A program made the position numbers and the translations under genes. From NCBI RefSeq assembly GCF_003018255.1, contig NZ_CP027440.1: a stretch of 64,000 nucleotides of DNA; one strand, written 5' to 3'. Source of the stretch: Escherichia coli (GTDB lineage: Bacteria; Pseudomonadota; Gammaproteobacteria; Enterobacterales; Enterobacteriaceae). The notes under the pieces were generated by a model, which was not told the origin of the DNA, made no database searches, and was given only the letters and a program-made list of their open reading frames with translations. Below are positions 1 through 64,000 of this stretch, piece by piece. Positions within the stretch are counted from its first letter, which is position 1. The number at the start of each line of letters is the position of its first letter.

Positions 1-998
1 ACTGGCACACCATCATCACCTTAAGCGGCCTGATGCTGCTGACCAAAGGTGTGGAGTTAAGCGGTTATTTTGATGTGCTGGGGCGCAAAATGGTGCGCCG
101 CTTTGCTACGGAGCGTCGGCTGGCGATGTTTATGGTGCTGGCGGCGGCGCTGCTTTCTACCTTTCTGACCAACGATGTCGCGCTGTTTATTGTTGTTCCG
201 CTGACTATCACGCTAAAAAGACTGTGTGAGATCCCGGTTAATCGGCTGATTATTTTTGAGGCGCTGGCAGTCAACGCTGGTTCGCTACTGACGCCAATTG
301 GCAACCCGCAAAATATTCTTATCTGGGGACGTTCTGGTCTTTCGTTTGCCGGATTTATTGCCCAAATGGCACCGCTGGCTGGCGCAATGATGCTGACACT
401 CCTGCTGTTGTGCTGGTGTTGTTTCCCTGGAAAGGCGCTGCAATACCATACGGGGGCGCAAACGCCGGAGTGGAAACCGCGGCTGGTGTGGAGTTGTCTG
501 GGGCTGTATATCGTCTTTCTGATGGCGCTGGAGTTAAAACAAGAGCTGTGGGGACTGGTGATTGTGGCGGTGGGCTTTGCGCTGCTGGCACGTCGCGTGG
601 TGCTCAGTGTGGACTGGACGCTGCTGCTGGTGTTTATGGCGATGTTTATCGACGTCCATTTACTAACCCAACTGCCAGCTTTGCAGGGGGTGTTAAGTAA
701 CGTGAGTCATTTATCCGAACCCGGATTATGGTTAACGGCAATCGGTTTATCGCAGGTGATCAGTAACGTGCCGAGTACCATATTGTTGCTGAACTATGTG
801 CCGCCGTCGTTGCTGCTGGCATGGGCGGTAAACGTAGGGGGCTTTGGTTTATTACCCGGATCGCTGGCAAATTTGATTGCGTTACGGATGGCGAACGATC
901 GCCGTATCTGGTGGCGTTTTCATCTTTATTCGATACCGATGCTGTTGTGGGCGGCGCTGGTGGGATATGTTTTGTTGGTTATGATCCCGGCCTGGTAG
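1..998 (+). CDS. ybiR: Putative ArsB/NhaD-superfamily transporter YbiR, 5' end outside the window
   Basis: Open frame from the window edge to the stop at 998; hydrophobic multi-TM translation matching the C-terminal part of YbiR; followed by an intrinsic terminator. Confidence 0.85.
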   Translation, partial: WHTIITLSGLMLLTKGVELSGYFDVLGRKMVRRFATERRLAMFMVLAAALLSTFLTNDVALFIVVPLTITLKRLCEIPVNRLIIFEALAVNAGSLLTPIGNPQNILIWGRSGLSFAGFIAQMAPLAGAMMLTLLLLCWCCFPGKALQYHTGAQTPEWKPRLVWSCLGLYIVFLMALELKQELWGLVIVAVGFALLARRVVLSVDWTLLLVFMAMFIDVHLLTQLPALQGVLSNVSHLSEPGLWLTAIGLSQVISNVPSTILLLNYVPPSLLLAWAVNVGGFGLLPGSLANLIALRMANDRRIWWRFHLYSIPMLLWAALVGYVLLVMIPAW

Positions 999-1010
999 GG
1001 TCTGGCAAAT

Positions 1011-1043
1011 AAAAAAGGCGGATTATGAGTCCGCCTTTGTTTT
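1011..1043. terminator. Bidirectional rho-independent terminator between convergent ybiR and ldtB
   Basis: A-run, then stem GGCGGA / TCCGCC with 7-nt loop, then TTTGTTTT. Confidence 0.7.
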
Positions 1044-1055
1044 ACGTTTTGACGA

Positions 1056-1976
1056 TTAATTCAGACGAACCGGCATCCCGGAACGATTTTTGATCGCTTC
1101 ATCAAGAACAACCTGGTCAACATCTGGCTGACCGGTCACTGTCTGCACGCTCTTCGTCAGGGTAATTGGCACAATTTCCTGACCTTCAAACTGGGCTTCG
1201 GTGGTAGACAGCGGGTTATGGACTTCAATGTAACGGCTGCCGTCTGGTTCGGTAGTCGCTTTCACCGGCTCATCAATAAACTGCACGCGAGTACCGACAG
1301 GCACTTTCTCGAACAGGAATTTAATGTCTTCGTTACGCAGACGCACACAGCCATGACTTACACGCAGGCCGATACCGAAGTTGGCGTTGGTGCCATGGAT
1401 AGCGTACAGGCGACCGATGTAGAGTGCATACAGACCCATCGGGTTATCCGGACCTGCCGGAACGACAGCCGGAAGCGGTTCGCCCGCAGCGCGGTACTCT
1501 GCGTGCATTTTGGCGGTCGGCGTCCAGGTCGGGCCTGCTTTTTTACGCTCAACTTTGGTGGTCCAGTTGATAGGCGTGTCTTTGCCTAACTGACCAATGC
1601 CGATCGGCAGCACGATAACGGTGTTGGTTCCTTTCGGATAGTAATACAGACGCATCTCTGCACTGTTAATGACGATGCCTTCATGAACGGTATCCGGCAG
1701 GATCAGCTGCTGCGGAATGTTCAGTACAGTACCGCCTTTCGGCAGGAAGGTATCCACACCCGGGTTCGCTTCCATCATATTGGAAAGTCCCATCTGGTAC
1801 TCGGCGGCAAAATACTCCAGCGGCTGAGTGTTACCTTCAGGAATGGTGATCACCTGATTCTGACCAACCAGGCGACTCCCGTCGGTTGGCAGAGGATAAG
1901 TTACCGCAGAGGCGGTACTGCAAAAGCCGACAACAGCGAAGGCCGCTGCGAATAATGTTTTCAATTTCATATTCAT
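1056..1976 (-). CDS. ldtB: L,D-transpeptidase (YkuD domain) with signal peptide
   Basis: 306-aa ORF; N-terminal signal peptide [24 protein letters not shown]; conserved SHGCVRL catalytic motif. Confidence 0.9.
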
Positions 1977-2194
1977 GTTAAGCGAGATTTTGTGCCTGGC
2001 AGGCCATTGGGTTGAGAATATTAGAGTATTGGAAGCGCATTATAAGTTCATTCCAGCTCACAGTGAAATCAGATGTGTACGAAATCACATTTTTTGCCTT
2101 TGGCTTGAGTGTAGACCTTAAGCGAGGAGCAGGATCTTCTTTCAGATTTATGGCATAATGCGCGGTTTGTCATATCTCTTTTCAGGATACGCCT

Positions 2195-3787
2195 GTGTTA
2201 GTTTCCAGTAACGTCACCATGCAGTTCGGCAGTAAGCCGTTGTTTGAAAACATTTCCGTCAAATTTGGCGGCGGCAACCGTTACGGCCTGATTGGCGCGA
2301 ACGGTAGTGGTAAATCCACCTTTATGAAGATCCTCGGCGGCGACTTAGAGCCGACGTTGGGTAACGTTTCCCTCGATCCCAACGAGCGCATTGGTAAGCT
2401 GCGTCAGGATCAGTTTGCCTTTGAAGAGTTCACTGTGCTGGATACGGTGATCATTGGGCATAAAGAGTTGTGGGAAGTGAAGCAGGAGCGTGACCGCATC
2501 TATGCTTTGCCGGAAATGAGTGAAGAAGACGGCTATAAAGTGGCCGATCTGGAAGTGAAATACGGCGAAATGGACGGTTACTCTGCGGAAGCTCGCGCCG
2601 GTGAACTGTTGCTTGGCGTGGGAATTCCAGTGGAACAGCACTACGGCCCGATGAGTGAAGTTGCTCCTGGCTGGAAGCTGCGTGTGCTGCTGGCGCAGGC
2701 GCTGTTTGCTGATCCGGACATTCTCCTGCTCGACGAACCGACCAACAACCTCGACATCGACACCATTCGTTGGCTGGAACAGGTGCTGAACGAGCGTGAC
2801 AGCACCATGATCATCATCTCGCACGACCGTCACTTCCTTAACATGGTTTGTACCCACATGGCGGATCTGGATTACGGCGAGCTGCGCGTTTATCCAGGTA
2901 ACTACGATGAGTACATGACGGCGGCGACCCAGGCGCGTGAGCGTCTGCTGGCTGATAACGCCAAGAAGAAAGCGCAGATTGCTGAGCTGCAATCTTTCGT
3001 TAGCCGCTTTAGTGCCAACGCCTCGAAATCTCGCCAGGCAACTTCGCGCGCGCGCCAGATTGATAAAATCAAACTGGAAGAGGTGAAAGCCTCCAGCCGT
3101 CAGAACCCGTTCATCCGTTTTGAACAGGATAAGAAACTGTTCCGTAACGCGCTGGAAGTGGAAGGTCTGACCAAAGGGTTTGATAACGGTCCGCTGTTTA
3201 AAAATCTCAACCTGCTGCTGGAAGTCGGTGAAAAACTGGCGGTACTGGGTACCAACGGCGTCGGTAAATCAACACTGTTGAAAACGCTGGTGGGCGATCT
3301 GCAACCGGACAGCGGCACCGTAAAATGGTCTGAAAACGCGCGCATTGGTTACTACGCCCAGGACCACGAATATGAGTTCGAAAATGATCTTACCGTGTTC
3401 GAATGGATGAGTCAGTGGAAGCAGGAAGGCGATGACGAGCAGGCGGTACGCAGCATTCTCGGTCGTTTGCTGTTCAGCCAGGACGACATCAAAAAGCCAG
3501 CGAAAGTGCTTTCCGGTGGGGAGAAAGGGCGGATGCTGTTTGGTAAGTTAATGATGCAGAAGCCGAACATTCTGATCATGGACGAACCGACCAACCACCT
3601 GGATATGGAATCCATTGAGTCGCTGAACATGGCGCTGGAACTGTATCAGGGCACGCTGATCTTTGTGTCTCACGACCGTGAGTTTGTAAGCTCCCTGGCG
3701 ACCCGAATTCTGGAAATCACCCCGGAACGCGTGATCGACTTTAGCGGTAATTACGAAGATTATCTGCGTAGTAAAGGGATCGAGTAA
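2195..3787 (+). CDS. ybiT: ABC-F family ATPase (tandem ABC domains, no transmembrane domain)
   Basis: 530-aa ORF with two Walker A motifs (GANGSGKST and GTNGVGKST) and two ABC signature motifs (LSGG). Confidence 0.9.
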
Positions 3788-3795
3788 GTTATTAT

Positions 3796-3824
3796 CCGTC
3801 AGCCCGATACTGTCGGGGTGACGG
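3796..3824. repeat. Nested stem-loop immediately downstream of the ybiT stop
   Basis: CCGTCA-G-CCCGA-tactg-TCGGG-G-TGACGG inverted repeat; no U-tract. Confidence 0.5.
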
Positions 3825-3847
3825 CGGCTGATGACAAACGCAAGATT

Positions 3848-3946
3848 GCCTGATGCGCTATGCTTATCAGGCCTACGCAGTACCTGCAATATATTGAATC
3901 TGCAGGACTTTGTAGGCCGGATAAGGCGTTAACGCCGCATCAGGCA
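3848..3946. repeat. BIME: two oppositely oriented REP elements between convergent ybiT and ybiU
   Basis: GCCTGATGCGCTATGCTTATCAGGCCTAC and GTAGGCCGGATAAGGCGTTAACGCCGCATCAGGCA match the E. coli REP consensus in inverted orientation. Confidence 0.8.
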
Positions 3947-4027
3947 TTAACAAAGCGCATTTGTCAGCAATCTGAGTAACGTTGAATCGATTTTCTTAAT
4001 CCCACATCAATTCACTTCCATTAACTC

Positions 4028-5287
4028 TCAAACATCCATGCCCAGTGCGCGCTTACCGTGAATGTTCAGATCCTCCAGCGTAAAGCGGCCTTCCCAGTTT
4101 GCTTCATAATCTTCCCGCGGGAAGTCGCCAGGTGATGCGCCTTTTTCCAGCGCCATTTTGACTTTGTGTGCATAAGCCCGATTTTTCTCGCACATTGGCG
4201 CAGCAGGGATATACATCACGTTGCCCCAACCCTGTTGATTGTCTACTGGCGCGACGGAGTGAATCACATCGCAGTGCCACCAGACGGAATCCCCTGCTGT
4301 TATCGCGGGAATGGAAGTCAGCGCTTTAAGCAGTAGTGGATGCCATTTCTCTGAAATGGGCAGAACTTTGCCAGGTGCAACCCCGCACAGTTCATCGTCC
4401 GGTACGTCATCCAGCAGCGGGCGCAATAAAACATACGCCATCGCTTCCGGGATAGGCACCACATGTAACAATCCCTGACCCGATAACATATCAGAGAGCG
4501 CCGTCCAGCCCTGAAACGTGCGGAACACCGAACATTTTGTAGTGTTATCTACCGTGTACTCTTCGACATCGGTCCGGTGTGCAGCATCCCAGGGATCGTA
4601 ATCATCGAAATTACCATTAAACACATTGGCAAAAACGCGCTGATAAGCGGGTAATAACCACCGTTCCAGCGCACCAGAATCGGTATGCGCGCCCAGGCCT
4701 TTAGATGTAGTACCTGGAGGGCGGCGGCGGATCCTGTCTGGATAAATCACACTGATATCAGGATTAAACCACTGTTTGCCGTTGCTTTCAGACTTCCACA
4801 GTCGGTTTAGAAAAGATTGCACAGCAGCCATGTTTTCGCTCTGCCGCGCCTGCATCTGTGCTTGCGACCAGTAAATGGGATAGATTTCGGGACGAGAAGC
4901 CTCCAGCGAGCCGAAAAAACTGTCGCCAGGGCCTTTATAAACATCATCAAAATGATTGATATCAAGATAATCGAGCATGGCACGATCCCACGCCATCGCC
5001 TGCTCGCGAGGGAAATGGCCTTTTATGACTGCACAACCGCGACGTTTAATTTCATTGCGAGTGGCATCGCTTACTGTACCTGCGGCAATATCACTATAAG
5101 AAACTTCCGGCCAAACCGGCAGCCCTTGCGCTTTTAGGGCATCGATTTCAGCAACACGCGTTTCGATTTTTGCAGAGAGTGTATCGAAAACCTGTTGCAC
5201 ATCACTGAGCTGTTCCCGCAGCGCAGCTTTCATCTCTCGGATAGCTGCTTTCGCATCTGTGGGCAGCGTCTCACAGGAAAAAGTCAT
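4028..5287 (-). CDS. ybiU: Conserved protein of unknown function (DUF1479 family)
   Basis: 419-aa ORF whose size and position match K-12 YbiU; no recognisable catalytic motif by eye. Confidence 0.8.
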   Translation of the reverse strand: MTFSCETLPTDAKAAIREMKAALREQLSDVQQVFDTLSAKIETRVAEIDALKAQGLPVWPEVSYSDIAAGTVSDATRNEIKRRGCAVIKGHFPREQAMAWDRAMLDYLDINHFDDVYKGPGDSFFGSLEASRPEIYPIYWSQAQMQARQSENMAAVQSFLNRLWKSESNGKQWFNPDISVIYPDRIRRRPPGTTSKGLGAHTDSGALERWLLPAYQRVFANVFNGNFDDYDPWDAAHRTDVEEYTVDNTTKCSVFRTFQGWTALSDMLSGQGLLHVVPIPEAMAYVLLRPLLDDVPDDELCGVAPGKVLPISEKWHPLLLKALTSIPAITAGDSVWWHCDVIHSVAPVDNQQGWGNVMYIPAAPMCEKNRAYAHKVKMALEKGASPGDFPREDYEANWEGRFTLEDLNIHGKRALGMDV

Positions 5288-5392
5288 ATCAACCTCGCTT
5301 CTTTCATTCGAAAGTAAAATGATTGCGATTGATACATTAAGTTAAAAATAAGTTAACGCAAGATAAAAATATTGAGTCAGTGCACAAAGCGA

Positions 5393-5428
5393 GCAAAAAG
5401 GAGAGAGGCCGAAGTGGTCACTTCGGCC
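5393..5428 (-). terminator. Rho-independent terminator downstream of ybiV
   Basis: Stem GGCCGAAGTG / CACTTCGGCC followed on the minus strand by a T-rich tract. Confidence 0.6.
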
Positions 5429-5438
5429 AGGGGGAAGA

Positions 5439-6254
5439 TCAACTATTGAAAGGAGCGATATTATCCAGCACCGCCTGAATCACATTCAGCGCGCCTTCAT
5501 GATTATTATCATCGGTAGCGTAACGGGCGATTTGTTTAATGTTTTCCGCAGCATTGCCCATCGCAAAGGAATAACGCGCCATTTTCAGCATCTCCGCATC
5601 GTTACCGCTGTCGCCAATCGCTACCACATTTTGCGGTGACAGATCCCAGCGTTTCAGTAACCGCGAAATACCGTTTGCTTTATGTAGACCGGGAATAATC
5701 AAGTCGATAAAGCCAAAACCACTGGTGACGGGTTTCATAATGCCATCCAGCGCTATGTGCAGTTTGTCGATCACTAACGGGATTTGTTCATCCGGCAGGT
5801 TGAGCGAAAACTTGAACAGTACGTCGTCAATCTCCTGATAATCTTTTACAGGTTTCAGGCGATGGTAGTGTTTTGCCATCAGTGCGACGAATGCTTCGGG
5901 GGCATTTTCGCTGACATATGCACTTTGCAGACCGCAGGCGACAAAATTGAGTTGCTTATCTTTTAGCAACTCGCCAATAACAATCCGCGATTCATGTCGG
6001 GTCAGTTCGCCGTGGAACAACTGCTTGCCATGTTCGTAAACCAGTGCGCCGTTTTCCGCGACAAAAGAGATCTCATCCTTTAGCTCAGGAAAGAACGAAA
6101 TAAGCTGGTAATACTGATTACCGCTGGCGACAACGAACTCAATGCCGCGCTTTTTCAGTTCCTGATATTGCGCCATAAAACGTGGTTGGTTGTACGTTTT
6201 GGCGTCGTTAAGAAAAGTACCGTCCATGTCTGTGACGATAACTTTTACGCTCAT
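5439..6254 (-). CDS. ybiV: HAD-superfamily (Cof-type) sugar phosphatase
   Basis: 271-aa ORF; N-terminal DMDGTF motif (HAD motif I) and GDSGND (motif IV); paralog of ybjI in this window. Confidence 0.9.
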
Positions 6255-6399
6255 AGGTGTGCTCCTGGCTCGAAAATGAAACCGTAACAGTGTAATAACA
6301 ATGTGACGCAGAGCACAAATTATATTTCGAATGAAAGCGAGGCTGAAATTGATGATGTGAATGATTTGGCCCGGCGACGACGACGCCGGGCTGAGGGGA

Positions 6400-8832
6400 T
6401 TACAGCATGTGTTCGGTACGGGCGATGATATCGTCCTGTGCGTCTGGAGAGAGCGCGGTGAAGAAGGCGGAATAACCCGCTACGCGTACCACCAGATCGC
6501 GGTATTGATCCGGATGTTTCTTCGCCTCCAGCAATGTTTCGCGGGAAACAATGTTGTACTGAATATGCCAGCCTTTATGCACTTCAAAGAAGGTACGCAG
6601 CAGGATCATCAGTTTCTGCTTGTCAGATTCATTCTCCAGCGTTGCCGGATTCAGTTTCTGGTTGAGCAGCACGCCGCCGAGAATTGCTGCCGTAGGCAGT
6701 TTACCCACCGAGCCAATGACCGCAGTAGGGCCGAGATGGTCAGTACCGGAGGCCGGACTAGCGCCTTCTGCCAGCGGGGTATGTGCTTTACGTCCGTCCG
6801 GCGTTGCCATCGTCTGCGCGCCAAACGGTACGTTAGCGGAGATAGACGATGTGCCCGCATAATAGTTGCCGCCAATCGGACCACGACCGTAGCGCGGGTT
6901 ATGGTACTGCTTCAGTTCGTCGATATAGGTCTGATAAGCGCGAGCCAGCAGCGTATCGACAGTATCATCGTCGTTGCCGTACTTCGGCGCACCGTTAATC
7001 AGCCGCTGACGCAGCTGCTCGTGAGTCAGGCCGTCGAAGTCATCCGCCAGTGCGGCAGCCAGCTGTTGCTGACCAATCGCGCCCTGTTCAAATACCAGTT
7101 TCTTCACTGCCGCCAGGCTGTTGCCGAGGTTAGCAATGCCGACCTGCAGGCCAGAAACCCAGTCATATTTCGCGCCGCCTTGCTTGATACTTTTCGCTCG
7201 CTCAATACAGTCATCGACCAGCGCCGAGCAGAGAATATCGTGTACGTTCTCTTCCAGCATGGTATCGACGACATATTCGATTTCGATTGATTTACGCGTG
7301 TAGTAACGGATTTGCGTATCCCATGCGTCCATTACTTCATCGAAGTTGTTGAAGTTACCCGCTGACAACGCTTTTGCTTGTGGCAGGAACACTTTGCCGC
7401 TGGTGGCATCACGACCACCTTCCAGCGCCGCCAGCATCACGCGGGCGAAGTTGATAAAGCTCATGCCGGTACAGCGATAGCCCCATTTGCCACCGACGGC
7501 GGTTTCGATACAACCAATTGCTGCGTAGTCGTAAGCGTCCTGCGGTTCAATACCGAGTTTAATAAATTCCGGGATCACGATTTCGTCGTTGTTGAACGCC
7601 GGCATCCCGAAGCCGCAGCGGATCACCTGAACACAGGCGTCGAGGAAATCGTTACTCATACCCGCATGGTAACGCACGCTGAGGTTAGGCTGAGTCGAAC
7701 GCAGGCGACCGCAAGATTCGAGGATCGCATAAGAGAGTGGATTTACCGCGTCCATCGGTTGACCATCAACCAGATTTTGCCCGCCAATGGTGACGTTCTG
7801 ATACAGCGGACTTCCCGCAGAGGCTTTTGAGTGTGAGCCGGAGCGGATTTTGTTCACTTCCAGCAGTTTCAGCCAGCAGCTATGCAGCATCTCGATGGCG
7901 TGTTCGCGATCCAGTGTCTGGTTCAGTTCAACGTCACGGCGATAGTATGGGTAGAGATACTGGTCCATACGACCAAACGATACCGAGTGACCGTTAGATT
8001 CGATCTGCAAAATCAACTGGATGAAGTAGCACAGTTGCAGCGCCTGCCAGAAAGTCTGCGGCGGCTGGTGGGCGATAAGATCGCAGTTTTCTGCTATCGT
8101 CAGCAGTTCATCGCGACGGCTTTCGCGGGTTTCGGTTGCGGCCATTTCACGCGCCAGGGCAGCGAAACGTTCAATGTGTTCACTGACTGCCACCAGCACG
8201 ATATCAATCGCTTTCAGGAATTGCTCGCCGTGCAGATCTTCCAGAACCGTCAGATTGATGCGCGAGCGACGTTCCGCCACTTTCTCACGCAGACCATCAA
8301 GACCTTTTTCCAGCAGTAGCGGGAAATTGACCGCCAGGTGCGCATCGCCGGAGGTCATATTGCCCTCCGCTTTAATGATGCCGGTCGCCAGCAGACCTTT
8401 TTGCTCATCGGTAAACATGCCGTAGCAGCGATCCTGTACGGTCTGACCGCGCCACCACGGGCACACTTCATGCAGAACGCGTTTGTTCTCTTCGCTCACC
8501 GCAAAACCAGCACCGGGACGATCTGCCAGATCATCAATCTCTTTTTCGATCCAGGAGACGGTATATTCCGGGAAGATCGGCGCGGCGCGAACTTCGCTTG
8601 CCTGGTTGCCAATGATCAATTCATCATGTTTGATCCAGATGGTGCGATTCGCCAGGTGATGCGCCAGTGCCAGCGCGCGACGTACCGGGATTGGCTTATC
8701 GAGATGTTGTTGATACATCTCGGTATAGTGTTGTGCTCGTTCGGTACAGACCGGCGGTTTCACAATATGCACCAGCGCATTTTTGTGCGCTTTAATGCGG
8801 TCGCTGAGCGTATCCAGTTTTAGTGTTGTCAT
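6400..8832 (-). CDS. ybiW: Glycyl-radical enzyme, pyruvate formate-lyase-like
   Basis: 810-aa ORF with the C-terminal glycyl-radical motif RVAGYSA; an activase gene lies immediately downstream. Confidence 0.9.
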
Positions 8833-8837
8833 GATTG

Positions 8838-9737
8838 TTATCCTCGTAAGGTCGCGGTTAACCCTTTCTGGCAGGCATACTGCTGGGCAAAGTCGAGCAG
8901 TTCTGGCGCATCAAGCGGTTTTTCCGGGGCGTCATAGGGCAGATTAAGTAAGTGATATTTGTTGATGCCCAGCGTGTGGTAGGGCAGGAAATGAATTTCA
9001 CCAACGTGCAGCTCGTCGGCGGCAAAATCGGTAATGGCTTTCACAGAGGTTTCGTCGGCATTAAAGCCCTGAATCAGCGGCACGCGGATAATGATTTTTT
9101 TGCCCGCTGCGGCGAGTTTTTTCAGGTTATCCAGCACTCTGGCGGCGTTACCGTCGGTCCACTGTTTAAATGGCGCGTCGGCAACGTGTTTTAAATCGGC
9201 AAGAAACAGATCGATATAGGGCAGAGAAGGGGCGATATATTTCCACGGCACATGCAGACAGGTTTCTACCGCAGTATGAATGCCGGCCTCGTGGCTGGCT
9301 TGCAGCAGCGCCGTCGCCATTTCCGGCTGCATAAACGGTTCACCGCCAGAAAGCGTTAAGCCGCCGCCGCTGCGCTCGTAAAACGGTTTATCGCGCAAAA
9401 CGGTTGCCATGATCTCCTCAACGCTTTTCACTTCACCACATACGGTTAACGCCTGTGTCGGGCAGCAGTCGGTTAACGCCGTAAAATGCTCCGGGGTTAA
9501 CTTTTCCCGATGGATAAGCAAACCATTCAGCGCGCGCTCAATCACTTCCGGCGCGGCCTTAGCGCACAGCTCGCAGCCTTCCAGACACAGTCGTGCGTCA
9601 TACAGCAGATCCTGCGTGCGGGCGCGGCTTTCCGGGTTCTGACACCAGCGGCAGCCCAGCGAACAGCCTTTAAGAAATACGACCGTGCGGATACCGGGGC
9701 CATCATGGGTCGAGTAGCGCTGAATATTGAAAATCAT
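8838..9737 (-). CDS. ybiY: Glycyl-radical enzyme activating enzyme (radical SAM)
   Basis: CxxxCxxC radical-SAM motif ([11 protein letters not shown]) plus additional Cys clusters; the ORF track start is at 9764, the more likely ATG at 9737. Confidence 0.85.
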
Positions 9738-9867
9738 AGTTGCCTCTCTGTTTCGTTCAAACATTAAAATACTTTCGAATGAAAGTTAGATTGATGTGCG
9801 TCAACTGTTCAGAGAGTTTTCCCGTGATAGTCTACATTCAGACAAAAAGTACATTTTGAGGATGGTT

Positions 9868-10530
9868 ATGGAACTGTATCTGGATACTTCAGACGTTGTT
9901 GCGGTGAAGGCGCTGTCACGTATTTTTCCGCTGGCGGGTGTAACCACTAACCCAAGCATTATCGCCGCGGGTAAAAAACCGCTGGAGGTTGTGCTTCCGC
10001 AACTTCACGAGGCGATGGGCGGTCAGGGGCGTCTGTTTGCCCAGGTAATGGCTACCACTGCTGAAGGGATGGTGAATGACGCACGTAAATTGCGTTCTAT
10101 TATTGCGGATATCGTGGTGAAAGTTCCGGTGACCGCTGAGGGGCTGGCAGCAATTAAGATGTTAAAAGCGGAAGGGATTCCGACGCTGGGAACCGCGGTA
10201 TATGGCGCAGCACAAGGGCTACTGTCGGCGCTGGCAGGTGCGGAATATGTTGCGCCTTACGTTAATCGTATTGATGCTCAGGGCGGTAGCGGCATTCAGA
10301 CTGTGACCGACTTACACCAGTTATTGAAAATGCATGCGCCGCAGGCAAAAGTGTTAGCCGCAAGTTTCAAAACCCCGCGTCAGGCGCTGGACTGCTTACT
10401 GGCAGGATGTGAATCAATTACTCTGCCACTGGATGTGGCACAACAGATGATTAGCTATCCGGCGGTTGATGCCGCTGTGGCGAAGTTTGAGCAGGACTGG
10501 CAGGGAGCGTTTGGCAGAACGTCGATTTAA
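9868..10530 (+). CDS. fsaA: Fructose-6-phosphate aldolase 1 (transaldolase-like)
   Basis: In-frame ATG giving [17 protein letters not shown] (220 aa); the ORF track start at 9796 is an upstream in-frame extension. Confidence 0.9.
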
Positions 10531-10561
10531 CCGGACGTTCTGCATCCTCATAAATTGCTGA

Positions 10562-10606
10562 TGACGTGGCGGAGTGCACCGATGCCTGCCACGTCTTATC
10601 AGGCCT
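10562..10606. repeat. REP-like hairpin between convergent fsaA and moeB
   Basis: Inverted repeat GACGTGGC...GCCACGTC followed by CTTATCAGGCC, resembling REP. Confidence 0.5.
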
Positions 10607-10617
10607 GGAGGTGGCAA

Positions 10618-11367
10618 TTACTGCCCGCACACCTCACACCCCGGATTGCGCATCAGTTTCATTTCGCGAAACTGACAGGTCATCGCATCGTACATCACGA
10701 TTTTCCCGCTGGCTGGTTTGCCATAACCTGCCAGCAGTTTGATCGCTTCCATTGCCTGCAACGAACCAATTACGCCGATCAACGGTGCCATCACGCCTGC
10801 TTCTACGCAGGTTAACGCGTTCTCGCCAAACAAACGGCTAAGGCAGCGATAGCACGGTTCGCCGTCCTGATAAGTGAAGACCGTGATTTGCCCTTCCATA
10901 CGAATTGCCGCGCCGGAAACCAGCGGCACCTTCGCGGCAAAACAGCCTGCGTTCAGTTGATTACGTACTGCAACGTTATCCGTACAGTCGAGCACCAGAT
11001 CGTGTTTTGCAATCATCGCAGCAAGTTCAGCGTCATCAAGCAGCGCATTGACTGGCGTAATCGCGATATGTGGGTTGATCCGCGTCAGGGCGTCACGGGC
11101 GGATTCCACCTTTGGTTGCCCGACCGTGGCATCACTGTGCAGCGTCTGGCGTTGCAGATTGGAGAGCGAAACCGTGTCGAAGTCGAGCAGCGTCAGGTTG
11201 CCGACACCGGCGCTTGCCAGATACTGCGAAGCTGCGCAGCCGAGTCCACCAAGGCCGACGACCAGCACGCGGGAATCTTTCAATGCTTCCTGACCGTCAA
11301 AATCAAAACCGCGCAGAATGATTTGCCGGTTGTAGCGCAGCATCTCCTGATCGCTGAGTTCTGCCAT
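10618..11367 (-). CDS. moeB: Molybdopterin-synthase adenylyltransferase
   Basis: 249-aa ORF; ThiF/MoeB Rossmann motif GLGGLGC; C-terminal CxxC pairs; start overlaps the moeA stop. Confidence 0.9.
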   Translation of the reverse strand: MAELSDQEMLRYNRQIILRGFDFDGQEALKDSRVLVVGLGGLGCAASQYLASAGVGNLTLLDFDTVSLSNLQRQTLHSDATVGQPKVESARDALTRINPHIAITPVNALLDDAELAAMIAKHDLVLDCTDNVAVRNQLNAGCFAAKVPLVSGAAIRMEGQITVFTYQDGEPCYRCLSRLFGENALTCVEAGVMAPLIGVIGSLQAMEAIKLLAGYGKPASGKIVMYDAMTCQFREMKLMRNPGCEVCGQ

Positions 11368-12602
11368 TACAGGCCTCCGAACAACGCGTTAAATGGTTCT
11401 ACTTCCACCCATTCGCCCGCTTCTACATTGCCGCGCTCGCGTTCCAGTACGATAAAGCAGTTGCCGAGGCTAAAAGAGCTAAATATATGTGAGCCCTGAT
11501 GCCCGGTGGTGGTGACTTCCAGTTCACCGTCAGCATTACGTTGCAGCACGCCGCGCTGGAAATCAAGGCGTCCTGGCGATTTCTTCAGAGGCGATGTCGT
11601 GCGTACGCGCTGACGCGCGGGCAGGCCGCTGGCGGTGTTGCCGCTCAATTTTGCCAGTAACGGCTGTACCAGTTGATAGAAGGTCAGCGTTGCTGAAACC
11701 GGATTACCCGGCAGGCCGCAGAACCAGCTATTGCTGAGTTTACCGAACGCGAACGGTTTACCCGGTTTAATCGCCAGCTTCCAGAAGGCGATTTCACCCA
11801 GCTCTTCGAGAATGGTTTTGGTGTAATCCGCTTCACCCACTGAAACACCGCCGGAACTGATCACTACATCCGCCTGGCTGTCGGCTTCAATAAATGCGGC
11901 GCGCAGGGCATGGGGATCGTCGCGGATAATCCCTAAGTTGATTACCTCGCAACCCAGCTGTTCTAACATCAGGTGTACGGCGAGACGGTTGGTATCGTAG
12001 ATTTGGCCATCGCCCAGTGGCTGACCAGGCAACTGGAGTTCATCACCGGTAGAAAACAGCGCTACACGCACTTTACGAATCACCGGAACTTCGGCAATCC
12101 CCAGTGAAGCAATCACTGGCAGTTCAGCGGTAGTCAGGCGAGTTCCCGCCGGGAAAACAACCGCACCTGCAGAGATATCTTCACCGCGACGGCGAATATT
12201 TTGCCCGCTACGCACTTCAGCAGTAAAACGCACGCCATTGTCCGTTTGTTCAGTCTGCTCCTGCATCACCACCCCTTCGCAGCCTTCTGGCACCGGCGCA
12301 CCGGTCATAATACGAATGCAGGTACCCGCAGGCCATTCACCATGGTACGGCTGACCGGCAAAGGATTTACCGGCAACGGGCAGCGGTTGCCCGGAGGCAA
12401 TATCGGCTAAACGCACCGCGTAGCCGTCCATAGCGGAGTTATCAAACCCCGGGACATCCAGTGGCGAAACGACATCGCTCGCCAGAATACGACCAAAACA
12501 CTGAACCAGTGGCAGCGTTTCCTGGGCGGTCAGTGGGGTAACGCGAGAAAGCATCTCATTAAGCGCGGTGTCGAGCGACATCAATCCGGTGGTAAATTCC
12601 AT
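11367..12602 (-). CDS. moeA: Molybdopterin molybdenumtransferase
   Basis: 411-aa ORF matching MoeA; translationally coupled to moeB (ATGA overlap). Confidence 0.9.
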
Positions 12603-12805
12603 GAAAACACTCCTGCGGAGGCAAAATCGAATTTGCCTATTATGTCAGAAAAACGCCACAGACTGTATGCCACCTCGGGCGTAGTGCTGGCTCCTGCCTT
12701 TACATGCCATATCCATCTTTCTATATTCAAAAATTGAATGAGTAATTCATAAAAATTCTGATATTTATAGCAAAAGTGGCGAGCCACCCTTAATGGACGA
12801 ATACT

Positions 12806-13771
12806 ATGGGCAAAGCTGTCATTGCAATTCATGGCGGCGCAGGTGCAATTAGCCGCGCGCAGATGAGTCTGCAACAGGAATTACGCTACATCGAGGCGCT
12901 GTCTGCCATTGTTGAAACCGGGCAGAAAATGCTGGAAGCGGGCGAAAGTGCGCTGGATGTGGTGACGGAAGCGGTGCGTCTGCTGGAAGAGTGTCCACTG
13001 TTTAACGCCGGAATTGGCGCTGTCTTTACGCGTGATGAAACCCATGAACTGGACGCCTGTGTGATGGATGGTAACACCCTGAAAGCCGGTGCGGTGGCGG
13101 GCGTTAGTCATCTGCGTAATCCGGTTCTTGCCGCCCGGCTGGTGATGGAGCAAAGCCCGCATGTGATGATGATTGGCGAAGGGGCAGAAAATTTTGCGTT
13201 TGCTCATGGCATGGAGCGCGTCTCGCCGGAGATTTTCTCCACGCCTTTGCGTTATGAACAACTACTGGCAGCGCGCGAGGAAGGGGCAATGGTTCTCGAC
13301 CATAGCGGTGCGCCACTGGATGAAAAACAGAAAATGGGCACCGTGGGGGCCGTGGCGTTGGATTTAGACGGCAATCTGGCGGCAGCCACGTCCACGGGCG
13401 GAATGACCAATAAATTACCCGGACGAGTTGGCGATAGTCCCTTAGTGGGGGCCGGATGCTACGCCAATAACGCCAGTGTGGCGGTTTCATGTACCGGCAC
13501 GGGCGAAGTCTTCATCCGCGCGCTGGCGGCATATGACATCGCCGCGTTAATGGATTACGGCGGATTAAGTCTCGCGGAAGCCTGCGAGCGGGTAGTAATG
13601 GAAAAACTCCCTGCGCTTGGCGGTAGCGGTGGCTTAATCGCTATCGACCATGAAGGTAACGTCGCGCTACCGTTTAACACCGAAGGAATGTATCGCGCCT
13701 GGGGCTACGCAGGCGATACGCCAACCACCGGTATCTACCGTGAAAAAGGGGACACCGTTGCCACACAGTGA
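12806..13771 (+). CDS. iaaA: Isoaspartyl dipeptidase / L-asparaginase (Ntn hydrolase)
   Basis: 321-aa ORF with the autoproteolytic GTVGAV threonine site; overlaps the gsiA start. Confidence 0.9.
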
Positions 13772-15629
13772 TGAACTTGATGCCGGTGATGTGCTGGCGG
13801 TTGAAAATCTGAATATTGCCTTTATGCAGGACCAGCAGAAAATAGCTGCGGTCCGCAATCTCTCTTTTAGCCTGCAACGCGGTGAGACGCTGGCAATTGT
13901 TGGCGAATCCGGCTCTGGTAAGTCAGTGACTGCGCTGGCATTGATGCGTCTGTTGGAACAGGCGGGCGGTTTAGTGCAGTGCGATCAAATGCTGTTGCGG
14001 CGGCGCAGTCGTGAAGTGATTGAACTTAGCGAGCAGAGCGCTGCACAAATGCGCCATGTGCGCGGTGCGGATATGGCGATGATATTTCAGGAGCCGATGA
14101 CATCGCTGAACCCGGTATTTACTGTGGGTGAACAGATTGCTGAATCTATTCGTCTGCATCAAAACGCCAGTCGTGAAGAAGCAATGGTCGAGGCGAAGCG
14201 GATGCTGGATCAGGTACGCATTCCGGAGGCACAAACCATTCTTTCACGTTATCCGCATCAACTCTCTGGCGGGATGCGCCAGCGAGTGATGATTGCGATG
14301 GCACTGTCATGCCGCCCGGCGGTGCTGATTGCCGATGAGCCAACCACCGCGCTGGATGTCACTATTCAGGCGCAGATCCTGCAATTAATCAAAGTATTGC
14401 AAAAAGAGATGTCGATGGGCGTTATCTTTATCACTCACGATATGGGCGTGGTGGCAGAGATTGCCGATCGGGTACTGGTGATGTATCAGGGCGAGGCGGT
14501 GGAAACGGGTAGCGTCGAACAGATTTTTCATGCACCGCAACATCCTTACACCCGTGCGCTGTTAGCTGCTGTTCCGCAACTTGGTGCGATGAAAGGGTTA
14601 GATTATCCCCGACGTTTCCCATTGATATCGCTTGAACATCCAGCAAAACAGGAACCACCCATCGAGCAGAAAACGGTGGTGGATGGCGAACCTGTTTTAC
14701 GGGTGCGTAATCTGGTCACCCGTTTCCCTTTGCGCAGCGGTTTGTTGAATCGCGTAACGCGGGAAGTGCATGCCGTTGAGAAAGTCAGTTTTGATCTCTG
14801 GCCTGGCGAAACGCTATCGCTGGTGGGCGAGTCTGGCAGCGGTAAATCCACTACCGGGCGGGCGTTGCTGCGCCTGGTCGAATCGCAGGGCGGCGAAATT
14901 ATCTTTAACGGTCAGCGAATCGATACCTTGTCATCCGGTAAACTTCAGGCTTTGCGCCGGGATATTCAGTTTATTTTTCAGGACCCTTACGCTTCGCTGG
15001 ACCCACGTCAGACCATCGGTGATTCGATTATCGAACCGCTGCGCGTACACGGTTTATTGCCAGGTAAAGAAGCGGCTGCACGCGTTGCGTGGTTGCTGGA
15101 GCGCGTGGGCCTGTTACCGGAACATGCCTGGCGTTACCCGCATGAGTTTTCCGGCGGTCAGCGCCAGCGCATCTGCATTGCTCGCGCGTTGGCATTGAAT
15201 CCAAAAGTGATCATTGCCGACGAAGCCGTCTCGGCGCTGGATGTTTCTATTCGCGGGCAGATTATCAACTTGTTGCTCGATCTCCAGCGTGATTTCGGCA
15301 TTGCGTATCTGTTTATCTCCCACGATATGGCCGTGGTAGAGCGGATTAGTCATCGTGTGGCGGTGATGTATCTCGGACAAATTGTTGAAATTGGTCCACG
15401 GCGCGCGGTCTTCGAAAACCCGAAGCATCCTTATACGCGTAAATTACTGGCGGCAGTTCCGGTCGCTGAACCGTCCCGACAACGACCGCAGCGTGTACTG
15501 CTGTCGGACGATCTTCCCAGCAATATTCATCTGCGTGGCGAAGAGGTTGCAGCCGTCTCGTTGCAATGCGTCGGGCCGGGGCATTACGTCGCACAACCAC
15601 AATCAGAATACGCATTCATGCGTAGATAA
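13758..15629 (+). CDS. gsiA: Glutathione ABC importer ATPase (two fused ABC domains)
   Basis: TTG start giving [10 protein letters not shown]; two Walker A motifs (GESGSGKS twice); the ORF track start at 13650 is an upstream extension. Confidence 0.85.
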
Positions 15630-15648
15630 CATTCAGGCGGAGAATAAA

Positions 15649-17187
15649 ATGGCAAGAGCTGTACACCGTAGTGGGTTAGTGGCGCTGGGCATTGCGACAG
15701 CGTTGATGGCATCTTGTGCATTCGCTGCCAAAGATGTGGTGGTGGCGGTAGGATCGAACTTCACCACGCTCGATCCGTATGACGCAAATGACACGTTATC
15801 TCAGGCCGTAGCGAAATCGTTTTACCAGGGGCTGTTCGGTCTCGATAAAGAGATGAAACTGAAAAACGTGCTGGCGGAGAGTTATACCGTTTCCGATGAC
15901 GGCCTTACTTACACCGTGAAACTGCGGGAAGGAATTAAATTCCAGGATGGAACCGACTTCAACGCAGTGGCGGTAAAAGCGAATCTGGACCGGGCCAGCG
16001 ATCCGGCGAATCATCTTAAACGCTACAACCTGTATAAGAATATTGCCAAAACGGAGGCGATCGATCCGACAACGGTAAAGATTACTCTCAAACAGCCGTT
16101 CTCAGCGTTTATTAATATTCTTGCCCATCCGGCGACCGCGATGATTTCACCGGCAGCGCTGGAAAAATATGGCAAGGAGATTGGTTTTCATCCGGTGGGA
16201 ACCGGGCCGTATGAACTGGATACCTGGAATCAGACCGATTTTGTGAAGGTGAAAAAATTCGCGGGTTACTGGCAGCCAGGATTGCCCAAACTGGACAGCA
16301 TAACCTGGCGTCCGGTGGCGGATAACAACACCCGCGCGGCAATGCTGCAAACCGGTGAAGCGCAGTTTGCTTTCCCCATTCCCTACGAGCAGGCCGCACT
16401 GCTGGAGAAAAACAAAAATATCGAGTTGATGGCCAGTCCGTCAATTATGCAGCGTTATATCAGTATGAACGTGACGCAAAAGCCGTTCGATAACCCGAAG
16501 GTCCGTGAGGCGCTGAATCACGCCATTAACCGCCCGGCGCTGGTGAAAGTGGCCTTCGCGGGCTATGCAACGCCAGCTAGTGGTGTGGTACCGCCGAGTA
16601 TCGCCTACGCGCAAAGTTATAAACCGTGGCCTTACGATCCAGTGAAAGCGCGCGAATTACTGAAAGAGGCGGGATATCCCAACGGTTTCAGTACCACGCT
16701 GTGGTCGTCACATAACCACAGCACCGCGCAGAAAGTGCTGCAATTTACCCAGCAGCAGTTAGCGCAGGTCGGGATTAAAGCCCAGGTGACTGCGATGGAT
16801 GCCGGACAGCGGGCGGCAGAAGTCGAAGGTAAAGGGCAAAAAGAGAGCGGCGTGCGGATGTTCTACACTGGCTGGTCGGCTTCAACCGGCGAAGCCGACT
16901 GGGCTCTATCGCCGCTGTTTGCCTCGCAGAACTGGCCACCAACGCTGTTTAATACCGCGTTTTACAGCAATAAACAGGTGGATGACTTCCTGGCTCAGGC
17001 ACTGAAAACTAATGATCCGGCGGAAAAGACCCGCTTGTATAAGGCGGCGCAGGATATCATCTGGCAAGAGTCGCCGTGGATCCCGCTGGTGGTAGAAAAA
17101 CTTGTGTCGGCACACAGTAAAAACCTGACCGGTTTTTGGATCATGCCAGACACCGGCTTCAGCTTTGAAGATGCGGATTTGCAATAA
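15649..17187 (+). CDS. gsiB: Glutathione ABC importer periplasmic binding protein
   Basis: ATG giving [26 protein letters not shown] (signal peptide); SBP family 5; the ORF track start at 15382 overlaps gsiA and is not used. Confidence 0.9.
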
Positions 17188-17204
17188 GCAACGCAGGGAG
17201 TGGA

Positions 17205-18125
17205 ATGCTTAATTACGTTATCAAACGCTTACTGGGGTTGATTCCGACGCTGTTTATCGTCTCGGTGCTGGTGTTTTTATTTGTCCACATGCTGCCCGGC
17301 GATCCGGCGCGATTAATTGCCGGGCCCGAAGCTGATGCGCAGGTTATAGAACTGGTGCGTCAGCAGCTGGGGTTGGATCAGCCGCTGTATCACCAGTTCT
17401 GGCACTATATCAGCAATGCTGTGCAGGGGGATTTTGGCCTGTCGATGGTGTCGCGTCGTCCGGTTGGCGATGAGATTGCCAGCCGCTTTATGCCAACGCT
17501 GTGGCTGACCATAACCAGTATGGTCTGGGCGGTGATATTTGGTATGGCGGCGGGAATTATCGCCGCCGTCTGGCGTAACCGTTGGCCGGATCGATTGAGT
17601 ATGACTATTGCGGTGTCGGGGATTTCGTTTCCGGCATTTGCTCTGGGGATGCTTTTAATTCAGGTATTCTCTGTTGAACTGGGCTGGCTGCCTACCGTGG
17701 GAGCAGACAGTTGGCAGCACTACATTTTACCCTCCCTGACGCTCGGCGCGGCAGTGGCCGCCGTGATGGCGCGCTTTACCCGCGCGTCGTTTGTCGACGT
17801 TTTAAGCGAAGATTATATGCGTACCGCGAGGGCGAAAGGGGTGAGCGAAACCTGGGTTGTCCTCAAACACGGGCTACGCAACGCGATGATCCCGGTAGTG
17901 ACCATGATGGGCTTACAGTTTGGATTTTTACTCGGTGGTTCCATCGTGGTGGAGAAAGTTTTCAACTGGCCCGGACTTGGACGCTTACTCGTTGACTCCG
18001 TTGAAATGCGCGATTACCCGGTGATTCAGGCGGAAATTCTGCTTTTCTCGCTGGAATTTATTCTTATCAACTTAGTGGTGGATGTGCTTTACGCCGCCAT
18101 TAACCCGGCTATCAGGTACAAGTAA
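17205..18125 (+). CDS. gsiC: Glutathione ABC importer permease
   Basis: 306-aa hydrophobic ORF, DppB/OppB-like. Confidence 0.9.
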
Positions 18126-18127
18126 GG

Positions 18128-19039
18128 ATGCGACTATTTAACTGGCGACGTCAGGCGGTGTTAAACGCCATGCCACTGGTCAAACCTGACCAGGTACGTA
18201 CACCGTGGCATGAATTCTGGCGACGATTTCGCCGTCAGCATATGGCGATGACCGCCGCATTGTTCGTTATTTTATTGATTGTGGTGGCCATTTTTGCACG
18301 CTGGATCGCTCCCTATGACGCCGAAAATTATTTTGATTATGACAATCTGAATAACGGACCTTCTTTGCAGCACTGGTTTGGTGTCGATTCACTGGGGCGC
18401 GACATTTTCAGCCGTGTCCTGGTTGGTGCGCAAATATCGCTGGCGGCGGGCGTGTTTGCCGTGTTTATCGGTGCGGCGATCGGGACGTTGCTGGGCTTGC
18501 TGGCTGGATATTATGAAGGCTGGTGGGATCGGCTGATCATGCGCATTTGCGATGTGTTGTTTGCCTTCCCGGGTATTTTACTGGCGATCGCTGTTGTTGC
18601 GGTGTTGGGAAGCGGCATTGCTAACGTGATTATCGCAGTCGCCATTTTTTCCATCCCCGCGTTTGCCCGGCTGGTGCGCGGCAACACGCTGGTGTTGAAA
18701 CAGCAAACCTTTATCGAGTCAGCACGCAGTATTGGTGCCAGCGATATGACCATTTTGTTGCGTCATATCTTGCCTGGGACCGTCTCTTCTATCGTGGTGT
18801 TTTTCACCATGCGCATTGGCGCCTCGATTATCTCTGCCGCCAGCCTGTCATTTCTCGGCCTCGGTGCGCAGCCGCCGACACCAGAGTGGGGTGCAATGCT
18901 CAATGAGGCACGAGCGGATATGGTTATCGCGCCGCATGTCGCTGTTTTTCCGGCCCTGGCTATTTTTCTGACCGTACTGGCGTTCAATTTGTTGGGCGAT
19001 GGTTTACGCGATGCGCTGGATCCGAAAATTAAAGGATAG
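18128..19039 (+). CDS. gsiD: Glutathione ABC importer permease
   Basis: 303-aa hydrophobic ORF, DppC/OppC-like; 2-nt gap after gsiC. Confidence 0.9.
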
Positions 19040-19215
19040 TTACGTTTGAATATTGCTTGAAAGGGTAATCACCTCACAGGAAATTATTGCCCTAAGCAAG
19101 TGTTGTAACTTTCTGCTGATTTTGTAGAATCGGGTAATTTGGTTAAAAAGCCGCAGCAAGGGACTATTTTGCAGCGGCACAGCGTTCAGACAGTTATTTT
19201 GTTAAATGTATTAAC

Positions 19216-21564
19216 ATGCTGAGTTTATACGAAAAGATAAAGATAAGGCTGATAATTTTATTTTTATTGGCAGCACTGTCATTTATTGGTCTTTTTTTCA
19301 TCATTAACTATCAACTGGTATCGGAACGCGCGGTAAAACGTGCCGATAGCCGCTTTGAACTTATTCAGAAAAACGTTGGCTATTTCTTTAAAGATATTGA
19401 ACGTTCGGCCCTGACATTAAAGGACTCACTATATTTATTAAAAAATACAGAGGAGATTCAACGCGCCGTAATTCTGAAAATGGAAATGATGCCATTTTTA
19501 GACTCGGTGGGACTGGTACTTGATGATAATAAATATTATCTCTTTTCGCGGAGGGCGAATGATAAAATCGTTGTTTATCATCAGGAACAAGTAAATGGAC
19601 CGCTTGTCGACGAGTCAGGGCGGGTTATTTTTGCCGATTTTAACCCATCGAAACGACCGTGGTCGATGGCTTCAGATGACTCTAACAACAGCTGGAATCC
19701 GGCATACAATTGCTTTGATCGTCCGGGTAAAAAATGTATCTCTTTTACGCTACGCATCAACGGCAAAGATCACGATTTGTTAGTGGTGGATAAAATTCAT
19801 GTCGATTTAAACTGGCGATATCTGAACGAGTATCTTGATCACATCAGCGCTAATGATGAAGTTCTATTTTTAAAGCAAGGTCATGAGATCATTGCCAAGA
19901 ATCAACTCGCGCGTGAAAAATTGATTATTTATAATAGCGAAGGTAATTATAATATTATTGATTCTGTCGATACGGAATATATTGAAAAAACATCAGCGGT
20001 GCCAAACAACGCATTATTCGAAATCTATTTTTATTATCCTGGTGGTAATTTATTGAACGCATCAGATAAACTTTTTTATCTGCCGTTTGCGTTCATTATT
20101 ATCGTATTGTTGGTGGTTTATTTAATGACCACTCGTGTGTTCCGTCGGCAATTTTCTGAAATGACCGAGCTGGTTAATACGCTGGCGTTTTTGCCCGACT
20201 CAACGGATCAGATCGAGGCTCTGAAAATTCGCGAAGGCGATGCGAAAGAGATTATCAGCATCAAAAATTCGATCGCGGAAATGAAAGATGCCGAAATTGA
20301 ACGGTCAAATAAATTGCTCTCACTGATCTCTTACGATCAGGAAAGCGGTTTTATTAAAAATATGGCGATTATTGAATCCAACAATAATCAGTATCTGGCT
20401 GTGGGGATCATCAAACTGTGTGGTCTGGAAGCTGTGGAAGCGGTGTTTGGTGTTGATGAACGCAATAAAATCGTCAGGAAATTGTGTCAGCGAATTGCCG
20501 AGAAATATGCGCAATGCTGCGATATCGTGACATTTAATGCCGATCTCTATTTACTCCTGTGCCGGGAAAATGTACAGACGTTTACCCGTAAGATAGCGAC
20601 GGTAAACGATTTTGACAGCAGTTTTGGCTACCGCAATCTGCGCATCCATAAGTCTGCTATTTGTGAACCTTTGCAGGGGGAAAACGCCTGGAGTTACGCA
20701 GAAAAGCTGAAACTGGCGATTTCCAGTATCCGCAACCATATGTTCTCAGAGTTTATTTTCTGTGATGATGCGAAACTCAACGAAATAGAAGAGAATATCT
20801 GGATTGCGCGTAATATTCGCCATGCAATGGAAATTGGCGAACTATTCCTCGTCTATCAACCGATCGTTGATATTAACACCCGCGCCATTCTGGGCGCGGA
20901 GGCGTTGTGCCGTTGGGTGTCTGCGGAGCGGGGGATCATTTCACCGCTGAAGTTCATTACCATTGCTGAAGATATCGGGTTTATCAATGAGCTGGGCTAT
21001 CAAATTATTAAAACCGCGATGGGTGAATTCAGACATTTTAGTCAGCGTGCGTCGCTGAAGGATGATTTCTTACTGCATATTAATGTTTCGCCCTGGCAGT
21101 TAAACGAACCACACTTTCATGAGCGTTTTACTACCATCATGAAAGAAAATGGCCTGAAGGCGAACAGCCTTTGTGTTGAGATCACTGAAACCGTGATTGA
21201 GCGAATTAATGAACATTTTTATCTCAATATTGAACAACTGCGTAAACAAGGGGTACGGATATCGATTGATGACTTTGGCACCGGTTTGTCAAACCTGAAA
21301 CGTTTTTATGAAATTAATCCAGACAGCATAAAGGTGGACTCGCAGTTTACCGGCAATATTTTTGGTACTGCGGGAAAAATTGTGCGCATTATTTTCGATC
21401 TGGCACGCTATAACCGGATCCCGGTGATTGCGGAAGGCGTAGAGAGCGAAGACGTTGCGCGCGAATTAATCAAATTAGGATGTGTTCAGGCTCAGGGGTA
21501 TCTGTACCAGAAACCCATGCCATTCTCCGCCTGGGATAAAAGTGGAAAATTAGTAAAAGAGTAG
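19216..21564 (+). CDS. pdeI: Membrane c-di-GMP phosphodiesterase (EAL domain)
   Basis: 782-aa ORF; N-terminal TM segment and periplasmic domain; C-terminal EAL motif (AEALCRW); AT-rich. Confidence 0.85.
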
Positions 21565-21571
21565 TTTACGT

Positions 21572-22900
21572 ATGTCCAGAATCAATAAGTTCGTACTTAC
21601 AGTCAGTCTGCTGATTTTTATCATGATTTCAGCAGTTGCCTGCGGGATCTACACTCAAATGGTAAAGGAACGGGTGTATAGCCTGAAACAGTCCGTTATT
21701 GATACTGCTTTTGCGGTGGCAAATATTGCTGAATATCGGCGTAGCGTGGCAATTGATCTTATCAACACGCTAAATCCCACGGAGGAACAGCTGTTGGTTG
21801 GCTTACGCACAGCTTACGCCGACTCGGTTTCACCCTCTTATTTGTACGATGTCGGTCCTTATCTGATTTCCAGTGACGAATGTATTCAGGTAAAGGAGTT
21901 CGAGAAAAATTATTGTGCAGATATTATGCAGGTTGTGAAGTATCGACATGTCAAAAATACAGGGTTTATCTCTTTTGATGGTAAAACCTTCGTCTATTAC
22001 CTCTATCCGGTAACTCACAATCGTAGTCTGATATTTTTGCTTGGTCTGGAACGTTTTTCTTTACTGTCAAAATCGCTGGCGATGGATAGCGAGAACCTGA
22101 TGTTCTCCCTGTTCAAGAACGGTAAATCGGTGACCGGTGATGAATATAACGCTAAAAACGCCATCTTCACTGTTTCGGAAGCGATGGAGCACTTCGCCTA
22201 TTTGCCGACCGGGTTGTACGTATTTGCTTATAAAAAAGACGTTTATTTTCAGGTATGTACATTGATTATTTTCTTTGCCGCATTGGTGGCAGTGATATCG
22301 GGTGCCAGTTGCCTCTATCTGGTACGCAGAGTGATTAATCGTGGTATTGTGGAGAAAGAAGCCATTATTAATAACCATTTTGAACGCGTACTGGATGGCG
22401 GGCTTTTCTTTTCGGCTGCCGATGTCAAAAAACTCTACAGTATGTATAACTCGGCATTCCTGGACGATCTGACCAAAGCGATGGGCAGAAAATCCTTTGA
22501 CGAAGATTTAAAAGCGCTGCCGGAAAAAGGCGGTTATTTGTGCCTGTTTGACGTCGATAAATTCAAAAACATTAACGACACCTTCGGTCATTTGCTGGGC
22601 GATGAAGTGTTGATGAAAGTGGTGAAAATCCTTAAATCACAGCTCCCCGTAGATAAAGGTAAAGTCTACCGCTTCGGCGGTGACGAATTTGCGGTGATTT
22701 ATACGGGTGGAACGCTGGAAGAGTTGCTATCGATTCTAAAAGAAATTGTTCATTTCCAGGTGGGAAGCATTAATTTAAGCACCAGTATCGGTGTAGCGCA
22801 TTCAAATGAATGTACTACCGTCGAACGCTTGAAAATGCTGGCGGATGAGCGACTGTATAAGAGTAAGAAAAACGGCAGGGCGCAGATTAGCTGGCAGTAG
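21572..22900 (+). CDS. dgcI: Membrane diguanylate cyclase (GGDEF domain)
   Basis: 442-aa ORF; GGDEF motif (RFGGDEF) near the C-terminus; 7-nt gap after pdeI. Confidence 0.85.
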
Positions 22901-22913
22901 AATTAGAATAGTG

Positions 22914-22941
22914 TTAGTACCCCTTAATCAAGGGGTACTAA
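22914..22941. repeat. 28-bp perfect stem-loop at the dgcI-distal edge of the two-gene cassette
   Basis: TTAGTACCCCTT-aatc-AAGGGGTACTAA: 12-bp perfect arms, 4-nt loop, no U-tract on either strand. Confidence 0.7.
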
Positions 22942-22969
22942 TGAATGTGGTAAATCATTTGCAAACATT

Positions 22970-23299
22970 TTACTTTGCAAAAACTTCCGGCCCTTTTATT
23001 GCCAATGTATTCAAAATACGTAATGCCGGGCCGCTCGGTTTTATTTCATTACGTTCCCATTTCGAGACACTTTCTTTTGACATTCCCATTGTATGTGCCA
23101 GCACGGATTGTGACATGCCGTATCGGGTGCGGATGGCTTTGATCTCTTCACCCGTCATTGATTTGACTTTGGCTATACGGGCGCTGACTTCACGAGCTTT
23201 GACCATGACGGCAATGGCATCAACTTCACTATCAGACATCAGGCCCAGTGCATTCAGTTCCTTTGCATCTTCCAGCATCATTTGTAATTTATCGCTCAT
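22970..23299 (-). CDS. HTH (XRE/MqsA-C-terminal-like) DNA-binding protein; candidate antitoxin and autorepressor
   Basis: 109-aa ORF; C-terminal HTH region (YGMSQSVLAHTMGMSKESVSKWERNEIKPSGPALRILNTLA); GAGGTG Shine-Dalgarno; ATG overlaps the upstream ORF's stop by 11 nt. Confidence 0.7.
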   Translation of the reverse strand: MSDKLQMMLEDAKELNALGLMSDSEVDAIAVMVKAREVSARIAKVKSMTGEEIKAIRTRYGMSQSVLAHTMGMSKESVSKWERNEIKPSGPALRILNTLAIKGPEVFAK

Positions 23300-23675
23300 T
23301 TTTCACCTCAATCAAAAAGCCAGTTTCGATCAAATCCTCTATTTGCTTATTGCTAAAGGCCAGAAATGCATTTGCCATTTTTTTGTAGGCCGCCAGTTCA
23401 TCATCTTCGATTTCTTTGGTTCCTTTACTGCTTAGACCACTCTTGGACCAACCATCATAAAAAAACACATGATTTGCTGATTTAAAAAAGATAATTGTTC
23501 TGGCTCCACCACTCTTTCCTTGTTGGAGGGGTAAACGTTTTTTGATGACACCGCTACCTAAATCAGCCTCCCATATGCCCTGAATCACTTCTTCAGCGGC
23601 AGCCATGAGAACTTTATCGTGAATACCAAGTTTTTTCGTGCTTTGGCTGAATCGTCTTGCCTTATACACACCCAT
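23289..23675 (-). CDS. RelE/ParE-superfamily-like toxin candidate (DUF1044/COG4737-type, GKSGGxR motif)
   Basis: 128-aa ORF; AGGA Shine-Dalgarno 7 nt upstream of the ATG; conserved DLGSGVIKKR...GKSGGARTIIFF core typical of this toxin family; AT-rich relative to flanking core genes. Confidence 0.65.
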   Translation of the reverse strand: MGVYKARRFSQSTKKLGIHDKVLMAAAEEVIQGIWEADLGSGVIKKRLPLQQGKSGGARTIIFFKSANHVFFYDGWSKSGLSSKGTKEIEDDELAAYKKMANAFLAFSNKQIEDLIETGFLIEVKNER

Positions 23676-23690
23676 ACATCCATCCTTGTG

Positions 23691-23727
23691 GTAATGTTTA
23701 CTATAGTAACCATTACGCTTATTTCAA
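23691..23727 (-). promoter_or_regulatory. Sigma70-like promoter (-35 TTGAAA, 16-nt spacer, -10 TATAGT) overlapped by a 26-bp palindromic operator
   Basis: Minus-strand read TTGAAA-N16-TATAGT; palindrome GTAATGTTTACTATAGTAACCATTAC (23691-23716) contains the -10 and sits about 15 nt upstream of the toxin ATG. Confidence 0.6.
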
Positions 23728-23900
23728 GTAATTGCGATCAAAACTTTAATTTGGTGTGAAAAAGTGAGAGTTGCCTCGAGTACGATTCATTTTTCTCGAT
23801 TTATGCGTCAGGGGATTTTGTGCGTAAGGGTAGGACATCGGGAAGGGTAGCAGAGGCAGATCGAAGAACAATATCCTTGTTAGATCTGCCTTAAGATTAA

Positions 23901-25226
23901 TTAAACCCGGCTACCCCACAAATCGTACTCATCGGCGTGCTCGACTTTCACACGCAGGATATCACCCGGCTTAACGTTGGTTTCACCATTGAGATAAACC
24001 GCGCCGTCGATTTCCGGTGCATCTGCCATGCTGCGACCAATCGCACCTTCTTCGTCCACTTCGTCGATAATCACCAGAATTTCACGGCCCACTTTCTCTT
24101 GCAGGCGCTCGGCGGAAATCTGCTGCTGCAACTGCATGAAACGGTTCCAGCGTTCTTCTTTCACTTCTTCCGGAACCTGGTCAGGCAGGGCATTGGCGTC
24201 TGCACCTTCAACCGGGCTGTATTTAAAGCAGCCAACGCGATCCAGACGTGCTTCTTTCAGGAAGTCGAGTAGCATCTGGAAATCTTCTTCCGTCTCGCCA
24301 GGGAAGCCGACAATAAAGGTTGAGCGTAGGGTCAGTTCCGGGCAGATTTCGCGCCACTGTTTGATGCGCGCGAGTTGGCGATCTACAGAACCCGGACGCT
24401 TCATCAGTTTGAGAATGCGCGGGCTGGCGTGCTGCAACGGAATGTCCAGATAGGGCAGGATTTTGCCTTCTGCCATCAGTGGGATGACGTCGTCCACATG
24501 CGGATAAGGGTAAACGTAGTGCAGACGTGTCCAGATCCCCAGTTTCGATAACTGTTCGCACAGGCTGACCATGCTGGTTTTTACCGGCTCGCCGTTGTGG
24601 AAGCCAGTACGATGTTTAACATCGACGCCATAGGCGGAAGTATCCTGCGAGATCACCAGAATCTCTTTAACGCCCGCATCAACCAGACGTTTCGCTTCAC
24701 TTAACACTTCGCCAATCGGACGGCTCACTAGGTCGCCGCGCATAGACGGAATAATGCAGAAGGTGCAGCGGTGATTACAGCCTTCAGAAATTTTCAGATA
24801 GGCATAATGACGCGGCGTCAGTTTCACACCTTGTTCTGGCACCAGGCTCAGGAATGGGTTGTGTTTCGGTTTTGGCACGTAGTGATGAACGTGCTCCAGA
24901 ACCTGCTCATAGCTATGAGGCCCGGTGATTTCCAGCACTTTCGGGTGGACTTCGCGGATCTGATCTTCTTTTGCCCCCAGACAACCGGTCACAATTACCT
25001 TGCCGTTTTCATTCAACGCTTCACCAATGGCTTCCAGTGATTCTTGTACCGCGCTGTCAATAAAGCCGCAGGTGTTGACGATCACCATGTCCGCATCGTC
25101 ATAGCTCGGTACCACGTCATAACCTTCAGTGCGTAGTTCGGTGAGAATACGCTCTGAATCGACAAGGTTTTTCGGGCAGCCAAGGGAAACAAAGCCGATT
25201 TTCGGCTGGGGAGTTACTTTGCTCAT
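23901..25226 (-). CDS. rimO: Ribosomal protein S12 methylthiotransferase (radical SAM)
   Basis: 441-aa ORF; N-terminal MTTase domain; radical-SAM motif CNHRCTFC; C-terminal TRAM domain. Confidence 0.9.
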
Positions 25227-25438
25227 AGCTTAAAAAATATTCAGTTACAGTAAAGGTCAGGGCAGGGATTCTACAGAGTTCTGGATAAAATTTGTATCGC
25301 AATCTCATTCGCTGGCGGAGGCGAAGGAAATGTAAATTTTGTTAATTCGGCGTGAAGAATTGATCCTAGACAGCATTTTGCTCAAAAAATAGCCATACTA
25401 TTTAATTGCAACAAGGCTGGAAAGAGGAGGATCGAAGT

Positions 25439-25822
25439 ATGTTCGTTGACAGACAGCGAATCGATCTGCTGAACCGGTTGATCGACGCACGCGTTGACCT
25501 CGCCGCATACGTGCAACTGAGGAAGGCAAAAGGATACATGTCCGTCAGCGAAAGCAATCATCTACGAGATAACTTTTTTAAACTGAATCGCGAACTGCAC
25601 GATAAATCGCTGCGGTTGAATCTTCATCTGGATCAGGAAGAGTGGAGTGCTCTTCATCATGCTGAAGAAGCATTAGCGACAGCCGCAGTATGTTTGATGA
25701 GTGGGCACCATGATTGCCCGACTGTTATTACCGTCAACGCCGATAAGCTTGAAAATTGTCTGATGAGCTTAACGCTGAGTATCCAGAGCCTGCAGAAGCA
25801 CGCCATGCTTGAGAAGGCCTGA
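25439..25822 (+). CDS. bssR: Biofilm regulator BssR
   Basis: In-frame ATG giving MFVDRQRIDLLNRLIDARVDLAAYV (127 aa); the ORF track start at 25406 is an upstream extension. Confidence 0.8.
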   Translation: MFVDRQRIDLLNRLIDARVDLAAYVQLRKAKGYMSVSESNHLRDNFFKLNRELHDKSLRLNLHLDQEEWSALHHAEEALATAAVCLMSGHHDCPTVITVNADKLENCLMSLTLSIQSLQKHAMLEKA

Positions 25823-25932
25823 AAACTAAGGGGGAGAAAGCGTCTCTCCCTTCATGTTTAAGTTTTTGTAAAAATAAATTTGTTATCTCCTCCACTGACT
25901 ACGCTTTAAGCCAGAGTCAATCCGGAGGCGTT

Positions 25933-27048
25933 ATGCATCGACAATCCTTTTTCCTTGTGCCCCTTATTTGTCTTTCTTCCGCTCTCTGGGCGGCTCCTGC
26001 AACGGTAAATGTCGAAGTACTGCAGGACAAACTCGACCATCCCTGGGCGCTGGCCTTTTTACCCGACAATCACGGTATGTTAATCACTCTGCGCGGCGGC
26101 GAGTTGCGTCACTGGCAAGCAGGAAAAGGATTATCTGCGCCGCTTTCCGGAGTGCCGGACGTTTGGGCGCACGGGCAGGGCGGCCTGCTGGACGTGGTTT
26201 TAGCGCCCGATTTTGCTCAGTCGCGCCGCATCTGGTTAAGTTATTCCGAAGTTGGCGATGATGGCAAAGCCGGAACTGCTGTGGGTTATGGCCGCTTAAG
26301 TGATGATCTCTCAAAAGTGACCGACTTCCGCACCGTCTTTCGTCAGATGCCAAAACTGTCTACCGGCAACCATTTTGGCGGGCGGATGGTATTTGACGGT
26401 AAAGGTTATCTTTTTATTGCTCTGGGCGAAAACAATCAGCGCCCGACGGCGCAGGATCTGGATAAATTACAGGGCAAACTGGTGCGACTGACCGACCTGG
26501 GAGAAATCCCGGATGATAATCCTTTTATAAAGGAATCCGATGCACGCGCCGAGATCTGGTCTTATGGCATTCGTAATCCGCAAGGAATGGCGATGAATCC
26601 GTGGAGTAATGCACTATGGCTGAATGAACATGGCCCGCGCGGTGGCGATGAAATTAATATCCCGCAAAAAGGCAAAAACTACGGCTGGCCGCTGGCAACC
26701 TGGGGAATCAACTATTCAGGCTTTAAGATACCGGAGGCGAAAGGGGAGATCGTCGCCGGGACCGAGCAACCTGTTTTTTACTGGAAAGATTCGCCCGCCG
26801 TGAGCGGCATGGCCTTCTATAACAGCGACAAATTCCCCCAGTGGCAGCAAAAATTATTTATTGGCGCGCTGAAAGATAAAGATGTCATTGTGATGAGCGT
26901 CAACGGCGACAAAGTGACAGAAGATGGCCGTATTTTAACGGACAGAGGGCAGCGAATTCGTGATGTTCGCACTGGACCCGACGGTTATTTATACGTTCTC
27001 ACCGACGAGTCCAGTGGGGAATTACTTAAAGTTAGCCCACGCAATTAG
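25933..27048 (+). CDS. yliI: Soluble aldose sugar dehydrogenase (PQQ-dependent beta-propeller) with signal peptide
   Basis: 371-aa ORF; signal peptide [20 protein letters not shown]; 4-nt convergent overlap with gstB. Confidence 0.85.
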
Positions 27049-27671
27049 CTAACGGGAATCATCACCACTTTGCGCACTGCGGGGCGTTCAGTGAGTTGCT
27101 GATACCAGCGTTGCAGATTTGGACGCGGTGTCCAGGTCAGGCCAACGTTAAACAAATTGTAGATGAACGGTGCGATAGCGATATCGCCCACACCAAACTC
27201 GTCGCCTGAGAACCATTTTACTTTTGCCAGTTCCGCATCGAGCAGGGCAAACAGGGCGTCGCACTCTTTGCAACTGGCATCAATGGCGGCCTGATCGCGC
27301 TCTTCCGGTGGTGTTCTGACTAATCCCATCAGGATCCCGCGATGAGCATTACTGAGCGTCTGGTTTGCCCAGTCCATCCATTTTTCGGCTTCCGCACGAC
27401 GTGCCGGTGAGTCGATCCACAGGCGTTTTTGCCCGTACTGTGCCGCCAGATAGCGGACAATGGCGTTTGATTCCCAAAGAATGAGATCACTTTCGTCGTC
27501 ACGCAACAACGGCACCAGCCCGTTAGGGTTCATCGCCAGAAAATCAGCATCGTGATTTATCCCAAACTCACGGCCCGCGAGAATTTGCTCATAAGGTAGT
27601 TCCAGTTCTTCGAGCGTCAGCAATACTTTTTTTACGTTGGTTGAATTATTCCGACCCCACAGCGTAATCAT
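27045..27671 (-). CDS. gstB: Glutathione S-transferase
   Basis: About 208-aa ORF of GST fold (start probably the second ATG of the track ORF). Confidence 0.85.
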
Positions 27672-27917
27672 ACTCACCCCTTTTCCGACAGGCAGCCACA
27701 GGCTGAACAGGACTCCGATGGTGAAGTAAAGTTAACTTTTAAGCAACAGCTGGCAAAAAAATGACACCAGAAGCAGCGAAGCGGCAGGATATTGCATAAA
27801 CTTTAAAAACTTTACCAACTTACGGTTTCTTTAAGTTTGTGTGTGCGTTATTAATCACCGAACTTATCATACGGCGATATAACGTATTTTTTTTGAATGG
27901 ATACTCGGGTGGCATTT

Positions 27918-29120
27918 ATGACGCAATACTCCTCTCTCCTTCGTGGTCTTGCAGCGGGTTCTGCATTTTTATTCCTTTTTGCCCCAACGGCATTCGCGGC
28001 GGAACAAACCGTTGAAGCGCCGAGCGTGGATGCGCGTGCATGGATTTTAATGGATTACGCCAGCGGTAAAGTGCTGGCAGAAGGCAATGCGGATGAAAAA
28101 CTGGACCCCGCGAGCCTGACTAAAATCATGACCAGCTATGTGGTTGGGCAGGCGCTTAAGGCCGATAAGATTAAACTCACCGATATGGTGACGGTCGGTA
28201 AAGATGCCTGGGCGACGGGAAATCCGGCACTGCGTGGTTCATCGGTAATGTTCCTCAAACCGGGCGATCAGGTTTCGGTGGCAGACTTGAACAAAGGTGT
28301 GATTATCCAGTCCGGTAATGACGCCTGTATTGCGCTGGCTGATTACGTTGCCGGGAGCCAGGAGTCATTTATTGGTCTGATGAATGGTTATGCCAAAAAA
28401 CTGGGTCTGACCAACACTACCTTCCAGACGGTGCACGGTCTGGATGCGCCGGGGCAGTTCAGTACCGCGCGCGATATGGCATTGCTGGGTAAAGCATTGA
28501 TCCACGATGTGCCGGAAGAGTACGCCATTCATAAAGAGAAAGAGTTCACCTTCAACAAAATTCGTCAGCCTAACCGTAATCGTCTGCTGTGGAGCAGCAA
28601 TCTGAATGTTGATGGCATGAAGACAGGAACCACGGCAGGCGCGGGATATAATCTGGTTGCTTCGGCTACCCAGGGCGATATGCGTTTAATCTCCGTAGTG
28701 CTGGGGGCGAAAACTGACCGTATCCGTTTTAATGAGTCTGAGAAATTATTGACCTGGGGCTTCCGTTTCTTTGAAACCGTGACGCCAATTAAACCTGATG
28801 CCACATTTGTGACTCAGCGCGTCTGGTTTGGTGATAAGAGCGAAGTGAATCTCGGGGCAGGCGAAGCGGGCTCAGTGACCATACCGCGTGGGCAGCTGAA
28901 AAACCTGAAGGCGAGTTATACGTTAACGGAACCGCAGCTTACCGCACCGCTGAAAAAAGGTCAGGTTGTCGGCACCATTGATTTCCAGCTTAACGGTAAA
29001 TCCATTGAGCAGCGTCCGCTGATCGTGATGGAAAATGTGGAAGAGGGCGGATTCTTTGGTCGGATGTGGGATTTCGTGATGATGAAATTCCATCAGTGGT
29101 TCGGCAGCTGGTTCTCTTAA
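27918..29120 (+). CDS. dacC: D-alanyl-D-alanine carboxypeptidase (PBP6)
   Basis: Start giving [27 protein letters not shown] (signal peptide); SxxK active-site motif (SLTK); SGN motif. Confidence 0.9.
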
Positions 29121-29129
29121 TCTTCTGAT

Positions 29130-29158
29130 AACCGGATGGCGCGAAACGTCATCCGGTT
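29130..29158. terminator. Hairpin between convergent dacC and deoR
   Basis: Stem AACCGGATG / CATCCGGTT with a 12-nt loop; weak flanking U-tracts. Confidence 0.5.
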
Positions 29159-29166
29159 ATACGTCA

Positions 29167-29925
29167 TTAATACATCAACTTAATACGCTGCGTCTGCGCG
29201 TACTTCACATACTCATCTTCCGGGCAACAATCGCTCACAACAATATCAAAGCGTTTCAGGTCACCCATGCGCGCCGGACGCACCTTGCCAAATTTACTGT
29301 GGTCGACAACCAGCACATGCTTTTGCGCCATCGACATGGCCCAGTGTTTTACCGGCAACTCTTCAAGATTAAAGCAGGTAGCGCCTTTACTGACATGCAC
29401 GCCCGCAGCGGAATAAAAAGCGATATCCGGGCAAAAATTATTCAGCGTTTGCTGAAAATCGATGGGTTTGAAAATGGCGTTGCTGGCGTGAAATTCACCA
29501 CCGCAAAGAAACGCGCGGCAATGGGGTTTCTCTTTCAGCGCCAGAAAGGTATTTAGCGAATAACAAACGGCGGTAAAAGGGATTTCATTATCAATTGCTT
29601 CAATAATCCACGGCGTGGTGGTGCCACAGTCAAAAAAGAGGGTCTGATCGGGTTCTACCAGCGTCGCAGCCAGTTTTGCCGCCCGGCGTTTTTCTTCCAC
29701 CAGGCGGGATTTTTGATCGCTTAACAGGTAATGGCTGGCGCTGCGTGGTTCCAGAACAATATAGCCGCCGAGCAAAACGACGGGCGCACTGTGGTTGTTC
29801 AGATCGCGACGAATCGTCATCTCCGAAACCCCAAGCAGGGCGGCGGCGTCTTTAAGATGTAACTTATCACTGCGTTTTAATTCTTGCAGCAGCTGCCCGA
29901 TACGCTCTTCGCGACGTGTTTCCAT
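29167..29925 (-). CDS. deoR: DeoR-family transcriptional repressor
   Basis: 252-aa ORF with N-terminal HTH (LKDAAALLGVSEMTIRRDL) and C-terminal sugar-phosphate-binding domain. Confidence 0.9.
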   Translation of the reverse strand: METRREERIGQLLQELKRSDKLHLKDAAALLGVSEMTIRRDLNNHSAPVVLLGGYIVLEPRSASHYLLSDQKSRLVEEKRRAAKLAATLVEPDQTLFFDCGTTTPWIIEAIDNEIPFTAVCYSLNTFLALKEKPHCRAFLCGGEFHASNAIFKPIDFQQTLNNFCPDIAFYSAAGVHVSKGATCFNLEELPVKHWAMSMAQKHVLVVDHSKFGKVRPARMGDLKRFDIVVSDCCPEDEYVKYAQTQRIKLMY

Positions 29926-29982
29926 AATCCCTCTGAATAGTTATTGAAGCGAGCCGCTCAATACTACACTTTTTAGCAGAGA

Positions 29983-30579
29983 TCAGTCACGCACCCAGCC
30001 TTTGCGGATCGGTAATGCAAAACAGAAGCGATACCACGATTGCAGACGTTGATAGAGTTTATGCCCCATCGCTTGCCAGATAATCTGGGCGCTAAGGCAG
30101 CCAATCATACCTGCCAGCAATCCACCGAGCATATCCAGCGGCCAGTGGACGCCAAGATAAACGCGCGACCAGGCAATGACGACGGCCAGCACCATTAAAA
30201 GTGAGCCGGACCACAGGCGATGCCAGCATAAAAATGCCAGTGCAAAGGTGAAAATCACCGTACCGTGATCGCTCGGGAATGAGTCATCCGCCGCATGATG
30301 CAGGAAGTTATAGCCGATATTTTCGACAAAGGGTCGGTCGTGCGGAAAAAGATGCCCCATCGACCAGGACACAAACAGGCTGACCGCCAGCGCGATAGCG
30401 ATTTTTATCACCAGTTGCCGTTGTGCTGTAAGCCCCCACAGCCAAAGTACCGCGGCCAGCAACGGCACCACGGTAATCAAATCTTTTGCAATAAAAATCG
30501 CCAACGAGATCATCCACGGCGCAGAGTCTGGCGTCGCGTTAATAAGAGAGAATAGAGAGAGATTCAAATTTTCCAGCAT
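29983..30579 (-). CDS. ybjG: Undecaprenyl-pyrophosphate phosphatase (PAP2 family)
   Basis: About 198-aa multi-TM ORF with PAP2 motifs (SFPSDHG). Confidence 0.85.
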   Translation of the reverse strand: MLENLNLSLFSLINATPDSAPWMISLAIFIAKDLITVVPLLAAVLWLWGLTAQRQLVIKIAIALAVSLFVSWSMGHLFPHDRPFVENIGYNFLHHAADDSFPSDHGTVIFTFALAFLCWHRLWSGSLLMVLAVVIAWSRVYLGVHWPLDMLGGLLAGMIGCLSAQIIWQAMGHKLYQRLQSWYRFCFALPIRKGWVRD

Positions 30580-30863
30580 AACTTCCCGACGCAAAGTGAT
30601 TAAAAGGGAGCCAATACAGGCAAGTCGTTGAGAATAAAGTGCAGGTTAAACTGGGTAAAGCGGCATCGTCTTATTTCCCTCAAGCGGCCTGTTTACGGTG
30701 GGTGATTGTAACGGGCAAAGGTTAAATAAAACTTAAAGAAAGCGTAGCTATACTCGCAATAATGTAAGAATGTGCTTAACCGTGGTTTCAGCTACAAAAT
30801 TCGCTTTCTCGTTAGCTGCGCTTTTATTAAACTTTGCGCGATTATTATTGGCGAAGAAATTGC

Positions 30864-32096
30864 ATGCAAAATAAATTAGCTTCCGGTGCCAGGCTTGGAC
30901 GTCAGGCGTTACTTTTCCCTCTCTGTCTGGTGCTTTACGAATTTTCAACCTATATCGGCAACGATATGATTCAACCCGGTATGTTGGCCGTGGTGGAACA
31001 ATATCAGGCGGGCATTGATTGGGTTCCTACTTCGATGACTGCGTATCTGGCGGGCGGGATGTTTTTACAATGGCTCCTGGGGCCGTTGTCGGATCGTATT
31101 GGCCGCCGTCCGGTGATGCTGGCGGGAGTGGTGTGGTTTATCGTCACCTGTCTGGCAATATTACTGGCGCAAAACATTGAACAATTCACCCTGTTGCGCT
31201 TCTTGCAGGGCATAAGCCTCTGTTTCATTGGCGCTGTGGGATACGCCGCAATTCAGGAATCCTTCGAAGAGGCGGTTTGTATCAAGATCACCGCGCTAAT
31301 GGCGAACGTGGCGCTGATTGCTCCACTACTTGGTCCGCTGGTGGGCGCGGCGTGGATCCATGTGCTGCCCTGGGAAGGGATGTTTGTCTTGTTTGCCGCA
31401 TTGGCAGCGATCTCCTTTTTCGGTCTGCAACGAGCCATGCCTGAAACCGCCACGCGTATAGGCGAGAAACTGTCGCTGAAAGAACTCGGTCGTGACTATA
31501 AGCTGGTGCTGAAGAACGGCCGCTTTGTGGCGGGGGCGCTGGCGCTGGGATTCGTTAGCCTGCCGTTGTTGGCGTGGATCGCCCAGTCGCCGATTATCAT
31601 TATTACCGGTGAGCAGTTGAGCAGCTATGAATATGGCTTGCTGCAAGTGCCTATTTTCGGGGCGTTAATTGCGGGTAACTTGCTGTTAGCGCGTCTGACC
31701 TCGCGCCGCACCGTACGTTCGCTGATTATTATGGGCGGCTGGCCGATTATGATTGGTCTGTTGGTCGCTGCTGCGGCAACGGTTATCTCATCGCACGCGT
31801 ATTTATGGATGACCGCCGGGTTAAGTATTTATGCTTTCGGTATTGGTCTGGCGAATGCGGGACTGGTGCGATTAACCCTGTTTGCCAGCGATATGAGTAA
31901 AGGTACGGTTTCTGCGGCGATGGGGATGCTGCAAATGCTGATCTTTACCGTCGGTATTGAAATCAGCAAACATGTCTGGCTGAACGGGGGCAACGGACTG
32001 TTTAATCTCTTCAACCTTGTCAACGGAATTTTGTGGCTGTTGCTGATGGTTATCTTTTTAAAAGATAAACAGATGGGAAATTCGCACGAAGGGTAA
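30864..32096 (+). CDS. mdfA: MFS multidrug efflux transporter
   Basis: ATG giving [27 protein letters not shown] (410 aa); 12-TM MFS. Confidence 0.9.
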
Positions 32097-32133
32097 AAAA
32101 ATGCCTGATTGCTTTGTGCGATCAGGCATTCTC
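32097..32133. terminator. Bidirectional intrinsic terminator between convergent mdfA and ybjH
   Basis: A-run, then stem AATGCCTGAT / ATCAGGCATT; strong U-tract on the minus-strand reading. Confidence 0.7.
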
Positions 32134-32136
32134 GAA

Positions 32137-32421
32137 TTAATGGTGATGGTCGTCAATCTGGTGTTCGATAACCATCCCTTCACCTACGCTGGCAAGATGG
32201 CGAACATAAGGATGCGGGCGGTAAGCCGGAGCTGGCGCAGGAGCCACATAGACGGTTTGCGGCACAGTCGCGACGCTGACCGCTTGTGGAACGCTGACTG
32301 AATCAGGAACCACAACCACTTTGTATCCACTCGGCACATCGACGGTGACACTTTGCGCCATCGCCACACCAGTAAAGCCCATTAAAAGCGCGCCCAACAG
32401 TAGACAATTTTTCATAATCAT
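32137..32421 (-). CDS. ybjH: Small secreted protein of unknown function
   Basis: 94-aa ORF with signal peptide MIMKNCLLLGALLMGFTGVAMA. Confidence 0.75.
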   Translation of the reverse strand: MIMKNCLLLGALLMGFTGVAMAQSVTVDVPSGYKVVVVPDSVSVPQAVSVATVPQTVYVAPAPAPAYRPHPYVRHLASVGEGMVIEHQIDDHHH

Positions 32422-32505
32422 TTCGCCTGAAATAATGCAGCGGGTTAATTTCCGCGAATTATGCAGCCTTCATTCAGGTATTGTGTTGCCGGGCGTGCTG
32501 CCGTT

Positions 32506-33321
32506 TTATTGGTTAAATGGCGCTTCGTGTTTAAGCACTTTATCGATCACATCCAGTACGCCTTCACGGTTATTGGAGCCTGCCCGGTATTTTGCCGCTG
32601 CGACGACCGCGCTGCCGGCATTTTCCATTGCAAAACTAAAGCCTGCCTGACGCAGCATCTCAATATCGTTACCGCCATCGCCAAAGACCACCACTTCGCT
32701 GTCGTCTATTCCCCATAATTTCTGCAGTTGGCGAAGGCCATTGGCTTTATGTACGCCGGGGATAATCAGATCGATGCTGCCGTTGCCGGTGTGGACCGGC
32801 ACCATAATATCGCCGATGGCCTCATGTAATGCTTTTTGTACTTGTGGAATCAGTTCATCGGAAAGATTCAGACCAAACTTAAAGAAGATATCTTCTAAGT
32901 TGTCAAAGTTATCGACGTATTCCAGACGGTGATAATACATTTCCGCCACCGTTTTCATGGCATCGTCATATTTTTTGAGTGTATAGGCGCTATTTTTTCC
33001 GCAGGCAATAATTTCCACTTCCGGGCGCGTCAGCAAATGTTCCACGACAGTAGAAAACGCATCCTTCGACAGCTCGCCATTAAAAACATCTTTGCCTTCG
33101 CTCACTACCCAGCCGCCGTTTTCAGCCACAAAGGCTATTTCATTAGCAATTTCCGGAAAGAAAGAGATCAACTGATAATATTGATTCCCGCTGGCGACCA
33201 CAAAGCGAATGCCTTGTGCTTTCATTTGCTGATACTGAGCCATAAACCGCTCACGGTTATAGGTTTTTTGATCGCTTAAGAAAGTACCATCCATGTCTAC
33301 CGCAATTAATTTAATGCTCAT
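32506..33321 (-). CDS. ybjI: HAD-superfamily (Cof-type) phosphatase
   Basis: DMDGTF and GDGGND HAD motifs; close paralog of ybiV; overlaps the ybjJ stop. Confidence 0.9.
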   Translation of the reverse strand: MSIKLIAVDMDGTFLSDQKTYNRERFMAQYQQMKAQGIRFVVASGNQYYQLISFFPEIANEIAFVAENGGWVVSEGKDVFNGELSKDAFSTVVEHLLTRPEVEIIACGKNSAYTLKKYDDAMKTVAEMYYHRLEYVDNFDNLEDIFFKFGLNLSDELIPQVQKALHEAIGDIMVPVHTGNGSIDLIIPGVHKANGLRQLQKLWGIDDSEVVVFGDGGNDIEMLRQAGFSFAMENAGSAVVAAAKYRAGSNNREGVLDVIDKVLKHEAPFNQ

Positions 33322-34529
33322 CAACTATTCTCCATCGCCGTCTGCGTTTTGGTATCGGGTTTGGCGACGGCTTTCGCGACAATAGCCGCGAGAATAACCA
33401 GCGCCAGTACAACCAGCATTGCACTACGTAATCCATAATGTTCGCCGAGATAGCCCAGCAGTGGCGGCCCGACGAGGAAAGCCAGATAACCGGTCGTAGC
33501 TACCACGCTGACGCGGGTTGGTGCATCGGGGCCGGTATCGCTGGCGGCAGAAATGGTCAGCGGGAAGCCCAACGAGGCACCCAGTCCCCAAAGTACAACA
33601 GACACCCCAGCAACCCAGGCGCTATCGACAAAAATAATCAGCCCAATACCCAACGCCCCCATTAGTGCACTGGCCCGAACCACGGCAACGCGACTGTAAC
33701 GGTCAATGAACCAACCGCCGGTAAAGCGTCCAACGGTCATCCCCAGGGTAAAACCGGCATAAATCAGCGAGCCGGAAGTAGGGCTAAAACCGTGACCGTC
33801 AACCATTAATAAGGGTAACCAGTCGTTGGCAGAACCTTCGGCAAAGGCCATCGCCAGCACCACAACACCAATCAGCAGCAACTGGATATCGCGATAAAAA
33901 GGTACGCCTTTTTCACCATGCTGGGTGCCATCGGCAGCATTTTTGCCCGTACCATCAGGGATTGCCTGAATGGCGATATAAATAGGCGCGATGCCTACCA
34001 GCGCCGCCAATAAAATGTGCACCGTTGCCGGAACGCCAAAGGCCGTTAGTGCCATCCCGACACCAGCGCCTGCCAGCGTGCCCAGGCTATAAAAACCGTG
34101 CATCATCGGCAAAACCGTCTTATTCATTTCTCGCTCAACGGCAGCACCTTCAACGTTTATCGCCACTTCCGCAGAACCAAAACTTGCCCCAAAGACGCCG
34201 AGACCAACCGCGAAGAGCAGGGGCGATGTCAGCCAGAGTGCCAGACTTAGTATCATCATCCCGATCAATGCGCAGGACATCGTGACCAGGATGACATTAC
34301 GCGTCCCAAAGCGTTTCACTAACCACGCCGAGCAGAGAATACCGCTCATTGAACCGATCGACAGACCAAAGAGGACTCCGCCCATTTCAGCGATCGAAAC
34401 AGAAAGAATATCGCGGATAGCAGGCGTACGGGTTGCCCAGGACGCCATTAACAGGCCTGGCAAAAAGAAGAACATAAACAGCGCCCAGGTTCGGCGTTTC
34501 AATGCATTACGTGAAGAATTTACGGTCAT
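33321..34529 (-). CDS. ybjJ: MFS-type inner membrane transporter
   Basis: 402-aa multi-TM ORF. Confidence 0.85.
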
Positions 34530-34612
34530 AGATCACGTCAAAATAAGAAGAGGGAAGACAACATTAGCAAGGTTGTGTACATTTGTACACAATTGCAGAG
34601 AGAGGAAATGAC

Positions 34613-35149
34613 ATGCGTCGCGCTAACGATCCGCAACGGCGAGAAAAAATTATCCAGGCCACGCTGGAGGCGGTGAAACTTTATGGAATACATGCTGTTA
34701 CGCACCGCAAAATTGCTACCCTTGCCGGGGTACCGTTGGGGTCGATGACCTACTATTTTTCAGGAATTGATGAGTTGTTGCTGGAGGCGTTCAGCAGTTT
34801 TACTGAGATCATGTCCCGGCAATATCAGGCATTTTTTAGCGATGTTAGTGATGCTCCGGGCGCATGCCAGGCTATCACCGATATGATTTACAGCTCACAG
34901 GTTGCAACGCCGGATAACATGGAGCTGATGTACCAGCTCTACGCGCTGGCTAGCCGAAAACCGCTATTAAAAACGGTAATGCAAAACTGGATGCAGCGCA
35001 GTCAGCAAACGCTCGAACAATGGTTTGAACCCGGAACCGCCCGCGCGCTTGATGCGTTTATTGAGGGGATGACGCTGCATTTTGTCACCGACCGTAAGCC
35101 GCTATCGCGCGAGGAGATTTTGAGGATGGTTGAGAGGGTTGCAGGGTAG
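34613..35149 (+). CDS. rcdA: TetR-family transcriptional regulator
   Basis: ATG giving [21 protein letters not shown] (178 aa); N-terminal TetR HTH. Confidence 0.85.
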
Positions 35150-35168
35150 TAGATAAATTTTAGACAAC

Positions 35169-35247
35169 AAAAAACCCACCAACCTTGAACCGAAATGGCG
35201 GGGTTGATGGGCTCCACAAAATGGGGACATCAAAGAAAAGCAGTGGC
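35169..35247 (-). ncRNA. rybB: RybB small RNA (sigma-E-dependent, Hfq-binding)
   Basis: Minus-strand read GCCACTGCTTTTCTTTGATGTCCCCATTTTGTGGAGCCCATCAACCCCGCCATTTCGGTTCAAGGTTGGTGGGTTTTTT matches RybB, including the terminator hairpin and U-tail. Confidence 0.9.
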
Positions 35248-35290
35248 ACTAATTAAGACTGATGCCCTGCGGAAAAGTTCTGCGGTTGTG
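35248..35290 (-). promoter_or_regulatory. Sigma-E-type promoter of rybB
   Basis: Minus-strand GAACTT (-35-like) and TCTTA (-10-like) upstream of the RybB 5' end. Confidence 0.55.
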
Positions 35291-35323
35291 CAAAAAAATT
35301 TCATTTTCAGGGCAACTTCAGTT

Positions 35324-37009
35324 TTATCCTAATCCTGGCCATACCATGACGATGATTGTCCCTGCCAGCGTCAGCAGGACGTTGGCGATTGCGTAAGTGC
35401 CCGCATAGCCCAGTGCCGGGATATTACTGCGAGCTGTATCACTGATGATCTCCATTGCCGGCGCGCAGGTGCGTGCGCCCATCATTGCGCCGAACAACAG
35501 TGCGCGGTTCATTCGCAATACATAAGCACCGAACAAGAAGCAGATAACCACTGGCACCAGACTGACAATCAATCCGGCAATCAACATCTGACCGCCAATC
35601 GCGCCCAGGCCGTTATTAATACCGCTACCAGCGCTCAGACCAACGCCTGCCATAAACACCATCAAGCCGAACTCCTTCACCATGCTTAATGCACCCTGCG
35701 GAATGTAACCGAAGGTCGGGTGGTTAGCACGCATAAAGCCCAGCATAATTCCGGCGAATAACAACCCGGCAGCGTTCCCCATACCGAAACTGAATGTGCT
35801 GAACTGGAAGGTGATCATCCCGATCATCAGCCCAATAACAAAGAAGGCGCAGAATGCCAGCAAGTCAGTGACCTGGCTGTGAATCGAGATAAAGCCGATG
35901 CGATCGGCGATGGTTTTTACCCGGCGGGCATCGCCGCTGACTTGTAAAACGTCACCTTTGTTAAGCACGACGTTGTCATCAATCGGCATCTCAATCTGGC
36001 TACGTATGACGCGGTTAAGGAAGCAACCGTGATCGGTCAACTTCAGTTGTGCCAGGCGTTTGCCAACAGCGTTATGGTTTTTAACGACCACTTCTTCAGT
36101 GACGATACGCATGTCGAGAAGGTCACGATCGAAAACTTCTTTGCCATTACGGAAACTGGGATCGAGTCGGGCGTGGGCGTCAGGATAGCCTACCAACGCT
36201 ATTTCATCGCCCATTTGTAGTACGGCATCACCGTCTGGATTTGCCAGAATCCCGTTACGCCGAATACGTTCAATGTAACAGCCAGTTTGTCGATAAATAC
36301 CCAGTTCACGCAGATTTTTGCCGTCGGTCCAGGCTACCAGCTCCGGGCCGACGCGGTAGGCGCGGATCACCGGCAAATAAACCTTACGGTTGGCATCTGT
36401 GTCCAGGCCACGTTCGCGGGCGATTTGCTGGGCGCTGGTCTGTAAGTCCTGATGCTGCAATTTCGGCAAGTAACGCGCACCAACAATCAAACTCACCAGG
36501 CCGATTAAATAGGTTAAGGCATACCCGAGGCTCAGATTATCCAGTGCCAATGAGAGCTGCCTGCTTTCCATGCCGGAATGACGCAGTGTATCGCCAGCAC
36601 CGACCAGAACCGGTGTTGACGTCATAGAGCCTGCTAACATACCGGCCGTCAGGCCAATATCCCAGCCAAACAGCTTACCTAACCCTAAGGCGATGACCAG
36701 CGCACTGCCAACCATCACCAGTGCTAACATTAGGTAATTTTTCCCATCGCGAAAAAAAATGGAAAAAAAGTTCGGTCCGGCTTCGACCCCGACGCAGAAA
36801 ATAAACAGCATAAAGCCAAGATTAAGCGCGTCGGTGTTAATGCTGAAATGTTGTTGGCCTAATAACAGCGATACGACTAAAACGCCAATGGAATTACCCA
36901 GTTGGATCGAACCAAGTCGTAATTTCCCGAGACATAGCCCAAGCGCGAGGACCACAAATAATAACAGAATGTAATTCCCATTTAACAATTCGGCGACGTT
37001 TATATTCAC
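35324..37009 (-). CDS. ybjL: Putative AAE-family transporter with TrkA-C domains
   Basis: 561-aa ORF with two hydrophobic domains flanking a soluble central region. Confidence 0.85.
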
Positions 37010-37278
37010 GGAGGCTAACTTCTTGTTTACTAGTAAGCTGTTGAAAGAAATGGTAATTTACGATAATGTTTTTTACCAGAATTCAGGGCGCAGATTCATT
37101 CAGCGCACCTAAACGATAGTAAAGTAACAATATATTTTACTAGTGTAATCACATTAGGTATCAACGGCTATATGAATTGCGTTGGCCTATATTAGCATGG
37201 AATGCGAAGCGGCTTTATCTTACTGAACGCCACACTGGCGAAAAATGTGTTCGATAGACGCAGTGTCAGGAGGAACGA

Positions 37279-37656
37279 GTGAAACATAAACAACGTTGGG
37301 CGGGGGCAATCTGCTGTTTTGTCCTCTTCATTGTGGTGTGTCTTTTTCTGGCGACACACATGAAAGGCGCTTTTCGGGCTGCCGGGCATCCTGAAATCGG
37401 TTTGCTATTTTTCATTCTTCCTGGTGCAGTTGCCAGCTTCTTTTCACATCGTAGAGAAGTCCTGAAACCTCTGTTTGGCGCAATGCTGGCGGCACCCTGT
37501 TCGATGCTCATTATGCGGCTGTTTTTTTCACCGACGCGCTCATTCTGGCAAGAGCTGGCATGGTTATTAAGTGCGGTGTTCTGGTGTGCGCTGGGGGCAT
37601 TGTGTTTCTTATTTATCAGTAGTTTGTTTAAACCACAGCACAGAAAAAATCAATAA
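37279..37656 (+). CDS. ybjM: Inner membrane protein
   Basis: 125-aa hydrophobic ORF. Confidence 0.8.
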   Translation: MKHKQRWAGAICCFVLFIVVCLFLATHMKGAFRAAGHPEIGLLFFILPGAVASFFSHRREVLKPLFGAMLAAPCSMLIMRLFFSPTRSFWQELAWLLSAVFWCALGALCFLFISSLFKPQHRKNQ

Positions 37657-37668
37657 AGCCCTCAACGC
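37647..37668. terminator. Hairpin between convergent ybjM and grxA
   Basis: Stem AGCCCTC / GAGGGCT with 5-nt loop; T-rich tract on the minus-strand reading. Confidence 0.6.
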
Positions 37669-37685
37669 GAGGGCTTGTCAGACGA

Positions 37686-37943
37686 TCAGGCGTCCAGATT
37701 CTCTTTCACCCATGCAGCAAAATCGGTATAGCCGCCGATATGTTGCTGATCGACAAAAATCTGCGGCACGGTTTCTACGGGTTTTCCTGCCTTTTGTTGT
37801 AGATCTTCTTTAGTGATCCCTTCCGCACGAATATCTACATACTGATACTGGAAATCATCGCGTTCATTGCTCAATTTCTCAGCCAGATCTTTTGCACGCA
37901 CACAGTAAGGGCAACCCGGACGACCAAAAATAACGGTTTGCAT
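37686..37943 (-). CDS. grxA: Glutaredoxin 1
   Basis: About 85-aa ORF with CPYC active site (MQTVIFGRPGCPYC). Confidence 0.9.
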   Translation of the reverse strand: MQTVIFGRPGCPYCVRAKDLAEKLSNERDDFQYQYVDIRAEGITKEDLQQKAGKPVETVPQIFVDQQHIGGYTDFAAWVKENLDA

Positions 37944-38102
37944 TATTTCTCTCCTCATAGATTTATACCTGTAATGATCACGCTAAAATGTATTCGCTGA
38001 AAGTAGGTTTAACCTGTTGCATTAATTGCTAAAAGCTATAACTGTTAAACACAATACAGTGAAAAGTTTTAGACTGAAGGCTCACTTTGCAGAGGGAAGC
38101 GT

Positions 38103-38390
38103 ATGCGCGCGATCGGTAAATTGCCTAAAAGCGTGTTGATACTGGAATTTATCGGAATGATGTTGCTGGCGGTGGCGCTGCTGTCGGTAAGCGGCTCCCT
38201 GTCGCTGCCTGAGCCATTTTCTCGGCCAGAAGTGCAGATTCTGATGATTTTTCTCGGTGTTTTGCTCATGCTTCCCGCTGCGGTGGTGGTTATTCTTCAG
38301 GTGGCAAAACGTCTTGCCCCACAGCTGATGAACCGTCCACCGCAATATTCACGTTCAGAAAGAGAAAAAGATAATGACGCCAACCATTGA
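38103..38390 (+). CDS. ybjC: Small inner membrane protein
   Basis: 95-aa hydrophobic ORF; its 3' end overlaps the nfsA start. Confidence 0.8.
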   Translation: MRAIGKLPKSVLILEFIGMMLLAVALLSVSGSLSLPEPFSRPEVQILMIFLGVLLMLPAAVVVILQVAKRLAPQLMNRPPQYSRSEREKDNDANH

Positions 38391-39096
38391 ACTTATTTGT
38401 GGCCATCGCTCCATTCGCCATTTCACTGATGAACCCATTTCCGAAGCGCAGCGTGAGGCGATTATTAACAGCGCCCGTGCGACGTCCAGTTCCAGTTTTT
38501 TGCAGTGCAGTAGCATTATTCGCATTACCGACAAAGCGTTACGTGATGAACTGGTGACGCTGACCGGCGGGCAAAAACACGTAGCGCAAGCGGCGGAGTT
38601 CTGGGTGTTCTGTGCCGACTTTAACCGCCATTTACAGATCTGTCCGGATGCACAACTTGGCCTGGCGGAACAACTGTTGCTCGGTGTCGTTGATACGGCA
38701 ATGATGGCGCAGAATGCATTAACCGCAGCGGAATCGCTGGGATTGGGCGGGGTATATATCGGCGGCCTGCGCAATAATATTGAAGCGGTGACGGAGCTGC
38801 TGAAATTACCGCAGCATGTTCTGCCGCTGTTTGGGCTGTGCCTTGGCTGGCCTGCGGATAATCCGGATCTTAAGCCGCGTTTACCGGCCTCCATTTTGGT
38901 GCATGAAAACAACTATCAACCGCTGGATAAAGACGCACTGGCGCAGTATGACGAACAACTGGCGGAATATTACCTCACCCGTGGCAGCAATAATCGCCGG
39001 GATACCTGGAGCGATCATATCCGCCGAACAATCATTAAAGAAAGCCGCCCATTTATACTGGATTATTTGCACAAACAGGGTTGGGCGACGCGCTAA
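38374..39096 (+). CDS. nfsA: Oxygen-insensitive NADPH nitroreductase
   Basis: 240-aa ORF of the nitroreductase family (MTPTIELICGHRSIRHFTDEPISEAQREAII). Confidence 0.9.
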   Translation: MTPTIELICGHRSIRHFTDEPISEAQREAIINSARATSSSSFLQCSSIIRITDKALRDELVTLTGGQKHVAQAAEFWVFCADFNRHLQICPDAQLGLAEQLLLGVVDTAMMAQNALTAAESLGLGGVYIGGLRNNIEAVTELLKLPQHVLPLFGLCLGWPADNPDLKPRLPASILVHENNYQPLDKDALAQYDEQLAEYYLTRGSNNRRDTWSDHIRRTIIKESRPFILDYLHKQGWATR

Positions 39097-39156
39097 AACC
39101 GCCACGCCGATGTATGATACGCGGGCTTTTGACCAGGTCTGACAGAGAGGTGCAGG

Positions 39157-40059
39157 GTGAAAATTGCCATATTGTCCCGGGATGGAACGCTCTATTCGTG
39201 TAAGCGGCTGCGTGAAGCCGCTATACAGCGCGGTCACCTGGTTGAAATTCTTGATCCGCTTTCTTGCTACATGAACATAAATCCTGCGGCGTCTTCTATT
39301 CACTACAAAGGCCGCAAGTTACCCCATTTTGATGCTGTGATCCCGCGTATTGGTACCGCCATTACCTTTTATGGGACGGCGGCACTGCGCCAGTTCGAGA
39401 TGCTGGGGAGCTATCCGCTCAATGAGTCGGTCGCCATTGCCCGGGCGCGTGACAAATTGCGTTCCATGCAACTGCTGGCGCGTCAGGGCATCGACCTGCC
39501 TGTCACGGGCATTGCGCATTCGCCGGATGATACCAGCGATTTAATCGACATGGTCGGTGGTGCGCCGCTGGTGGTCAAGCTGGTTGAAGGCACGCAGGGA
39601 ATTGGTGTCGTGCTGGCGGAGACGCGCCAGGCGGCGGAAAGCGTGATTGACGCTTTCCGCGGTCTGAACGCGCATATTCTGGTGCAGGAATATATCAAAG
39701 AGGCGCAAGGGTGCGATATCCGCTGTCTGGTTGTTGGCGATGAAGTGGTCGCTGCGATTGAACGGCGGGCGAAAGAGGGCGATTTTCGTTCCAATTTGCA
39801 TCGTGGCGGCGCGGCAAGCGTCGCCAGTATCACACCACAGGAGCGTGAAATCGCGATAAAAGCCGCGCGAACGATGGCGCTGGACGTTGCTGGTGTGGAT
39901 ATTCTGCGTGCTAATCGCGGGCCATTGGTGATGGAGGTGAATGCGTCGCCGGGGCTGGAAGGAATAGAAAAAACCACCGGTATCGACATCGCGGGTAAAA
40001 TGATCCGCTGGATCGAACGCCACGCTACGACGGAATATTGCCTGAAAACGGGTGGTTAG
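39157..40059 (+). CDS. rimK: Ribosomal protein S6 glutamate ligase (ATP-grasp)
   Basis: 300-aa ATP-grasp ORF. Confidence 0.9.
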
Positions 40060-40146
40060 TCGCAATCACATTACTGATCATGGTTTTGCCTGCGCTTTTT
40101 GCGTAAGCTGTGCCGGTCTTTTTATCGAAAGAGGTTGTACAAAATT

Positions 40147-40623
40147 ATGACATCGCTGGTCGTTCCTGGTCTGGATACGCTGCGTCAATGGCTCGATGAC
40201 CTGGGGATGAGTTTTTTTGAATGTGATAACTGTCAGGCTCTGCATCTGCCCCATATGCAGAATTTCGACGGTGTCTTTGATGCCAAAATCGATCTGATCG
40301 ATAACACGATCCTGTTTTCTGCCATGGCGGAAGTCCGACCTTCAGCCGTATTGCCGCTGGCGGCGGATTTATCTGCCATCAATGCCAGTTCGCTGACCGT
40401 GAAAGCATTTCTTGATATGCAGGATGATAATCTGCCAAAGCTGGTGGTTTGCCAGTCTTTATCCGTTATGCAGGGCGTAACCTATGAGCAGTTTGCATGG
40501 TTCGTGCGTCAGAGCGAAGAGCAGATTTCGATGGTCATTCTTGAAGCTAATGCCCATCAACTGCTGTTACCGACTGACGATGAAGGGCAAAACAACGTTA
40601 CCGAAAACTATTTCCTCCACTGA
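40147..40623 (+). CDS. ybjN: Conserved protein YbjN
   Basis: ATG giving MTSLVVPGLDTLRQWLDDLG (158 aa); the ORF track start at 40099 is an upstream extension. Confidence 0.8.
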   Translation: MTSLVVPGLDTLRQWLDDLGMSFFECDNCQALHLPHMQNFDGVFDAKIDLIDNTILFSAMAEVRPSAVLPLAADLSAINASSLTVKAFLDMQDDNLPKLVVCQSLSVMQGVTYEQFAWFVRQSEEQISMVILEANAHQLLLPTDDEGQNNVTENYFLH

Positions 40624-40973
40624 TAACTCCTTTCGAGTACGCAGTCGCTGCCGCAGTGACTGCGTGCTGCAAAATTATCTGCTATTCTTAACCTTTTCTT
40701 AAAGATTATTTCACTTCTCTTGTGCCGATTTGGCTTTATCACATAGAGCAAATACGCATAAAAATTTGTTAAATACCGTTTTTTAATCCGAGCTATAGTC
40801 TCAAACCCTGGCTAAAGTTATTCTTGCGATGCTTTTATATAGCGAGCAGTGCTGGCCGGGAGAGAGTTCTCTTTTCTTACACCGCGCCGATAAAAAATAT
40901 GCACGTTTATTGCATATCTTTCAGTGTGACAACTTTTGTTCGTTTGTTAACGAACTTTCAGAAGGAAAGAGAT

Positions 40974-42086
40974 ATGACCGCCTTAAATAAAAAATGGCTA
41001 TCGGGTCTGGTTACGGGTGCTCTGATGGCCGTCTCTGTCGGCACGCTCGCGGCTGAACAAAAAACACTTCACATTTATAACTGGTCTGATTATATCGCCC
41101 CGGACACGGTGGCCAATTTTGAAAAAGAAACCGGTATTAAAGTCGTCTACGATGTTTTCGACTCTAACGAAGTACTGGAAGGCAAATTAATGGCGGGTAG
41201 CACCGGCTTTGACCTGGTGGTGCCGTCAGCAAGCTTTCTTGAACGCCAGTTGACTGCGGGAGTTTTCCAGCCGCTGGACAAAAGCAAATTGCCGGAGTGG
41301 AAGAATCTCGATCCGGAGCTGCTGAAGTTAGTTGCCAAACACGATCCCGACAATAAATTTGCTATGCCCTATATGTGGGCGACGACCGGGATTGGCTATA
41401 ACGTTGATAAAGTTAAAGCGGTGCTGGGCGAAAACGCGCCCGTCGATAGCTGGGACTTGATCCTCAAGCCTGAAAATCTGGAAAAACTGAAAAGCTGCGG
41501 CGTCTCTTTCCTTGATGCACCGGAAGAAGTGTTTGCTACCGTGCTGAATTATCTCGGTAAAGATCCCAACAGCACTAAAGCAGATGATTACACCGGACCG
41601 GCAACCGATCTGCTGTTAAAGCTGCGCCCGAACATTCGTTATTTCCATTCATCTCAATACATTAACGACCTGGCAAACGGCGATATCTGCGTCGCTATTG
41701 GCTGGGCGGGCGATGTCTGGCAGGCGTCAAACCGCGCGAAGGAAGCGAAGAATGGCGTTAATGTCTCGTTCTCGATTCCGAAAGAAGGGGCGATGGCGTT
41801 CTTTGATGTCTTCGCCATGCCTGCGGATGCCAAAAATAAAGACGAAGCCTATCAGTTCCTGAATTACCTGCTGCGCCCGGATGTGGTGGCGCATATTTCC
41901 GACCATGTGTTCTATGCTAACGCCAATAAAGCAGCTACGCCGCTGGTGAGTGCGGAAGTCCGTGATAACCCGGGTATTTACCCGCCTGCGGATGTTCGTG
42001 CGAAGCTGTTCACTCTGAAAGTACAGGATCCGAAAATCGACCGTGTGCGCACCCGCGCGTGGACCAAAGTGAAGAGCGGAAAATAA
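40974..42086 (+). CDS. potF: Putrescine ABC transporter periplasmic binding protein
   Basis: ATG with GGAAAGAG Shine-Dalgarno giving MTALNKKWLSGLVTGALMAVSVGTLA (signal peptide); the ORF track start at 40824 is an extension. Confidence 0.9.
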   Translation: MTALNKKWLSGLVTGALMAVSVGTLAAEQKTLHIYNWSDYIAPDTVANFEKETGIKVVYDVFDSNEVLEGKLMAGSTGFDLVVPSASFLERQLTAGVFQPLDKSKLPEWKNLDPELLKLVAKHDPDNKFAMPYMWATTGIGYNVDKVKAVLGENAPVDSWDLILKPENLEKLKSCGVSFLDAPEEVFATVLNYLGKDPNSTKADDYTGPATDLLLKLRPNIRYFHSSQYINDLANGDICVAIGWAGDVWQASNRAKEAKNGVNVSFSIPKEGAMAFFDVFAMPADAKNKDEAYQFLNYLLRPDVVAHISDHVFYANANKAATPLVSAEVRDNPGIYPPADVRAKLFTLKVQDPKIDRVRTRAWTKVKSGK

Positions 42087-42180
42087 TCCGCAGTCGTAGA
42101 TGCCGGACGGGCGCACCACGCCCGCCGGCAATTCGCACCATTATGGTGCGCTTGCACACATTCAATGCCGGAGAGCAGCC

Positions 42181-43314
42181 GTGAATGACGCTATCCCTCG
42201 CCCGCAGGCGAAAACCCGTAAGGTGCTGACGCCGCTATTAGAAATCCGTAATCTGACTAAATCTTACGATGGTCAGCATGCGGTCGATGATGTCAGCCTG
42301 ACCATCTATAAAGGCGAAATCTTCGCGCTGCTGGGCGCATCCGGCTGTGGCAAGTCCACGCTGCTGCGTATGCTGGCAGGTTTCGAACAACCTTCTGCCG
42401 GACAGATAATGCTTGATGGCGTCGATTTGTCACAGGTTCCGCCTTACCTGCGCCCCATAAATATGATGTTTCAGTCTTACGCGCTGTTTCCGCATATGAC
42501 CGTGGAACAGAACATCGCTTTTGGCCTGAAACAGGACAAACTACCGAAAGCGGAAATTGCCAGCCGGGTCAATGAGATGCTCGGGCTGGTGCATATGCAG
42601 GAGTTCGCCAAACGCAAACCGCATCAGCTTTCCGGCGGTCAGCGACAGCGTGTGGCACTGGCCCGAAGCCTTGCCAAGCGCCCGAAACTATTACTGCTCG
42701 ATGAGCCTATGGGCGCGCTGGATAAAAAGCTGCGTGACCGGATGCAGCTTGAAGTGGTGGATATTCTGGAGCGTGTCGGTGTGACTTGTGTGATGGTCAC
42801 CCACGATCAGGAAGAGGCGATGACCATGGCGGGGCGTATCGCCATTATGAATCGAGGGAAATTTGTCCAGATTGGCGAACCGGAAGAGATCTACGAGCAT
42901 CCGACCACTCGCTACAGCGCCGAATTTATTGGCTCGGTTAATGTCTTTGAAGGTGTACTCAAAGAGCGTCAGGAAGATGGTCTGGTGCTTTATTCGCCGG
43001 GGCTGGTGCATCCACTGAAAGTCGATGTAGATGCTTCGGTGGTCGATAATGTGCCGGTGCATGTGGCGCTGCGCCCGGAAAAAATCATGCTTTGCGAGGA
43101 ACCTCCCGCTGACGGTTTTAACTTTGCGGTAGGTGAGGTGATGCACATTGCCTATCTCGGCGATCTTTCGGTGTATCACGTTCGTCTCAAGAGCGGACAG
43201 ATGATCAGCGCTCAGCTACAAAACGCTCATCGATATCGCAAAGGGTTACCAACCTGGGGCGACGAAGTGCGTTTGTGCTGGGAAGTGGACAGCTGTGTGG
43301 TGCTGACGGTTTAA
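42181..43314 (+). CDS. potG: Putrescine ABC transporter ATPase
   Basis: GTG start; Walker A GASGCGKST; ABC signature LSGGQ. Confidence 0.85.
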   Translation: MNDAIPRPQAKTRKVLTPLLEIRNLTKSYDGQHAVDDVSLTIYKGEIFALLGASGCGKSTLLRMLAGFEQPSAGQIMLDGVDLSQVPPYLRPINMMFQSYALFPHMTVEQNIAFGLKQDKLPKAEIASRVNEMLGLVHMQEFAKRKPHQLSGGQRQRVALARSLAKRPKLLLLDEPMGALDKKLRDRMQLEVVDILERVGVTCVMVTHDQEEAMTMAGRIAIMNRGKFVQIGEPEEIYEHPTTRYSAEFIGSVNVFEGVLKERQEDGLVLYSPGLVHPLKVDVDASVVDNVPVHVALRPEKIMLCEEPPADGFNFAVGEVMHIAYLGDLSVYHVRLKSGQMISAQLQNAHRYRKGLPTWGDEVRLCWEVDSCVVLTV

Positions 43315-43323
43315 GGAGCAAAG

Positions 43324-44277
43324 ATGAGTACACTTGAACCTGCTGCCCAGCCCAAACCGCCGGGCGGATTTAAGCTGTGGTTGTCGCAGCTGCAAATGAA
43401 GCATGGGCGCAAACTGGTCATTGCGTTGCCGTATATCTGGTTGATCCTGCTGTTTCTGCTGCCATTTCTGATCGTCTTTAAAATAAGTCTGGCGGAGATG
43501 GCGCGCGCCATTCCGCCTTATACCGAACTGATGGAGTGGGCTGACGGGCAACTGTCCATCACTCTTAATCTCGGTAATTTTCTGCAACTGACTGACGATC
43601 CGCTCTATTTCGATGCTTATCTCCAGTCGCTACAGGTGGCTGCGATTTCGACATTTTGCTGTTTACTGATCGGCTATCCGCTGGCGTGGGCGGTGGCGCA
43701 CAGTAAGCCTTCGACCCGTAATATCTTATTACTACTGGTGATCCTGCCGTCGTGGACCTCGTTTCTGATCCGCGTTTATGCCTGGATGGGAATATTAAAA
43801 AACAACGGTGTGCTGAATAATTTTCTGCTGTGGCTGGGGGTTATCGATCAACCGTTGACCATTCTGCATACCAACCTGGCGGTTTATATCGGCATTGTTT
43901 ACGCCTATGTGCCGTTTATGGTGCTGCCGATCTACACCGCCTTGATTCGTATTGATTATTCGCTGGTGGAAGCGGCACTGGATCTCGGTGCACGACCGCT
44001 GAAAACGTTCTTTACTGTGATCGTGCCGCTGACCAAAGGCGGGATTATTGCCGGATCGATGCTGGTGTTTATCCCGGCTGTGGGCGAGTTTGTGATCCCT
44101 GAACTGCTCGGTGGCCCGGACAGCATCATGATCGGGCGCGTGCTGTGGCAGGAGTTTTTCAATAACCGCGACTGGCCGGTGGCCTCGGCGGTAGCGATCA
44201 TCATGTTGCTGCTGCTAATTGTGCCGATAATGTGGTTTCACAAACACCAGCAAAAAAGCGTGGGAGAACACGGATGA
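43324..44277 (+). CDS. potH: Putrescine ABC transporter permease
   Basis: 317-aa hydrophobic ORF. Confidence 0.9.
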   Translation: MSTLEPAAQPKPPGGFKLWLSQLQMKHGRKLVIALPYIWLILLFLLPFLIVFKISLAEMARAIPPYTELMEWADGQLSITLNLGNFLQLTDDPLYFDAYLQSLQVAAISTFCCLLIGYPLAWAVAHSKPSTRNILLLLVILPSWTSFLIRVYAWMGILKNNGVLNNFLLWLGVIDQPLTILHTNLAVYIGIVYAYVPFMVLPIYTALIRIDYSLVEAALDLGARPLKTFFTVIVPLTKGGIIAGSMLVFIPAVGEFVIPELLGGPDSIMIGRVLWQEFFNNRDWPVASAVAIIMLLLLIVPIMWFHKHQQKSVGEHG

Positions 44278-45119
44278 ATAATTTACCGGTTGTTCGTTCG
44301 CCCTGGCGGATTGTGATTTTGCTGCTGGGCTTCACCTTTCTCTACGCGCCAATGCTGATGCTGGTGATCTATTCATTCAACAGCTCGAAACTGGTGACGG
44401 TGTGGGCCGGCTGGTCAACACGCTGGTATGGTGAGTTATTGCGCGATAACGCGATGATGAGTGCGGTTGGTTTAAGCCTGACAATTGCGGCCTGTGCGGC
44501 GACGGCGGCGGCGATCCTCGGGACGATTGCGGCGGTCGTGCTGGTGCGCTTTGGTAGGTTTCGCGGATCAAATGGTTTTGCCTTTATGATCACCGCGCCG
44601 CTGGTGATGCCAGATGTCATCACGGGCTTGTCGCTATTGTTGTTATTCGTCGCGCTTGCTCATGCTATTGGCTGGCCTGCGGACCGCGGTATGCTCACCA
44701 TCTGGCTGGCGCATGTCACTTTCTGTACGGCTTATGTGGCAGTCGTTATTTCGTCGCGTCTGCGGGAACTGGATCGCTCGATAGAAGAAGCCGCGATGGA
44801 TCTCGGTGCGACGCCGCTGAAAGTGTTTTTTGTCATTACGCTACCGATGATCATGCCCGCGATCATTTCTGGCTGGTTACTGGCTTTTACTTTGTCGCTT
44901 GATGATCTGGTGATCGCCAGCTTTGTTTCCGGGCCGGGAGCCACCACTTTACCGATGCTGGTCTTTTCCAGCGTGCGGATGGGGGTGAATCCGGAAATCA
45001 ACGCCCTGGCAACATTGATCCTCGGCGCGGTCGGAATTGTCGGATTTATCGCCTGGTATCTGATGGCGCGCGCAGAAAAACAGCGGATACGCGACATCCA
45101 GCGTGCAAGACGTGGCTGA
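44274..45119 (+). CDS. potI: Putrescine ABC transporter permease
   Basis: ATG overlapping the potH stop (ATGA); MNNLPVVRSPWRIVILLLGF; 281 aa. Confidence 0.9.
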   Translation: MNNLPVVRSPWRIVILLLGFTFLYAPMLMLVIYSFNSSKLVTVWAGWSTRWYGELLRDNAMMSAVGLSLTIAACAATAAAILGTIAAVVLVRFGRFRGSNGFAFMITAPLVMPDVITGLSLLLLFVALAHAIGWPADRGMLTIWLAHVTFCTAYVAVVISSRLRELDRSIEEAAMDLGATPLKVFFVITLPMIMPAIISGWLLAFTLSLDDLVIASFVSGPGATTLPMLVFSSVRMGVNPEINALATLILGAVGIVGFIAWYLMARAEKQRIRDIQRARRG

Positions 45120-45150
45120 AGACACTAAAATTTGCCAACCTGGCTACATA

Positions 45151-45178
45151 ATGCCGCGCATGTCGCGGCATTGTTTTC
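45151..45178 (+). terminator. Rho-independent terminator after potI, ending directly at the ybjO start codon
   Basis: Stem ATGCCGCG / CGCGGCAT with 5-nt loop, then TGTTTTC, then ATG of ybjO at 45179. Confidence 0.7.
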
Positions 45179-45667
45179 ATGGAAGACGAAACGTTGGGAT
45201 TTTTTAAGAAAACATCTTCATCTCATGCTCGCCTGAATGTGCCTGCGCTGGTGCAGGTGGCGGCGCTCGCCATTATTATGATCCGTGGCCTCGACGTGCT
45301 GATGATTTTCAATACGCTGGGCGTGCGCGGTATTGGCGAGTTCATTCATCGCAGCGTACAAACCTGGAGTTTAACGCTGGTCTTTTTGAGCAGTCTGGTG
45401 CTGGTTTTCATTGAGATCTGGTGTGCGTTTTCACTGGTGAAAGGGCGTCGCTGGGCGCGCTGGCTGTATCTGTTGACACAAATCACGGCCGCAAGTTACT
45501 TGTGGGCAGCTTCGCTGGGGTATGGTTATCCGGAGCTGTTCAGCATTCCCGGTGAATCAAAACGTGAAATCTTCCATAGCCTGATGCTGCAGAAGCTGCC
45601 GGATATGCTCATCCTGATGCTGCTGTTCGTTCCCTCGACCAGTCGGCGGTTCTTCCAGTTGCAATAA
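45179..45667 (+). CDS. ybjO: Inner membrane protein
   Basis: 162-aa ORF with hydrophobic segments. Confidence 0.8.
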   Translation: MEDETLGFFKKTSSSHARLNVPALVQVAALAIIMIRGLDVLMIFNTLGVRGIGEFIHRSVQTWSLTLVFLSSLVLVFIEIWCAFSLVKGRRWARWLYLLTQITAASYLWAASLGYGYPELFSIPGESKREIFHSLMLQKLPDMLILMLLFVPSTSRRFFQLQ

Positions 45668-45707
45668 TGTGTATAATCGTCGCCCCTGATGATGTGAAGG
45701 TCAATGT

Positions 45708-46835
45708 ATGCAGTGCGCACTTTACGACGCGGGTCGCTGTCGTTCCTGTCAGTGGATAACGCAGCCGATTCCAGAGCAACTCTCCGCTAAAACCGCCGAT
45801 CTTAAAAATCTGCTCGCCGACTTTCCGGTTGAGGAATGGTGCGCGCCGGTGTCAGGCCCGGAACAAGGGTTTCGTAATAAAGCCAAAATGGTGGTGAGTG
45901 GTAGCGTTGAAAAACCACTGCTCGGTATGCTGCATCGCGACGGCACGCCGGAAGACCTTTGTGACTGTCCGCTTTATCCTGCCTCATTTGCGCCCGTTTT
46001 TGCGGCGCTAAAACCGTTTATCGCCCGAGCGGGGTTAACGCCCTACAACGTGGCGCGTAAGCGTGGCGAACTGAAATACATTCTGCTGACTGAAAGCCAG
46101 AGCGATGGCGGCATGATGCTGCGCTTTGTACTGCGTTCTGATACCAAGCTGGCGCAACTGCGTAAGGCGCTGCCGTGGTTACAGGAACAACTACCGCAGC
46201 TGAAAGTTATTACCGTCAATATTCAGCCGGTACATATGGCGATTATGGAAGGGGAGACGGAGATTTACCTGACTGAACAACAGGCGCTGGCAGAGCGTTT
46301 TAATGACGTACCGCTGTGGATCCGTCCGCAAAGTTTCTTCCAGACTAATCCGGCGGTCGCCAGCCAGTTGTACGCCACCGCGCGCGACTGGGTACGACAG
46401 CTGCCGGTTAAACATATGTGGGATCTGTTCTGCGGTGTGGGGGGCTTTGGTTTACACTGCGCGATGCCTGACATGCAGTTAACCGGGATCGAAATTGCGC
46501 CAGAGGCCATTGCCTGTGCAAAGCAGTCAGCCGCTGAACTGGGCTTAACGCGTTTGCAATTTCAGGCGCTGGACTCCACTCAGTTTGCCACTGCTCAGGG
46601 GGAGGTGCCGGAGCTGGTGCTGGTTAACCCGCCGCGCCGCGGCATTGGTAAACCGCTGTGTGATTATCTCTCAACGATGGCACCGCGTTTTATTATCTAC
46701 TCCAGCTGTAACGCCCAAACCATGGCGAAAGATATCCGCGAACTGCCAGGTTACTGCATCGAACGGGTACAGCTTTTTGATATGTTCCCGCACACTGCGC
46801 ATTACGAAGTGCTGACACTGCTGGTTAAGCAATAA
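45708..46835 (+). CDS. rlmC: 23S rRNA (uracil747-C5)-methyltransferase
   Basis: 375-aa ORF; N-terminal Fe-S Cys cluster ([14 protein letters not shown]); SAM-dependent MTase domain. Confidence 0.9.
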
Positions 46836-46858
46836 AAAAGCCGCAGGTGCGGCTTTCT
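46836..46858. terminator. Bidirectional intrinsic terminator between convergent rlmC and artJ
   Basis: Stem AGCCGCA / GCGGCT with 3-nt loop, flanked by an A-run and T-run. Confidence 0.75.
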
Positions 46859-46863
46859 GAATC

Positions 46864-47595
46864 TTACTGCGGGAACCACTGGTCATTGATTTTCTGATAT
46901 GTACCGTCAGCTTTAATTGCTGCCAGCGCGTTATTCAGTTTTTCCAGCAGAGCTTTGTTATCCGGACGTACAGCGATACCCAGGCCGGTGCCGAAGTATT
47001 GCGGATCGGTCACTTTTTCAGTCGCAACGCCCAGTTGCGGGTTGGTTTTCAGCCATTCATTAACCACCGCTGTGTCACCAAATACCCCATCAATACGGCC
47101 ATTTTTCAGATCGATAAAGGCATTCTGATAACTGTCATAGGAGACAGTTTTCACTTCCGGGTGCTGATCCTGAATATATTTCTGGTGCGTAGTACCGTTT
47201 TCCATCCCAATACGTTTGCCTTTCAGATCGGCAAACGTTTTGTAGGTATCTTTTTTGGCAATCACGACGGCTGAGTTTTCATAGTAGGGCGTGGTAAACG
47301 ATACCTGTTTGCTACGCTCTGGAGTGATATCCATACCGGAGATTACGGCGTCATATTTTCTGAATTTCAGTGACGGGATCAGGCTGTCGAACGCGTGATT
47401 AGTAAAAGTACATTCTGCCTGCATTTGTTTGCACAAGGCTTTTGCCAGGTCGATATCAAAGCCGACAATCTCATTATTAGCACCTATAGATTCAAAGGGT
47501 GGATAGGTGGCTGAAACGCCAAAATTGATTTTCTCTGCGGCAGAAGCACCGAAAGTAAAGGAAGCAAGTAATGCGGCAAGAACTAACTTTTTCAT
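46864..47595 (-). CDS. artJ: Arginine ABC transporter periplasmic binding protein
   Basis: ATG giving MKKLVLAALLASFTFGASA (signal peptide, 243 aa); paralog of artI. Confidence 0.9.
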   Translation of the reverse strand: MKKLVLAALLASFTFGASAAEKINFGVSATYPPFESIGANNEIVGFDIDLAKALCKQMQAECTFTNHAFDSLIPSLKFRKYDAVISGMDITPERSKQVSFTTPYYENSAVVIAKKDTYKTFADLKGKRIGMENGTTHQKYIQDQHPEVKTVSYDSYQNAFIDLKNGRIDGVFGDTAVVNEWLKTNPQLGVATEKVTDPQYFGTGLGIAVRPDNKALLEKLNNALAAIKADGTYQKINDQWFPQ

Positions 47596-47666
47596 GATGG
47601 AACTCCCGTCTGTCAATCTTATGATTTTTGGCCGTGTCTGCGGCATGGGATAACAATGCCATCAAG

Positions 47667-47684
47667 TGAATTTATATGCAATAA
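47667..47684. promoter_or_regulatory. Candidate ARG box (ArgR operator) upstream of artJ
   Basis: GTGAATTTATATGCAATA matches TnTGAATwwwwATTCAnw with one mismatch in the second half-site. Confidence 0.4.
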
Positions 47685-47710
47685 ATATGATTAAATAATT
47701 TAAATGAAAT

Positions 47711-47744
47711 AAAAAAAGACGGACAACTTAGTGAGTTGTCCGTC
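47711..47744 (-). terminator. Rho-independent terminator of the artPIQM operon
   Basis: Stem GACGGACAAC / GTTGTCCGTC with 7-nt loop, followed on the minus strand by a run of seven T. Confidence 0.8.
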
Positions 47745-47769
47745 TTCATTATAAGAATTTATGCACTAT

Positions 47770-47806
47770 GTAGGCCGGATAAGGCGTCCGCGCCGCATCC
47801 GGCATC
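47770..47806. repeat. REP element downstream of artM
   Basis: GTAGGCCGGATAAGGCGTCCGCGCCGCATCCGGCATC matches the REP consensus. Confidence 0.8.
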
Positions 47807-47820
47807 AGCACGCAGCCAAA

Positions 47821-48489
47821 TTAATTCCTTCGCTCAAACGCCAGCGCTTTACGCTCGATCAGACGCATCATCAGCGTCAGCAGGCCGTTAACGACCAGAT
47901 AAATAATCCCTGCCGCGCCGAACACCATGACATCGTAGGTGCGTCCGTACAACAACTGGCTGTATCCCATCACTTCCATCAGCGTAATGGTGTAGGCCAG
48001 CGAGGTACTTTTGAACACCAGCACTACTTCGTTGGAATAAGAAGAGAGCGAGCGTTTAAAGGCATACGGCAGCAGGATCGCCAGCGTATCTTTTTTGCTC
48101 ATTCCCAGGGCGCTACAGGACTGCCACTGACCTTCCGGGATCGCACGAATTGCACCGTAAAACAGCTGCGTGGTATACGCCGCACTGTTCAGCGACAACG
48201 CAATCAGCGCACACAGCCACGGTTCTGACAACAAATGCCACAGTGCCGGATACTCCTGCAACGTCGGGAACTGGCCCGGTCCGTAATAAATCAGGAAGAT
48301 CTGCACCAGCAGCGGCGTACCGGTAAACAGCGTGATATAGCCCCGCACCAGCCACACCAGCACCGGCGTTTTCAGCGTCAGGATGATGGTAAAAATCAAT
48401 GCCAGAATCAGTGCCACAATCAGCGAGGCAACGGTTAGCGTCAGGCTGGTGTGCAACCCTTTCATCAGTTCGGGTAAATACTCAAACAT
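47821..48489 (-). CDS. artM: Arginine ABC transporter permease
   Basis: 222-aa hydrophobic ORF; start overlaps the artQ stop. Confidence 0.9.
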   Translation of the reverse strand: MFEYLPELMKGLHTSLTLTVASLIVALILALIFTIILTLKTPVLVWLVRGYITLFTGTPLLVQIFLIYYGPGQFPTLQEYPALWHLLSEPWLCALIALSLNSAAYTTQLFYGAIRAIPEGQWQSCSALGMSKKDTLAILLPYAFKRSLSSYSNEVVLVFKSTSLAYTITLMEVMGYSQLLYGRTYDVMVFGAAGIIYLVVNGLLTLMMRLIERKALAFERRN

Positions 48490-49205
48490 TAGCTGGGCCT
48501 CCGCTCAAAACGTGTCGCGCGCAGGTCAATGCGTTTGAGAATGTACTGACTGAGCAGGGTGATCACCAGGTAAATCGCCGCCGCCACAATGTACCAGGTA
48601 AACGGTTCCTGGGTACGGGTAGCGATGCTTTTGGTTTGTAGCATTAAATCATTCACACTAATCAAACTGACCAGCGCGGTATCTTTCAGCAGCACCAGCC
48701 ACTGGTTACCGAGACCCGGCAGCGCATGACGCCACATCTGCGGCATCACCAGACGGAAAAAGATAGCCGATTTCGACAGCCCCAGCGCCTGACCAGATTC
48801 CCACTGGCCCACCGGCACCGCTTTCAACGCGCCGCGCAGCGTTTGCGAGGCATAGGCGGCATACAGCAGTGACAGAGCGATGACACCACAAAGGAACGGG
48901 CTAACGTCGAAGTTCTCAATGTCCATCTGCACCGGGATCTGCACGAACCCAAGATTGATAGTGAAGCCATCCGAAAGCGTCAGCAGCAGCTGCGAGGAGC
49001 CAAAATAGATAAACAGCACCACCAGAATTTCTGGCAGGCCGCGCAGAACCGTCACCAACGCTGAACCTGCCCACGCGACAGGACGCCATTTTGCAGACTC
49101 CCATACCGCAAAGAACATCGCCAGCGCCAGCCCGACAATCAATGCACAAACGGCAAGGCCGACGGTCATCCCGGCGGCGCTTGCTAAAGGAAAAAATTCA
49201 TTCAT
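48489..49205 (-). CDS. artQ: Arginine ABC transporter permease
   Basis: 238-aa hydrophobic ORF. Confidence 0.9.
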
Positions 49206-49211
49206 CAGGAA

Positions 49212-49943
49212 TTACTTCTGGAACCATTTGTTGTAGATGGTTTCGTAAGTGCCATCTTTCTTCACTTTTTCCAGCGCAGTGTTGAGTTTCTGCTGCAGTT
49301 CAGTGTTGCCCTGGCGTACTGCGATGCCGAGGCCAGTACCGAAGTAATCTTTATCGGTCACTTTATCGCCCACTGCCGCCAGTTTCGGGTTATCTTTCAG
49401 CCATTCGGTTACCACTGCGGTGTCACCAAATACGCTGTCGATACGACCGTTTTGCAGATCCAGTTTTGCGTTCTGGTAACTGTCATATGGCACGGTAGTG
49501 ATTTCCGGATGCTTATCCATAATGAACTTCTGGTGTGTCGTCCCGTTCTGAACGCCGACTTTTTTGCCTTTCAGCTGATCAACACTGGTGTATTTGCCTT
49601 GCTGACCCACAAACAGGGCAGAGTTGTCATAGTACGGGGTGGTAAACAGCACCTGCTTTTCACGCTCCGGAGTGATATCCATGCCCGCCATCACTGCTTC
49701 TACGCGACGGAATTTCAGGCTTGGGATCAGGCTGTCAAACGCCTGGTTAGAGAAAGTGCAGGTTGCATCAATCTCTTTACACAATGCCTGCGCCAGGTCG
49801 ACATCAAAACCAACGATCTGGTTGTTTGCATCAATCGATTCAAACGGAGGATAGGAGGCTTCGGTGGCAAAACGAATGGTTTCGGCTGCTGTGGCGGAAA
49901 GACTAAAACCTGCAATTAACGCGGCAATCAGAACTTTTTTCAT
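49212..49943 (-). CDS. artI: Arginine ABC transporter periplasmic binding protein
   Basis: 243-aa ORF with signal peptide MKKVLIAALIAGFSLSATA. Confidence 0.9.
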   Translation of the reverse strand: MKKVLIAALIAGFSLSATAAETIRFATEASYPPFESIDANNQIVGFDVDLAQALCKEIDATCTFSNQAFDSLIPSLKFRRVEAVMAGMDITPEREKQVLFTTPYYDNSALFVGQQGKYTSVDQLKGKKVGVQNGTTHQKFIMDKHPEITTVPYDSYQNAKLDLQNGRIDSVFGDTAVVTEWLKDNPKLAAVGDKVTDKDYFGTGLGIAVRQGNTELQQKLNTALEKVKKDGTYETIYNKWFQK

Positions 49944-49960
49944 TGTTGTTATCCCGAATC

Positions 49961-50689
49961 TTAGTGAGAGAGATAGTTTTTAAATGCTTCGGTTTGCGGC
50001 TCGGTAAAGCAGCTCGCGTCGCCTTGTTCTACGATATGACCGTTTTCCATATACACCACTCGGCTGGCGGTTTTACGCGCCACTTCAACTTCGTGGGTGA
50101 CGATCACCTGGGTAATATTCGTTTCTGCCAGCTCACGAATGATGCTGACGATTTGTGCCGTAATTTCGGGGTCCAGTGCGGCGGTCGGTTCATCGAACAG
50201 CAGTACCTGCGGTTCCATCATCAACGCACGGGCAATAGCAACACGCTGCTGCTGACCTCCAGAAAGATGCAGCGGGTAACGATCGCTATAAGGTTTGAGA
50301 CGCAGACGTTCCAGCAGTTTTTCTGCACGGGCCAGCGCCTGATCTTTACTCAACCCCAGTACACGACAGGGCGCTTCAATCAGGTTTTGCTGCACGGTCA
50401 GATGCGGCCACAGGTTGTATTGCTGAAACACCATGCCAACGTTACGACGCAAATCGCGAATCGCTTTGTCAGAGGGGGTTTTGGTGAAATCGAAATGGTT
50501 GCCTGCAATGTTGAGCGTACCGGAGCGCGGCATCTCAAGCAGATTGAGTACACGCAGCAGCGAGCTTTTACCCGCGCCGCTGGGGCCAAGTAACACCAGC
50601 GTTTCGCCCTGTGGGCAATCCAGCGTGATATCGAACAGCGCCTGATGCGCGCCGTAGAAGCAATTAATGCCGTTTAATTGAATACTCAT
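49961..50689 (-). CDS. artP: Arginine ABC transporter ATPase
   Basis: ATG giving [21 protein letters not shown] (242 aa); Walker [10 protein letters not shown]; LSGGQQQR signature. Confidence 0.9.
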
Positions 50690-50744
50690 TGACACTCGTA
50701 TACTGGCAGTCTGATAGCTATTGAGGTCGAAGATAGTACCTTTG

Positions 50745-50762
50745 ACAGAATAATTATGCAAT
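50745..50762. promoter_or_regulatory. Candidate ARG box upstream of artP
   Basis: CAGAATAATTATGCAATA resembles the ARG-box consensus with one mismatch in each half-site. Confidence 0.35.
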
Positions 50763-50906
50763 ATTTCTGCTTTAAAAGTTAAAAGCAAAGCGCATTATTC
50801 AATAAACATAGCACAAAATAACGGGGGCGGTGGTCGGCGAGCATAAATGTCGGCATTCCTCACGAAATGCCGTACAATTTACGGGGTTTATTGGTTGATC
50901 AAGACG

Positions 50907-51422
50907 TTAGCGATTCTCGATGGACTGACGGAGCGTACCCGCTGTGGCATGAACGCTACCGCCTAAGTAGCGCACATCGTCGATGACCCAACACTGGCCT
51001 TCCTGAATCATTAACACTTCATCCTGCCAGCCCTGGTCACCCTGCTTGAGATCCACGCGCAATGGAATGTTACGGGCATCACGATTAGGGATAGTCGATG
51101 CACTGGCAACGTGGGCGCTGTCTGGCAAGGTGGTTCGACTGGAGAACGGATCGCTGCTTAACAATTCACGATGACTATTATCGCGGCTGGCATCGCTAAG
51201 TAGGGTTGCCAGTTTGTCACTCAAATAGGGGCGCAGAGCGGTAATGTCATTGCCGCGATGTTGAATGCGGTAGTCATAGAACTGTTGAGCCACGCTATCA
51301 GGCCCCCCCTGGACACAGGAACCGGTGCGGGGGCCGTTATCTTTATAAGCTGGCGTGACGGTGGTACAGGCACTGAGTAGCAGTGCGCAAGGGATAAGCA
51401 TGGTCAATTTGCTATAGCGCAT
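50907..51422 (-). CDS. ybjP: Lipoprotein of unknown function
   Basis: ATG giving MRYSKLTMLIPCALLLSACTT (lipobox LSAC). Confidence 0.8.
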   Translation of the reverse strand: MRYSKLTMLIPCALLLSACTTVTPAYKDNGPRTGSCVQGGPDSVAQQFYDYRIQHRGNDITALRPYLSDKLATLLSDASRDNSHRELLSSDPFSSRTTLPDSAHVASASTIPNRDARNIPLRVDLKQGDQGWQDEVLMIQEGQCWVIDDVRYLGGSVHATAGTLRQSIENR

Positions 51423-51547
51423 GATGATTTCCTTATAAGCGAACACCTTGAAAGCGTTCTACGATAATAATGATATCCTTTCAATAATAGCGTATCAGTC
51501 CGATAATGCTTTGAAGATCGAAGGCTTAGCAAACAAGGAGATCGATC

Positions 51548-51871
51548 ATGCAATTTTCTACAACCCCAACTCTGGAAGGCCAGACCATCGTCGAATATTG
51601 CGGTGTGGTGACCGGCGAAGCGATTTTAGGTGCCAATATTTTCCGTGATTTCTTTGCCGGTATCCGCGATATCGTTGGCGGACGCTCCGGGGCTTATGAA
51701 AAAGAATTGCGTAAAGCGCGGGAGATCGCCTTTGAGGAGCTCGGCGATCAGGCCCGGGCGCTGGGGGCTGATGCCGTAGTCGGTATTGATATCGACTACG
51801 AAACGGTCGGGCAAAATGGCAGTATGCTGATGGTTAGCGTCAGCGGTACGGCGGTGAAAACGCGTCGATGA
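51548..51871 (+). CDS. ybjQ: UPF0145 family protein
   Basis: 107-aa ORF; overlaps the amiD start by 4 nt. Confidence 0.8.
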
Positions 51872-52698
51872 GAAGAGTCTTTTGGCTGGTCGCTGTCGCT
51901 CTGTTACTGGCAGGGTGTGCAGGCGAAAAAGGCATTGTCGAGAAAGAGGGATATCAGCTTGATACCCGACGCCAGGCGCAGGCGGCGTATCCGCGCATTA
52001 AAGTGCTGGTTATCCACTACACCGCAGATGATTTTGATAGCTCGCTGGCGACACTGACCGATAAGCAGGTCAGCTCGCATTATCTGGTCCCTGCGGTACC
52101 ACCGCGATACAACGGTAAACCGCGCATCTGGCAACTGGTGCCGGAACAGGAACTGGCCTGGCATGCGGGGATTAGCGCCTGGCGCGGGGCAACGCGTCTT
52201 AACGACACCTCTATTGGCATTGAGCTGGAAAACCGTGGCTGGCAAAAATCATCCGGAGTGAAATATTTTGCCCCGTTTGAACAGGCACAGATTCAGGCGC
52301 TTATTCCGCTGGCGAAAGATATTATTGCCCGTTATCACATCAAGCCGGAAAACGTAGTGGCGCATGCGGATATTGCGCCGCAGCGCAAAGACGATCCGGG
52401 GCTGTTATTCCCCTGGCAACAACTGGCGCAGCAGGGGATTGGTGCCTGGCCGGATGCGCAGCGGGTGAACTTTTACCTTGCCGGGCGCGCGCCGCACACA
52501 CTGGTAGATACCGCATCATTACTGGAGCTTTTGGCGCGCTACGGTTATGACGTTAAACCTGATATGACACCGCGCGAGCAGCGGCGCGTGATTATGGCGT
52601 TCCAGATGCATTTCCGCCCGACGTTATACAACGGCGAAGCGGATGCAGAAACTCAGGCGATTGCCGAAGCGTTGCTGGAGAAATACGGGCAGGATTAG
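51868..52698 (+). CDS. amiD: N-acetylmuramoyl-L-alanine amidase (lipoprotein, Amidase_2/PGRP fold)
   Basis: 276-aa ORF; lipobox LLAGCAG. Confidence 0.85.
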
Positions 52699-53708
52699 CG
52701 CGGCAGTTTTCCGTGGTCGCGTAGCCAGGCGGCAGTTTTCTCGATACCTTCATCCAGGGTGATGACCGGCTGATAACCTAACTCTTCCTGCGCGCGCGTA
52801 ATATCCAGCGTAAAGTCAAAATTCAACTTGGAGACGCCGTAGTGGGTCAGCGGCGGCTCTTTTGCTGACTTGCGGCCTAAACGCTCCATGCTGCGGGCGA
52901 TCATATCCAGCATCGGGTAGGGGACGGAACGAATACGACAGTCAATATTCAACTCGTCGATCAGCTTCTGCACGATGCTGCGCAGTGTGCGATGCTCGCC
53001 GTTGGTGATGTTGTACACACGCCCGGAAGGTAGCTTATCGCAGGCTTCCTGGCTTGCCAGCCACATGGCGTGCACGGCATTTTCATAGTAGGTCATATCG
53101 ACCAGCGCACTGCCGCCATGCGGTAACAGAATGCTGCCGTAGTGGTGCATCATATGCGCCAGACGGGGAATAAAGACTTTATCGTGCGGTCCGAACAGAC
53201 TTTGTGGGCGCAGAATAGTAAAGCGCGTTTGTGGATTCGCCTGCGAAAGCATATTGATCACCTCTTCGCTGGCTGCTTTGCTACGGGCAAACTCGTTGGC
53301 GAAGCGGTGAGGGCGAAAATCTTCTTTAATATCGCGATGGTGGTGATAATCGAAGTACAGGGAGGGTGAAGAGATATGAATAAAGTTACGCACACCCCAG
53401 GCGACAGCCCATTCACCCAGGCGGCGAGTGGCGCGAACGTTAGCCAGATCGAAAGCCTGTTGTGTCCCCCAGGGCGAGGTAAAGCTGGAGCAGTGCCACA
53501 GCGTATCAATGCCCGCGAGCATCACTTTAGCTTGTGATGAGACCAGCTCGGTCAGATCCGCCGGAACAAACTCTGCGCCCATTTTTTCCAGCAATTTACC
53601 CATTGCCTCGTTGCGACCGGTCGCTCGCACGCTGATGCCTTTCTGGCATAAAAACTCTACCGCGTTTCGACCTAAGCCGCTGGTGGCGCCGGTAACCAGT
53701 ACCTTCAT
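52695..53708 (-). CDS. ybjS: NAD(P)-dependent epimerase/dehydratase-family protein
   Basis: ATG giving [20 protein letters not shown] (Rossmann GxxGxxG); 337 aa. Confidence 0.8.
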
Positions 53709-53806
53709 ATCAATCCACTGTTGTTGAGAAAATAACGTGCGCATTCTTCCGTGATTTCCCCCATGATGCAATGGGAAACATGAAAGAATAACGCAGGTTT
53801 TGTCGA

Positions 53807-55237
53807 TTAATCTGTGCTTTGTTCTGCCAGTCTGGCGATTCGTTTTGCCATTCCGCGAAAAATAAACAGATGCGCGGGGATCATCAATAACCAGTAAAAC
53901 AGCCCCGGCATACCGTGCGGATGCCAGAATGCGCGAACATCGATAGTACGATAGTCACCTTTATCTTCCAGGGTAAAACACAGTCGTCCCAGCCCCGGCG
54001 CTTTCATGCCAAATAACAGCGTAAGTTGTTTTTCCGGTTCAACGACAATCACTTTCCAGCTATCCACCGCATCGCCGGTCTGCAAATATTCACGCTCCGG
54101 GCGGCCTTTCGCCAGCTTATGACCGATCGCGCGGTCCATCAACGCCCGTGTCTGCCACAAAATATTGCCAAAGAAATAACGCTCTTTACCGCCGATTTGA
54201 TTCACCACCTGCCATAAAGCCGCAAGGCTGGCGGACGCTTTAACGGTAAACCCCGCCTGTTTGGCGAAATAACCGTACTCCGGTCGCCAGCGGGCAAAGG
54301 CCTGAGCGTCGTAGCCCCAGTCGCTGGAGTTGACCAGCTTTTCTTCTTCTTTCAGGGTGCGACGTACCGCGTCATCGAAAGCGATCAGCCGTTGTGGGAT
54401 GAGTGCACGTAGCGCGGTGTCATCCGCCAGCAGATCATGTTTCAGCCCCTGAATCAACGCCCTGGCGGTGGTGGGCGGTACGGAAGTAATCACATTGAGA
54501 AACCACACCGAAATCCAGCGGGTGGGGAGGGGGATGGGGATCAACCAGCGGCGCTTACCGCTCACCGCCATAAAATGTTCAAACTGTTGCTGATAACTGA
54601 GCACTTCTGGTCCGGCGGCTTCGAAGATGCGATGTTCGCTGGCCGGATGATCTAACAGCGCCACCAGATAGTGCAGCAAGTTTTCCAGCGCGATGGGCGT
54701 GGTGCGTGAACGAACCCAGCGTGGCGGCGTTAACACCGGCAGGTTGTAGACCATATCGCGCATGACTTCGAACGCCGCTGAACCTGCACCAACGATTATT
54801 CCGGCACGTAGTTCGGTCACCGGGACACCCGCTTCACGAAGAATATCCGCCGTAGCCTGACGGGCGCGCAGATGGTCAGACTGCTCATGTGCCGGGGCCT
54901 GCAACGAACTGAGGAAGATTAATTGCTTAACAGGGACTTCGCGTAGCGCATCGCGGACGTTGAGAGCCACCTGGCGCTCCTGAGCGATAAAATCGCCGCC
55001 TTCGCCCATGCTGTGCACCAGAAAATAGACCGTATCGATATCCTGCAACAGGGCCGGAAGGTTATCCGGCCAGCTGAGATCGACTTTATGGCAACTGACG
55101 TTTGCCAGTTGCAGCTTTGCAAGCCTGTCGACATGACGTGCCGCCGCCAGGATCTGATGCCCTTGCTGGCTGAGAGTTCGCACCAGATGCTGACCAATGT
55201 AGCCACTGGCACCGAGAACTAAAATGCGTTGCGGCAC
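53807..55237 (-). CDS. ybjT: NAD(P)-binding (NmrA-like) protein with C-terminal membrane-associated domain
   Basis: Probable GTG start giving [19 protein letters not shown]; start uncertain, the track ORF extends to 55312. Confidence 0.7.
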
Positions 55238-55247
55238 GTCTCTCTCC

Positions 55248-56249
55248 TTAACGCGCCAGGAACGCACGCCAGTGGGCGGCAACTTCCGCCAGTTGTTCAC
55301 GCGAGACGTCAAGATGGGTCACCAGGCGGACAATCGGCGAGGCGTTAATCAGCACGTTTCTCGCTTTCATGTATTCGCCTAACGCGGCAGCATTTTCTTC
55401 CCCGACGCGAACAAACAGCATATTGGTGTCCTGACGCATCACATCCGCGCCTGCTTCACGCAACTGCTCCGCCATCCAGGCGGCGTTATCGTGGTCTTCC
55501 TGCAAACGTGCGACGTTATTTTTCAGGGCATACATCCCGGCGGCAGCCAGAATGCCGGACTGACGCATCCCGCCACCTGTCATTTTCCGCCAGCGAATGG
55601 CACGTTTAATGTAATCACGATTACCGACGAGTAATGAACCGACCGGCGTCCCAAGACCTTTCGACAGGCAAATGGTGAACGAATCACAATATTGCGTGAT
55701 CTCTTTCAGTTCGCAGCCGTAAGCCACCACGGCATTAAAGATGCGCGCACCGTCAACATGCAGCGCCAGATTGCGCTCGCGAGTAAATTCCCATGCTTCT
55801 TTCAGGTATTCCCGCGGCAACACTTTGCCGTTGTGGGTGTTTTCCAGACTGAGTAATTTGGTGCGGGCGAAATGGATATCGTCGGGTTTGATCTTCATCG
55901 CCACTTTATCCAGAGGTAGCGTGCCGTCGGCAGCCGCGTCGATGGGTTGCGGCTGAATACTGCCCAGCACTGCTGCGCCACCGGCTTCAAACAGATAGTT
56001 ATGCGCGGCCTGACCGACGATATACTCTTCGCCGCGTTCGCAGTGACTGAGCAGAGCGACCAGGTTGGCCTGAGTGCCGGTAGGCAGAAAAATGGCGGCT
56101 TCTTTACCGGAAAGCTCTGCTGCATAGTCCTGCAGAGCATTAACGGTAGGGTCGTCTCCGTAAACGTCGTCCCCAACCGGGGCGGCCATCATCGCTTCGA
56201 GCATGGCGCGGCTCGGTCGGGTAACGGTATCACTGCGTAAATCAATCAT
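55248..56249 (-). CDS. ltaE: Low-specificity L-threonine aldolase (PLP-dependent)
   Basis: 333-aa ORF ([33 protein letters not shown]). Confidence 0.9.
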
Positions 56250-56285
56250 GGCATGTCCTTATTATGACGGGAAATGCCACCCTTT

Positions 56286-58004
56286 TTACCTTAGCCAGTT
56301 CGTTTTCGCCAGCTCGATCACTTCATCGCCGCGTCCGCTGATAATTGCGCGCAGCATATACAGGCTGAAACCTTTGGCCTGTTCGAGTTTGATCTGCGGT
56401 GGAATGGCTAACTCTTCTTTGGCGACCACCACATCCACCAACACCGGACCGTCGATGGAGAAGGCGCGTTGCAGGGCTTCATCGACTTCAGAGGCTTTTT
56501 CTACACGAATACCCGTAATGCCGCACGCTTCGGCAATGCGGGCAAAGTTGGTGTCGTGCAGCTCAGTACCGTCTGTCAGGTAGCCTCCGGCTTTCATCTC
56601 CATCGCCACAAAGCCCAGCACGCTGTTATTAAAGACGATAATTTTCACCGGCAGTTTCATCTGCACTACTGAGAGGAAATCGCCCATCAACATGCTAAAA
56701 CCGCCATCGCCGCACATGGCGACCACCTGACGTTCCGGCTCGGTTGCCTGCGCACCCAGCGCCTGCGGCATGGCGTTAGCCATCGAACCGTGGTTAAACG
56801 AACCTAACAGGCGACGCTTGCCGTTCATTTTTAGATAACGTGCCGCCCACACCGTTGGCGTACCAACGTCACAGGTGAAAATAGCGTCATCGGCGGCAAA
56901 ATGACTAATTTGCTGCGCCAGATATTGCGGGTGAATGGCTTTCTCGCTCGGTTTAGCTAAATCGTCCAGCCCTTTGCGGGCGTCGCGGTAATCTTCCAGC
57001 GCTTTATCCAGAAACTTGCGATCGGCTTTTTCTTCCACCAATGGCAGCAATGCACGCAGAGTCGACTTGATATCGCCGACCAGTGCCATATCAACCTTGC
57101 TGTGAGCGCCGATGCTGGCTGGGTTGATATCAATCTGAATGATTTTGGCATCGGTCGGGTAGAAGGCGCGGTAGGGAAATTGCGTGCCGAGTAGCACTAA
57201 CGTGTCGGCGTTCATCATGGTATGGAAACCTGACGAAAAGCCGATTAACCCGGTCATTCCAACATCATACGGATTATCGTATTCGACATGTTCTTTACCG
57301 CGCAGGGCATGAACTATAGGCGCTTTAATTTTCCCGGCAAACTCAACTAACTCTTTATGCGCCCCCGCGCAGCCGCTGCCACACATCAGGGCGATATTGC
57401 TGGAATAACGCAGCAGTTGCGCCAGTTTGCGTAACTCTTCTTCTTCCGGCGTCACGACTGGTTGTGGCGCATGATACCAGTGCGTGGTTGCCCCTTCTGG
57501 CGCAGGTTTTAACGCCACGTCGCCCGGTAACACGACAACGGAAACGCCACGGTTTAGCACCGCTTTGCGCATGGCAATCGCCAGCACTTGTGGGATTTGC
57601 TCCGGGCTGGAAACCAGCTCGCAATAGTGACTACATTCGCGGAATAACTCTTGTGGGTGGGTTTCCTGGAAATAGCCGCTGCCAATTTCGCTGGAGGGAA
57701 TATGAGCGGCAATCGCCAGTACCGGAACGTGATTGCGGTGGCAATCGAACAGGCCGTTGATTAAGTGCAGGTTGCCGGGGCCGCACGATCCGGCACAGAC
57801 CGCCAGTTCTCCGCTAAGTTGTGCTTCAGCGCCAGCGGCAAACGCCGCCACTTCTTCATGCCGGGTGGACATCCACTCGATGGTGCCCATGCGATTAAGA
57901 CTGTCACTAAGACCGTTCAGAGAGTCGCCCGTGACTCCCCAGATGCGTTTCACGCCTGCCGATTCGAGTGTTTTGGCGATATAAGCTGCAACCGTTTGTT
58001 TCAT
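56286..58004 (-). CDS. poxB: Pyruvate oxidase (ubiquinone), TPP/FAD enzyme
   Basis: 572-aa ORF of the TPP-enzyme family. Confidence 0.9.
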
Positions 58005-58101
58005 GGTTCTCCATCTCCTGAATGTGATAACGGTTACAAGTTTAGTTCATCTGACGGAGGGGGAAGGGATGGGAGAAAAAGGAGGCACTAACGGTTAAAT
58101 A

Positions 58102-58128
58102 GCCCGATGAAAGGAATATCATCGGGCA
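58102..58128 (-). terminator. Hairpin downstream of hcr
   Basis: Stem GCCCGATG / CATCGGGC with 11-nt loop; T-rich tract on the minus strand; lies within the poxB upstream region. Confidence 0.5.
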
Positions 58129-58136
58129 TCAGGCGA

Positions 58137-59105
58137 TTATGCGAGAACCAAATCCCCCTGCGGATGGCAGGAGCAGGCCAGTACGTAACCTTCAGCGATT
58201 TCGGCGTCGGTCAGCGTCATTGTGCTGCTCACCGTATATTCACCGGAAACCACTTTCGTCTTACAGCAGCCGCAAACACCTGCGCGGCAGGCGGCGACAA
58301 CCGGAACGTTATTGCTTTCCAGCGCCTCCAGTAGCGTGGTGCCAACCGGGGCGTAAAATTCTCGTGCCGGTTGCAGTTTGGTGAATTTCAGACCGCTGGT
58401 CGCCGCTTCCGCTACTGGGGTGAAGAATTTCTCTTTAAAGAAACGCGTCACGCCGAGCGCTTTCACTTCCTGCTCTACCCAATCCATATATGGAGCAGGG
58501 CCACAGGTCATCACGGTACGTGAGGCTAAATCAGGGACACCTGCCAGCAGTTCGCGAGTGAGACGACCAGCGATAAAGCCTTCGGTAACGTTATTTTCCG
58601 CCACCAGCGTTACCGGATAGTTACGCCACTCATCGGCGAAAATCACATCCTGCGGCGTACGCACGTTGTAGATCACCTGCACATCGGCCTGTGGACGGTT
58701 CTTCGCCAGCCAGCGACGCATCGACATAATCGGCGTAACGCCGCAGCCTGCCGCCAGCAACAGGAATTTATCTTCTGCTTTATCATCGCAGGTAAATTCC
58801 CCCATCGCGTCCGAAAGCCAGAGATAATCACCGCGTTTTACATCGCGCGTCAGCCACCGGGAGCCGACACCGTCATCAATCCGCCGCACAGTCAGGGTGA
58901 TGTATTCACTCACGCCTGGCGTGGAGGAAATGGTGTAAGCACGCAGCGTTTCCGCTGAGTTACGCACGCTGACCAGTGCATATTGCCCGGCGCGATATGG
59001 GTAGTAATCGTGGCAAATCAGGGAAATCGTCCACACATCCGGCGTTTCTTGCGTAATGTGATGAACCTGCATCCGCCACGGGCATTGATTCGTTGGCATC
59101 GTCAT
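58137..59105 (-). CDS. hcr: NADH oxidoreductase for the hybrid-cluster protein (FNR-like FAD/NAD domains plus 2Fe-2S)
   Basis: About 322-aa ORF; C-terminal 2Fe-2S Cys motif (CRAGVCGCC...C); start may be 59105 or 59111. Confidence 0.85.
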   Translation of the reverse strand: MTMPTNQCPWRMQVHHITQETPDVWTISLICHDYYPYRAGQYALVSVRNSAETLRAYTISSTPGVSEYITLTVRRIDDGVGSRWLTRDVKRGDYLWLSDAMGEFTCDDKAEDKFLLLAAGCGVTPIMSMRRWLAKNRPQADVQVIYNVRTPQDVIFADEWRNYPVTLVAENNVTEGFIAGRLTRELLAGVPDLASRTVMTCGPAPYMDWVEQEVKALGVTRFFKEKFFTPVAEAATSGLKFTKLQPAREFYAPVGTTLLEALESNNVPVVAACRAGVCGCCKTKVVSGEYTVSSTMTLTDAEIAEGYVLACSCHPQGDLVLA

Positions 59106-59116
59106 CGACAAACTCC

Positions 59117-60769
59117 TTACGCGCTCAACAGTTGCTTCATGTCTTCTTCAACAGTGGTGATAGAACGCAGGCCGAATTTCTCGTTCAGCACCGCCAGCAG
59201 GTCTGGTGTCAGGAAACCAGGTGCAGTCGGGCCGGTGACGATATTTTTCACACCCAGAGAAAGCAGCGTCAGCAGAATGACAATCGCTTTCTGTTCAAAC
59301 CAGGAGAGCACCAGCGACAGCGGCAGATCGTTGACTCCGCAGCCCAGTTTCTCTGCCAGCGTTACCGCCAGAATAATTGCTGAGTAAGCATCGTTACACT
59401 GACCAGCATCTACCAGACGCGGCAGACCTTCGATATCGCCAAACTCAAGTTTATTAAAGCGATATTTACCGCAAGCGAGGGTCAGGATCAGGCAGTCATC
59501 CGGCACGCTGGTGGCGAAATCGGTGAAGTAGTGACGCTCGCCGCGTGCGCCGTCACAGCCGCCAAGCAGGAAGATATGACGCAGTTTTTCACGGCTCACC
59601 AGATCAATCAGCGTATCGGCTGCGCCAAGCAGTGTCTGGCGACCAAAGCCCACGGTGATCAGGTGCGGAATTTCGCTGTACGGGAAGCCCGCCATCTGTT
59701 GCGCCTGGGCGATGACCGCAGAGAAATCTTCGCCATCCAGATGACGCACACCCGGCCAGCCAACGATGCTGCGGGTCCAGATACGATCGTCATAAGCGCC
59801 TACGGTTGGGTCGATGATGCAGTTCGAGGTCATCACGATGGGGCCAGGGAAACGAGCGAACTCCACTTGCTGATTCTGCCAGCCGCTGCCGTAGTTACCG
59901 ACCAGATGCTTGAATTTACGCAGCTCCGGGTAGCCATGCGCAGGCAGCATTTCACCGTGGGTGTAGACATTAACGCCCGTGCCTTCGGTCTGTTCCAGCA
60001 GGTTGTAGAGATCTTTGAGATCGTGACCGGAAATCAGAATGCATTTACCTGCCGTCGCTTTGACGTTGACCTGGGTTGGGGTCGGGTGACCGTATTTACT
60101 GGTTTCGCCTGCATCCAGAATGCTCATCACTTTGAAGTTCATCTGGCCGATTTCCATTGAACACTCAAGAAGCGCGTTCATATCGGCAGGCCAGGTCCCC
60201 AGCCACGCCATGATTTTATGGTACTGGGCATAAATATCGTTGTCGTATTGACCGAGAACATGCGCGTGTTCCATATAGGCCGCCGCACCTTTCAGGCCAT
60301 ACAGGCACAGTAGACGCAGGCCGAGAATGTTTTCGCCAATCGCCGCTTTATCTTTGTTAGGGGTAAATTCTGCTGCCTGACGTTGCAGCTCGCCGAGATC
60401 GTCGCTCACCAGTTGCAGGTCAGCCATCGGGTTATCGACGCGGGCGTTGGCATCTACAGCCAGGCATTGTGCTTTCAGCGCCTCGCGCAGGGCAATCGCT
60501 TCACGAGCGTAGCCGACAATACGCGGAGAATCGAAGTTAACGTTGGTCAGGGTTGAGAAAAAGGCACGTGGCGCAAAGCTGTCTACATCGTGGTTGATGA
60601 TGCCGTATTCACGTGCTTTCACTGCCCAGGCCGAAAGCCCTTGCAGCGCCGCGATGAGTAAATCCTGAAGGTCAGAGGTTTCCGCCGTTTTACCACACAT
60701 CCCCTGCGCGTATGAGCAGCCGTTTCCTGCCGGAGTACGGATAGTTTGTTCACATTGCACACAAAACAT
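59117..60769 (-). CDS. hcp: Hybrid-cluster protein (hydroxylamine reductase)
   Basis: N-terminal Cys cluster MFCVQCEQT...C; 550 aa. Confidence 0.9.
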
Positions 60770-60783
60770 GATCACACCTTTTA

Positions 60784-60826
60784 AAGTTATATTTAATATA
60801 CATGTTTAAGGTTAAGACGCTTAACG
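60784..60826. promoter_or_regulatory. Palindromic elements in the hcp promoter region (NsrR-like AT-rich inverted repeat plus GTTAAG-acg-CTTAAC)
   Basis: Minus-strand AACATGTATATTAAATATAACTT resembles the NsrR consensus; adjacent perfect 6-3-6 palindrome. Confidence 0.4.
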
Positions 60827-60912
60827 CGGGGATAAAAGAGATTTTTAATGCAACTTTAAGGGAGATTGATTTAGCGCAATTTTGGCGGCAGAGATCTACC
60901 GCCAGAGAGGTA

Positions 60913-61812
60913 TTATGCAGAGAAAAAGGCGATGAGAATCGGCACTAACAGACTAAGAATAAAACCGTGAACAATCGCCGCCGGGACCATATCCAGCCCG
61001 CCTGTACGTTGAAGAACGGGCAGGGTGAAATCCATCGACGTCGCACCGCATAAGCCCAGTGCAGTAGAGCGGCTACGGCGAATCAGCCCAGGGATTAACA
61101 TAATAGCAATCAGCTCACGGGCCAGATCATTAAAAAACGCCGCGCTCCCGATTACCGGACCAAAAGATTCGGTCAATAAAATACCGGAAAGAGAATACCA
61201 GCCGAAACCGGAGGCCATTGCCAGCGCGGTATTGATGGGAAGATCAAGAATAAAGGCGTTAATTAAACCACCAATTAATGAACTGGCAACCACCACCACG
61301 GCGACAATCATTCCCCGGCGATTAAGGACAATCTGCTTTAAGGTCATGCCATTATTGCGCAACTGAATACCGACGAGGAAAAGTAGCAGAATTAAGGTGT
61401 ATTCACTGGCTTCGGTCGCGTGTTGTAAGAAAGCCAGTCCACTCAGACCAATGGCAAAACCAATCACTACTACGCCGCACAGTTTTAGCGACTCCAGCGC
61501 CATCGCAATACGCGACGGGAGTTTTTCTTGATGATGGTGGTTGCGCCATGGCAGGCCGCGCTCCAGCCACATCAGGGCGGCAATATTACACAGTAAAATA
61601 ACGGTAATACTGACGGCAGAATAATGCAGAATTGCCAACAAGTTACTGGCGAGGTTATCGAGAAACGCCAGACTGATACCCATAAAAAAGAGAATAAGGT
61701 AAACCATCCAACTTAATAGCTGATTAATAACTCTTAATGCAGCTTTTTGGCGAAGCGGAATGAGGTAACCCACAATCAGGGGAACCAGAATGATTAACAG
61801 CCCAGAAAACAT
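60913..61812 (-). CDS. ybjE: Inner membrane exporter (LysO-type)
   Basis: About 299-aa multi-TM ORF (start MFSGLLIILVPLIVGYL). Confidence 0.8.
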   Translation of the reverse strand: MFSGLLIILVPLIVGYLIPLRQKAALRVINQLLSWMVYLILFFMGISLAFLDNLASNLLAILHYSAVSITVILLCNIAALMWLERGLPWRNHHHQEKLPSRIAMALESLKLCGVVVIGFAIGLSGLAFLQHATEASEYTLILLLFLVGIQLRNNGMTLKQIVLNRRGMIVAVVVVASSLIGGLINAFILDLPINTALAMASGFGWYSLSGILLTESFGPVIGSAAFFNDLARELIAIMLIPGLIRRSRSTALGLCGATSMDFTLPVLQRTGGLDMVPAAIVHGFILSLLVPILIAFFSA

Positions 61813-62132
61813 GAAAAACCAGTCCTTGCAAAGAAGATTCGAAATGCGCGATGACACACTACTGAAAGCGGAAGGACGAGTAAAGTTGCAATTAAAAGGA
61901 AATGTTATGCATCAGAGGGGGATTTTTAATTCTATATGAGTGTTTAGCATTGTTGCGCTCCTTTCATGTGCAATGCCATATAAAGCCACTGGCGCAGGGA
62001 GCGGCCAGTTGCCGCCGCTCCCTGCCCCCCCGGCCTTCGGGGAACGCCTCGGCGATTTTAACGCCACCAACACCCGTGCGGTTTGTAACGTCGAAGATAA
62101 AACCACCAGGGCAGACAACATGCCAATGCTAA

Positions 62133-62828
62133 TTAATCGCGTTTTTCCAGTAGAGTCCGGTAAATCAGACCACCGATAATACCGCCGACAATTGGCACCA
62201 CCCAGAAGAACCACAGTTGTTCTAATGCCCAGCCGCCCTGGAAGATAGCAACCGCAGTACTGCGCGCCGGGTTAACGGAAGTGTTAGTCACCGGAATACT
62301 GATTAAGTGAATCAGGGTTAAGGCCAGACCAATGGCAATTGGCGCAAAACCAGCAGGAGCGAATTTGTCAGTTGCGCCGTGGATCACCAACAGGAAACCT
62401 GCACTCAATACCAGTTCAACTACCAGCGCGGAAAGCATGGAATAACCGCCTGGTGAATGCTCGCCATAACCGTTAGAAGCAAAACCGCTGGCTGCCGCGT
62501 CAAAACCCGTTTTACCACTGGCAATTAAATACAGCAGCGCCGCCGCAACAATACCGCCGACAACCTGGGCAATTACGTAGCCAACGACTTCTTTTGCCGG
62601 GAAACGTCCGCCAGCCCATAAACCAATAGTGACCGCCGGGTTAAAATGACCACCAGAAATATGACCAACAGCAAAGGCCATTGTCAGAACGGTCAGACCG
62701 AACGCCAACGCCACGCCGGCAAAACCAATGCCTAATTCCGGGAAGCCTGCGGCCAGTACGGCACTACCACAGCCGCCAAAAACAAGCCAGAAAGTACCAA
62801 AACATTCAGCTGCTAATTTTCTGAACAT
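62133..62828 (-). CDS. aqpZ: Aquaporin Z
   Basis: [19 protein letters not shown] with two NPA motifs (HFNPAVT, NPARS); 231 aa. Confidence 0.9.
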
Positions 62829-63253
62829 ATCCACCTCAATTAAAAATTGACCCTGTGAAAAATATGGTCGTTTTATAGGGTCGTCGTAAAAAAGTGACGA
62901 CGGAAATAATGCGCGGCTATTTTAAAAACGAAGGCAAGTCATTCACCAGATAAATAAATCCAGTAAATTTGATTTAAGGCAACAGCGGGTTGCCCCATAT
63001 AGTCATTTGTCTGATTGACAGTGTAGTGCAAGCGAAAGATTTAATCCTTTAGGCGTAATAAAAAATAATTTATCATGCTAATTATTTGATTTTGTTGTTT
63101 TTGCAGACTTATCAGCAAGAGGGAGTATAACGCGATTATTCGCTCATTTTTCAGACATTTGCCATGCTTAAATGTGATGTCATCACGTATTAGCATGGCC
63201 TTTCCCGTTATACTGCCAGCGTAAAGGATAAGTCACATATTTCTGGAGGGGAT

Positions 63254-64000
63254 ATGATTCTTGAGCGCGTTGAAATTGTGGGTTTTCGCGGTATCAACCG
63301 TTTGTCGTTGATGCTGGAACAAAACAACGTCCTGATTGGGGAGAACGCGTGGGGTAAATCCAGCTTGCTGGACGCCTTAACCCTGCTGCTATCGCCAGAA
63401 TCAGATCTCTACCATTTTGAGCGCGACGATTTCTGGTTCCCGCCGGGAGATATCAACGGGCGAGAACATCATCTGCATATTATTTTGACCTTCCGCGAAT
63501 CGCTGCCAGGCCGACATCGGGTTCGCCGCTATCGGCCGCTGGAAGCGTGCTGGACGCCATGCACCGATGGTTATCACCGTATTTTTTATCGTCTGGAAGG
63601 GGAGAGTGCGGAAGACGGCAGCGTGATGACACTGCGCAGTTTTCTCGATAAAGACGGACATCCGATTGATGTTGAGGATATTAACGATCAGGCTCGTCAT
63701 CTGGTGCGTTTAATGCCGGTGCTGCGCTTGCGTGATGCCCGTTTTATGCGCCGTATTCGTAACGGCACGGTGCCAAATGTCCCCAATGTGGAAGTCACCG
63801 CGCGCCAGCTCGATTTCCTCGCCCGTGAATTATCCTCACATCCGCAAAATCTCTCTGATGGGCAGATTCGTCAGGGACTTTCCGCAATGGTGCAACTTCT
63901 TGAGCATTATTTTTCTGAGCAGGGAGCTGGACAGGCGCGATATCGTTTAATGCGGCGGCGAGCCAGCAATGAGCAACGAAGCTGGCGCTATCTGGATATC
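63254..64000 (+). CDS. ybjD: OLD-family ATP-dependent endonuclease-like protein (AAA ATPase N-terminus), 3' end outside the window
   Basis: GGAGGG Shine-Dalgarno; MILERVEIVGFRGINRL...GENAWGKSSLLDAL (Walker A); frame open to the window end; not listed in the ORF track because no stop lies inside the window. Confidence 0.8.
   Translation, partial: MILERVEIVGFRGINRLSLMLEQNNVLIGENAWGKSSLLDALTLLLSPESDLYHFERDDFWFPPGDINGREHHLHIILTFRESLPGRHRVRRYRPLEACWTPCTDGYHRIFYRLEGESAEDGSVMTLRSFLDKDGHPIDVEDINDQARHLVRLMPVLRLRDARFMRRIRNGTVPNVPNVEVTARQLDFLARELSSHPQNLSDGQIRQGLSAMVQLLEHYFSEQGAGQARYRLMRRRASNEQRSWRYLDI

Follow-up and report, generated by a model that had tools for sequence, protein, structure and literature searches.

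Within the 64-kb window (the whole stretch of Escherichia coli DNA that was analysed), three regulated transcription units are read from the minus strand, comprising ybiU, which encodes a DUF1479 protein (4028-5287), the sugar phosphatase gene ybiV (5439-6254) and the ybiY-ybiW operon (6400-9737), while the regulated gene fsaA (9868-10530) is read from the plus strand. The product of ybiY (8838-9737) is a glycyl-radical activase and that of ybiW (6400-8832) a glycyl-radical enzyme. A terminator-like hairpin is located between ybiV and ybiU at 5407-5428, and the ATG of fsaA was placed at 9868, which is a small correction to the initial annotation. Going by the account of Ma et al. 2024 that is given in PMC12441222, the substrate of YbiW is 1,5-anhydroglucitol-6-phosphate, and ybiYW-fsaA were recently shown to serve the anaerobic catabolism of 1,5-anhydroglucitol in gut bacteria. 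1,5-Anhydroglucitol is a common polyol of diet and host.

A scan of the window for the 13-mer TTTCGAATGAAAG revealed three copies, at 5301-5313, 6325-6337 and 9773-9785, compared with 0.00 expected from 100 dinucleotide shuffles. The promoter regions of ybiU, ybiV and ybiY/fsaA contain one copy each, site 1 being in reverse orientation to sites 2 and 3, and the distances between the three operators are 1,023 and 3,448 bp. The initial annotation had reported near-identical inverted repeats in three intergenic regions of the cluster, which was confirmed, the match to CTTTC-N4-GAAAG being exact at ybiU and ybiY and containing one mismatch at ybiV. Its proposal of one palindrome shared by these regions holds for the 13-mer, which is common to all three, and not for the full 16-mer ACTTTCGAATGAAAGT of its title, which is present at site 3 only (9771-9786). 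When up to one mismatch was allowed, the relaxed pattern gave six matches in 64 kb versus 2.1 expected; the three of them outside the cluster correspond to chance level.

The candidate YciT operator in the ybiU promoter or leader (5301-5314; CTTTCATTCGAAAG, reading CTTTCGAATGAAAG on the gene strand) ends 13 nt from the ybiU ATG (5287, minus strand). At ybiV, the candidate operator (6324-6337; ATTTCGAATGAAAG, reading CTTTCATTCGAAAT on the gene strand) is situated in the ybiW/ybiV intergenic stretch, 69 nt ahead of the ybiV ATG, and its final base doubles as the first T of a TATAAT hexamer (6319-6324). The candidate operator of the divergent ybiY/fsaA region (9772-9785; CTTTCGAATGAAAG) lies 34 nt ahead of the ybiY ATG, between an FNR-type box and the ybiY -10 element. 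On the MG1655 chromosome (NC_000913.3), sites 1 to 3 correspond to 859,078-859,091, 860,098-860,111 and 863,546-863,559.

YciT and the motif beneath its ChIP-exo peaks

YciT (DeoT, b1284) combines, according to Pfam, an HTH_DeoR domain (PF08220, E 1.4e-15, residues 4-59) with a C-terminal DeoRC sensor domain (PF00455, E 7.7e-47, residues 69-227). Its gene lies outside the window and, in E. coli K-12, 0.48 Mb from the cluster (1.34 Mb vs 0.86 Mb). RNA-seq of a yciT deletion showed log2 changes of +7.7 for ybiY, +7.0 for ybiU, +3.5 for ybiW, +2.2 for ybiV and +1.8 for fsaA, with ybiY, ybiU and ybiW being the top up-regulated genes (PMC8464067 supplement). Two YciT ChIP-exo peaks with S/N of 45 and 24 were reported in the cluster (PMC8464067), and YciT was enriched on ybiY promoter DNA as determined by DNA-affinity mass spectrometry, its action at ybiYp being read as that of a repressor overlapping RNA polymerase (preprint 10.1101/2025.05.13.653802). 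Both Gao et al. 2021 (PMC8464067; Supplementary Fig. 17) and the text of the same preprint have already proposed that YciT represses the cluster; the link between YciT and these targets is known, and the basic published conclusion is unchanged by the present results. New here are the identity of the motif under the ChIP-exo peaks, its conservation across species, the linkage of yciT and the geometry of the FNR box.

Peak positions were converted from NC_000913.2, and the conversion was validated by peaks outside the cluster. YTTTC-N4/5-GAAAR was found in ten YciT ChIP-exo peaks outside the cluster, and in seven of the eight newly fetched peaks, the motif lay no more than 0.5 bp from the peak centre. 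Motif-centred peaks were those at yfcV, rdcA/phnA, yhgE, oppA, yjjI/deoC and sixA; at yjiT, the motif was 10 bp off centre, and it was also present in the pdeR, ybiO and ompX peaks. The strongest peak, yfcV (S/N 69), contains site 3 extended by a single base (ATACTTTCcGAATGAAAGTTA), and the motif of the rdcA/phnA peak, TTTTCATTTGAAAG, is at the same time the YciT site of the 2020 Reg-Seq study (Ireland et al. 2020, PMC7567609). This identifies the palindrome as the YciT motif.

Within the cluster, the converted peak calls fall at window positions 5458-5491 (154 bp away from site 1) and 9876-9903 (104 bp away from site 3), and the published list contains no ChIP-exo peak for the ybiV site (site 2). 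Direct overlap of the published in-cluster peaks with the palindromes thus failed despite the validated conversion. Taken by themselves, these offsets would allow for a different protein binding the palindrome, with the YciT effect being indirect or originating from the nearby peak positions, and the motif described for YfeC is superficially similar. We consider this highly improbable, because the same motif is held by ten other YciT peaks, mostly at their very centre, because no motif-like sequence was found under the two displaced calls, and because, in 11 species, yciT is found next to the operon that contains the palindrome. YfeC was rejected as alternative binder, since its peak list has no entry in the 820-960 kb interval. 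The Reg-Seq YciT site was likewise described as lying ~100 bp from the ChIP-exo call (preprint 10.1101/2025.05.13.653802), and the palindrome positions would reconcile these two published datasets.

Considering the motif identity under the ChIP-exo peaks, the derepression in the yciT deletion, the capture on ybiYp DNA and the conservation described below, we assign the three palindromes as operators for YciT, a DeoR-family repressor, with a probability of about 0.9. The suggestion of the initial annotation that a shared transcription-factor operator co-regulates the cluster genes is supported, with YciT as the factor; protein binding, which had been named there as a means of checking it, is indicated by the YciT peaks in the cluster and by the affinity data. 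A YciT dimer or higher oligomer would recognise YTTTC-N4-GAAAR, the inner four bases being preferably ATTC/GAAT in either orientation. Upstream of E. coli yciT itself, no palindrome was found at up to one mismatch, and an autoregulatory site was rejected there, the sole nearby site being upstream of pdeR, 2.5 kb off.

YciT might bind the palindromes as an activator or have a dual role at part of the three promoters, seeing that RegulonDB lists it as ybiY activator (as cited in preprint 10.1101/2025.05.13.653802), that its RefSeq name is 'dual regulator', and that a non-repressive geometry is conceivable at ybiV, where the operator is upstream of a CRP-like box. This is highly improbable as well, given that all five cluster genes rise and none falls in the yciT deletion (PMC8464067) and that the operators overlap -10, spacer or start regions.

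Conservation across Enterobacterales

For comparison, loci from 80 Enterobacterales species amounting to 1.07 Mb were fetched. The ybiY operator was exact in 72 of the 80 species, where it is found 34-39 nt before the ybiY ATG. At ybiU, the operator was retained with at most one mismatch in 54/55 species (43 exact), 13-31 nt before the ATG, and at ybiV in 52/59 species, 65-70 nt before the ATG; in the latter, the final base is always T, followed by a TAnAAT-like hexamer. The palindrome is the best-conserved block in each of the three intergenic regions. The ybiYW genes of Yersinia are without it. Comparison of orthologous regions and of the motif frequency with chance had both been put forward in the initial annotation as checks; the former showed that the sites keep their positions across the 80 species, and the latter no excess over chance in the fetched loci away from the promoters of ybiY and ybiU. 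These two promoters account for all 115 exact copies in the 1.07 Mb, with 0 copies elsewhere compared with 0.7-1 expected. None of the three outcomes that the initial annotation had named as refuting its proposal was obtained.

An ATTGAT-like sequence had further been noted beside each palindrome. It is present in the window, at distances of 13, 10 and 4 nt, and is conserved across species only at ybiY, where it constitutes half of the FNR box and reads ATCAA in 47 of 77 species and GTCAA in most others. The element was found in 3/58 ybiV promoters and 4/55 ybiU promoters, and ATTGAT as a second shared motif was rejected. Many genera also retain a degenerate second element, located ~22 bp downstream of the ybiY operator.

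The ybiU Shine-Dalgarno sequence follows directly after site 1, which is therefore probably part of the transcript, and this would suit palindromes that act as 5' leader RNA hairpins in the control of translation or stability instead of DNA operators. This is very improbable in view of 5-bp stems that confer no extra stability over shuffled sequence (z = -0.5, +1.1 and -0.6), and of arms that are invariant and do not covary, the changes observed (G or A in place of the first C, T or C in place of the last G) breaking the pairing; moreover, sites 2 and 3 are upstream of likely -10 elements and would escape transcription. A search of Rfam at a permissive threshold left the cluster empty save for a weak REP-like naRNA4 match at 3915-3951. 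With no Rfam match at the palindromes and folds no better than those of shuffles, the reading as RNA elements was rejected. That the sites have no function and arose by chance or were left behind by a local duplication, for which their short length is the sole argument, is refuted by the position-specific retention of the palindrome amid diverging flanks, seen from Escherichia through to Rouxiella, and is at odds with three copies where the shuffles predict zero.

Promoter architecture and candidate global inputs

The FNR-type box at ybiY (9791-9804; TTGATgtgcGTCAA) matches TTGAT-N4-ATCAA in nine of ten positions and includes the ATTGATGTG sequence of the initial annotation. With at most two mismatches allowed, the box was found in 74/79 species, 16 of which have a perfect copy, and in 73 of these 74 it is separated from the palindrome by exactly 5 bp, while 1% of random 30-mers reach at most two mismatches. 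This points to the box beside the ybiY operator being an FNR box. Directly after the palindrome, the minus strand contains the probable ybiY -10 hexamer TTTAAT (9763-9768), and the sequence at this position, TAATTTAAT/TATTTTAAT, is conserved. The spacing of the FNR box to the conserved TTTAAT hexamer fits a centre at -41.5, which would place the transcription start at about 9756 and the operator at -29 to -16.

The ybiY operator occupies the gap between the conserved FNR box and the -10 element, of which it would span 14 bp. In this position, bound YciT should keep RNA polymerase out and would probably crowd FNR, so that the ybiYW promoter would need anaerobiosis as well as loss of YciT binding. 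The ybiY promoter was reported to be active only anaerobically (preprint 10.1101/2025.05.13.653802), and an FNR layer at ybiYp fits the oxygen-sensitive glycyl-radical enzyme. The reporter study described an 'unassigned activator' of ybiYp, for which FNR is offered here as a candidate. In the literature searched, no paper contained both ybiY and FNR, and the publications on YciT (PMC8464067, PMC7567609, preprint 10.1101/2025.05.13.653802) refer to osmotic stress or 'aerobic repression' and do not mention FNR. The combination of a YciT operator with an FNR box at the key promoter implies a testable on-logic, i.e., oxygen absent and inducer present.

At ybiV, a CRP-type box (6302-6317; TGTGAcgcagaGCACA) is located 5-6 bp gene-proximal of the operator. 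It is retained with at most two mismatches, 5-6 bp from the palindrome, in 58/59 species, which suggests CRP input at this promoter. The ybiV operator itself would lie in the spacer, overlapping the first base of the TATAAT hexamer. The ybiU operator would be positioned at or just past the transcription start, directly upstream of the ribosome-binding site. Upstream of it, AAGTTAA direct repeats with 11-bp spacing (5339-5366) form a strongly conserved block, with AACTT-N6-AACTT in 40 of 55 species, and bear a putative resemblance to ArcA boxes. When the three intergenic regions were scanned for consensus sigma-70 promoters, none of strong score emerged, which is consistent with activator-dependent promoters, but uninformative.

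Linkage of yciT, locus history and related repressors

YciT orthologs (58-78% identity) are encoded beside ybiYW in 11 species. In five of these 11 linked loci, the cluster is found at the yciT chromosomal locus, with a distance of 43-50 nt from ybiW to yciT. In Serratia, Buttiauxella and Franconibacter, the gene order is pdeR/rnb-yciZ-[fsaA|ybiY-ybiW-yciT]-osmB-yciH-pyrF-lapB, corresponding to the E. coli yciT locus, and yciT is the third gene of a ybiY-ybiW-yciT operon. These findings would account for the control of genes at 0.86 Mb by a regulator that is encoded at 1.34 Mb. The published YciT regulon (Gao et al. 2021, PMC8464067; Ireland et al. 2020, PMC7567609; preprint 10.1101/2025.05.13.653802) concerns the same regulator, the same targets ybiU/ybiV/ybiYW/fsaA and the same palindromic motif class; it differs in that its in-cluster peak coordinates do not coincide with the palindromes, the site in the ybiV promoter is unlisted and the ancestral ybiY-ybiW-yciT operon is not described there.

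By analogy with related repressors, the inducer is probably a phosphorylated intermediate of the pathway, e.g., 1,5-anhydroglucitol-6-phosphate or 1-deoxyfructose-6-phosphate. A more tentative joint reading, to which we give clearly less than even odds, is that YciT senses one of these two compounds for the pathway of radical-mediated glycolysis and is an orphaned repressor that acts through one operator type at three promoters. The fsaA-ybiYW genes would have moved to the ybi locus from an ancestral fsaA|ybiY-ybiW-yciT operon, gaining ybiV and ybiU, and the repressor would have been 'orphaned' in the Escherichia/Citrobacter/Klebsiella/Enterobacter lineages. The operator would then gate three promoters, each with a different global input, namely a single FNR dimer shared by the divergent ybiYW and fsaA promoters, CRP at ybiV and the ArcA-like repeats at ybiU. 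If true, an anaerobic branch (YbiW) would be split from a possibly oxygen-dependent branch (YbiU) for the same substrate class.

The deoCABD genes are controlled by DeoR via three operators with the 16-bp palindrome TGTTAGAATTCTAACA, repression occurring by DNA looping and deoxyribose-5-phosphate being the inducer. YciT resembles DeoR in having the same domain architecture, in using several short inverted-repeat operators across kilobases of one cluster and in the sugar-phosphate nature of its expected inducer. It differs in its half-site sequence, in operators that each belong to a promoter of their own, at distances of 1.0 and 3.4 kb, and in a gene that is, in E. coli, unlinked from its targets. 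With GlpR, AgaR, UlaR, SrlR and CsqR/YihW, YciT would share the role of a local catabolic repressor sensing a phosphorylated intermediate, as predicted above, with operators overlapping the promoters of the pathway and global regulators layered above; unlike in these systems, the layered regulator at the key promoter is apparently FNR.

Palindromes of the ybiU-fsaA cluster and their conservation

The E. coli-type cluster comprises ybiU (4028-5287), ybiV (5439-6254), ybiW (6400-8832) and ybiY (8838-9737) on the minus strand and fsaA (9868-10530) on the plus strand, where the window coordinate equals the MG1655 NC_000913.3 coordinate minus 853,774. The three palindromes described in the initial annotation were all found at the positions it had given, namely CTTTCATTCGAAAG at 5301-5314 (site 1, ybiU promoter), ATTTCGAATGAAAG at 6324-6337 (site 2, ybiV promoter) and CTTTCGAATGAAAG at 9772-9785 (site 3, ybiY/fsaA promoters). 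They have the 13-mer TTTCGAATGAAAG in common, which is present in three copies versus none expected from shuffles; further matches to CTTTC-N4-GAAAG with one mismatch occurred in the 64 kb at chance level. The last base of site 1 is G in the window and C in MG1655. The stretch 3800-10800 is only ~92% identical to K-12 MG1655 yet reaches 98.7% identity with certain E. coli genomes, and the division of E. coli genomes into two identity classes over this stretch (1,319 at 95-99% and 4,106 at 90-95%) indicates two divergent haplotypes of the cluster within the species. Just 3' of ybiU, a weak match to the REP-derived Rfam family naRNA4 was seen at 3915-3951 (31.6 bits, below the gathering score).

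Using YbiW as query, 80 loci were fetched, each from a different species, spanning Escherichia to Yersinia. The palindrome holds a fixed place in each promoter of this set, and in alignments no other block of the respective intergenic region was as well conserved. At ybiY, it was exact in 72 of the 80 loci, 34-39 nt 5' of the ATG; at ybiU, 54/55 copies had at most one mismatch (43 exact), and at ybiV 52/59, with the final base always being T. The 1.07 Mb fetched contained 115 exact matches, every one of them at the ybiY or ybiU position; zero were seen in the remaining sequence versus 0.7-1 expected, and one-mismatch matches elsewhere numbered 28 versus ~30 expected. At the centre, the four bases read ATTC or GAAT, both orientations being seen at one and the same site, and ATAT, AAAT and GTAT are among the intermediates. 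This fits a protein of two-fold symmetry that recognises a pair of equivalent half-sites, CTTTC(A/G)(T/A).

YciT as the regulator

The regulator-target relationship between the repressor YciT (DeoT, b1284) and this cluster is already published. YciT, a DeoR-type protein, was validated by ChIP-exo, which gave a palindromic motif (MEME E = 1.8e-37) and peaks assigned to ybiV (S/N 24) and ybiY (S/N 45) (Gao et al. 2021, PMC8464067). HTH_DeoR and DeoRC domains are present in the protein. Upon yciT deletion, the strongest RNA-seq rises were those of ybiY (+7.7 log2), ybiU (+7.0) and ybiW (+3.5), with ybiV (+2.2) and fsaA (+1.8) also raised (PMC8464067). In a Reg-Seq preprint (10.1101/2025.05.13.653802), the ybiY promoter was active only anaerobically, affinity mass spectrometry on its DNA captured YciT, and YciT was read as a repressor overlapping RNA polymerase, while an "activator around -20" was left without assignment. 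Added here are the base-pair positions of three operators, including the ybiV site (site 2), which has no entry in the published YciT peak list, as well as a probable FNR site accompanying the operator at ybiYp and a putative ancestral ybiY-ybiW-yciT operon.

The ChIP-exo coordinates (reference NC_000913.2) were converted, and the MG1655 sequence at the other peaks was inspected. The strongest peak of the genome, yfcV (S/N 69), contains ATACTTTCcGAATGAAAGTTA at an offset of -0.5 bp, which differs from site 3 by a one-base insertion (CTTTC-CGAAT-GAAAG; MG1655 2,456,190-2,456,204, L083 1191-1205, between yfcV and sixA). This five-base spacer at the strongest peak implies that an additional base at the centre is tolerated by YciT; an N5 element is also found in the ompX peak. 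The rdcA/phnA peak (S/N 30) contains TTTTCATTTGAAAG at an offset of -0.5, a sequence that the 2020 Reg-Seq paper, too, gave as its YciT site. The motif was within 0.5 bp of each of the yhgE, oppA, yjjI/deoC and sixA peaks, at 10 bp from the yjiT peak, and present in the pdeR, ybiO and ompX peaks. The resulting consensus, YTTTC-N4(5)-GAAAR, identifies the palindrome, at the level of sequence, as the YciT recognition sequence. The initial annotation had proposed a shared operator and named no regulator; the finding is real and that interpretation right, with published ChIP-exo, RNA-seq and affinity capture together with the motif test made here pointing to YciT.

Given that YfeC has no peaks in this region, it is unlikely that the palindromes are bound by a factor other than YciT, such as YfeC. 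A function of the palindromes as RNA hairpins is not supported, given the lack of any Rfam match, folding no better than that of shuffles and the absence of covariation, and a role of YciT as activator here is contradicted by the derepression in the yciT deletion (PMC8464067).

The published in-cluster peaks (MG1655 v2 858455-858488 and 862873-862900, window 5458-5491 and 9876-9903) are 154 bp from site 1 and 104 bp from site 3, respectively, and no motif was found beneath either, versus ten other peaks containing it. Independently, the preprint placed its YciT site ~100 bases off the ChIP-exo call (10.1101/2025.05.13.653802), a distance corresponding to the place of site 3. Both table entries are regarded as probably imprecise peak calls. 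The offsets come close to 3x and 2x the read length of 51 nt, perhaps by coincidence.

The YciT site between yjjI and deoC, CATTCATTTGAAAG (MG1655 4,617,156-4,617,169, L088 1157-1170), is upstream of yjjI, a gene for another glycyl-radical-type enzyme. It is also near the deo promoter region, and this may relate to the old name DeoT. At the weak ybiO peak, a perfect CTTTCgggtGAAAG upstream of ybiO forms the centre of a GC-rich stem of 10 bp, CCTCCCTTTC/GAAAGGGAGG (MG1655 845,560-845,591, L001 2561-2592), resembling the glnQ terminator, and this "site" may be incidental.

Architecture of the ybiY/fsaA, ybiV and ybiU promoters

Mechanisms at the ybiY, ybiV and ybiU promoters can be proposed from sequence. 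Next to site 3, an FNR-type box, TTGACgcacATCAA (TTGATgtgcGTCAA on the plus strand), was located at 9791-9804, matching 9/10 positions of the FNR consensus. Several genera have a perfect match, and the box is separated from the palindrome by 5 bp in 73/74 cases; a conserved TTTAAT directly follows the ybiY palindrome. With FNR centred at -41.5, the ybiY operator would span -29 to -16 and the start would be near 9756. The centres of FNR box and palindrome are 19 bp apart, which is close to the 15 bp between the YciT site ("-5") and the activator ("-20") of the preprint, both counted from a computationally predicted start; this suggests that the activator is probably FNR, which would be inactive in the preprint's aerobic lysates. 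A mention of FNR was not found in the preprint (10.1101/2025.05.13.653802), and no paper in the literature searched pairs ybiY with FNR.

On the fsaA side, the FNR box is ~42 bp upstream of (about -42 from) a conserved TGnTAnnnT element (TGaTAGTCT, 9825-9833), a putative extended -10 of the divergent fsaA promoter. Given this spacing, a single FNR dimer may, speculatively, serve both promoters. A second, degenerate element ~22 bp downstream of the ybiY operator (9741-9762), tCTTCATACGAAAG in many genera and shrunk to tgtttgaaCGAAAc in the window, might act as an auxiliary half-site for YciT near +1.

The ybiV operator shares one base, the first, with a TATAAT hexamer (6319-6324). A CRP-type box, TGTGAcgcagaGCACA (6302-6317), 5-6 bp downstream of the operator and conserved in 58/59 species, would sit at ~+1 of the TATAAT promoter or, in the case of a second promoter whose leader is very short, at -41.5 of that one. 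The ybiU operator is just 5' of the Shine-Dalgarno sequence and 3' of strongly conserved AAGTTAA direct repeats with 11-bp spacing (5339-5366; two copies in 40/55 species). The repeats resemble ArcA boxes; through them ybiU, whose product belongs to DUF1479, would receive a redox input of opposite sense to that at ybiYW.

Linkage with yciT and gene function

A tblastn search with E. coli YciT revealed orthologs of 58-78% identity adjoining ybiYW in 11 species. In Franconibacter, Buttiauxella and Serratia (L072, L073, L074, L075 and L078, about 4300-9250 each, compared with L002), the order is rnb/pdeR-yciZ-fsaA|ybiY-ybiW-yciT-osmB-yciH-pyrF-lapB-lapA, with yciT starting 43-50 nt past ybiW. At the same chromosomal position of E. 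coli (yciZ/pdeR to osmB), yciT is found alone, without fsaA|ybiY-ybiW. A total of 58 species, among them Escherichia, Citrobacter, Klebsiella and Enterobacter, carry the cluster at the ybi locus, where ybiV and ybiU have been added to it and yciT is not adjacent. From this shared neighbourhood and the ybi-locus cluster lacking yciT, E. coli yciT looks like an orphaned local repressor gene that has stayed at the ancestral position.

YbiW is described in PMC12441222, citing Ma et al. 2024, as converting 1,5-anhydroglucitol-6-phosphate to 1-deoxyfructose-6-phosphate under strictly anaerobic conditions; by analogy with other DeoR-type repressors, YciT would be predicted to respond to a sugar phosphate of this kind. 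In Yersinia (L081 and L082, 3310-10134), neither palindrome nor FNR box was found at ybiYW. The genes are flanked there by an SgrR-like gene on one side and a SetA-like transporter gene on the other, as described by Horler and Vanderpool 2009 (PMC2760817). This placement suggests that the sugar-phosphate stress system, rather than YciT, controls them.

Follow-up and report, generated by a model that had tools for sequence, protein, structure and literature searches.

The window, a 64,000-nucleotide stretch of Escherichia coli DNA, carries on its minus strand the gene for an 810-aa glycyl-radical enzyme (GRE), ybiW (6400-8832), and that for a 299-aa radical-SAM activase, ybiY (8838-9737), with a stop-to-start gap of 5 nt between them. 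The longest ybiY open reading frame runs from 8838 to 9764 on the minus strand; the start matching that of K-12 is the ATG at 9737, which has a Shine-Dalgarno sequence (GAGAGG) and coincides with the end coordinate in the original prediction. Divergent from this pair lies the aldolase gene fsaA (9868-10530, plus strand; NF009296, 454 bits), and on the other side, both on the minus strand, are ybiV (5439-6254), encoding a Cof-type HAD sugar phosphatase and a member of the YciT regulon, and ybiU (4028-5287), encoding a Gig2-like/DUF1479 protein. A terminator-like hairpin 3' of ybiV (5407-5428, minus strand; a 9-bp stem, then a T-rich tail) would split ybiV and ybiU into separate transcription units. 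Over positions 30000-42000 the window matches E. coli strain JNE23-011 at 100.0% identity, and the locus was found in 5425 of 5426 complete genomes. The neighbours ybiU, ybiV, fsaA and moeB are common to K-12 and the window, the ybiY-fsaA spacer is 99% identical, and the differences are allelic only; ybiU and the ybiU-ybiV spacer of the window represent a divergent allele, despite which the three operator cores described below are intact.

The GRE and its activase form a complete system, as originally predicted. The C-terminal RVAGYSA of YbiW aligns with RVSGYAV of PflB, so that the glycyl-radical loop RVxG[FWY] is present, and C441 of the Cys loop (AIGC441-I-E443), the thiyl-radical cysteine, is invariant in an alignment with PflD and PflB. 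YbiY has the C25-X3-C29-X2-C32 motif together with two auxiliary Cys clusters, and scores 369.5 bits with TIGR02494, whose cutoff of 174 it thus passes. The same alignment reveals the C-x-E eliminase signature as G-C441-I-E443 in YbiW and G-C-V-E in PflD. A single Cys + Glu catalytic loop is a class feature of GRE 1,2-eliminases, and YbiW has it in common with glycerol and propanediol dehydratases, CutC and HypD. Orthologues aside, these eliminases, among them the B12-independent glycerol dehydratase of Clostridium butyricum (1r8w), are the nearest structural relatives, with E-values of 5e-164 and below, and full-length matches were obtained to PDB 8id7 and 8yjn, both titled 'Probable dehydratase YbiW'. 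YbiW reached the cutoff of none of the equivalog models for glycerol/propanediol dehydratase, CutC and HypD. PflD (PflD/PflC, PDB 8yjo) is 39% identical to YbiW, with RVAGYSA and the G-C-x-E loop in both, and an aldolase paralogue gene, fsaB, is found near pflD as fsaA is beside ybiYW; unlike ybiW, however, pflD belongs to a PTS (frw) cluster that also holds ptsA, fsaB and gldA. The 14 kb around pflD contain no YciT motif at two mismatches or fewer, and pflD is therefore regulated differently from ybiW.

The window protein is 99% identical to K-12 YbiW, equal in length and in conserved synteny; on these grounds we regard it as the orthologue of the K-12 1,5-anhydroglucitol-6-phosphate dehydratase, the activity itself being taken from the literature. 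In PMC12441222, Ma et al. 2024 (doi 10.1021/jacs.4c07718) are credited with assigning 1,5-anhydroglucitol 6-phosphate (1,5-AG-6-phosphate) to YbiW and 1,5-anhydromannitol 6-phosphate to PflD. The statement in the original prediction that the substrate was not firmly established is thus out of date. The YbiW substrate is a phosphorylated cyclic polyol, unlike those of glycerol dehydratase and the other GRE 1,2-eliminases.

Copies of a palindrome do flank the ybiYW pair, as had been noticed, but there are three rather than two, the one missed lying 5' of ybiU. The 13-nt core TTTCGAATGAAAG is identical at 5301-5313 (5' of ybiU), 6325-6337 (5' of ybiV) and 9773-9785 (between ybiY and fsaA), all intergenic, against a chance expectation of ~0.002 for a given 13-mer in 64 kb. 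An exact copy of the 16-mer ACTTTCGAATGAAAGT stands at 9771-9786; the copy at 6323-6338 (TATTTCGAATGAAAGC) departs from it by three mismatches, and that at 5300-5315 on the minus strand by one. The palindrome is imperfect, with an asymmetric GAAT between the 6-bp arms ACTTTC and GAAAGT. We refer to the three sites as putative YciT operators A, B and C. Operator A (5297-5317; minus strand TTACTTTCGAATGAAAGAAGC) is located 13-28 nt 5' of the ybiU ATG, which corresponds to ~+12 to +27 relative to a predicted promoter that is itself conserved. Operator B (6321-6341; TATATTTCGAATGAAAGCGAG), in the ybiW-ybiV spacer, adjoins a perfect TATAAT (6319-6324, minus strand), and a CRP-like box 5' of ybiV (6302-6317; TGTGACGCAGAGCACA) is kept across genera. 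Operator C (9769-9789; ATACTTTCGAATGAAAGTTAG) is common to the divergent ybiYW and fsaA promoters, its centre being at ~-23 from the predicted ybiY start. When the window was scanned with a weight matrix derived from the sites in orthologous loci, the three sites scored 30.3, 24.8 and 32.0 and everything else below 8.

The dedicated regulation at which these palindromes were thought to hint is real and its repressor is already published: YciT binds the ybi locus and represses ybiY, ybiW, ybiV, ybiU and fsaA (PMC8464067; bioRxiv 10.1101/2025.05.13.653802). ChIP-exo peaks were assigned to ybiV and ybiY, and deletion of yciT changed expression by log2 factors of +7.7 for ybiY, +7.0 for ybiU, +3.5 for ybiW, +2.2 for ybiV and +1.8 for fsaA (PMC8464067); in Reg-Seq, YciT was enriched on the ybiY promoter by DNA-affinity mass spectrometry, and this promoter was active under anaerobic conditions (bioRxiv 10.1101/2025.05.13.653802). 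We converted the ChIP-exo coordinates from NC_000913.2 to.3 (+777, +1976 to +1980; validated by the seven other peaks) and scored the best match per 2-kb K-12 region with a matrix from 105 unique orthologous sites. In seven of eight other regions (yfcV, sixA, rdcA, yjiT, yjjI, yhgE, pdeR) this match fell inside the 30-bp YciT peak, whereas the 2-kb region of the ompX peak had no match scoring at least 4. Sites with two mismatches or fewer are absent from the pflD/frw/fsaB/gldA locus and from pflB. K-12 YciT and its Serratia homologue both have an N-terminal PF08220 (HTH_DeoR) and a C-terminal PF00455 (DeoRC) domain; our search found no solved YciT structure. With this architecture and several operators over one catabolic locus, YciT resembles DeoR, GlpR, UlaR and AgaR, but unlike them it is encoded away from its main targets in E. 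coli. Concerning autoregulation in K-12, there is no good site beside yciT; the sole motif-like site in 10 kb, in the pdeR-rnb spacer, sits under a YciT ChIP peak. Considering the motif match computed here together with the published binding, the palindrome is most likely the operator of this DeoR-family repressor.

Neighbourhoods were also compared across species, a check that had been proposed. Of 80 orthologous loci, 73 have the motif in the corresponding positions, and the core with at most one mismatch occurs 180 times in these 80 loci (1.58 Mb; ~1.9 expected), 178 times in the three syntenic spacers and twice in equivalent positions. In 11 loci, yciT homologues (58-78% identity; HTH_DeoR + DeoRC) are found directly 3' of ybiW or beside fsaA or ybiU. 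In Serratia, Buttiauxella and Franconibacter yciT directly follows ybiW, in the order (rnb-pdeR in some)-yciZ-[fsaA, ybiY, ybiW]-yciT-yciH-pyrF-lapB, with cstA replacing pdeR-yciZ in Serratia. Our analysis thus shows that the palindrome is the YciT motif, that its three positions are conserved in synteny, and that other genera have yciT and ybiW physically linked. The yciZ/yciT-yciH-pyrF-lapB surroundings in those genera match the neighbourhood of E. coli yciT, which lies ~480 kb from the ybiYW locus. The E. coli gene looks like a regulator left behind at the ancestral locus, which may be a new point.

A consensus sigma-70 scan returned a sole site, which overlaps the ybiY start codon and is not credible. 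Promoters were instead deduced from cross-genus conservation, and all their positions are predictions. A candidate -10 hexamer for ybiYW, TTTAAT (9763-9768, minus strand), is kept across genera, and would place the ybiY start near 9756 and a predicted FNR-type box (9791-9804; TTGATGTGCGTCAA; centred on 9797.5 and agreeing with the consensus at 9 of 10 positions) at -41.5. On the plus strand, the predicted extended -10 of fsaA, TGaTAGTCT (9825-9833), follows a conserved TGnTAnnnT pattern; the fsaA start would be near 9840 and the box at ~-42.5. The centre of the box is 18.5 bp from that of the operator C core, and 67 of the 73 TTGAY-N4-RTCAA boxes in the 1.58 Mb of orthologous loci keep exactly this spacing, against a chance expectation of 6. 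We thus predict a conserved FNR-type box at ~-41.5 of both divergent promoters, possibly a new point. The arrangement resembles that of class II FNR promoters, including divergent single-site ones, since a box of the TTGAT-N4-ATCAA type is predicted ~-41.5 from -10-like hexamers on both sides; at the ybiY promoter, however, a repressor operator occupies the -35/spacer region. Reg-Seq reported an activator footprint ~15 bp 5' of the YciT site as well as anaerobic activation (bioRxiv 10.1101/2025.05.13.653802), and our literature searches found no report of FNR control of ybiY or ybiW.

The identity of both the enzyme and the operator has competing readings. YbiW could be a pyruvate formate-lyase (PFL) isoenzyme (formate C-acetyltransferase) activated by YbiY as its PFL activase; it is still a 'putative pyruvate formate lyase' in the K-12 RefSeq annotation, older papers count ybiW among the PFLs, and PDB 6xs4 carries the name 'Formate C-acetyltransferase'. 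PflB/PflA do have the fold, the glycyl-radical chemistry and radical-SAM activation in common with YbiW/YbiY. Nevertheless, PflB is only 26% identical to YbiW and differs in the glycyl loop (RVSGYAV against RVAGYSA), and PflA-type activases are devoid of the auxiliary Cys clusters of YbiY. The active-site comparison that had been suggested found no PFL-identical signature: where PflB has C-C-V-S (Cys418-Cys419), the same alignment columns in YbiW read G-C-I-E. Furthermore, YbiW fails the PFL equivalog TIGR01255, scoring 161 bits where 994 are required, and falls short of NF007437 as well (583 against 1109); its PDB comparison favours glycerol dehydratase 1r8w (E 5e-164) over PFL 1h16 (E 2e-43), and the dehydratase activity is reported (PMC12441222). 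The active-site alignment and the curated model cutoffs led us to reject the PFL reading, which is almost certainly wrong. As for the palindrome, it is very unlikely to be bound by a different regulator or to act as an RNA element (hairpin or terminator). The two ChIP-exo peaks at the ybi locus are indeed 160 and 105 bp from perfect operators, an offset of ~100 bp on which the Reg-Seq authors remark too, and operator B has none among the listed peaks. However, ybiY promoter DNA pulled down YciT in the hands of the Reg-Seq authors, which supports binding near the operator (bioRxiv 10.1101/2025.05.13.653802), the motif is exactly under seven of the eight other peaks, and in other genera the module that bears the operators has yciT next to it. 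The 6-bp arms could fold a small hairpin, at -4.9 kcal/mol for site C, yet such hairpins are weak or absent (site B -0.4 kcal/mol, z +1.2), occur in either gene orientation 5' of genes, and have no T-run; no Rfam family was matched in 5000-10600. The RNA reading was rejected on these folds (-4.9, -0.4 and -5.4 kcal/mol), a single copy of which beats its own shuffles.

Based on these data, the locus is very probably the E. coli module for the anaerobic radical breakdown of 1,5-anhydroglucitol (1,5-AG), repressed by YciT at three operators, with the roles of FNR and of an inducer deduced. YbiY would install the glycyl radical on YbiW, at the Gly of RVAGYSA; Cys441 and Glu443 of YbiW would then dehydrate 1,5-AG-6-phosphate to 1-deoxyfructose-6-phosphate, which the divergently encoded FsaA would cleave. 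YciT would repress through the three operators across the ybi locus, with operator C, between the FNR-type box and the ybiYW -10, presumably serving the fsaA promoter too, operator B acting beside the TATAAT 5' of ybiV, and operator A in the ybiU leader. Two signals would be needed, anoxia via FNR at ~-41.5 and an inducing sugar phosphate, for which 1,5-AG-6-phosphate is the likeliest candidate and which would act on the DeoRC sensor domain to release YciT. Others have demonstrated the activity of the enzyme, the binding of YciT and the derepression that follows deletion of yciT. The Reg-Seq authors themselves propose that YciT is an oxygen-responsive switch, repressing aerobically and released by anoxia with neither sugar inducer nor FNR; their ybiY reporter was active anaerobically on glucose with no added 1,5-AG, which fits a model with anoxia alone (bioRxiv 10.1101/2025.05.13.653802). 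We consider this proposal unlikely: the sensor domain of YciT is of the DeoRC type, which responds to sugar phosphates, and the protein lacks a redox domain; a conserved near-consensus FNR box stands at a predicted -41.5, Reg-Seq itself saw an activator footprint 5' of the YciT site, and ybiU and ybiV have operators with no FNR box alongside in the window. Moreover, a multicopy reporter library may titrate a low-abundance repressor.

The finding on ybiYW and its palindrome is therefore real but largely explained already, because both the substrate of the dehydratase (2024) and its repressor YciT are known. The enzyme and the repressor were published in separate literatures, and the 2021 ChIP-exo paper and Reg-Seq both call ybiYW functionally unannotated (PMC8464067; bioRxiv 10.1101/2025.05.13.653802). 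A sugar analogue that comes from the diet and from the host, 1,5-AG is used in the clinic as a marker of glycaemia. Its 6-phosphate is toxic in the neutropenia of G6PC3 deficiency and GSD-Ib (PMC12441222). The YbiW pathway would make gut Enterobacteriaceae able to ferment this compound. Bringing together the enzyme, the repressor, the FNR box and the yciT-ybiW linkage yields a testable model, a gate requiring both anoxia and a sugar phosphate. This combined model singles out ybiU as the remaining gene of the YciT regulon with no assigned function, possibly a new point as well. In published data, ybiU responds to the yciT deletion second only to ybiY (log2 change +7.0) and has by far the highest expression of these genes; it adjoins yciT homologues in Rouxiella and Mangrovibacter, and our literature search found no published function for YbiU/DUF1479. 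One conceivable but quite improbable view is that the YciT regulon is a two-branch system for one sugar, with an FNR-dependent anoxic branch (YbiY/YbiW/FsaA), YbiU as its oxygen-dependent counterpart, and YciT sensing 1,5-AG-6-phosphate; YbiU might, for example, hydroxylate C1 of 1,5-AG-6-phosphate to give glucose-6-phosphate.

The ybiW-ybiY pair lies in a segment with the gene order ybiT-ybiU-ybiV-ybiW-ybiY-fsaA-moeBA, and the surrounding 5.4 kb is present in 5425 of 5426 complete E. coli genomes, with identity of up to 98.4%. The original prediction of a glycyl-radical enzyme (GRE) and its activase was right and correctly located: YbiW (6400-8832, minus strand, 810 aa) contains an 11-residue glycyl-radical motif stretch (RVAGYSA), and YbiY (299 aa) carries C25-X3-C29-X2-C32 and two further cysteine clusters. 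The ybiY start at 9737, preceded by GAGAGG and placed as in the K-12 annotation, coincides with the end coordinate of that prediction; the open reading frame extends to 9764. Directly behind the stop codon of ybiW, at 6370-6392, is a GC-rich hairpin (GCCCGGCG...CGCCGGGC); neither strand has a T-run there.

The YbiW of the window is 99% identical to the K-12 protein, and its match to the PDB entries 8id7 and 8yjn ('Probable dehydratase YbiW') is full-length. Its next structural relatives are the B12-independent glycerol dehydratase 1r8w (E 5e-164), diol dehydratase and PflD (8yjo), whereas the pyruvate formate-lyase (PFL) structure 1h16 is much more distant (E 2e-43). Aligned with PflD and PflB of K-12, YbiW shows AIG-C-I-E at the catalytic loop, where PflD has VG-C-V-E and PflB IA-C-C-V-S; YbiW and PflD share a loop with Cys and Glu (G-C-I-E and G-C-V-E), whereas PflB, the PFL, has Cys-Cys. 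Since YbiW has a single Cys plus Glu instead, its active site is, as judged from this alignment, of the eliminase/dehydratase class and not that of PFL. Comparison with PFL had been named beforehand as the refuting test, and no PFL-identical site was found (C-I-E in YbiW against C-C-V-S in PflB). Curated cutoffs are passed by broad subfamily models only (TIGR01774 for YbiW, TIGR02494 for YbiY), and the PFL equivalog model gives YbiW 161 bits, below its cutoff of 994; on the active-site alignment and these cutoffs, YbiW as a PFL was rejected.

The view that the substrate is unassigned is out of date. According to a review (PMC12441222) covering Ma et al. (JACS 2024, doi 10.1021/jacs.4c07718), a PTS phosphorylates 1,5-anhydroglucitol (1,5-AG) and 1,5-anhydromannitol; YbiW then converts 1,5-AG-6-phosphate, and PflD 1,5-anhydromannitol-6-phosphate, into 1-deoxyfructose-6-phosphate. 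The review adds that this chemistry depends on a glycyl radical and works only under strict anoxia, and that 1,5-AG supports the growth of E. coli as well as other gut bacteria. Proteomics of Shigella dysenteriae in vivo showed a strong increase of YbiW in the piglet gut, which fits an anaerobic environment that may also offer substrate from the host. FsaA or FsaB reportedly splits 1-deoxyfructose-6-phosphate into glyceraldehyde-3-phosphate and hydroxyacetone, the latter being reduced to 1,2-propanediol by GldA.

Two palindrome copies had been proposed to flank the pair; copies do stand beside ybiW and ybiY, but there are three, and the inverted repeat is imperfect. The 16-mer ACTTTCGAATGAAAGT is exact at 9771-9786 (operator C, 9769-9789, ybiY-fsaA), with three mismatches at 6323-6338 (operator B, 6321-6341, ybiV) and one at 5300-5315 on the minus strand (operator A, 5297-5317, ybiU). 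All copies are intergenic and have the 13-nt core TTTCGAATGAAAG in common; the consensus of orthologous sites, TTACTTTCGAATGAAAGTTAT, is a 20-bp inverted repeat (TAACTTTC-GAAT-GAAAGTTA). The ybiU-ybiV spacer differs substantially between K-12 and the window, yet the core is intact in both. An RNA-hairpin reading was rejected by folding and an Rfam search.

Gao et al. (PMC8464067) assigned ChIP-exo peaks of the DeoR-family repressor YciT to ybiV (signal/noise 24) and ybiY (signal/noise 45), and concluded that YciT represses ybiY, ybiU, ybiW, ybiV and fsaA (log2 fold changes of +7.7, +7.0, +3.5, +2.2 and +1.8, respectively, upon yciT deletion). In the Reg-Seq preprint (10.1101/2025.05.13.653802), the ybiYW promoter is active anaerobically, DNA-affinity mass spectrometry shows YciT enriched at a site whose position overlaps the footprint of RNA polymerase, and a footprint of an unnamed activator lies about 15 bp further upstream; the YciT motif sequence is given in neither source. 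From 105 unique orthologous sites we derived a weight matrix and used it to scan the K-12 regions (2 kb; 10 kb for pdeR) at eight other YciT peaks, their coordinates converted from NC_000913.2 to.3. The best match of the region fell inside the 30-bp peak in seven of them (yfcV, sixA, rdcA, yjiT, yjjI, yhgE, pdeR), and the ompX region contained no motif match. As, in addition, the three operators are the only sites scoring at least 8 in the whole 64-kb window, the palindrome is the YciT recognition motif. At the ybi locus itself, the published peaks (6233-6266 and 10651-10678 of the K-12 region L001) miss the perfect operators by 160 and 105 bp, falling on one side of them in the 3' end of ybiV and the 5' end of fsaA, the conversion being correct for seven other peaks; operator B has no entry in the published list. 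A discrepancy of about 100 bp was likewise remarked upon by the Reg-Seq authors (10.1101/2025.05.13.653802). The offset might stem from an artefact of peak calling where sites are very strong, or from DeoR-type complexes of higher order. The yjjI-deoC spacer of K-12 (1153-1173 of region L087) has a YciT peak with a motif match scoring 10.2; YciT may thus have a second radical-enzyme target in the GRE-like gene yjjI.

Among 80 orthologous ybiW loci of Enterobacterales (1.58 Mb), the core with at most one mismatch occurs 180 times, where about 1.9 would be expected. Operator C is found upstream of ybiY in 73 of the 80 loci, operator B in 49 of the 59 having ybiV downstream, and operator A in all 55 having ybiU after ybiV; just two matches fall elsewhere, one being an operator B whose contig is truncated and the other preceding a ybiU that has been relocated. 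A predicted FNR-type box (TTGATGTGCGTCAA, 9791-9804), at a distance of four bases from operator C, agrees with the consensus at 9/10 positions. The 80 loci hold 73 such boxes (TTGAY-N4-RTCAA), 6 being expected, and in 67 cases the distance between the centres of box and operator C is constant at 18.5 bp. With promoter positions inferred from conservation, a predicted ybiY -10 element (TTTAAT, 9763-9768, minus strand) would set transcription start near 9756, the FNR box at -41.5 and operator C at about -23, occupying the space between activator and -10. The same box would stand at about -42.5 of a predicted fsaA promoter (TGnTAnnnT, 9825-9833) and operator C at about -61, which fits the much weaker derepression of fsaA in the yciT deletion. 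The FNR box is the obvious candidate for the site of the Reg-Seq activator. FNR is absent from the text of that preprint (10.1101/2025.05.13.653802), and a literature search found no paper tying FNR to ybiY or ybiW control; this strongly conserved box is apparently unreported.

Directly adjoining operator B is a perfect TATAAT (6319-6324, minus strand); just downstream of the operator is a CRP-like box (TGTGACGCAGAGCACA, 6302-6317) whose TGTGn-N6-TCACa pattern is conserved across genera. Operator A occupies about +12 to +27 relative to a conserved predicted ybiU promoter (TTGCrT-16 nt-TAAwGT; here TTGCGT-16 nt-TAATGT, 5334-5361, minus strand), whose spacer holds two TAACTT repeats that resemble YciT half-sites and may be auxiliary binding sites. 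Downstream of ybiV there is a hairpin with a T-rich tail. The locus thus comprises four transcription units and three operators, not a single 'ybiUVWY operon'. YbiU (4028-5287; Gig2-like/DUF1479; structures 2dbi and 2csg), expressed far above the other YciT-repressed genes here, is the remaining member of the 1,5-AG regulon without an assigned role; its gene adjoins a yciT homologue in Rouxiella (L067) and Mangrovibacter (L076). The window's ybiU allele and ybiU-ybiV spacer (4028-5440) diverge from K-12 (L001 4797-6215), and its YbiU is 93% identical to that of one E. coli genome and 98% to that of Escherichia sp. E1V33. As positions 30000-42000 are 100.0% identical to E. coli strain JNE23-011, this divergence suggests a recombined segment.

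In 11 loci, a yciT homologue (58-78% identity, HTH_DeoR and DeoRC) is directly downstream of ybiW or adjoins fsaA or ybiU. Serratia, Franconibacter pulveris and Buttiauxella have the order yciZ-[fsaA, ybiY, ybiW]-yciT-yciH-pyrF-lapB-lapA-pgpB, with rnb and pdeR before yciZ wherever the contig extends that far, and with rnb-cstA replacing pdeR-yciZ in Serratia; fsaA-ybiY-ybiW lies directly upstream of yciT in L071, L072, L073, L074 and L077 (about 8300-13230 each), as compared with L082. The E. coli yciT neighbourhood consists of the same genes (rnb, pdeR, yciZ, yciH, pyrF, lapB) but lacks the GRE module. The linked arrangement is probably the older one, the structural genes of the Escherichia-Citrobacter-Klebsiella-Enterobacter group having presumably relocated beside moeB, ybiV and ybiU while yciT stayed behind as an orphan, from which its distance of about 480 kb from the ybi locus would follow.

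In the best-supported model, YbiY activates YbiW, which dehydrates 1,5-AG-6-phosphate to a product cleaved by FsaA, these enzyme activities having been reported by others; YciT, a repressor likewise established by others, would act on all units through the three operators that we assign to it. Full expression of ybiYW and fsaA would then need both FNR, under anoxia, and a sugar phosphate that releases YciT through the DeoRC domain, 1,5-AG-6-phosphate being the most plausible one. That anoxia itself releases YciT, as proposed in the Reg-Seq preprint, agrees with a reporter active anaerobically with glucose alone (10.1101/2025.05.13.653802), but is weakened by the DeoRC domain of YciT, by the conserved FNR box and by the activator footprint within the same data (10.1101/2025.05.13.653802).

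The feature is real, but its enzyme and regulator halves are both already explained in the literature: a 2024 publication, accompanied by solved structures, gave the YbiW substrate, and the regulator was described in 2021 and once more by Reg-Seq. What is added here is the explicit operator sequence and three-site layout, their conservation across Enterobacteriaceae, the physical linkage of yciT and ybiW in other genera, and a conserved, predicted FNR box.

Follow-up and report, generated by a model that had tools for sequence, protein, structure and literature searches.

We analyzed the junction of iaaA and gsiA in a 64,000-nt stretch of Escherichia coli DNA (contig NZ_CP027440.1), referred to below as the window. 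A first-pass annotation had placed a 14-nt overlap of the two genes here, in which gsiA would start at a TTG within the final iaaA codons. Both are present: the overlap occupies 13758..13771 on the plus strand, with gsiA and iaaA in different frames, and runs from the TTG at 13758-13760 to the iaaA TGA at 13769-13771. The features of the locus, with the evidence for each, are:

12699..12730, plus strand: putative iaaA-gsiABCD promoter, TTTACA-17-TATATT, with core CTTTCTATATTCA at 12718-12730 (consensus scan and conservation)
12806..13771, plus strand: iaaA CDS, isoaspartyl peptidase / EcAIII, 321 aa (ORF, Pfam, PDB EcAIII matches, RefSeq)
13650..13652, plus strand: ATG of the mechanical 659-aa ORF, judged unused (no Shine-Dalgarno sequence, hairpin, iaaA-only variation, upstream stops)
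13745..13747, plus strand: AAA, Lys314 of IaaA, the probable ancestral iaaA stop position, TAA in other genera (junction alignment)
13745..13752, plus strand: predicted Shine-Dalgarno sequence (SD) of gsiA, AAAGGGGA, inside iaaA codons 314-316 (-7.8 kcal/mol with the 16S 3' end)
13758..13760, plus strand: TTG start codon of gsiA (homologue conservation; K-12 and PGAP annotation)
13758..13771, plus strand: iaaA/gsiA overlap, 14 nt (direct reading; identical across sampled RefSeq E. coli records)
13758..15629, plus strand: gsiA CDS, fused double ABC ATPase of the glutathione importer, 623 aa (ORF, Pfam, RefSeq product name)
13769..13771, plus strand: iaaA TGA stop, probably derived (sequence and junction alignment)
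13791..13793, plus strand: GTG, rival start (612 aa), judged an internal Val codon (weak SD; synonymous drift in homologues)

The iaaA 3' end reads ...GTT GCC ACA CAG TGA, and its TGA falls within codons 4-5 of gsiA (AGT GAT). The gsiA frame is open after a TAA at 13635-13637, i.e. from 13638, and its first ATG is at 13650; the reported extension of the gsiA ORF to that point was also found, as a mechanical ORF at 13650..15629 with an ATG start and 659 aa. TTG 13758-13760 shares this frame (13758-13650 = 108) and gives a product of 623 aa.

IaaA matched Asparaginase_2 (PF01112, E 2.6e-116, residues 5-310) and the chains of crystallised EcAIII (PDB 2ZAK, 1JN9, 1K2X and others), which identifies it as an Ntn-hydrolase isoaspartyl peptidase. 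GsiA matched ABC_tran (PF00005, E 1.3e-63) and oligo_HPY (PF08352) twice each, and is a fused Opp/Dpp-family ABC ATPase with two ABC_tran domains and an oligo_HPY C-terminal region on each. The solved structures closest to GsiA were Rv1281c and DppD; no structure of GsiA itself was found in the PDB. Rfam and tRNA scans gave no matches at the junction. Elsewhere in the window, two small RNAs matched at Rfam gathering score, RybB (35166-35244, minus strand, 104 bits) and ES036/CssrF (3869-3911, minus strand, 41.6 bits, just over the 37.6 cut-off).

Neither the TTG start nor the 14-nt overlap is new, as both stand in the existing reference annotation. K-12 MG1655 has iaaA (b0828) at 866568..867533 and gsiA (b0829, NP_415350.2) at 867520..869391, which likewise overlap by 14 nt, and start codon, protein length and junction 60-mer are all identical to those of the window; nothing substantive differs, and the window GsiA is 98.6% identical to K-12 GsiA. 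The residue differences between the two proteins are several, e.g. Asp11 in the window for Asn11 in K-12. PGAP annotates the identical junction in GF43, W3110, EDL933, PV15-279, an O145:H28 strain and an ExPEC strain. An exact copy of the junction 60-mer is carried by 5131 of 5422 complete E. coli genomes, and a 701-nt junction query had matches in 5425 of 5426 (best identity 99.4%, strain GF43). The window allele of this 701-nt segment (13400-14100) is uncommon, with only 357 of the 5425 genomes at 99% identity or above. The ExPEC strain (NZ_CM172609.1; L085 2859-4953) has a split gsiA, a 510-aa CDS plus a partial pseudogene, apparently via frameshift or rearrangement, and its annotation still has the TTG start with the 14-nt overlap.

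TTG 13758 as the start codon of gsiA

The gsiA frame offers five start candidates, ATG 13650, GTG 13740, TTG 13758, GTG 13791 and ATG 13824. To compare them we took one locus per species, 80 orthologous loci that range from Escherichia to the Burkholderiales, and located iaaA and gsiA in each; the retrieved loci exclude S. enterica and S. bongori. Of 39 Enterobacteriaceae-like sequences, 34 have a start codon (15 GTG, 12 TTG and 7 ATG) at the homologue of TTG 13758. This codon interchanges among the three start codons, and a non-start synonym was never seen at these 34 loci. The remaining five sequences have their start within -15 to +9 nt, where the N-terminal alignment is unreliable and falls short of residue 1. 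Salmonella diarizonae has no candidate start other than the homologous GTG. Homologues of longer GsiA forms are excluded in 18 of the 34 loci by a stop codon in frame, 12-51 nt ahead of the gsiA start.

The pattern of substitution on the two sides of the TTG was also examined. Upstream, over -108..-1 (13650-13757), diversity at gsiA-frame positions 1, 2 and 3 was 0.02, 0.34 and 0.04 in the eight genomes with the overlap. Since the variable gsiA-frame second position is the iaaA third codon position, to which variation is confined, this stretch is constrained as iaaA alone. Downstream, gsiA codons 2-11 (PHSDELD...) are conserved as protein in genera with no overlapping gene there: codon differences across 20 non-overlap loci divide into 344 synonymous and 1124 non-synonymous when read in the gsiA frame, and into 140/1378 and 135/1345 when read in the two alternative frames. 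This 2.5-fold in-frame synonymous excess shows that these codons are translated and therefore argues against a start at GTG 13791.

TTG is a weak start codon. The SD predicted for gsiA, AAAGGGGA, lies at -13 to -6 with a spacing of ~5-6 nt to the TTG; no stronger one lies in 13600-13900, and among the 3112 start-like triplets on the plus strand of the window it falls within the best 2.8%. The rival starts gave -3.0, -3.0, -1.5 and +0.4 kcal/mol versus -7.8 at the TTG. With a start codon at anti-SD spacing and a position conserved in orthologues, TTG 13758 is on comparative grounds a predicted SD-led initiation site. Homologue conservation, the best local SD and the reference annotation thus agree with the proposal that it is the best-supported gsiA start.

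Experimental data on this start were also sought. The literature on the gsiA start site yielded nothing, and gsiA was unlisted in the N-terminomics supplements of TRAINSPOTTER and of the 'Proteins a la carte' riboproteogenomics study; one paper states that gsiABCD is operonic and located with iaaA, and nothing further (PMC10355420). Published retapamulin data gave 0 reads at the gsiA translation initiation site (TIS), both by in vivo Ribo-RET and by cell-free INRI-seq (PMC9825163 Tables S2, S3). INRI-seq assays the isolated gsiA translation initiation region (TIR; -30 to ~+125), and the TTG had 0 CPM in five of five replicates, although gsiB, gsiC and gsiD gave a signal at their TISs; no other codon was called as a TIS of gsiA (PMC9825163). 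The method detected ~70% of annotated TISs overall and misses ~30%, iaaA included (PMC9825163), and these data are uninformative for the gsiA start. The annotated iaaA start (window 12806; K-12 866568) had 0 CPM in four of five INRI-seq replicates, and an in-frame ATT at +15 (K-12 866582) was called instead as an alternative iaaA TIS (PMC9825163).

Origin of the overlap

Alignment of the orthologous junctions suggests how the overlap arose. In at least 17 loci of other genera (Enterobacter, Leclercia, Klebsiella, Kosakonia-like, Trabulsiella, Siccibacter, Salmonella and others) the iaaA end reads GAA/GAG TAA GG, with the TAA 9-12 nt before the gsiA start. In these genera iaaA ends ...GGN ATY TAY CGN GAA TAA, and the TAA runs into the gsiA SD (TAAGGRG). 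Escherichia (E. coli, the lineage L003 and E. albertii) and four Citrobacter species have GAA AAA GG at the homologous place. The ancestral iaaA would accordingly have ended in Tyr-Arg-Glu followed by a TAA that was itself part of the gsiA SD, and a T-to-A change in Escherichia and Citrobacter would have turned this TAA into AAA at 13745-13747. IaaA would thereby have been extended by eight residues (KGDTVATQ) to the next in-frame TGA; the gsiA start would have stayed put while iaaA grew into gsiA. On this evidence the 14-nt overlap probably exists because iaaA lost its former stop codon, and it reads as a derived accident, a recent by-product of stop loss at an ordinary operon junction, and not as a designed coupling device.

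The added tail lies outside the Asparaginase_2 domain, which ends at residue 310, and the EcAIII beta chain in PDB 2ZAL_B was deposited only to residue 315. The proposed change resembles other C-terminal extensions by stop-codon loss, with a single-base TAA to AAA change and a short tail beyond the conserved domain. It differs from the typical case in that the read-through enters the next gene and the lost stop belonged to the downstream SD. Because the read-through enters gsiA, codons 1-4 of that gene determine the last four IaaA residues (VATQ).

Which state of this codon is ancestral was judged by the outgroup majority. In standard phylogenies Citrobacter is a closer relative of Salmonella than of Escherichia; on that branching order, an AAA common to Escherichia and Citrobacter would need two events, a reversal, or gene exchange. 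Other junction types also occur: Buttiauxella, Cedecea and Pluralibacter have -1 junctions (TGATG or TAATG), Rahnella and Erwinia have -4 junctions, and the iaaA-gsiA gaps in Betaproteobacteria are ~20-100 nt.

Operon context and loss of iaaA

A consensus scan of 12400-14200 found a single sigma-70-like site, TTTACA-17-TATATT at 12699-12727. The core of this site, CTTTCTATATTCA, recurs in 42 sequences. Loci with an intact iaaA have it ~85-150 nt before that gene, and loci without one have it 58-207 nt before gsiA. The conserved iaaA upstream region (12699-12781) holds a second conserved leader motif, TGATATTTATAGcAAAAG, at ~12760-12778, and both CTTTCTATATTCA and TGATATTTATAGcAAAAG recur across Enterobacteriaceae, loci without iaaA included. 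The region may serve as a regulator site; it had no match to an Rfam family.

A scan for terminators between iaaA and gsiA gave no convincing one. A terminator-like match at 13770..13753 on the minus strand needs a G-T pair and reads as a broken 5-bp stem on the mRNA strand, and we attributed it to chance. The genes are co-directional, with neither promoter nor terminator intervening in the consensus scans and conservation analysis, and iaaA lies directly before gsiA in ~71 of 79 assessable loci, Betaproteobacteria included. Co-transcription of iaaA and gsiA, for which we infer use of the promoter upstream of iaaA, is well supported by these comparisons. Expression of the operon responds to limiting sulfur or to glutathione supplied as the sulfur source. 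The betaproteobacterial loci with this synteny (L055-L082) include Achromobacter, Bordetella, Paraburkholderia, Variovorax, Caballeronia and others, and their GsiA is 65-70% identical. The persistence of the gene pair there points to a conserved functional link of the isoaspartyl peptidase with the glutathione importer.

Repeated losses have removed iaaA from its place between the operon promoter and gsiA, each time with the gsiA SD and start retained. S. diarizonae (L072 2273-2511) keeps the 5'UTR and the last 18 iaaA codons. In L059 (2338-2490) a mini-ORF of ~55 codons joins iaaA codons 1-17 to codons 275-316 and ends TAA-SD-GTG. In five other loci (L010, L020, L025, L026 and L030) the promoter motif stands directly upstream of gsiA. 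Within E. coli, O157:H7-type strains carry a nonsense allele, iaaA Q116*, in which the CAA at window 13151-13153 (Gln116; L086 952-954, L087) is TAA. It lies ~600 nt upstream of an intact 623-aa gsiA, and PGAP annotates iaaA as a pseudogene in EDL933 and PV15-279. A search of 5342 complete E. coli genomes for the exact 61-mer with the Q116* TAA gave 297 carriers.

Translational coupling

The first-pass annotation had taken the overlap to imply tight coupling of the two genes, which is plausible from the geometry, the single conserved promoter and the absent terminator. We propose that gsiA would be initiated by an ordinary SD at TTG 13758, with its ribosome binding site within the last iaaA codons. 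Ribosomes finishing iaaA would traverse the gsiA TTG and terminate 11 nt beyond it, and by the geometry a ribosome terminating at 13769-71 would cover both the gsiA SD and the TTG. Because iaaA ribosomes would pass the TTG and terminate so close to it, some translational coupling, by unfolding or re-initiation, is likely, although its contribution is one that we infer. It is probably non-essential, since the gsiA start has its own strong SD and still functions in lineages that lack iaaA.

The junction was compared with known coupled short-overlap pairs (-4 NTGA, -1 TGATG/TAATG, and -8; PMC6728339, PMC10666635, PMC12548453). Like them, iaaA and gsiA are co-directional in one operon, the downstream SD lies inside the upstream gene, and the stop is within the ribosome footprint of the start. 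The overlap is also short (<30 nt), but its spacing of -14 differs from the -4, -1 and -8 that are enriched among coupled pairs (review PMC12548453). Two types of orthologous junction are canonical for coupled pairs, the -1 of Buttiauxella and Cedecea and the -4 of Rahnella and Erwinia. Since the iaaA stop is 11 nt downstream of the gsiA start, re-initiation would need backward movement.

Strict coupling would go further. The TTG would be silent alone, and GsiA would be made only by iaaA ribosomes, either by scanning back 11 nt upstream from 13769-71 or by opening a hairpin that sequesters the SD. The zero counts for the isolated gsiA TIR in all five INRI-seq replicates, and for gsiA in Ribo-RET in vivo, would fit this reading, as would the weak TTG codon, but iaaA itself was among the starts that INRI-seq missed. 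The junction spacings in Enterobacterales are almost all compatible with coupling (-14, -4, -1, or +7 to +12 nt), and coupling efficiency is highest at short distances (PMC12548453). For the hairpin route, the minimum free energy (MFE) fold does pair the G-run of the SD (13748-13751) with 13735-13739. The fold of 13728-13802 is no better than that of shuffled sequence, however (z = 0.10), the MFE of the TIR (-9.7 kcal/mol) is only modestly below those of neighbouring genes, and inspection by eye showed no conservation of the G-run hairpin in Citrobacter or E. albertii. The SD region had an unpaired probability of 0.53, and accessibility of SD plus start resembled that of gsiB and gsiC. We rejected mRNA structure as the basis of coupling, as the comparison with shuffles gave no indication of an inhibitory structure. 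The strength of the gsiA SD also stands against strict coupling, as do the seven loci, S. diarizonae among them, that retain the gsiA start and SD with iaaA absent or a remnant, and the O157:H7-type genomes in which gsiA stays intact downstream of Q116*. We therefore consider strict coupling unlikely.

A related reading gives the stop loss itself a cost. In Escherichia the change, which altered TAAGGAG to AAAGGGG and shifted iaaA termination from upstream to downstream of the gsiA start, might have weakened stand-alone initiation at the gsiA TTG, and GsiA synthesis would now be obligatorily coupled to iaaA translation. If this were true, the O157:H7-type Q116* allele would silence the glutathione importer translationally, with no lesion in gsiABCD. 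We regard obligatory coupling of this kind as distinctly improbable; SD-led initiation at TTG 13758 with non-essential coupling is the reading that we retain.

Alternative start codons and circulating N-termini

The expectation that automated gene callers may mis-start gsiA was borne out, since K-12 GsiA is public in six N-terminal versions:

623 aa: TTG, offset 0, at least 1000 contigs, the dominant form by far
612 aa: GTG +33, 12 contigs, including BAA35517.2, ACT38478.1 and BAL37968.1
656 aa: ATG -99, 12 contigs
659 aa: ATG -108, 6 contigs
629 aa: GTG -18, 3 contigs
601 aa: ATG +66, 3 contigs

BAA35517.2, with the 612-aa form, is presumably the W3110 GenBank record. This form would start at GTG 13791, 19 nt after the iaaA stop; there would then be no overlap, and the TTG would be an in-frame coincidence. 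Besides the deposited records, alignments to ABC ATPases of known structure start only at residue 12, the Val encoded by GTG 13791, so the ABC ATPase fold would not need residues 1-11. The GGTGAT directly before this GTG has partial anti-SD complementarity, and the TTG was detected in no experiment; INRI-seq called no TIS at GTG 13791 either. The SD of GTG 13791 reaches only -3.0 kcal/mol and is essentially without spacer. The homologous codon was GTG in 23 loci and GTT, GTA, GTC or ATC in 11 of 34, with a non-start codon in the Escherichia lineage L003 (GTA), in three of four Citrobacter and in Salmonella, and four of the loci (L005, L007, L008 and L072) have no alternative start codon downstream through codon 25. 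Judged by these homologues, GTG 13791 behaves like an ordinary valine codon under synonymous drift. Together with the synonymous excess in codons 2-11, this makes a start at GTG 13791 very improbable.

A start further upstream, at ATG 13650 (659 aa, 122-nt overlap) or GTG 13740 (629 aa, 32-nt overlap), is allowed by the ORF being open from 13638 and has been called in the contigs listed above, but comparative data effectively refute it. Neither codon has an SD (-1.5 and -3.0 kcal/mol, respectively), ATG 13650 sits within a -16.7 kcal/mol hairpin, GTG 13740 is not conserved even within Escherichia (GCG in L003 and L004; GGG in Citrobacter), and the iaaA-only variation and the in-frame stops described above speak against both.

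We thus put at roughly 0.85 the probability that gsiA starts at TTG 13758 by SD-led initiation, that iaaA and gsiA are co-transcribed, that the overlap is derived via stop loss and that coupling is probably non-essential. On the comparative evidence, the current RefSeq/PGAP start of gsiA appears both consistent and correct. The main value of the result is annotation hygiene: confirming the TTG is useful because five other GsiA N-termini circulate in public databases. Beyond this, the analysis adds three modest points: the overlap probably originated by stop loss, iaaA has disappeared recurrently from between the promoter and gsiA, and the nonsense allele of O157:H7 would serve as a natural test of iaaA-gsiA coupling and polarity.

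Follow-up and report, generated by a model that had tools for sequence, protein, structure and literature searches.

The DNA between dgcI and rimO in this Escherichia coli chromosome very probably carries a HigBA2-type type II toxin-antitoxin module, a chromosomal one that is an old resident of its site and acts by the mechanism proposed below. The analysed DNA, referred to here as the window, is a 64-kb stretch of E. coli (GCF_003018255.1, NZ_CP027440.1) in which the dgcI-rimO interval holds two overlapping minus-strand open reading frames (ORFs), the toxin gene first. Judging from the sequence data presented here, the module is genuine and probably functional. It is a member of a known, structurally characterised family and is already annotated in public genomes. 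Since roughly one E. coli strain in five has the cassette, which has already been annotated and is of a well-studied type, we regard it as ordinary: one more RelE-type pair, present in O157:H7 and not in K-12, is added to the variable E. coli repertoire, with little import beyond cataloguing. Literature searches by RefSeq accession and presumed O157 locus tag turned up no publication on the E. coli pair.

The cassette at the rimO/dgcI junction

The toxin gene (23289..23675, minus strand) encodes 128 aa and is supported by its ORF, its PF06296 match, a profile match to HigB-2, its predicted fold and dN/dS. The antitoxin gene (22970..23299, minus strand) encodes 109 aa and is supported by its ORF, matches to HTH_3 and HigA-2 and the pairing of the two genes in relatives. 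The initial annotation had described two minus-strand ORFs of these sizes between dgcI and rimO, in toxin-first order and with an 11-nt coupling overlap, and all of these are present. The overlap (ATGAGCGATAA) joins the end of the toxin gene to the start of the antitoxin gene at 23289..23299 on the minus strand, and GAGGTG stands just upstream. Because the genes overlap by 11 nt, translation of the toxin and antitoxin is probably coupled. A 196-aa plus-strand ORF (22845..23435), antisense to the antitoxin gene, was set aside in favour of the minus-strand genes, which have homologues, domain matches and dN/dS values of approximately 0.1. ORFs of 41-42 aa are present at 23585-23871, and nothing in the data points to their being genes. 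An Rfam search of positions 22700-24100 matched no RNA family.

K-12-type genomes lack the cassette; their dgcI-rimO gap is 46 bp long and contains a different hairpin, in agreement with the initial annotation, which had given K-12 a short intergenic region at this position. The initial annotation had proposed an alignment with the MG1655 dgcI-rimO interval. When aligned with the K-12-like strain NEB Turbo, and in the complete-genome comparison, the segment that differs from K-12-type genomes is 22900..23895. Shared sequence runs as far as the dgcI stop codon and begins again at 23896, and approximately 42 bp of the K-12-type gap differs from the window. We examined the cassette/K-12 junctions for short direct repeats that an insertion or deletion might have left as a scar, and found none that was convincing. 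Of 5426 complete genomes of E. coli, 1138 carry the cassette at the rimO/dgcI site, O157:H7 included, and the remaining genomes match the flanks only. The cluster member CBG33750.1 is presumably from strain 042.

Our data indicate that the cassette has diverged to the same extent as its surroundings. In the comparison with O157:H7, identity is 98.1-99.1% for the cassette, which shows no indels, and 97.9-99.1% for the flanking genes. Furthermore, cassette divergence and flank divergence rank alike across relatives. In Enterobacteriaceae bacterium UBA5654 (L004) and in Kluyvera, relatives with 73% and 68% protein identity, respectively, occupy the same rimO/gsiD junction; in UBA5654, rimO is followed by a 316-aa ORF, then by the toxin-antitoxin pair and gsiDCB, and in Kluyvera sichuanensis (L005) the pair abuts gsiD. 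In the window, the neighbours of the cassette are all core genes (gsiABCD-pdeI-dgcI on one side, rimO-bssR-yliI on the other), and inspection of gsiABCD-pdeI-dgcI and rimO-bssR revealed no mobile-element genes and no defence island. The cassette had been called visibly more AT-rich than the flanking core genes. With a GC content of 41.2% this is true relative to rimO (52.6%) but not relative to dgcI (43.3%) or pdeI (41.4%).

We reject a recent horizontal insertion in view of the flank-matched divergence, the lack of mobility genes and the occurrence of relatives at this position in other genera. The description of the cassette as a strain-specific accessory insertion has to be given up for similar reasons, namely its presence in 1138 genomes, its flank-like divergence from O157:H7 and its occurrence at the same junction in UBA5654 and Kluyvera. 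Instead, the module looks like a long-standing occupant of the rimO/gsi-dgcI junction whose retention varies, lost or replaced in many E. coli lineages, and the cassette may have been exchanged repeatedly through the flanking core genes. E. coli strains with and without it form a natural presence/absence pair at a fixed chromosomal site that is usable for probing the function of chromosomal modules. The toxin-antitoxin family as a whole is mobile, since relatives are found on plasmids and in a prophage: distant relatives reside on large Providencia and Moellerella plasmids and on a Xenorhabdus plasmid, most of them typed as conjugative or mobilizable, and the E. coli prophage PhiR12_3 encodes, in its early region, a relative with 37% identity together with its antitoxin.

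This prophage relative, together with the variable presence of the cassette among E. coli strains and the known occurrence of toxins from the RelE/ParE superfamily in defence contexts (PMC11980606), would fit a pair that serves mainly in anti-phage abortive infection, where infection releases the toxin and translation shut-off kills or arrests the cell. We consider such a role unlikely. A search of PADLOC-DB 2.0, which the initial annotation had suggested along with a tie to phage defence, returned no defence family for the toxin and only generic HTH matches for the antitoxin (HTH_VI, RmrA and control protein). The neighbours are core metabolic genes rather than a defence island or mobile-element genes, and the literature examined contained no experimental link to abortive infection for the toxin family. 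The proposed tie is thus not borne out.

Promoter, putative operator and stem-loops

A sigma-70-like promoter lies upstream of the toxin gene on the minus strand (23700..23727), with a -35 box TTGAAA (23727-23722), a 16-nt spacer and a -10 box TATAGT (23705-23700), and scores 10 of 12 matches in a promoter scan. Since the scan found promoter-like sites to be no commoner than in shuffled sequence, the support for this promoter is its position and its conservation in relatives; the -10 box and its spacing to the start codon are kept in loci L004-L006, L018 and L019. On these grounds we agree with the earlier statement that the cassette has its own promoter. A Shine-Dalgarno-like AAGGA, read from the sequence, is located 7 nt upstream of the toxin ATG (23683..23687, minus strand).

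The palindromic operator that had been proposed for the cassette is also present, as a putative site. It is a 26-bp palindrome (GTAATGtTTACTA-TAGTAAcCATTAC; 23691..23716), an inverted repeat with 13-nt arms and one mismatched pair (92% complementary), and it is centred on the -10 box (GTAATGTTTACTA-TAGTAACCATTAC). The palindrome is unique within the 64-kb window and was matched 0 times in 100 shuffles. Its position and core sequence are conserved in Enterobacteriaceae UBA5654, Kluyvera, Siccibacter, Pantoea, Enterobacter and Phytobacter, whereas the non-coding DNA around it cannot be aligned; the sole non-coding stretch of Siccibacter that aligns to the window is this palindrome, at 96% over 28 bp. 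Close relatives keep the core found in the window (CGTAATGATTACTATAGTAAAGATTACG in L004, GTAATCTTTACTATAGTAACAATTAC in L005, GTAATGATTACTATAGTAACCATTAC in L006 and CCGTAATGATTACTATAATAATCATTACGG in Pantoea). Legionella loci carry TATAGTAATAATTACTATA and more distant loci TATAgCACTnAGTGcTATA. In most related loci a palindrome is found just upstream of the toxin start, at equal distance. The footprinted operator of Vibrio cholerae higBA2 is a single inverted repeat that starts beyond the -35 box and reaches across the -10 box (PMC11006873), and the predicted palindrome/promoter layout of the window matches this mapped operator.

The strong stem-loop reported at the distal edge of the cassette is a perfect 12-bp inverted repeat between the antitoxin stop and the dgcI stop (22914..22941), and RNA folding gave z-scores of -3.3 for the minus strand and -5.5 for the plus strand. 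It was not called by a terminator scan because it has no U-tract. This stem-loop is probably a two-way transcription stop for the convergent genes. Another stem-loop, just after the rimO stop codon (23854..23891; inverted repeat, folding energy -16.2 kcal/mol, z=-3.6), also lacks a U-tract and probably separates rimO transcription from the cassette.

Toxin, antitoxin and their predicted complex

A scan for relatives that used one genome per species returned 80 loci encoding toxin relatives, and these span Enterobacterales (Kluyvera, Siccibacter, Pantoea, Enterobacter, Pectobacterium, Proteus, Providencia, Photorhabdus and Xenorhabdus), Legionellales and other groups. An antitoxin homologue, i.e., an HTH gene, lies directly downstream of the toxin gene in 78 of the 80, and the gene overlap is usually 4-14 nt. 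Relative to O157:H7, dN/dS is approximately 0.10 for the toxin and dN is 0 for the antitoxin; relative to the 73%-identical pair of UBA5654, dN/dS is approximately 0.08 and 0.07, respectively. By these sequence comparisons, purifying selection acts on both genes.

Decay is common among chromosomal toxin-antitoxin modules. Some E. coli genomes encode truncated toxin variants of 73-122 aa, and therefore some copies are decaying; one genome carries a cassette fragment with 52% coverage and 92% identity. The module could by the same token be a decayed remnant whose toxin is no longer toxic and whose HTH protein is an ordinary regulator. For the copy in the window this is very unlikely, given that both ORFs are full length, that the toxin has a dN/dS of approximately 0.1 against both O157:H7 and the 73%-identical relative, that its residues R47, R59 and K78 are intact and that its exact sequence is found on 729 contigs.

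The reading of the pair as a HigBA2-type module draws first on the identity of the toxin. It matches Pfam family PF06296 (RelE; formerly DUF1044) with E=3.3e-32 and 111.7 bits, residues 1-124 aligning to model positions 1-120 of 120, and PF06296 is carried by all 69 toxin homologues with a domain on record. The ORF is bounded upstream by a stop codon, and the Pfam model is matched from its position 1. The core DLGSGVIKKR...GKSGGARTIIFF, on which the initial annotation had based its assignment to the DUF1044 branch of RelE-type toxins, is found in the 128-aa protein, and the near full-length match upholds that assignment. RefSeq already annotates the protein as a type II toxin-antitoxin system RelE/ParE family toxin and names it correctly. 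An NCBIfam search with the toxin matched no family, and a PDB search with the toxin as a single sequence returned nothing at E<=1. A profile of the toxin built from 27 homologues matched only V. cholerae HigB-2 chains in the PDB (5ja9, 5ja8 and 8a0x; E=2e-4), through a GG..KkR...GKsGG.R core. We built an AF2 model of the toxin on the same 27-homologue alignment (pLDDT 86, pTM 0.82); it contains two extra C-terminal helices and a terminal strand. The best Foldseek matches to this model are HigB2 (8a0x_C and 5ja8_C, probability 1.0), followed by the ribosome-dependent RelE-type RNases Cami1, YafQ and Mycobacterium tuberculosis HigB1, and ParE structures rank far lower. The likeness to HigB-2 is remote, with 11-16% identity in the structural alignment and a TM-score of approximately 0.5.

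Prior work has demonstrated that alanine substitutions of HigB-2 R51, R64, Y82 and K84 lower its activity 170- to 3000-fold (PMC5416850). In an HMM alignment, these residues correspond to R47, R59, W76 and K78 of the toxin, which we predict to be its catalytic residues. R47, R59 and K78 do not vary among 45 homologues, whose fused toxin-antitoxin sequences share 38-77% identity with the window pair. The catalytic Tyr of HigB-2 (Y82) is replaced by Trp76, and this position is always aromatic in homologues, being Trp in Enterobacterales and Phe or Tyr elsewhere. That the toxin is instead a ParE-like gyrase poison is extremely improbable: the fold is common to both activities and the RefSeq name "RelE/ParE family" fits either of them, but the Pfam match is to PF06296 rather than the ParE family PF05016, the structures closest to the toxin are those of HigB-2 and other ribosome-dependent RNases with ParE structures far lower, and the residues equivalent to the HigB-2 catalytic set (R47, R59 and K78) are invariant.

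The antitoxin consists of a C-terminal XRE HTH domain and an N-terminal region modelled as two helices. In Pfam it matches HTH_3 (E=3.4e-9, residues 53-94) and, weakly, MqsA_antitoxin (E=5e-4). The Pfam searches, which had been proposed for both proteins, thus return RelE PF06296 and HTH_3 and no unrelated housekeeping family. As a single sequence against the PDB, the antitoxin finds HigA-2 (5jaa, E=6e-4). With a family profile, HigA-2 (5j9i, 5jaa and 8a0x; E of approximately 9e-12) is the best genuine match, ahead of the P22 C2 repressor. This profile was derived from fused pairs, and its top PDB rows are artefacts of the added Gly-Ser linker, so that only the HigA-2 and phage-repressor matches are meaningful. 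Since the toxin leads to HigB-2 and the antitoxin to HigA-2, the closest solved relative of each partner is the matching HigBA2 partner.

The antitoxin had been described as XRE/MqsA-like. It does have a C-terminal XRE HTH whose likeness to MqsA lies in the HTH part, but the zinc ribbon of MqsA is absent, because the protein is free of cysteine. The matches in NCBIfam (MqsA family, NadS, DicA and YiaG) are all below the curated cut-offs and cover the HTH part only; the score against TIGR03830 (CxxCG_CxxCG_HTH) is 47.1 bits, below the cut-off of 61.8, over profile positions 51-122, i.e., the HTH part, and the YiaG model NF007481 is matched weakly at 26.7 bits. With no CxxCG motifs and this sub-threshold score, we do not place the antitoxin in the MqsA family. 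RefSeq names it a helix-turn-helix domain-containing protein.

For the complex, we fused 45 toxin-antitoxin pairs through a (GGGGS)5 linker and predicted the window pair. The resulting toxin-linker-antitoxin model has a pLDDT of 86.4 and a pTM of 0.79, and pLDDT falls below 50 only in the linker. Antitoxin residues 4-17 and 23-41 form two helices with a pLDDT of 95-98. Since a pTM of 0.79 is high for two domains on a floppy linker, the model suggests that toxin and antitoxin form a defined complex, the interface being a predicted one.

Taken together, a PF06296 toxin and an XRE HTH antitoxin that are co-oriented behind a single upstream promoter agree with the type II pair in HigBA order recognised in the initial annotation. 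We propose that both genes would be co-transcribed from this one promoter. By homology to HigB-2, the toxin would enter the ribosomal A site and cut translating mRNA by means of R47, R59, K78 and the aromatic W76. In the model, the antitoxin would neutralise the toxin through its N-terminal helices, and its dimeric HTH domain would bind the 26-bp palindrome over the -10 box and repress its own operon. On the pattern of V. cholerae higBA2, the toxin would then be released and repression of the operon lifted once the labile antitoxin is lost.

Comparison with known systems

The system nearest to the window module is V. cholerae higBA2 (HigB-2/HigA-2; PDB 5JA8, 5JA9, 5JAA and 8A0X; PMC5416850, PMC11006873). 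HigB-2 has been placed in PF06296, with ribosome-dependent mRNA cleavage and the order toxin then antitoxin (PMC11980606), and the window pair shares both the family and the order. The toxin family had been called poorly characterised; HigB-2 speaks against this, since there are crystal structures of it, its active site has been mutagenised and the operator has been mapped (PMC5416850, PMC11006873). Each partner of higBA2 is the best solved-structure match of its counterpart in the window. The active-site Arg, Arg and Lys are conserved and the fourth position is aromatic, both toxins have a flexible Gly/Lys-rich beta2-beta3 loop, and HigA-2 likewise combines an N-terminal neutralising region with a C-terminal XRE HTH domain, a division of labour that is predicted for the window antitoxin. 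Both operons have a single inverted-repeat operator that begins after the -35 box and covers the -10 box, a putative one in the window.

The two systems also differ. HigB-2 is 110 aa long, whereas the window toxin, of 128 aa, has two additional helices at its C-terminus as well as a terminal strand; Tyr82 of HigB-2 stands against Trp76, within an overall structural-alignment identity of 11-16%. The N-terminus of HigA2 is disordered and folds into a helix and a strand (PMC5416850), while that of the window antitoxin is modelled as two helices, and for this reason the details of neutralisation may differ from those of HigA2. The higBA2 operator, TGTACGC-N5-GCGTACA, has a spacer that the 26-bp palindrome of the window (GTAATnnTTACTA-TAGTAAnnATTAC) lacks, and higBA2 resides in a superintegron whereas the window module is on the core chromosome. 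The module thereby adds to the HigBA2 family a toxin of greater length and an antitoxin N-domain of different build, which would not surprise a specialist.

It is conceivable, though we doubt it, that the enterobacterial PF06296 branch works unlike HigBA2. The two-helix N-domain of the antitoxin would then clamp the extra C-terminal helices of the toxin instead of acting by beta-strand sliding, Trp would take the place of the catalytic Tyr, and patchy retention at a fixed core site might stem not from simple addiction but from a function open to selection, such as phage exclusion or stress tolerance. We retain the HigBA2-type mechanism as the preferred reading of the module.

PF06296 toxins paired with YiaG/HigA2-like antitoxins were described by Gerdes (PMC11980606). 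The relE-yiaG modules of that work, including one from E. coli VREC0535, resemble the window module in having a PF06296 toxin upstream of a YiaG/HigA2-like HTH protein. Furthermore, their antitoxins were modelled with N-terminal helices contacting the C-terminal helices of the toxin, with which the two-helix N-domain of the window antitoxin agrees (PMC11980606). The relE-yiaG subfamily is, however, defined by toxins with long disordered N-terminal extensions, and the window toxin lacks such an extension. A search of the supplements of PMC11980606 for the accessions of the two window proteins found neither.

E. coli MqsR/MqsA shares the toxin-first order with the window module, and the HTH of the window antitoxin resembles the C-terminal domain of MqsA. 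In contrast, the window toxin falls outside the MqsR family PF15723, and the window antitoxin has neither cysteines nor a zinc-ribbon N-domain. The HigB-HigA systems of Rts1 and E. coli K-12 (PF05015 and PF09907) are also toxin-first and combine a RelE-fold, ribosome-dependent RNase, an activity predicted for the window toxin, with an XRE HTH antitoxin. Their toxins lack a C-terminal helix (PMC5416850) and belong to other Pfam families, and the window toxin matches neither PF05015 nor PF09907.

Variation in the putative operator and a second palindrome

Across the related loci L003-L082, we compared the 110-nt stretch preceding each toxin start and found that the upstream palindrome depends on clade: Enterobacteriaceae carry GTAATnnTTACTATAGTAAnnATTAC, Legionella carries TATAGTAATAATTACTATA, and other Gammaproteobacteria have TATAgCACTnAGTGcTATA. 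This clade-wise change looks like co-evolution of the operator and the antitoxin. The clade-varying palindromes across these loci would provide a good data set for helix-turn-helix (HTH) specificity. Within the window, a second imperfect palindrome (GTAAATCATTTGCA/TGCAAACATTTTAC, 22950-22973) overlaps the antitoxin stop codon and has GTAA...TTAC ends in common with the putative operator. This palindrome may serve as another binding site, or it may have arisen by chance.

The module within E. coli

Toxin variants shortened to 73-122 aa are present in some E. coli genomes (P0013, P0016, P0025, P0034, P0039, and P0052), and one fragmentary cassette (H112; 52% coverage, 92% identity) was found among E. 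coli genomes. Given these truncated toxins and the fragmentary cassette, the module is undergoing decay in some E. coli lineages. The cassette region of strain JNE23-011 is 100% identical to that of the window over 1401 bp; its pdeI is frameshifted by annotation (16518-18865 of its locus, L083), and pdeI in the window is an intact 782-aa ORF (19216-21564). L003 (JAIJJM010000872.1), a 1198-bp contig labelled as a Collinsella sp. metagenome-assembled genome, matches the E. coli cassette at 99% identity and also carries the dgcI end. This contig almost certainly represents E. coli DNA that was mis-binned into an Actinobacteria metagenome-assembled genome.

Prophage and rimO-downstream contexts

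A toxin relative (37% identical) lies with its antitoxin in the prophage early region of Escherichia phage PhiR12_3 from ECOR13 (L084:2451-3134), flanked by an antirepressor gene and roi/ea22. This toxin is seemingly divided into two short annotated ORFs. In Enterobacteriaceae bacterium UBA5654 (L004), a 316-aa ORF (2738-3688) lies between rimO and the toxin-antitoxin pair and has no counterpart in the window, which suggests that accessory genes gather in the gap downstream of rimO. By eye, we take this ORF to resemble SMI1/KNR4-type immunity proteins.

What the first reader, a model, noticed from the sequence alone, without database searches (positions are those of the whole stretch)
22914..22941. 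28-bp perfect stem-loop without a U-tract at the cassette's distal boundary
TTAGTACCCCTT-aatc-AAGGGGTACTAA has 12-bp perfect arms and lies 13 nt after the dgcI stop and about 28 nt after the antitoxin stop. There is no U-run on either strand, so it is not a canonical intrinsic terminator. It could be an RNA-stabilising 3' hairpin, a protein-binding site, or the recombination junction of the inserted cassette.
Basis: seen in the sequence. Interest (0 to 1): 0.4.

Follow-up and report, generated by a model that had tools for sequence, protein, structure and literature searches.

The report
Transcript-end hairpin beside toxin-antitoxin genes
The 28-base perfect hairpin is real and occurs only in E. 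coli strains that carry a small toxin-antitoxin gene pair, but it is most likely just the ordinary RNA stem-loop that caps the ends of two converging transcripts, not a recombination site.

Summary
The hairpin TTAGTACCCCTT-AATC-AAGGGGTACTAA is at 22914-22941 exactly as described. It lies 13 nt after the dgcI stop and 28 nt after the antitoxin stop, with no U-run on either strand. It exceeds chance: 3 perfect hairpins with arms of 12 bp or more in the window, against 0.025 expected.

K-12 lacks both the hairpin and the cassette. There, 42 nt carrying a different U-less hairpin replace window 22900-23895. Among 5426 complete E. coli genomes, 1138 have the hairpin spacer and 1138 have the cassette. 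The hairpin is single-copy and matches no Rfam family. It does not fit attC, dif, REP or intrinsic-terminator definitions.

Relatives of the HigB2/HigA2-like module in Kluyvera and other Enterobacterales share DNA homology only from the operator palindrome to the antitoxin stop. The hairpin is therefore lineage-specific spacer, though four of six relatives have their own hairpin in that position.

On the toxin-antitoxin strand the hairpin is followed at once by a very C-rich, G-poor tract (top 0.3% of the window). That is the published architecture of Rho-dependent 3' ends.

Best reading: a bidirectional 3'-end protective stem-loop. This is ordinary and untested experimentally. Low interest.

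The parts
22914..22941 (.). The hairpin: 12-bp perfect inverted repeat with loop AATC. T/G polymorphism at 22925, the loop-closing pair.
   Evidence: polymorphism
22901..22969 (.). 69-nt spacer between the convergent stop codons of dgcI and the antitoxin gene. Specific to the cassette allele in E. coli and not alignable with relatives in other genera.
21572..22900 (+). dgcI (GGDEF diguanylate cyclase, 442 aa). The stop is TAG here and TAA in K-12.
22970..23299 (-). Antitoxin gene, 109 aa. C-terminal HTH_3 domain, distantly similar to V. cholerae HigA-2.
23289..23675 (-). Toxin gene, 128 aa. Pfam PF06296, the HigB2-type RelE family, with toxin-first gene order.
   Evidence: PMC11980606
23691..23716 (.). 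Operator-like palindrome GTAATGTTTACTA|TAGTAACCATTAC. It overlaps the -10 of the predicted promoter (TTGAAA-16-TATAGT, 23727 to 23700 on the - strand) and is conserved in relatives.
22836..22913 (-). C-rich, G-poor 78-nt tract (C 27, G 10) immediately 3' of the hairpin on the toxin-antitoxin transcript strand, antisense to the end of dgcI. It is rut-like.
   Evidence: only 0.28% of 78-nt windows in the window reach C/G of 2.7 or more
23854..23891 (.). Second U-less hairpin (AGGCAGATC...GATCTGCCT), 9 nt after the rimO stop codon (23901-23903), at the other end of the variable segment.
23732..23853 (-). C-rich tract (C/G 2.0-2.4) 3' of the rimO hairpin, between rimO and the toxin-antitoxin promoter.
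22900..23895 (.). The 996-nt segment that replaces 42 nt of K-12 (L001 501-542). It spans from the third base of the dgcI stop to 5 nt before the rimO stop.
23901..25226 (-). rimO (441 aa).

Best explanation
The hairpin is a 3'-end RNA stem-loop shared by two converging transcription units: the HigB2/HigA2-like toxin-antitoxin operon on the minus strand and dgcI on the plus strand. Because it lacks a U-tract, it probably does not release RNA polymerase itself (inferred). Transcription runs past it into the antisense of the opposite gene. That RNA is untranslated and C-rich, so Rho is expected to terminate it (inferred). [quoted passage not shown] The 28-nt distance from the antitoxin stop leaves the stem clear of terminating ribosomes. 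The 13-nt distance from the dgcI stop puts its base at the edge of a terminating ribosome. So it is probably tuned mainly for the toxin-antitoxin mRNA. Shown here: the structure, its position, its strict linkage to the cassette allele, the composition of the downstream tract, and its failure to fit other element classes. Not shown: any RNA 3' end, Rho dependence, or an effect on stability.
For: The hairpin sits in a 69-nt spacer between convergent stop codons. It folds stably on both strands, with z -3.5 to -4.9. No T-run follows, and the terminator scan does not call it. The 78 nt immediately 3' on the toxin-antitoxin strand have C 27 and G 10, a ratio of 2.70, reached by 0.28% of windows. 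On the dgcI strand the ratio is about 1.5, roughly the 87th-90th percentile. Dar and Sorek 2018 (PMC6061677) report that steady-state 3' ends of Rho-dependent E. coli transcripts lie just after stable stem-loops without U-rich tails. They also report that these stems protect against PNPase and RNase II, and that rut sites lie immediately downstream. The same layout recurs at the rimO end of the segment, with hairpin 23854-23891 followed by a tract of C/G 2.0-2.4. The K-12 allele has an unrelated U-less hairpin in its 46-nt dgcI-rimO spacer (z -5.0 and -5.5). Four of six relatives of the module carry their own unrelated hairpin just after the antitoxin stop: L009, L012, L013 and L016. There is no Rfam match and no other copy in E. 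coli or in viral contigs.
Against: No transcript-end data for this locus were found; K-12 datasets cannot contain it. The C-rich tract is antisense to the dgcI coding sequence and is also present in K-12, so its composition may simply reflect dgcI codons. Two of six relatives (L010, L011) have no hairpin stronger than shuffled sequence. Variation is too low for a covariation test. The only common change (T to G at 22925) is uncompensated, and the spacer's divergence (1 in 69) is no lower than that of the cassette overall. One strain carries an IS481-family element inserted in the hairpin apex with the toxin-antitoxin genes intact, so the hairpin is dispensable at least there.
Confidence: 0.6

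Rival explanations
1. The hairpin is a neutral by-product with no selected function. On this view it is a palindrome left by the rearrangement that joined the pdeI-dgcI block to a pre-existing toxin-antitoxin locus, possibly built on a relic of the ancestral gsiD 3' end.
For: In relatives the antitoxin gene converges on gsiD, with no pdeI-dgcI between them. TACCCCTTAATC (22918-22929) is identical to the complement of the gsiD terminus AAG ATT AAG GGG TAA in L013 and L015. Random hairpins of the same composition reach a 12-nt match to those spacers in 0.1% of 20000 trials. The hairpin is not conserved beyond E. coli. It shows neutral-level variation and tolerates an IS insertion.
Against: The match was noticed post hoc. 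Over the full loci its BLAST E-value is 8.5, with equally long chance matches elsewhere. The loop orientation is opposite to synteny. A relic does not explain a perfect 12-bp inverted repeat kept in about 1138 genomes. Origin as a relic and present use as a 3' stem-loop are not mutually exclusive.
Confidence: 0.22
2. The hairpin is a double-stranded DNA binding site for a dimeric regulator, for example the HTH antitoxin acting at a second site at the 3' end of its own operon.
For: It is a perfect palindrome. The inner half-sites CCCCTT/AAGGGG are 10 bp apart centre to centre. The arm TAGTACCCCTTAA matches the operator half-site TAGTAACCATTAC at 10 of 13 positions (P about 0.02 against shuffled hairpins).
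Against: The half-sites are everted relative to the conserved operator at 23691-23716, so the same dimer geometry cannot apply. The operator is conserved across genera but the hairpin is not. The site is at the 3' end, about 750 bp from the promoter. The P value is marginal and post hoc.
Confidence: 0.06
3. The hairpin is a recombination or transposition site that mobilised the cassette, such as an attC-like, dif-like, IS-end or REP-like hairpin.
For: It is subterminal, 14 nt inside the left boundary of the segment that differs from K-12. HigB2-family cassettes in Vibrio integrons are followed by attC sites (own knowledge). An IS481-family element has inserted into its apex in one strain.
Against: It is a single copy per genome and always at this locus. 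There is no related repeat at the right end and no recombinase or transposase in the segment. The core motifs are in the wrong order for attC and the length is 28 nt against at least 57. It matches dif at 6 of 28 positions. The conserved module in other genera ends at the antitoxin stop and lacks the hairpin. Viral contigs hold no copy.
Confidence: 0.03
4. The hairpin is a weak, non-canonical intrinsic terminator that works despite the interrupted U-tract.
For: The stem is strong and partly GC-rich. The minus-strand tail CACUAUUCUAAUUCU contains 7 U in 15 nt.
Against: No run of 3 or more U lies next to the stem on either strand, and the scan did not call it. E. coli intrinsic terminators normally need a proximal U-tract (established knowledge).
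Confidence: 0.09

Closest known systems
[quoted passage not shown]
   Same: It is a stable stem-loop without a U-rich tail just after a stop codon, and a C-rich, G-poor tract begins immediately downstream.
   Different: No 3'-end, Rho-inhibition or exonuclease-mutant data exist for this locus. The hairpin is shared by two converging units. It is absent from the K-12 strain in which that class was mapped.
The dgcI-rimO spacer hairpin of E. coli K-12 (CAGGCCGG-N13-CCGGCCTG)
   Same: It has the same position relative to the dgcI stop, is U-less, and is stable on both strands.
   Different: The sequence is unrelated. In K-12 a single hairpin serves dgcI and rimO. In the cassette allele two hairpins (22914-22941 and 23854-23891) bracket the toxin-antitoxin operon.
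Canonical (bidirectional) intrinsic terminators
   Same: It is a strong hairpin between convergent genes.
   Different: There is no U-tract downstream and no A-tract upstream on either strand. The Proteus relative L012 does have a canonical terminator at the equivalent place.
Integron attC sites following HigBA2-type cassettes (Vibrio superintegron)
   Same: It is an imperfect-to-perfect palindrome immediately 3' of a toxin-antitoxin cassette of the same toxin family (PF06296).
   Different: It is 28 nt against 57-141 nt. GTTAGTA...TACTAAT is in the reverse order to RYYYAAC...GTTRRRY. There are no extrahelical bases, no integrase, no array and only a single copy.
REP/BIME and other repeated extragenic palindromes
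   Same: It is a short palindrome in an intergenic spacer between convergent genes.
   Different: It is unique in the genome and does not belong to a repeat family.

Membership tests
Rho-dependent 3'-end protective stem-loop | Energetically stable stem-loop just downstream of the last gene, not followed by a U-rich sequence | tested here: met
Rho-dependent 3'-end protective stem-loop | rut-like C-rich, G-poor RNA immediately downstream of the stem | tested here: met
   On the toxin-antitoxin strand C/G is 2.70 over 78 nt, in the top 0.28% of the window. On the dgcI strand it is about 1.5. This is a composition test only.
Rho-dependent 3'-end protective stem-loop | Steady-state RNA 3' end mapped at the 3' base of the stem, with read-through increased when Rho is inhibited and the end lost or shifted in exonuclease contexts | not testable with these tools
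   No data were found. K-12 datasets lack this allele.
Intrinsic (Rho-independent) terminator | GC-rich stem-loop | tested here: met
   A 12-bp stem with 5 G-C pairs per arm.
Intrinsic (Rho-independent) terminator | U-tract immediately 3' of the stem | tested here: not met
   The tails are UGAAUGUGG (+) and CACUAUUCU (-), and the scan does not list it.
Integron attC site | R''(RYYYAAC)...R'(GTTRRRY) core sites in that order, length 57-141 nt, extrahelical bases | tested here: not met
   Read from the sequence: GTTAGTA lies 5' and TACTAAT lies 3', which is the reverse order, with a T where an R is required. The stem is 28 nt and perfect.
Integron attC site | Association with an integrase and a cassette array | tested here: not met
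   Only dgcI, the two toxin-antitoxin genes and rimO are present.
XerCD dif / pdif site | 28-bp site of 11-6-11 with XerC and XerD arm consensus, and paired sites flanking a module | tested here: not met
   The geometry is 12-4-12. A by-eye comparison with E. coli dif recalled from memory gives 6 of 28 identities. It is a single copy.
REP/BIME repeated palindromes | Many dispersed copies per genome | tested here: not met
   There is one locus per genome. The second 'place' reported is the palindrome matching itself on the other strand.
Rfam RNA families | Covariance-model match | tested here: not met
   0 matches at E of 10 or less over 22600-24200.
Toxin-antitoxin operator (antitoxin binding site) | Palindrome at the promoter, conserved with the module | tested here: not met
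   The conserved palindrome is at 23691-23716. The hairpin is at the 3' end and is not conserved.

The most novel reading that the evidence does not exclude
The U-less hairpin could be a deliberately leaky two-way insulator. On this reading, dgcI transcription that passes it runs antisense through the antitoxin gene, and toxin-antitoxin transcription runs antisense into dgcI. Expression of a c-di-GMP cyclase and the toxin/antitoxin balance of a HigB2-type module would then be coupled by convergent transcription, with the T/G polymorphism at the loop-closing pair tuning the leak. A milder variant is that the hairpin is built on a relic of the gsiD terminus. That would mark the ancestral gsiD|toxin-antitoxin junction and show that pdeI-dgcI inserted into an older toxin-antitoxin locus.
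Probability: 0.06. Interest if true: 0.4.

Novelty: new member of a known kind. Interest (0 to 1): 0.12.

Why it matters
It matters little beyond annotation. If confirmed, it gives the 3' boundary of a widespread but unstudied HigB2/HigA2-like operon, present in about 21% of complete E. coli genomes including O157:H7. It also adds one more example of the 'stem-loop plus downstream rut' architecture. The more useful by-products concern the locus. The 'cassette' is not a simple insertion relative to K-12, because a 996-nt segment stands in place of 42 nt. The module occupies the same rimO-adjacent position in other genera. Its likely operator is the conserved palindrome at 23691-23716.

Tried and rejected
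- **Rfam:** a scan at E of 10 or less found nothing.
- **Viral contigs:** an exact-pattern scan for the hairpin gave 0 hits.
- **Plasmid collection:** it held only mislabelled E. coli chromosomes plus relatives at 68-75% identity whose homology does not reach the hairpin.
- **Partner repeat:** a repeat search for a partner at the other end of the segment found none.
- **Covariation test:** it was not possible. E. coli copies differ only at 22925. The relatives at 89-95% protein identity proved to be E. coli contigs with assembly errors, L031 and L032. BS-01 is homopolymer-corrupted.
- **Literature:** searches for this toxin-antitoxin locus or for O157:H7 3'-end maps found nothing usable. Supplements of the two K-12 3'-end papers either were not held or did not list dgcI or rimO.
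- **attC, dif and REP readings:** all rejected on defining features.
- **Operator half-site similarity:** 10 of 13 positions, P about 0.02, judged insufficient because the orientation is everted.
- **gsiD-terminus match:** 12 nt, P about 0.001 locally but BLAST E 8.5 over the full loci. It is kept only as a note.

Full report
**Observation**

The sequence at 22914-22941 is TTAGTACCCCTT-AATC-AAGGGGTACTAA, with 12-nt perfectly complementary arms.
- dgcI (21572-22900, + strand) ends with TAG, 13 nt before the stem.
- The antitoxin ORF (22970-23299, - strand) ends 28 nt from the stem.
- Neither strand has a T-run after the stem, and the consensus terminator scan does not list it.
- Perfect hairpins of this size are not expected by chance. 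The 64-kb window has three with arms of at least 12 bp, against a mean of 0.025 in dinucleotide shuffles.
- As RNA, the 69-nt spacer folds far better than its shuffles on both strands (-23.0 kcal/mol, z -4.9 on +; -17.7 kcal/mol, z -3.5 on -).

**Native to dgcI, or linked to the cassette?**

In K-12 W3110 the dgcI stop is TAA. It is followed by a 46-nt spacer to the rimO stop, which carries a different hairpin, CAGGCCGG-N13-CCGGCCTG.
- Identity with the window ends at the second base of the dgcI stop codon and resumes 5 nt before the rimO stop.
- Window 22900-23895 (996 nt) therefore stands in place of 42 nt of K-12.
- The hairpin lies 14 nt inside this segment.

Across 5426 complete E. coli genomes:
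- 1138 contain the 69-nt spacer (blastn, word 11, E of 10 or less).
- 1138 contain the spacer plus both cassette genes.
- Almost all the rest have a short K-12-type junction.
- The hairpin is never found elsewhere. The 'two places per genome' are the palindrome matching itself on the other strand.
- Ten independent assemblies carrying the identical antitoxin all have the same rimO / toxin / antitoxin / dgcI / pdeI context.

**Variation**

The only recurrent difference in the spacer is T to G at 22925. It was seen in O157:H7, ATCC 8739, PM7 and several others.
- It opens the loop-closing pair, leaving an 11-bp stem with a 6-nt loop.
- It is not compensated.
- One change in 69 nt is about the same divergence as the whole cassette (98.4-100% identity). 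There is no signal of special constraint and no material for a covariation test.
- Apparent 89-95% relatives turned out to be error-laden E. coli contigs.
- One strain, CFSAN018748, has an IS481-family element inserted in the hairpin apex with a 7-bp duplication ATTAAGG, and its toxin-antitoxin genes are intact.

**The cassette**

- The toxin (128 aa) belongs to Pfam PF06296 (E 3e-32). This is the HigB2-type family of ribosome-dependent mRNases with toxin-first gene order (PMC11980606).
- The antitoxin (109 aa) has a C-terminal HTH_3 domain and is distantly similar to V. cholerae HigA-2.
- A promoter-like site (TTGAAA-16-TATAGT) lies upstream of the toxin. Its -10 is embedded in a 26-bp palindrome at 23691-23716.

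**Relatives**

Antitoxin homologues at 65-81% identity occur in Kluyvera, Siccibacter and other Enterobacterales.
- In L013 the order is rimO, a SUKH-domain gene, toxin, antitoxin, then convergent gsiD.
- L009, L015 and L016 also have gsiD convergent with the antitoxin gene.
- E. coli has the same arrangement, except that pdeI-dgcI lie between gsiD and the module.
- The module is thus associated with the rimO/gsiD interval across genera. 'Inserted cassette' is not the only reading of the E. coli polymorphism.

DNA homology between E. coli and these relatives runs from the operator palindrome (about 23716-23731) to 22969-22980, that is, to the antitoxin stop codon, and stops there.
- The palindrome is conserved at 75-96%.
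- The hairpin is not part of the conserved module. It belongs to lineage-specific spacer.

Even so, four of six relatives have their own unrelated hairpin just after the antitoxin stop.
- L013: a 10-bp stem, z -4.8.
- L009 and L016: GC-rich stems, z about -1.9.
- L012 (Proteus): a canonical terminator with a T-run.
- L010 and L011 have nothing better than shuffled sequence.

**Mechanism**

The best-supported reading is a 3'-end stem-loop of the kind mapped genome-wide in E. coli by Dar and Sorek (PMC6061677). [quoted passage not shown] They also found that the stems protect against PNPase and RNase II, and that rut sites lie just downstream.

The local layout fits that description:
- On the toxin-antitoxin strand, the 78 nt immediately 3' of the stem have C 27 and G 10. 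That ratio of 2.70 is reached by only 0.28% of 78-nt windows in the window.
- On the dgcI strand the ratio is about 1.5.
- The pattern repeats at the other end of the segment. A second U-less hairpin (23854-23891) sits 9 nt after the rimO stop codon, followed on the rimO strand by a tract with C/G 2.0-2.4. That tract separates rimO from the toxin-antitoxin promoter.
- The K-12 allele has a functionally equivalent but unrelated U-less hairpin.

The steps involving Rho, exonuclease trimming and stabilisation are inferred, not shown. The C-rich tract is antisense to the dgcI coding sequence and also exists in K-12, so its composition is not evidence of selection for this hairpin.

**Rival readings**

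- **Neutral by-product or relic.** TACCCCTTAATC (22918-22929) equals the complement of the gsiD terminus in L013 and L015. Locally this is P about 0.001, but the BLAST E-value over the full loci is 8.5, and the loop orientation is opposite to synteny.
- **Protein-binding site.** The arm matches the operator half-site at 10 of 13 positions (P about 0.02). The half-sites are everted relative to the operator, and the hairpin is not conserved with the module.
- **Recombination site.** Rejected on defining features. The hairpin is single-copy, has no partner repeat and no recombinase nearby. Its core motifs are in the wrong order and it is too short for attC. It does not resemble dif. It has no copies elsewhere.
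- **Weak intrinsic terminator.** Possible, but the U-tract requirement is not met.

**Verdict**

This is a real, non-random hairpin that is strictly linked to the cassette allele. It is best explained as an ordinary bidirectional transcript-end stem-loop.
- It is a new, unannotated member of a known kind and is of low interest.
- Confidence in the mechanism is about 0.6, because no RNA-end data exist for this allele.

Noticed in passing
window 22970-23731; loci L009, L013, L015, L016: The toxin-antitoxin module occupies the same rimO/gsiD interval in Kluyvera and other Enterobacterales, convergent with gsiD and without pdeI-dgcI. It may therefore be an old resident of this locus. The K-12 state (42 unrelated nt) is not a clean empty site.
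   Followed up: partly
window 22918-22929; L013 2885-2896; L015 about 1009-1020: A 12-nt exact match (TACCCCTTAATC) links the hairpin's left arm plus loop to the complement of the gsiD stop region (AAG ATT AAG GGG TAA) in relatives. Locally P is about 0.001, but BLAST E is 8.5 over the full loci, and the loop orientation is opposite to synteny. It is either a relic of gsiD or chance.
   Followed up: partly
L019 840-870 and 2040-2065 (E. coli CFSAN018748): An IS481-family element is inserted in the hairpin apex with a 7-bp target duplication ATTAAGG. The IS terminus TGTATTAG resembles the hairpin arm GGTACTAA. This occurs in 1 of 1138 genomes.
   Followed up: partly
window 23691-23716: The 26-bp palindrome GTAATGTTTACTA|TAGTAACCATTAC overlaps the predicted -10 of the toxin-antitoxin promoter. 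It is conserved at 75-96% in relatives from other genera and is the likely antitoxin operator.
   Followed up: partly
window 23854-23891 and 23732-23853: A second U-less hairpin sits 9 nt after the rimO stop codon (23901-23903). On the rimO strand it is followed by a C-rich tract (C/G 2.0-2.4) that separates rimO from the toxin-antitoxin promoter.
   Followed up: partly
window 22925: There is a T/G polymorphism at the loop-closing pair of the hairpin. G is found in O157:H7, ATCC 8739, PM7 and others. It is uncompensated.
   Followed up: yes
window 23025-23049 (+ strand): A weak terminator-like site (GCCGGGCCGCTCGGT followed by TTTATTTCAT) lies antisense inside the antitoxin gene, about 85 nt past the hairpin. 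It could be where dgcI read-through actually stops.
   Followed up: no
L018 (E. coli STK78-E): An IS1 lies between gsiD and rimO. pdeI, dgcI and the toxin-antitoxin genes are all absent, giving a third state of this locus.
   Followed up: no
window 39634-39660, 47716-47746, 61994-62025: There are three other perfect hairpins, with arms of 11, 13 and 12 bp. The one at 47716 has an A-run before it, and the one at 61994 is followed by a C-run. Neither the hairpins nor their gene contexts were examined.
   Followed up: no
L020 (E. coli BS-01), L031: Apparent divergent alleles of the antitoxin region are assembly artefacts (homopolymer-corrupted sequence and frameshifts), not real variants.
   Followed up: yes
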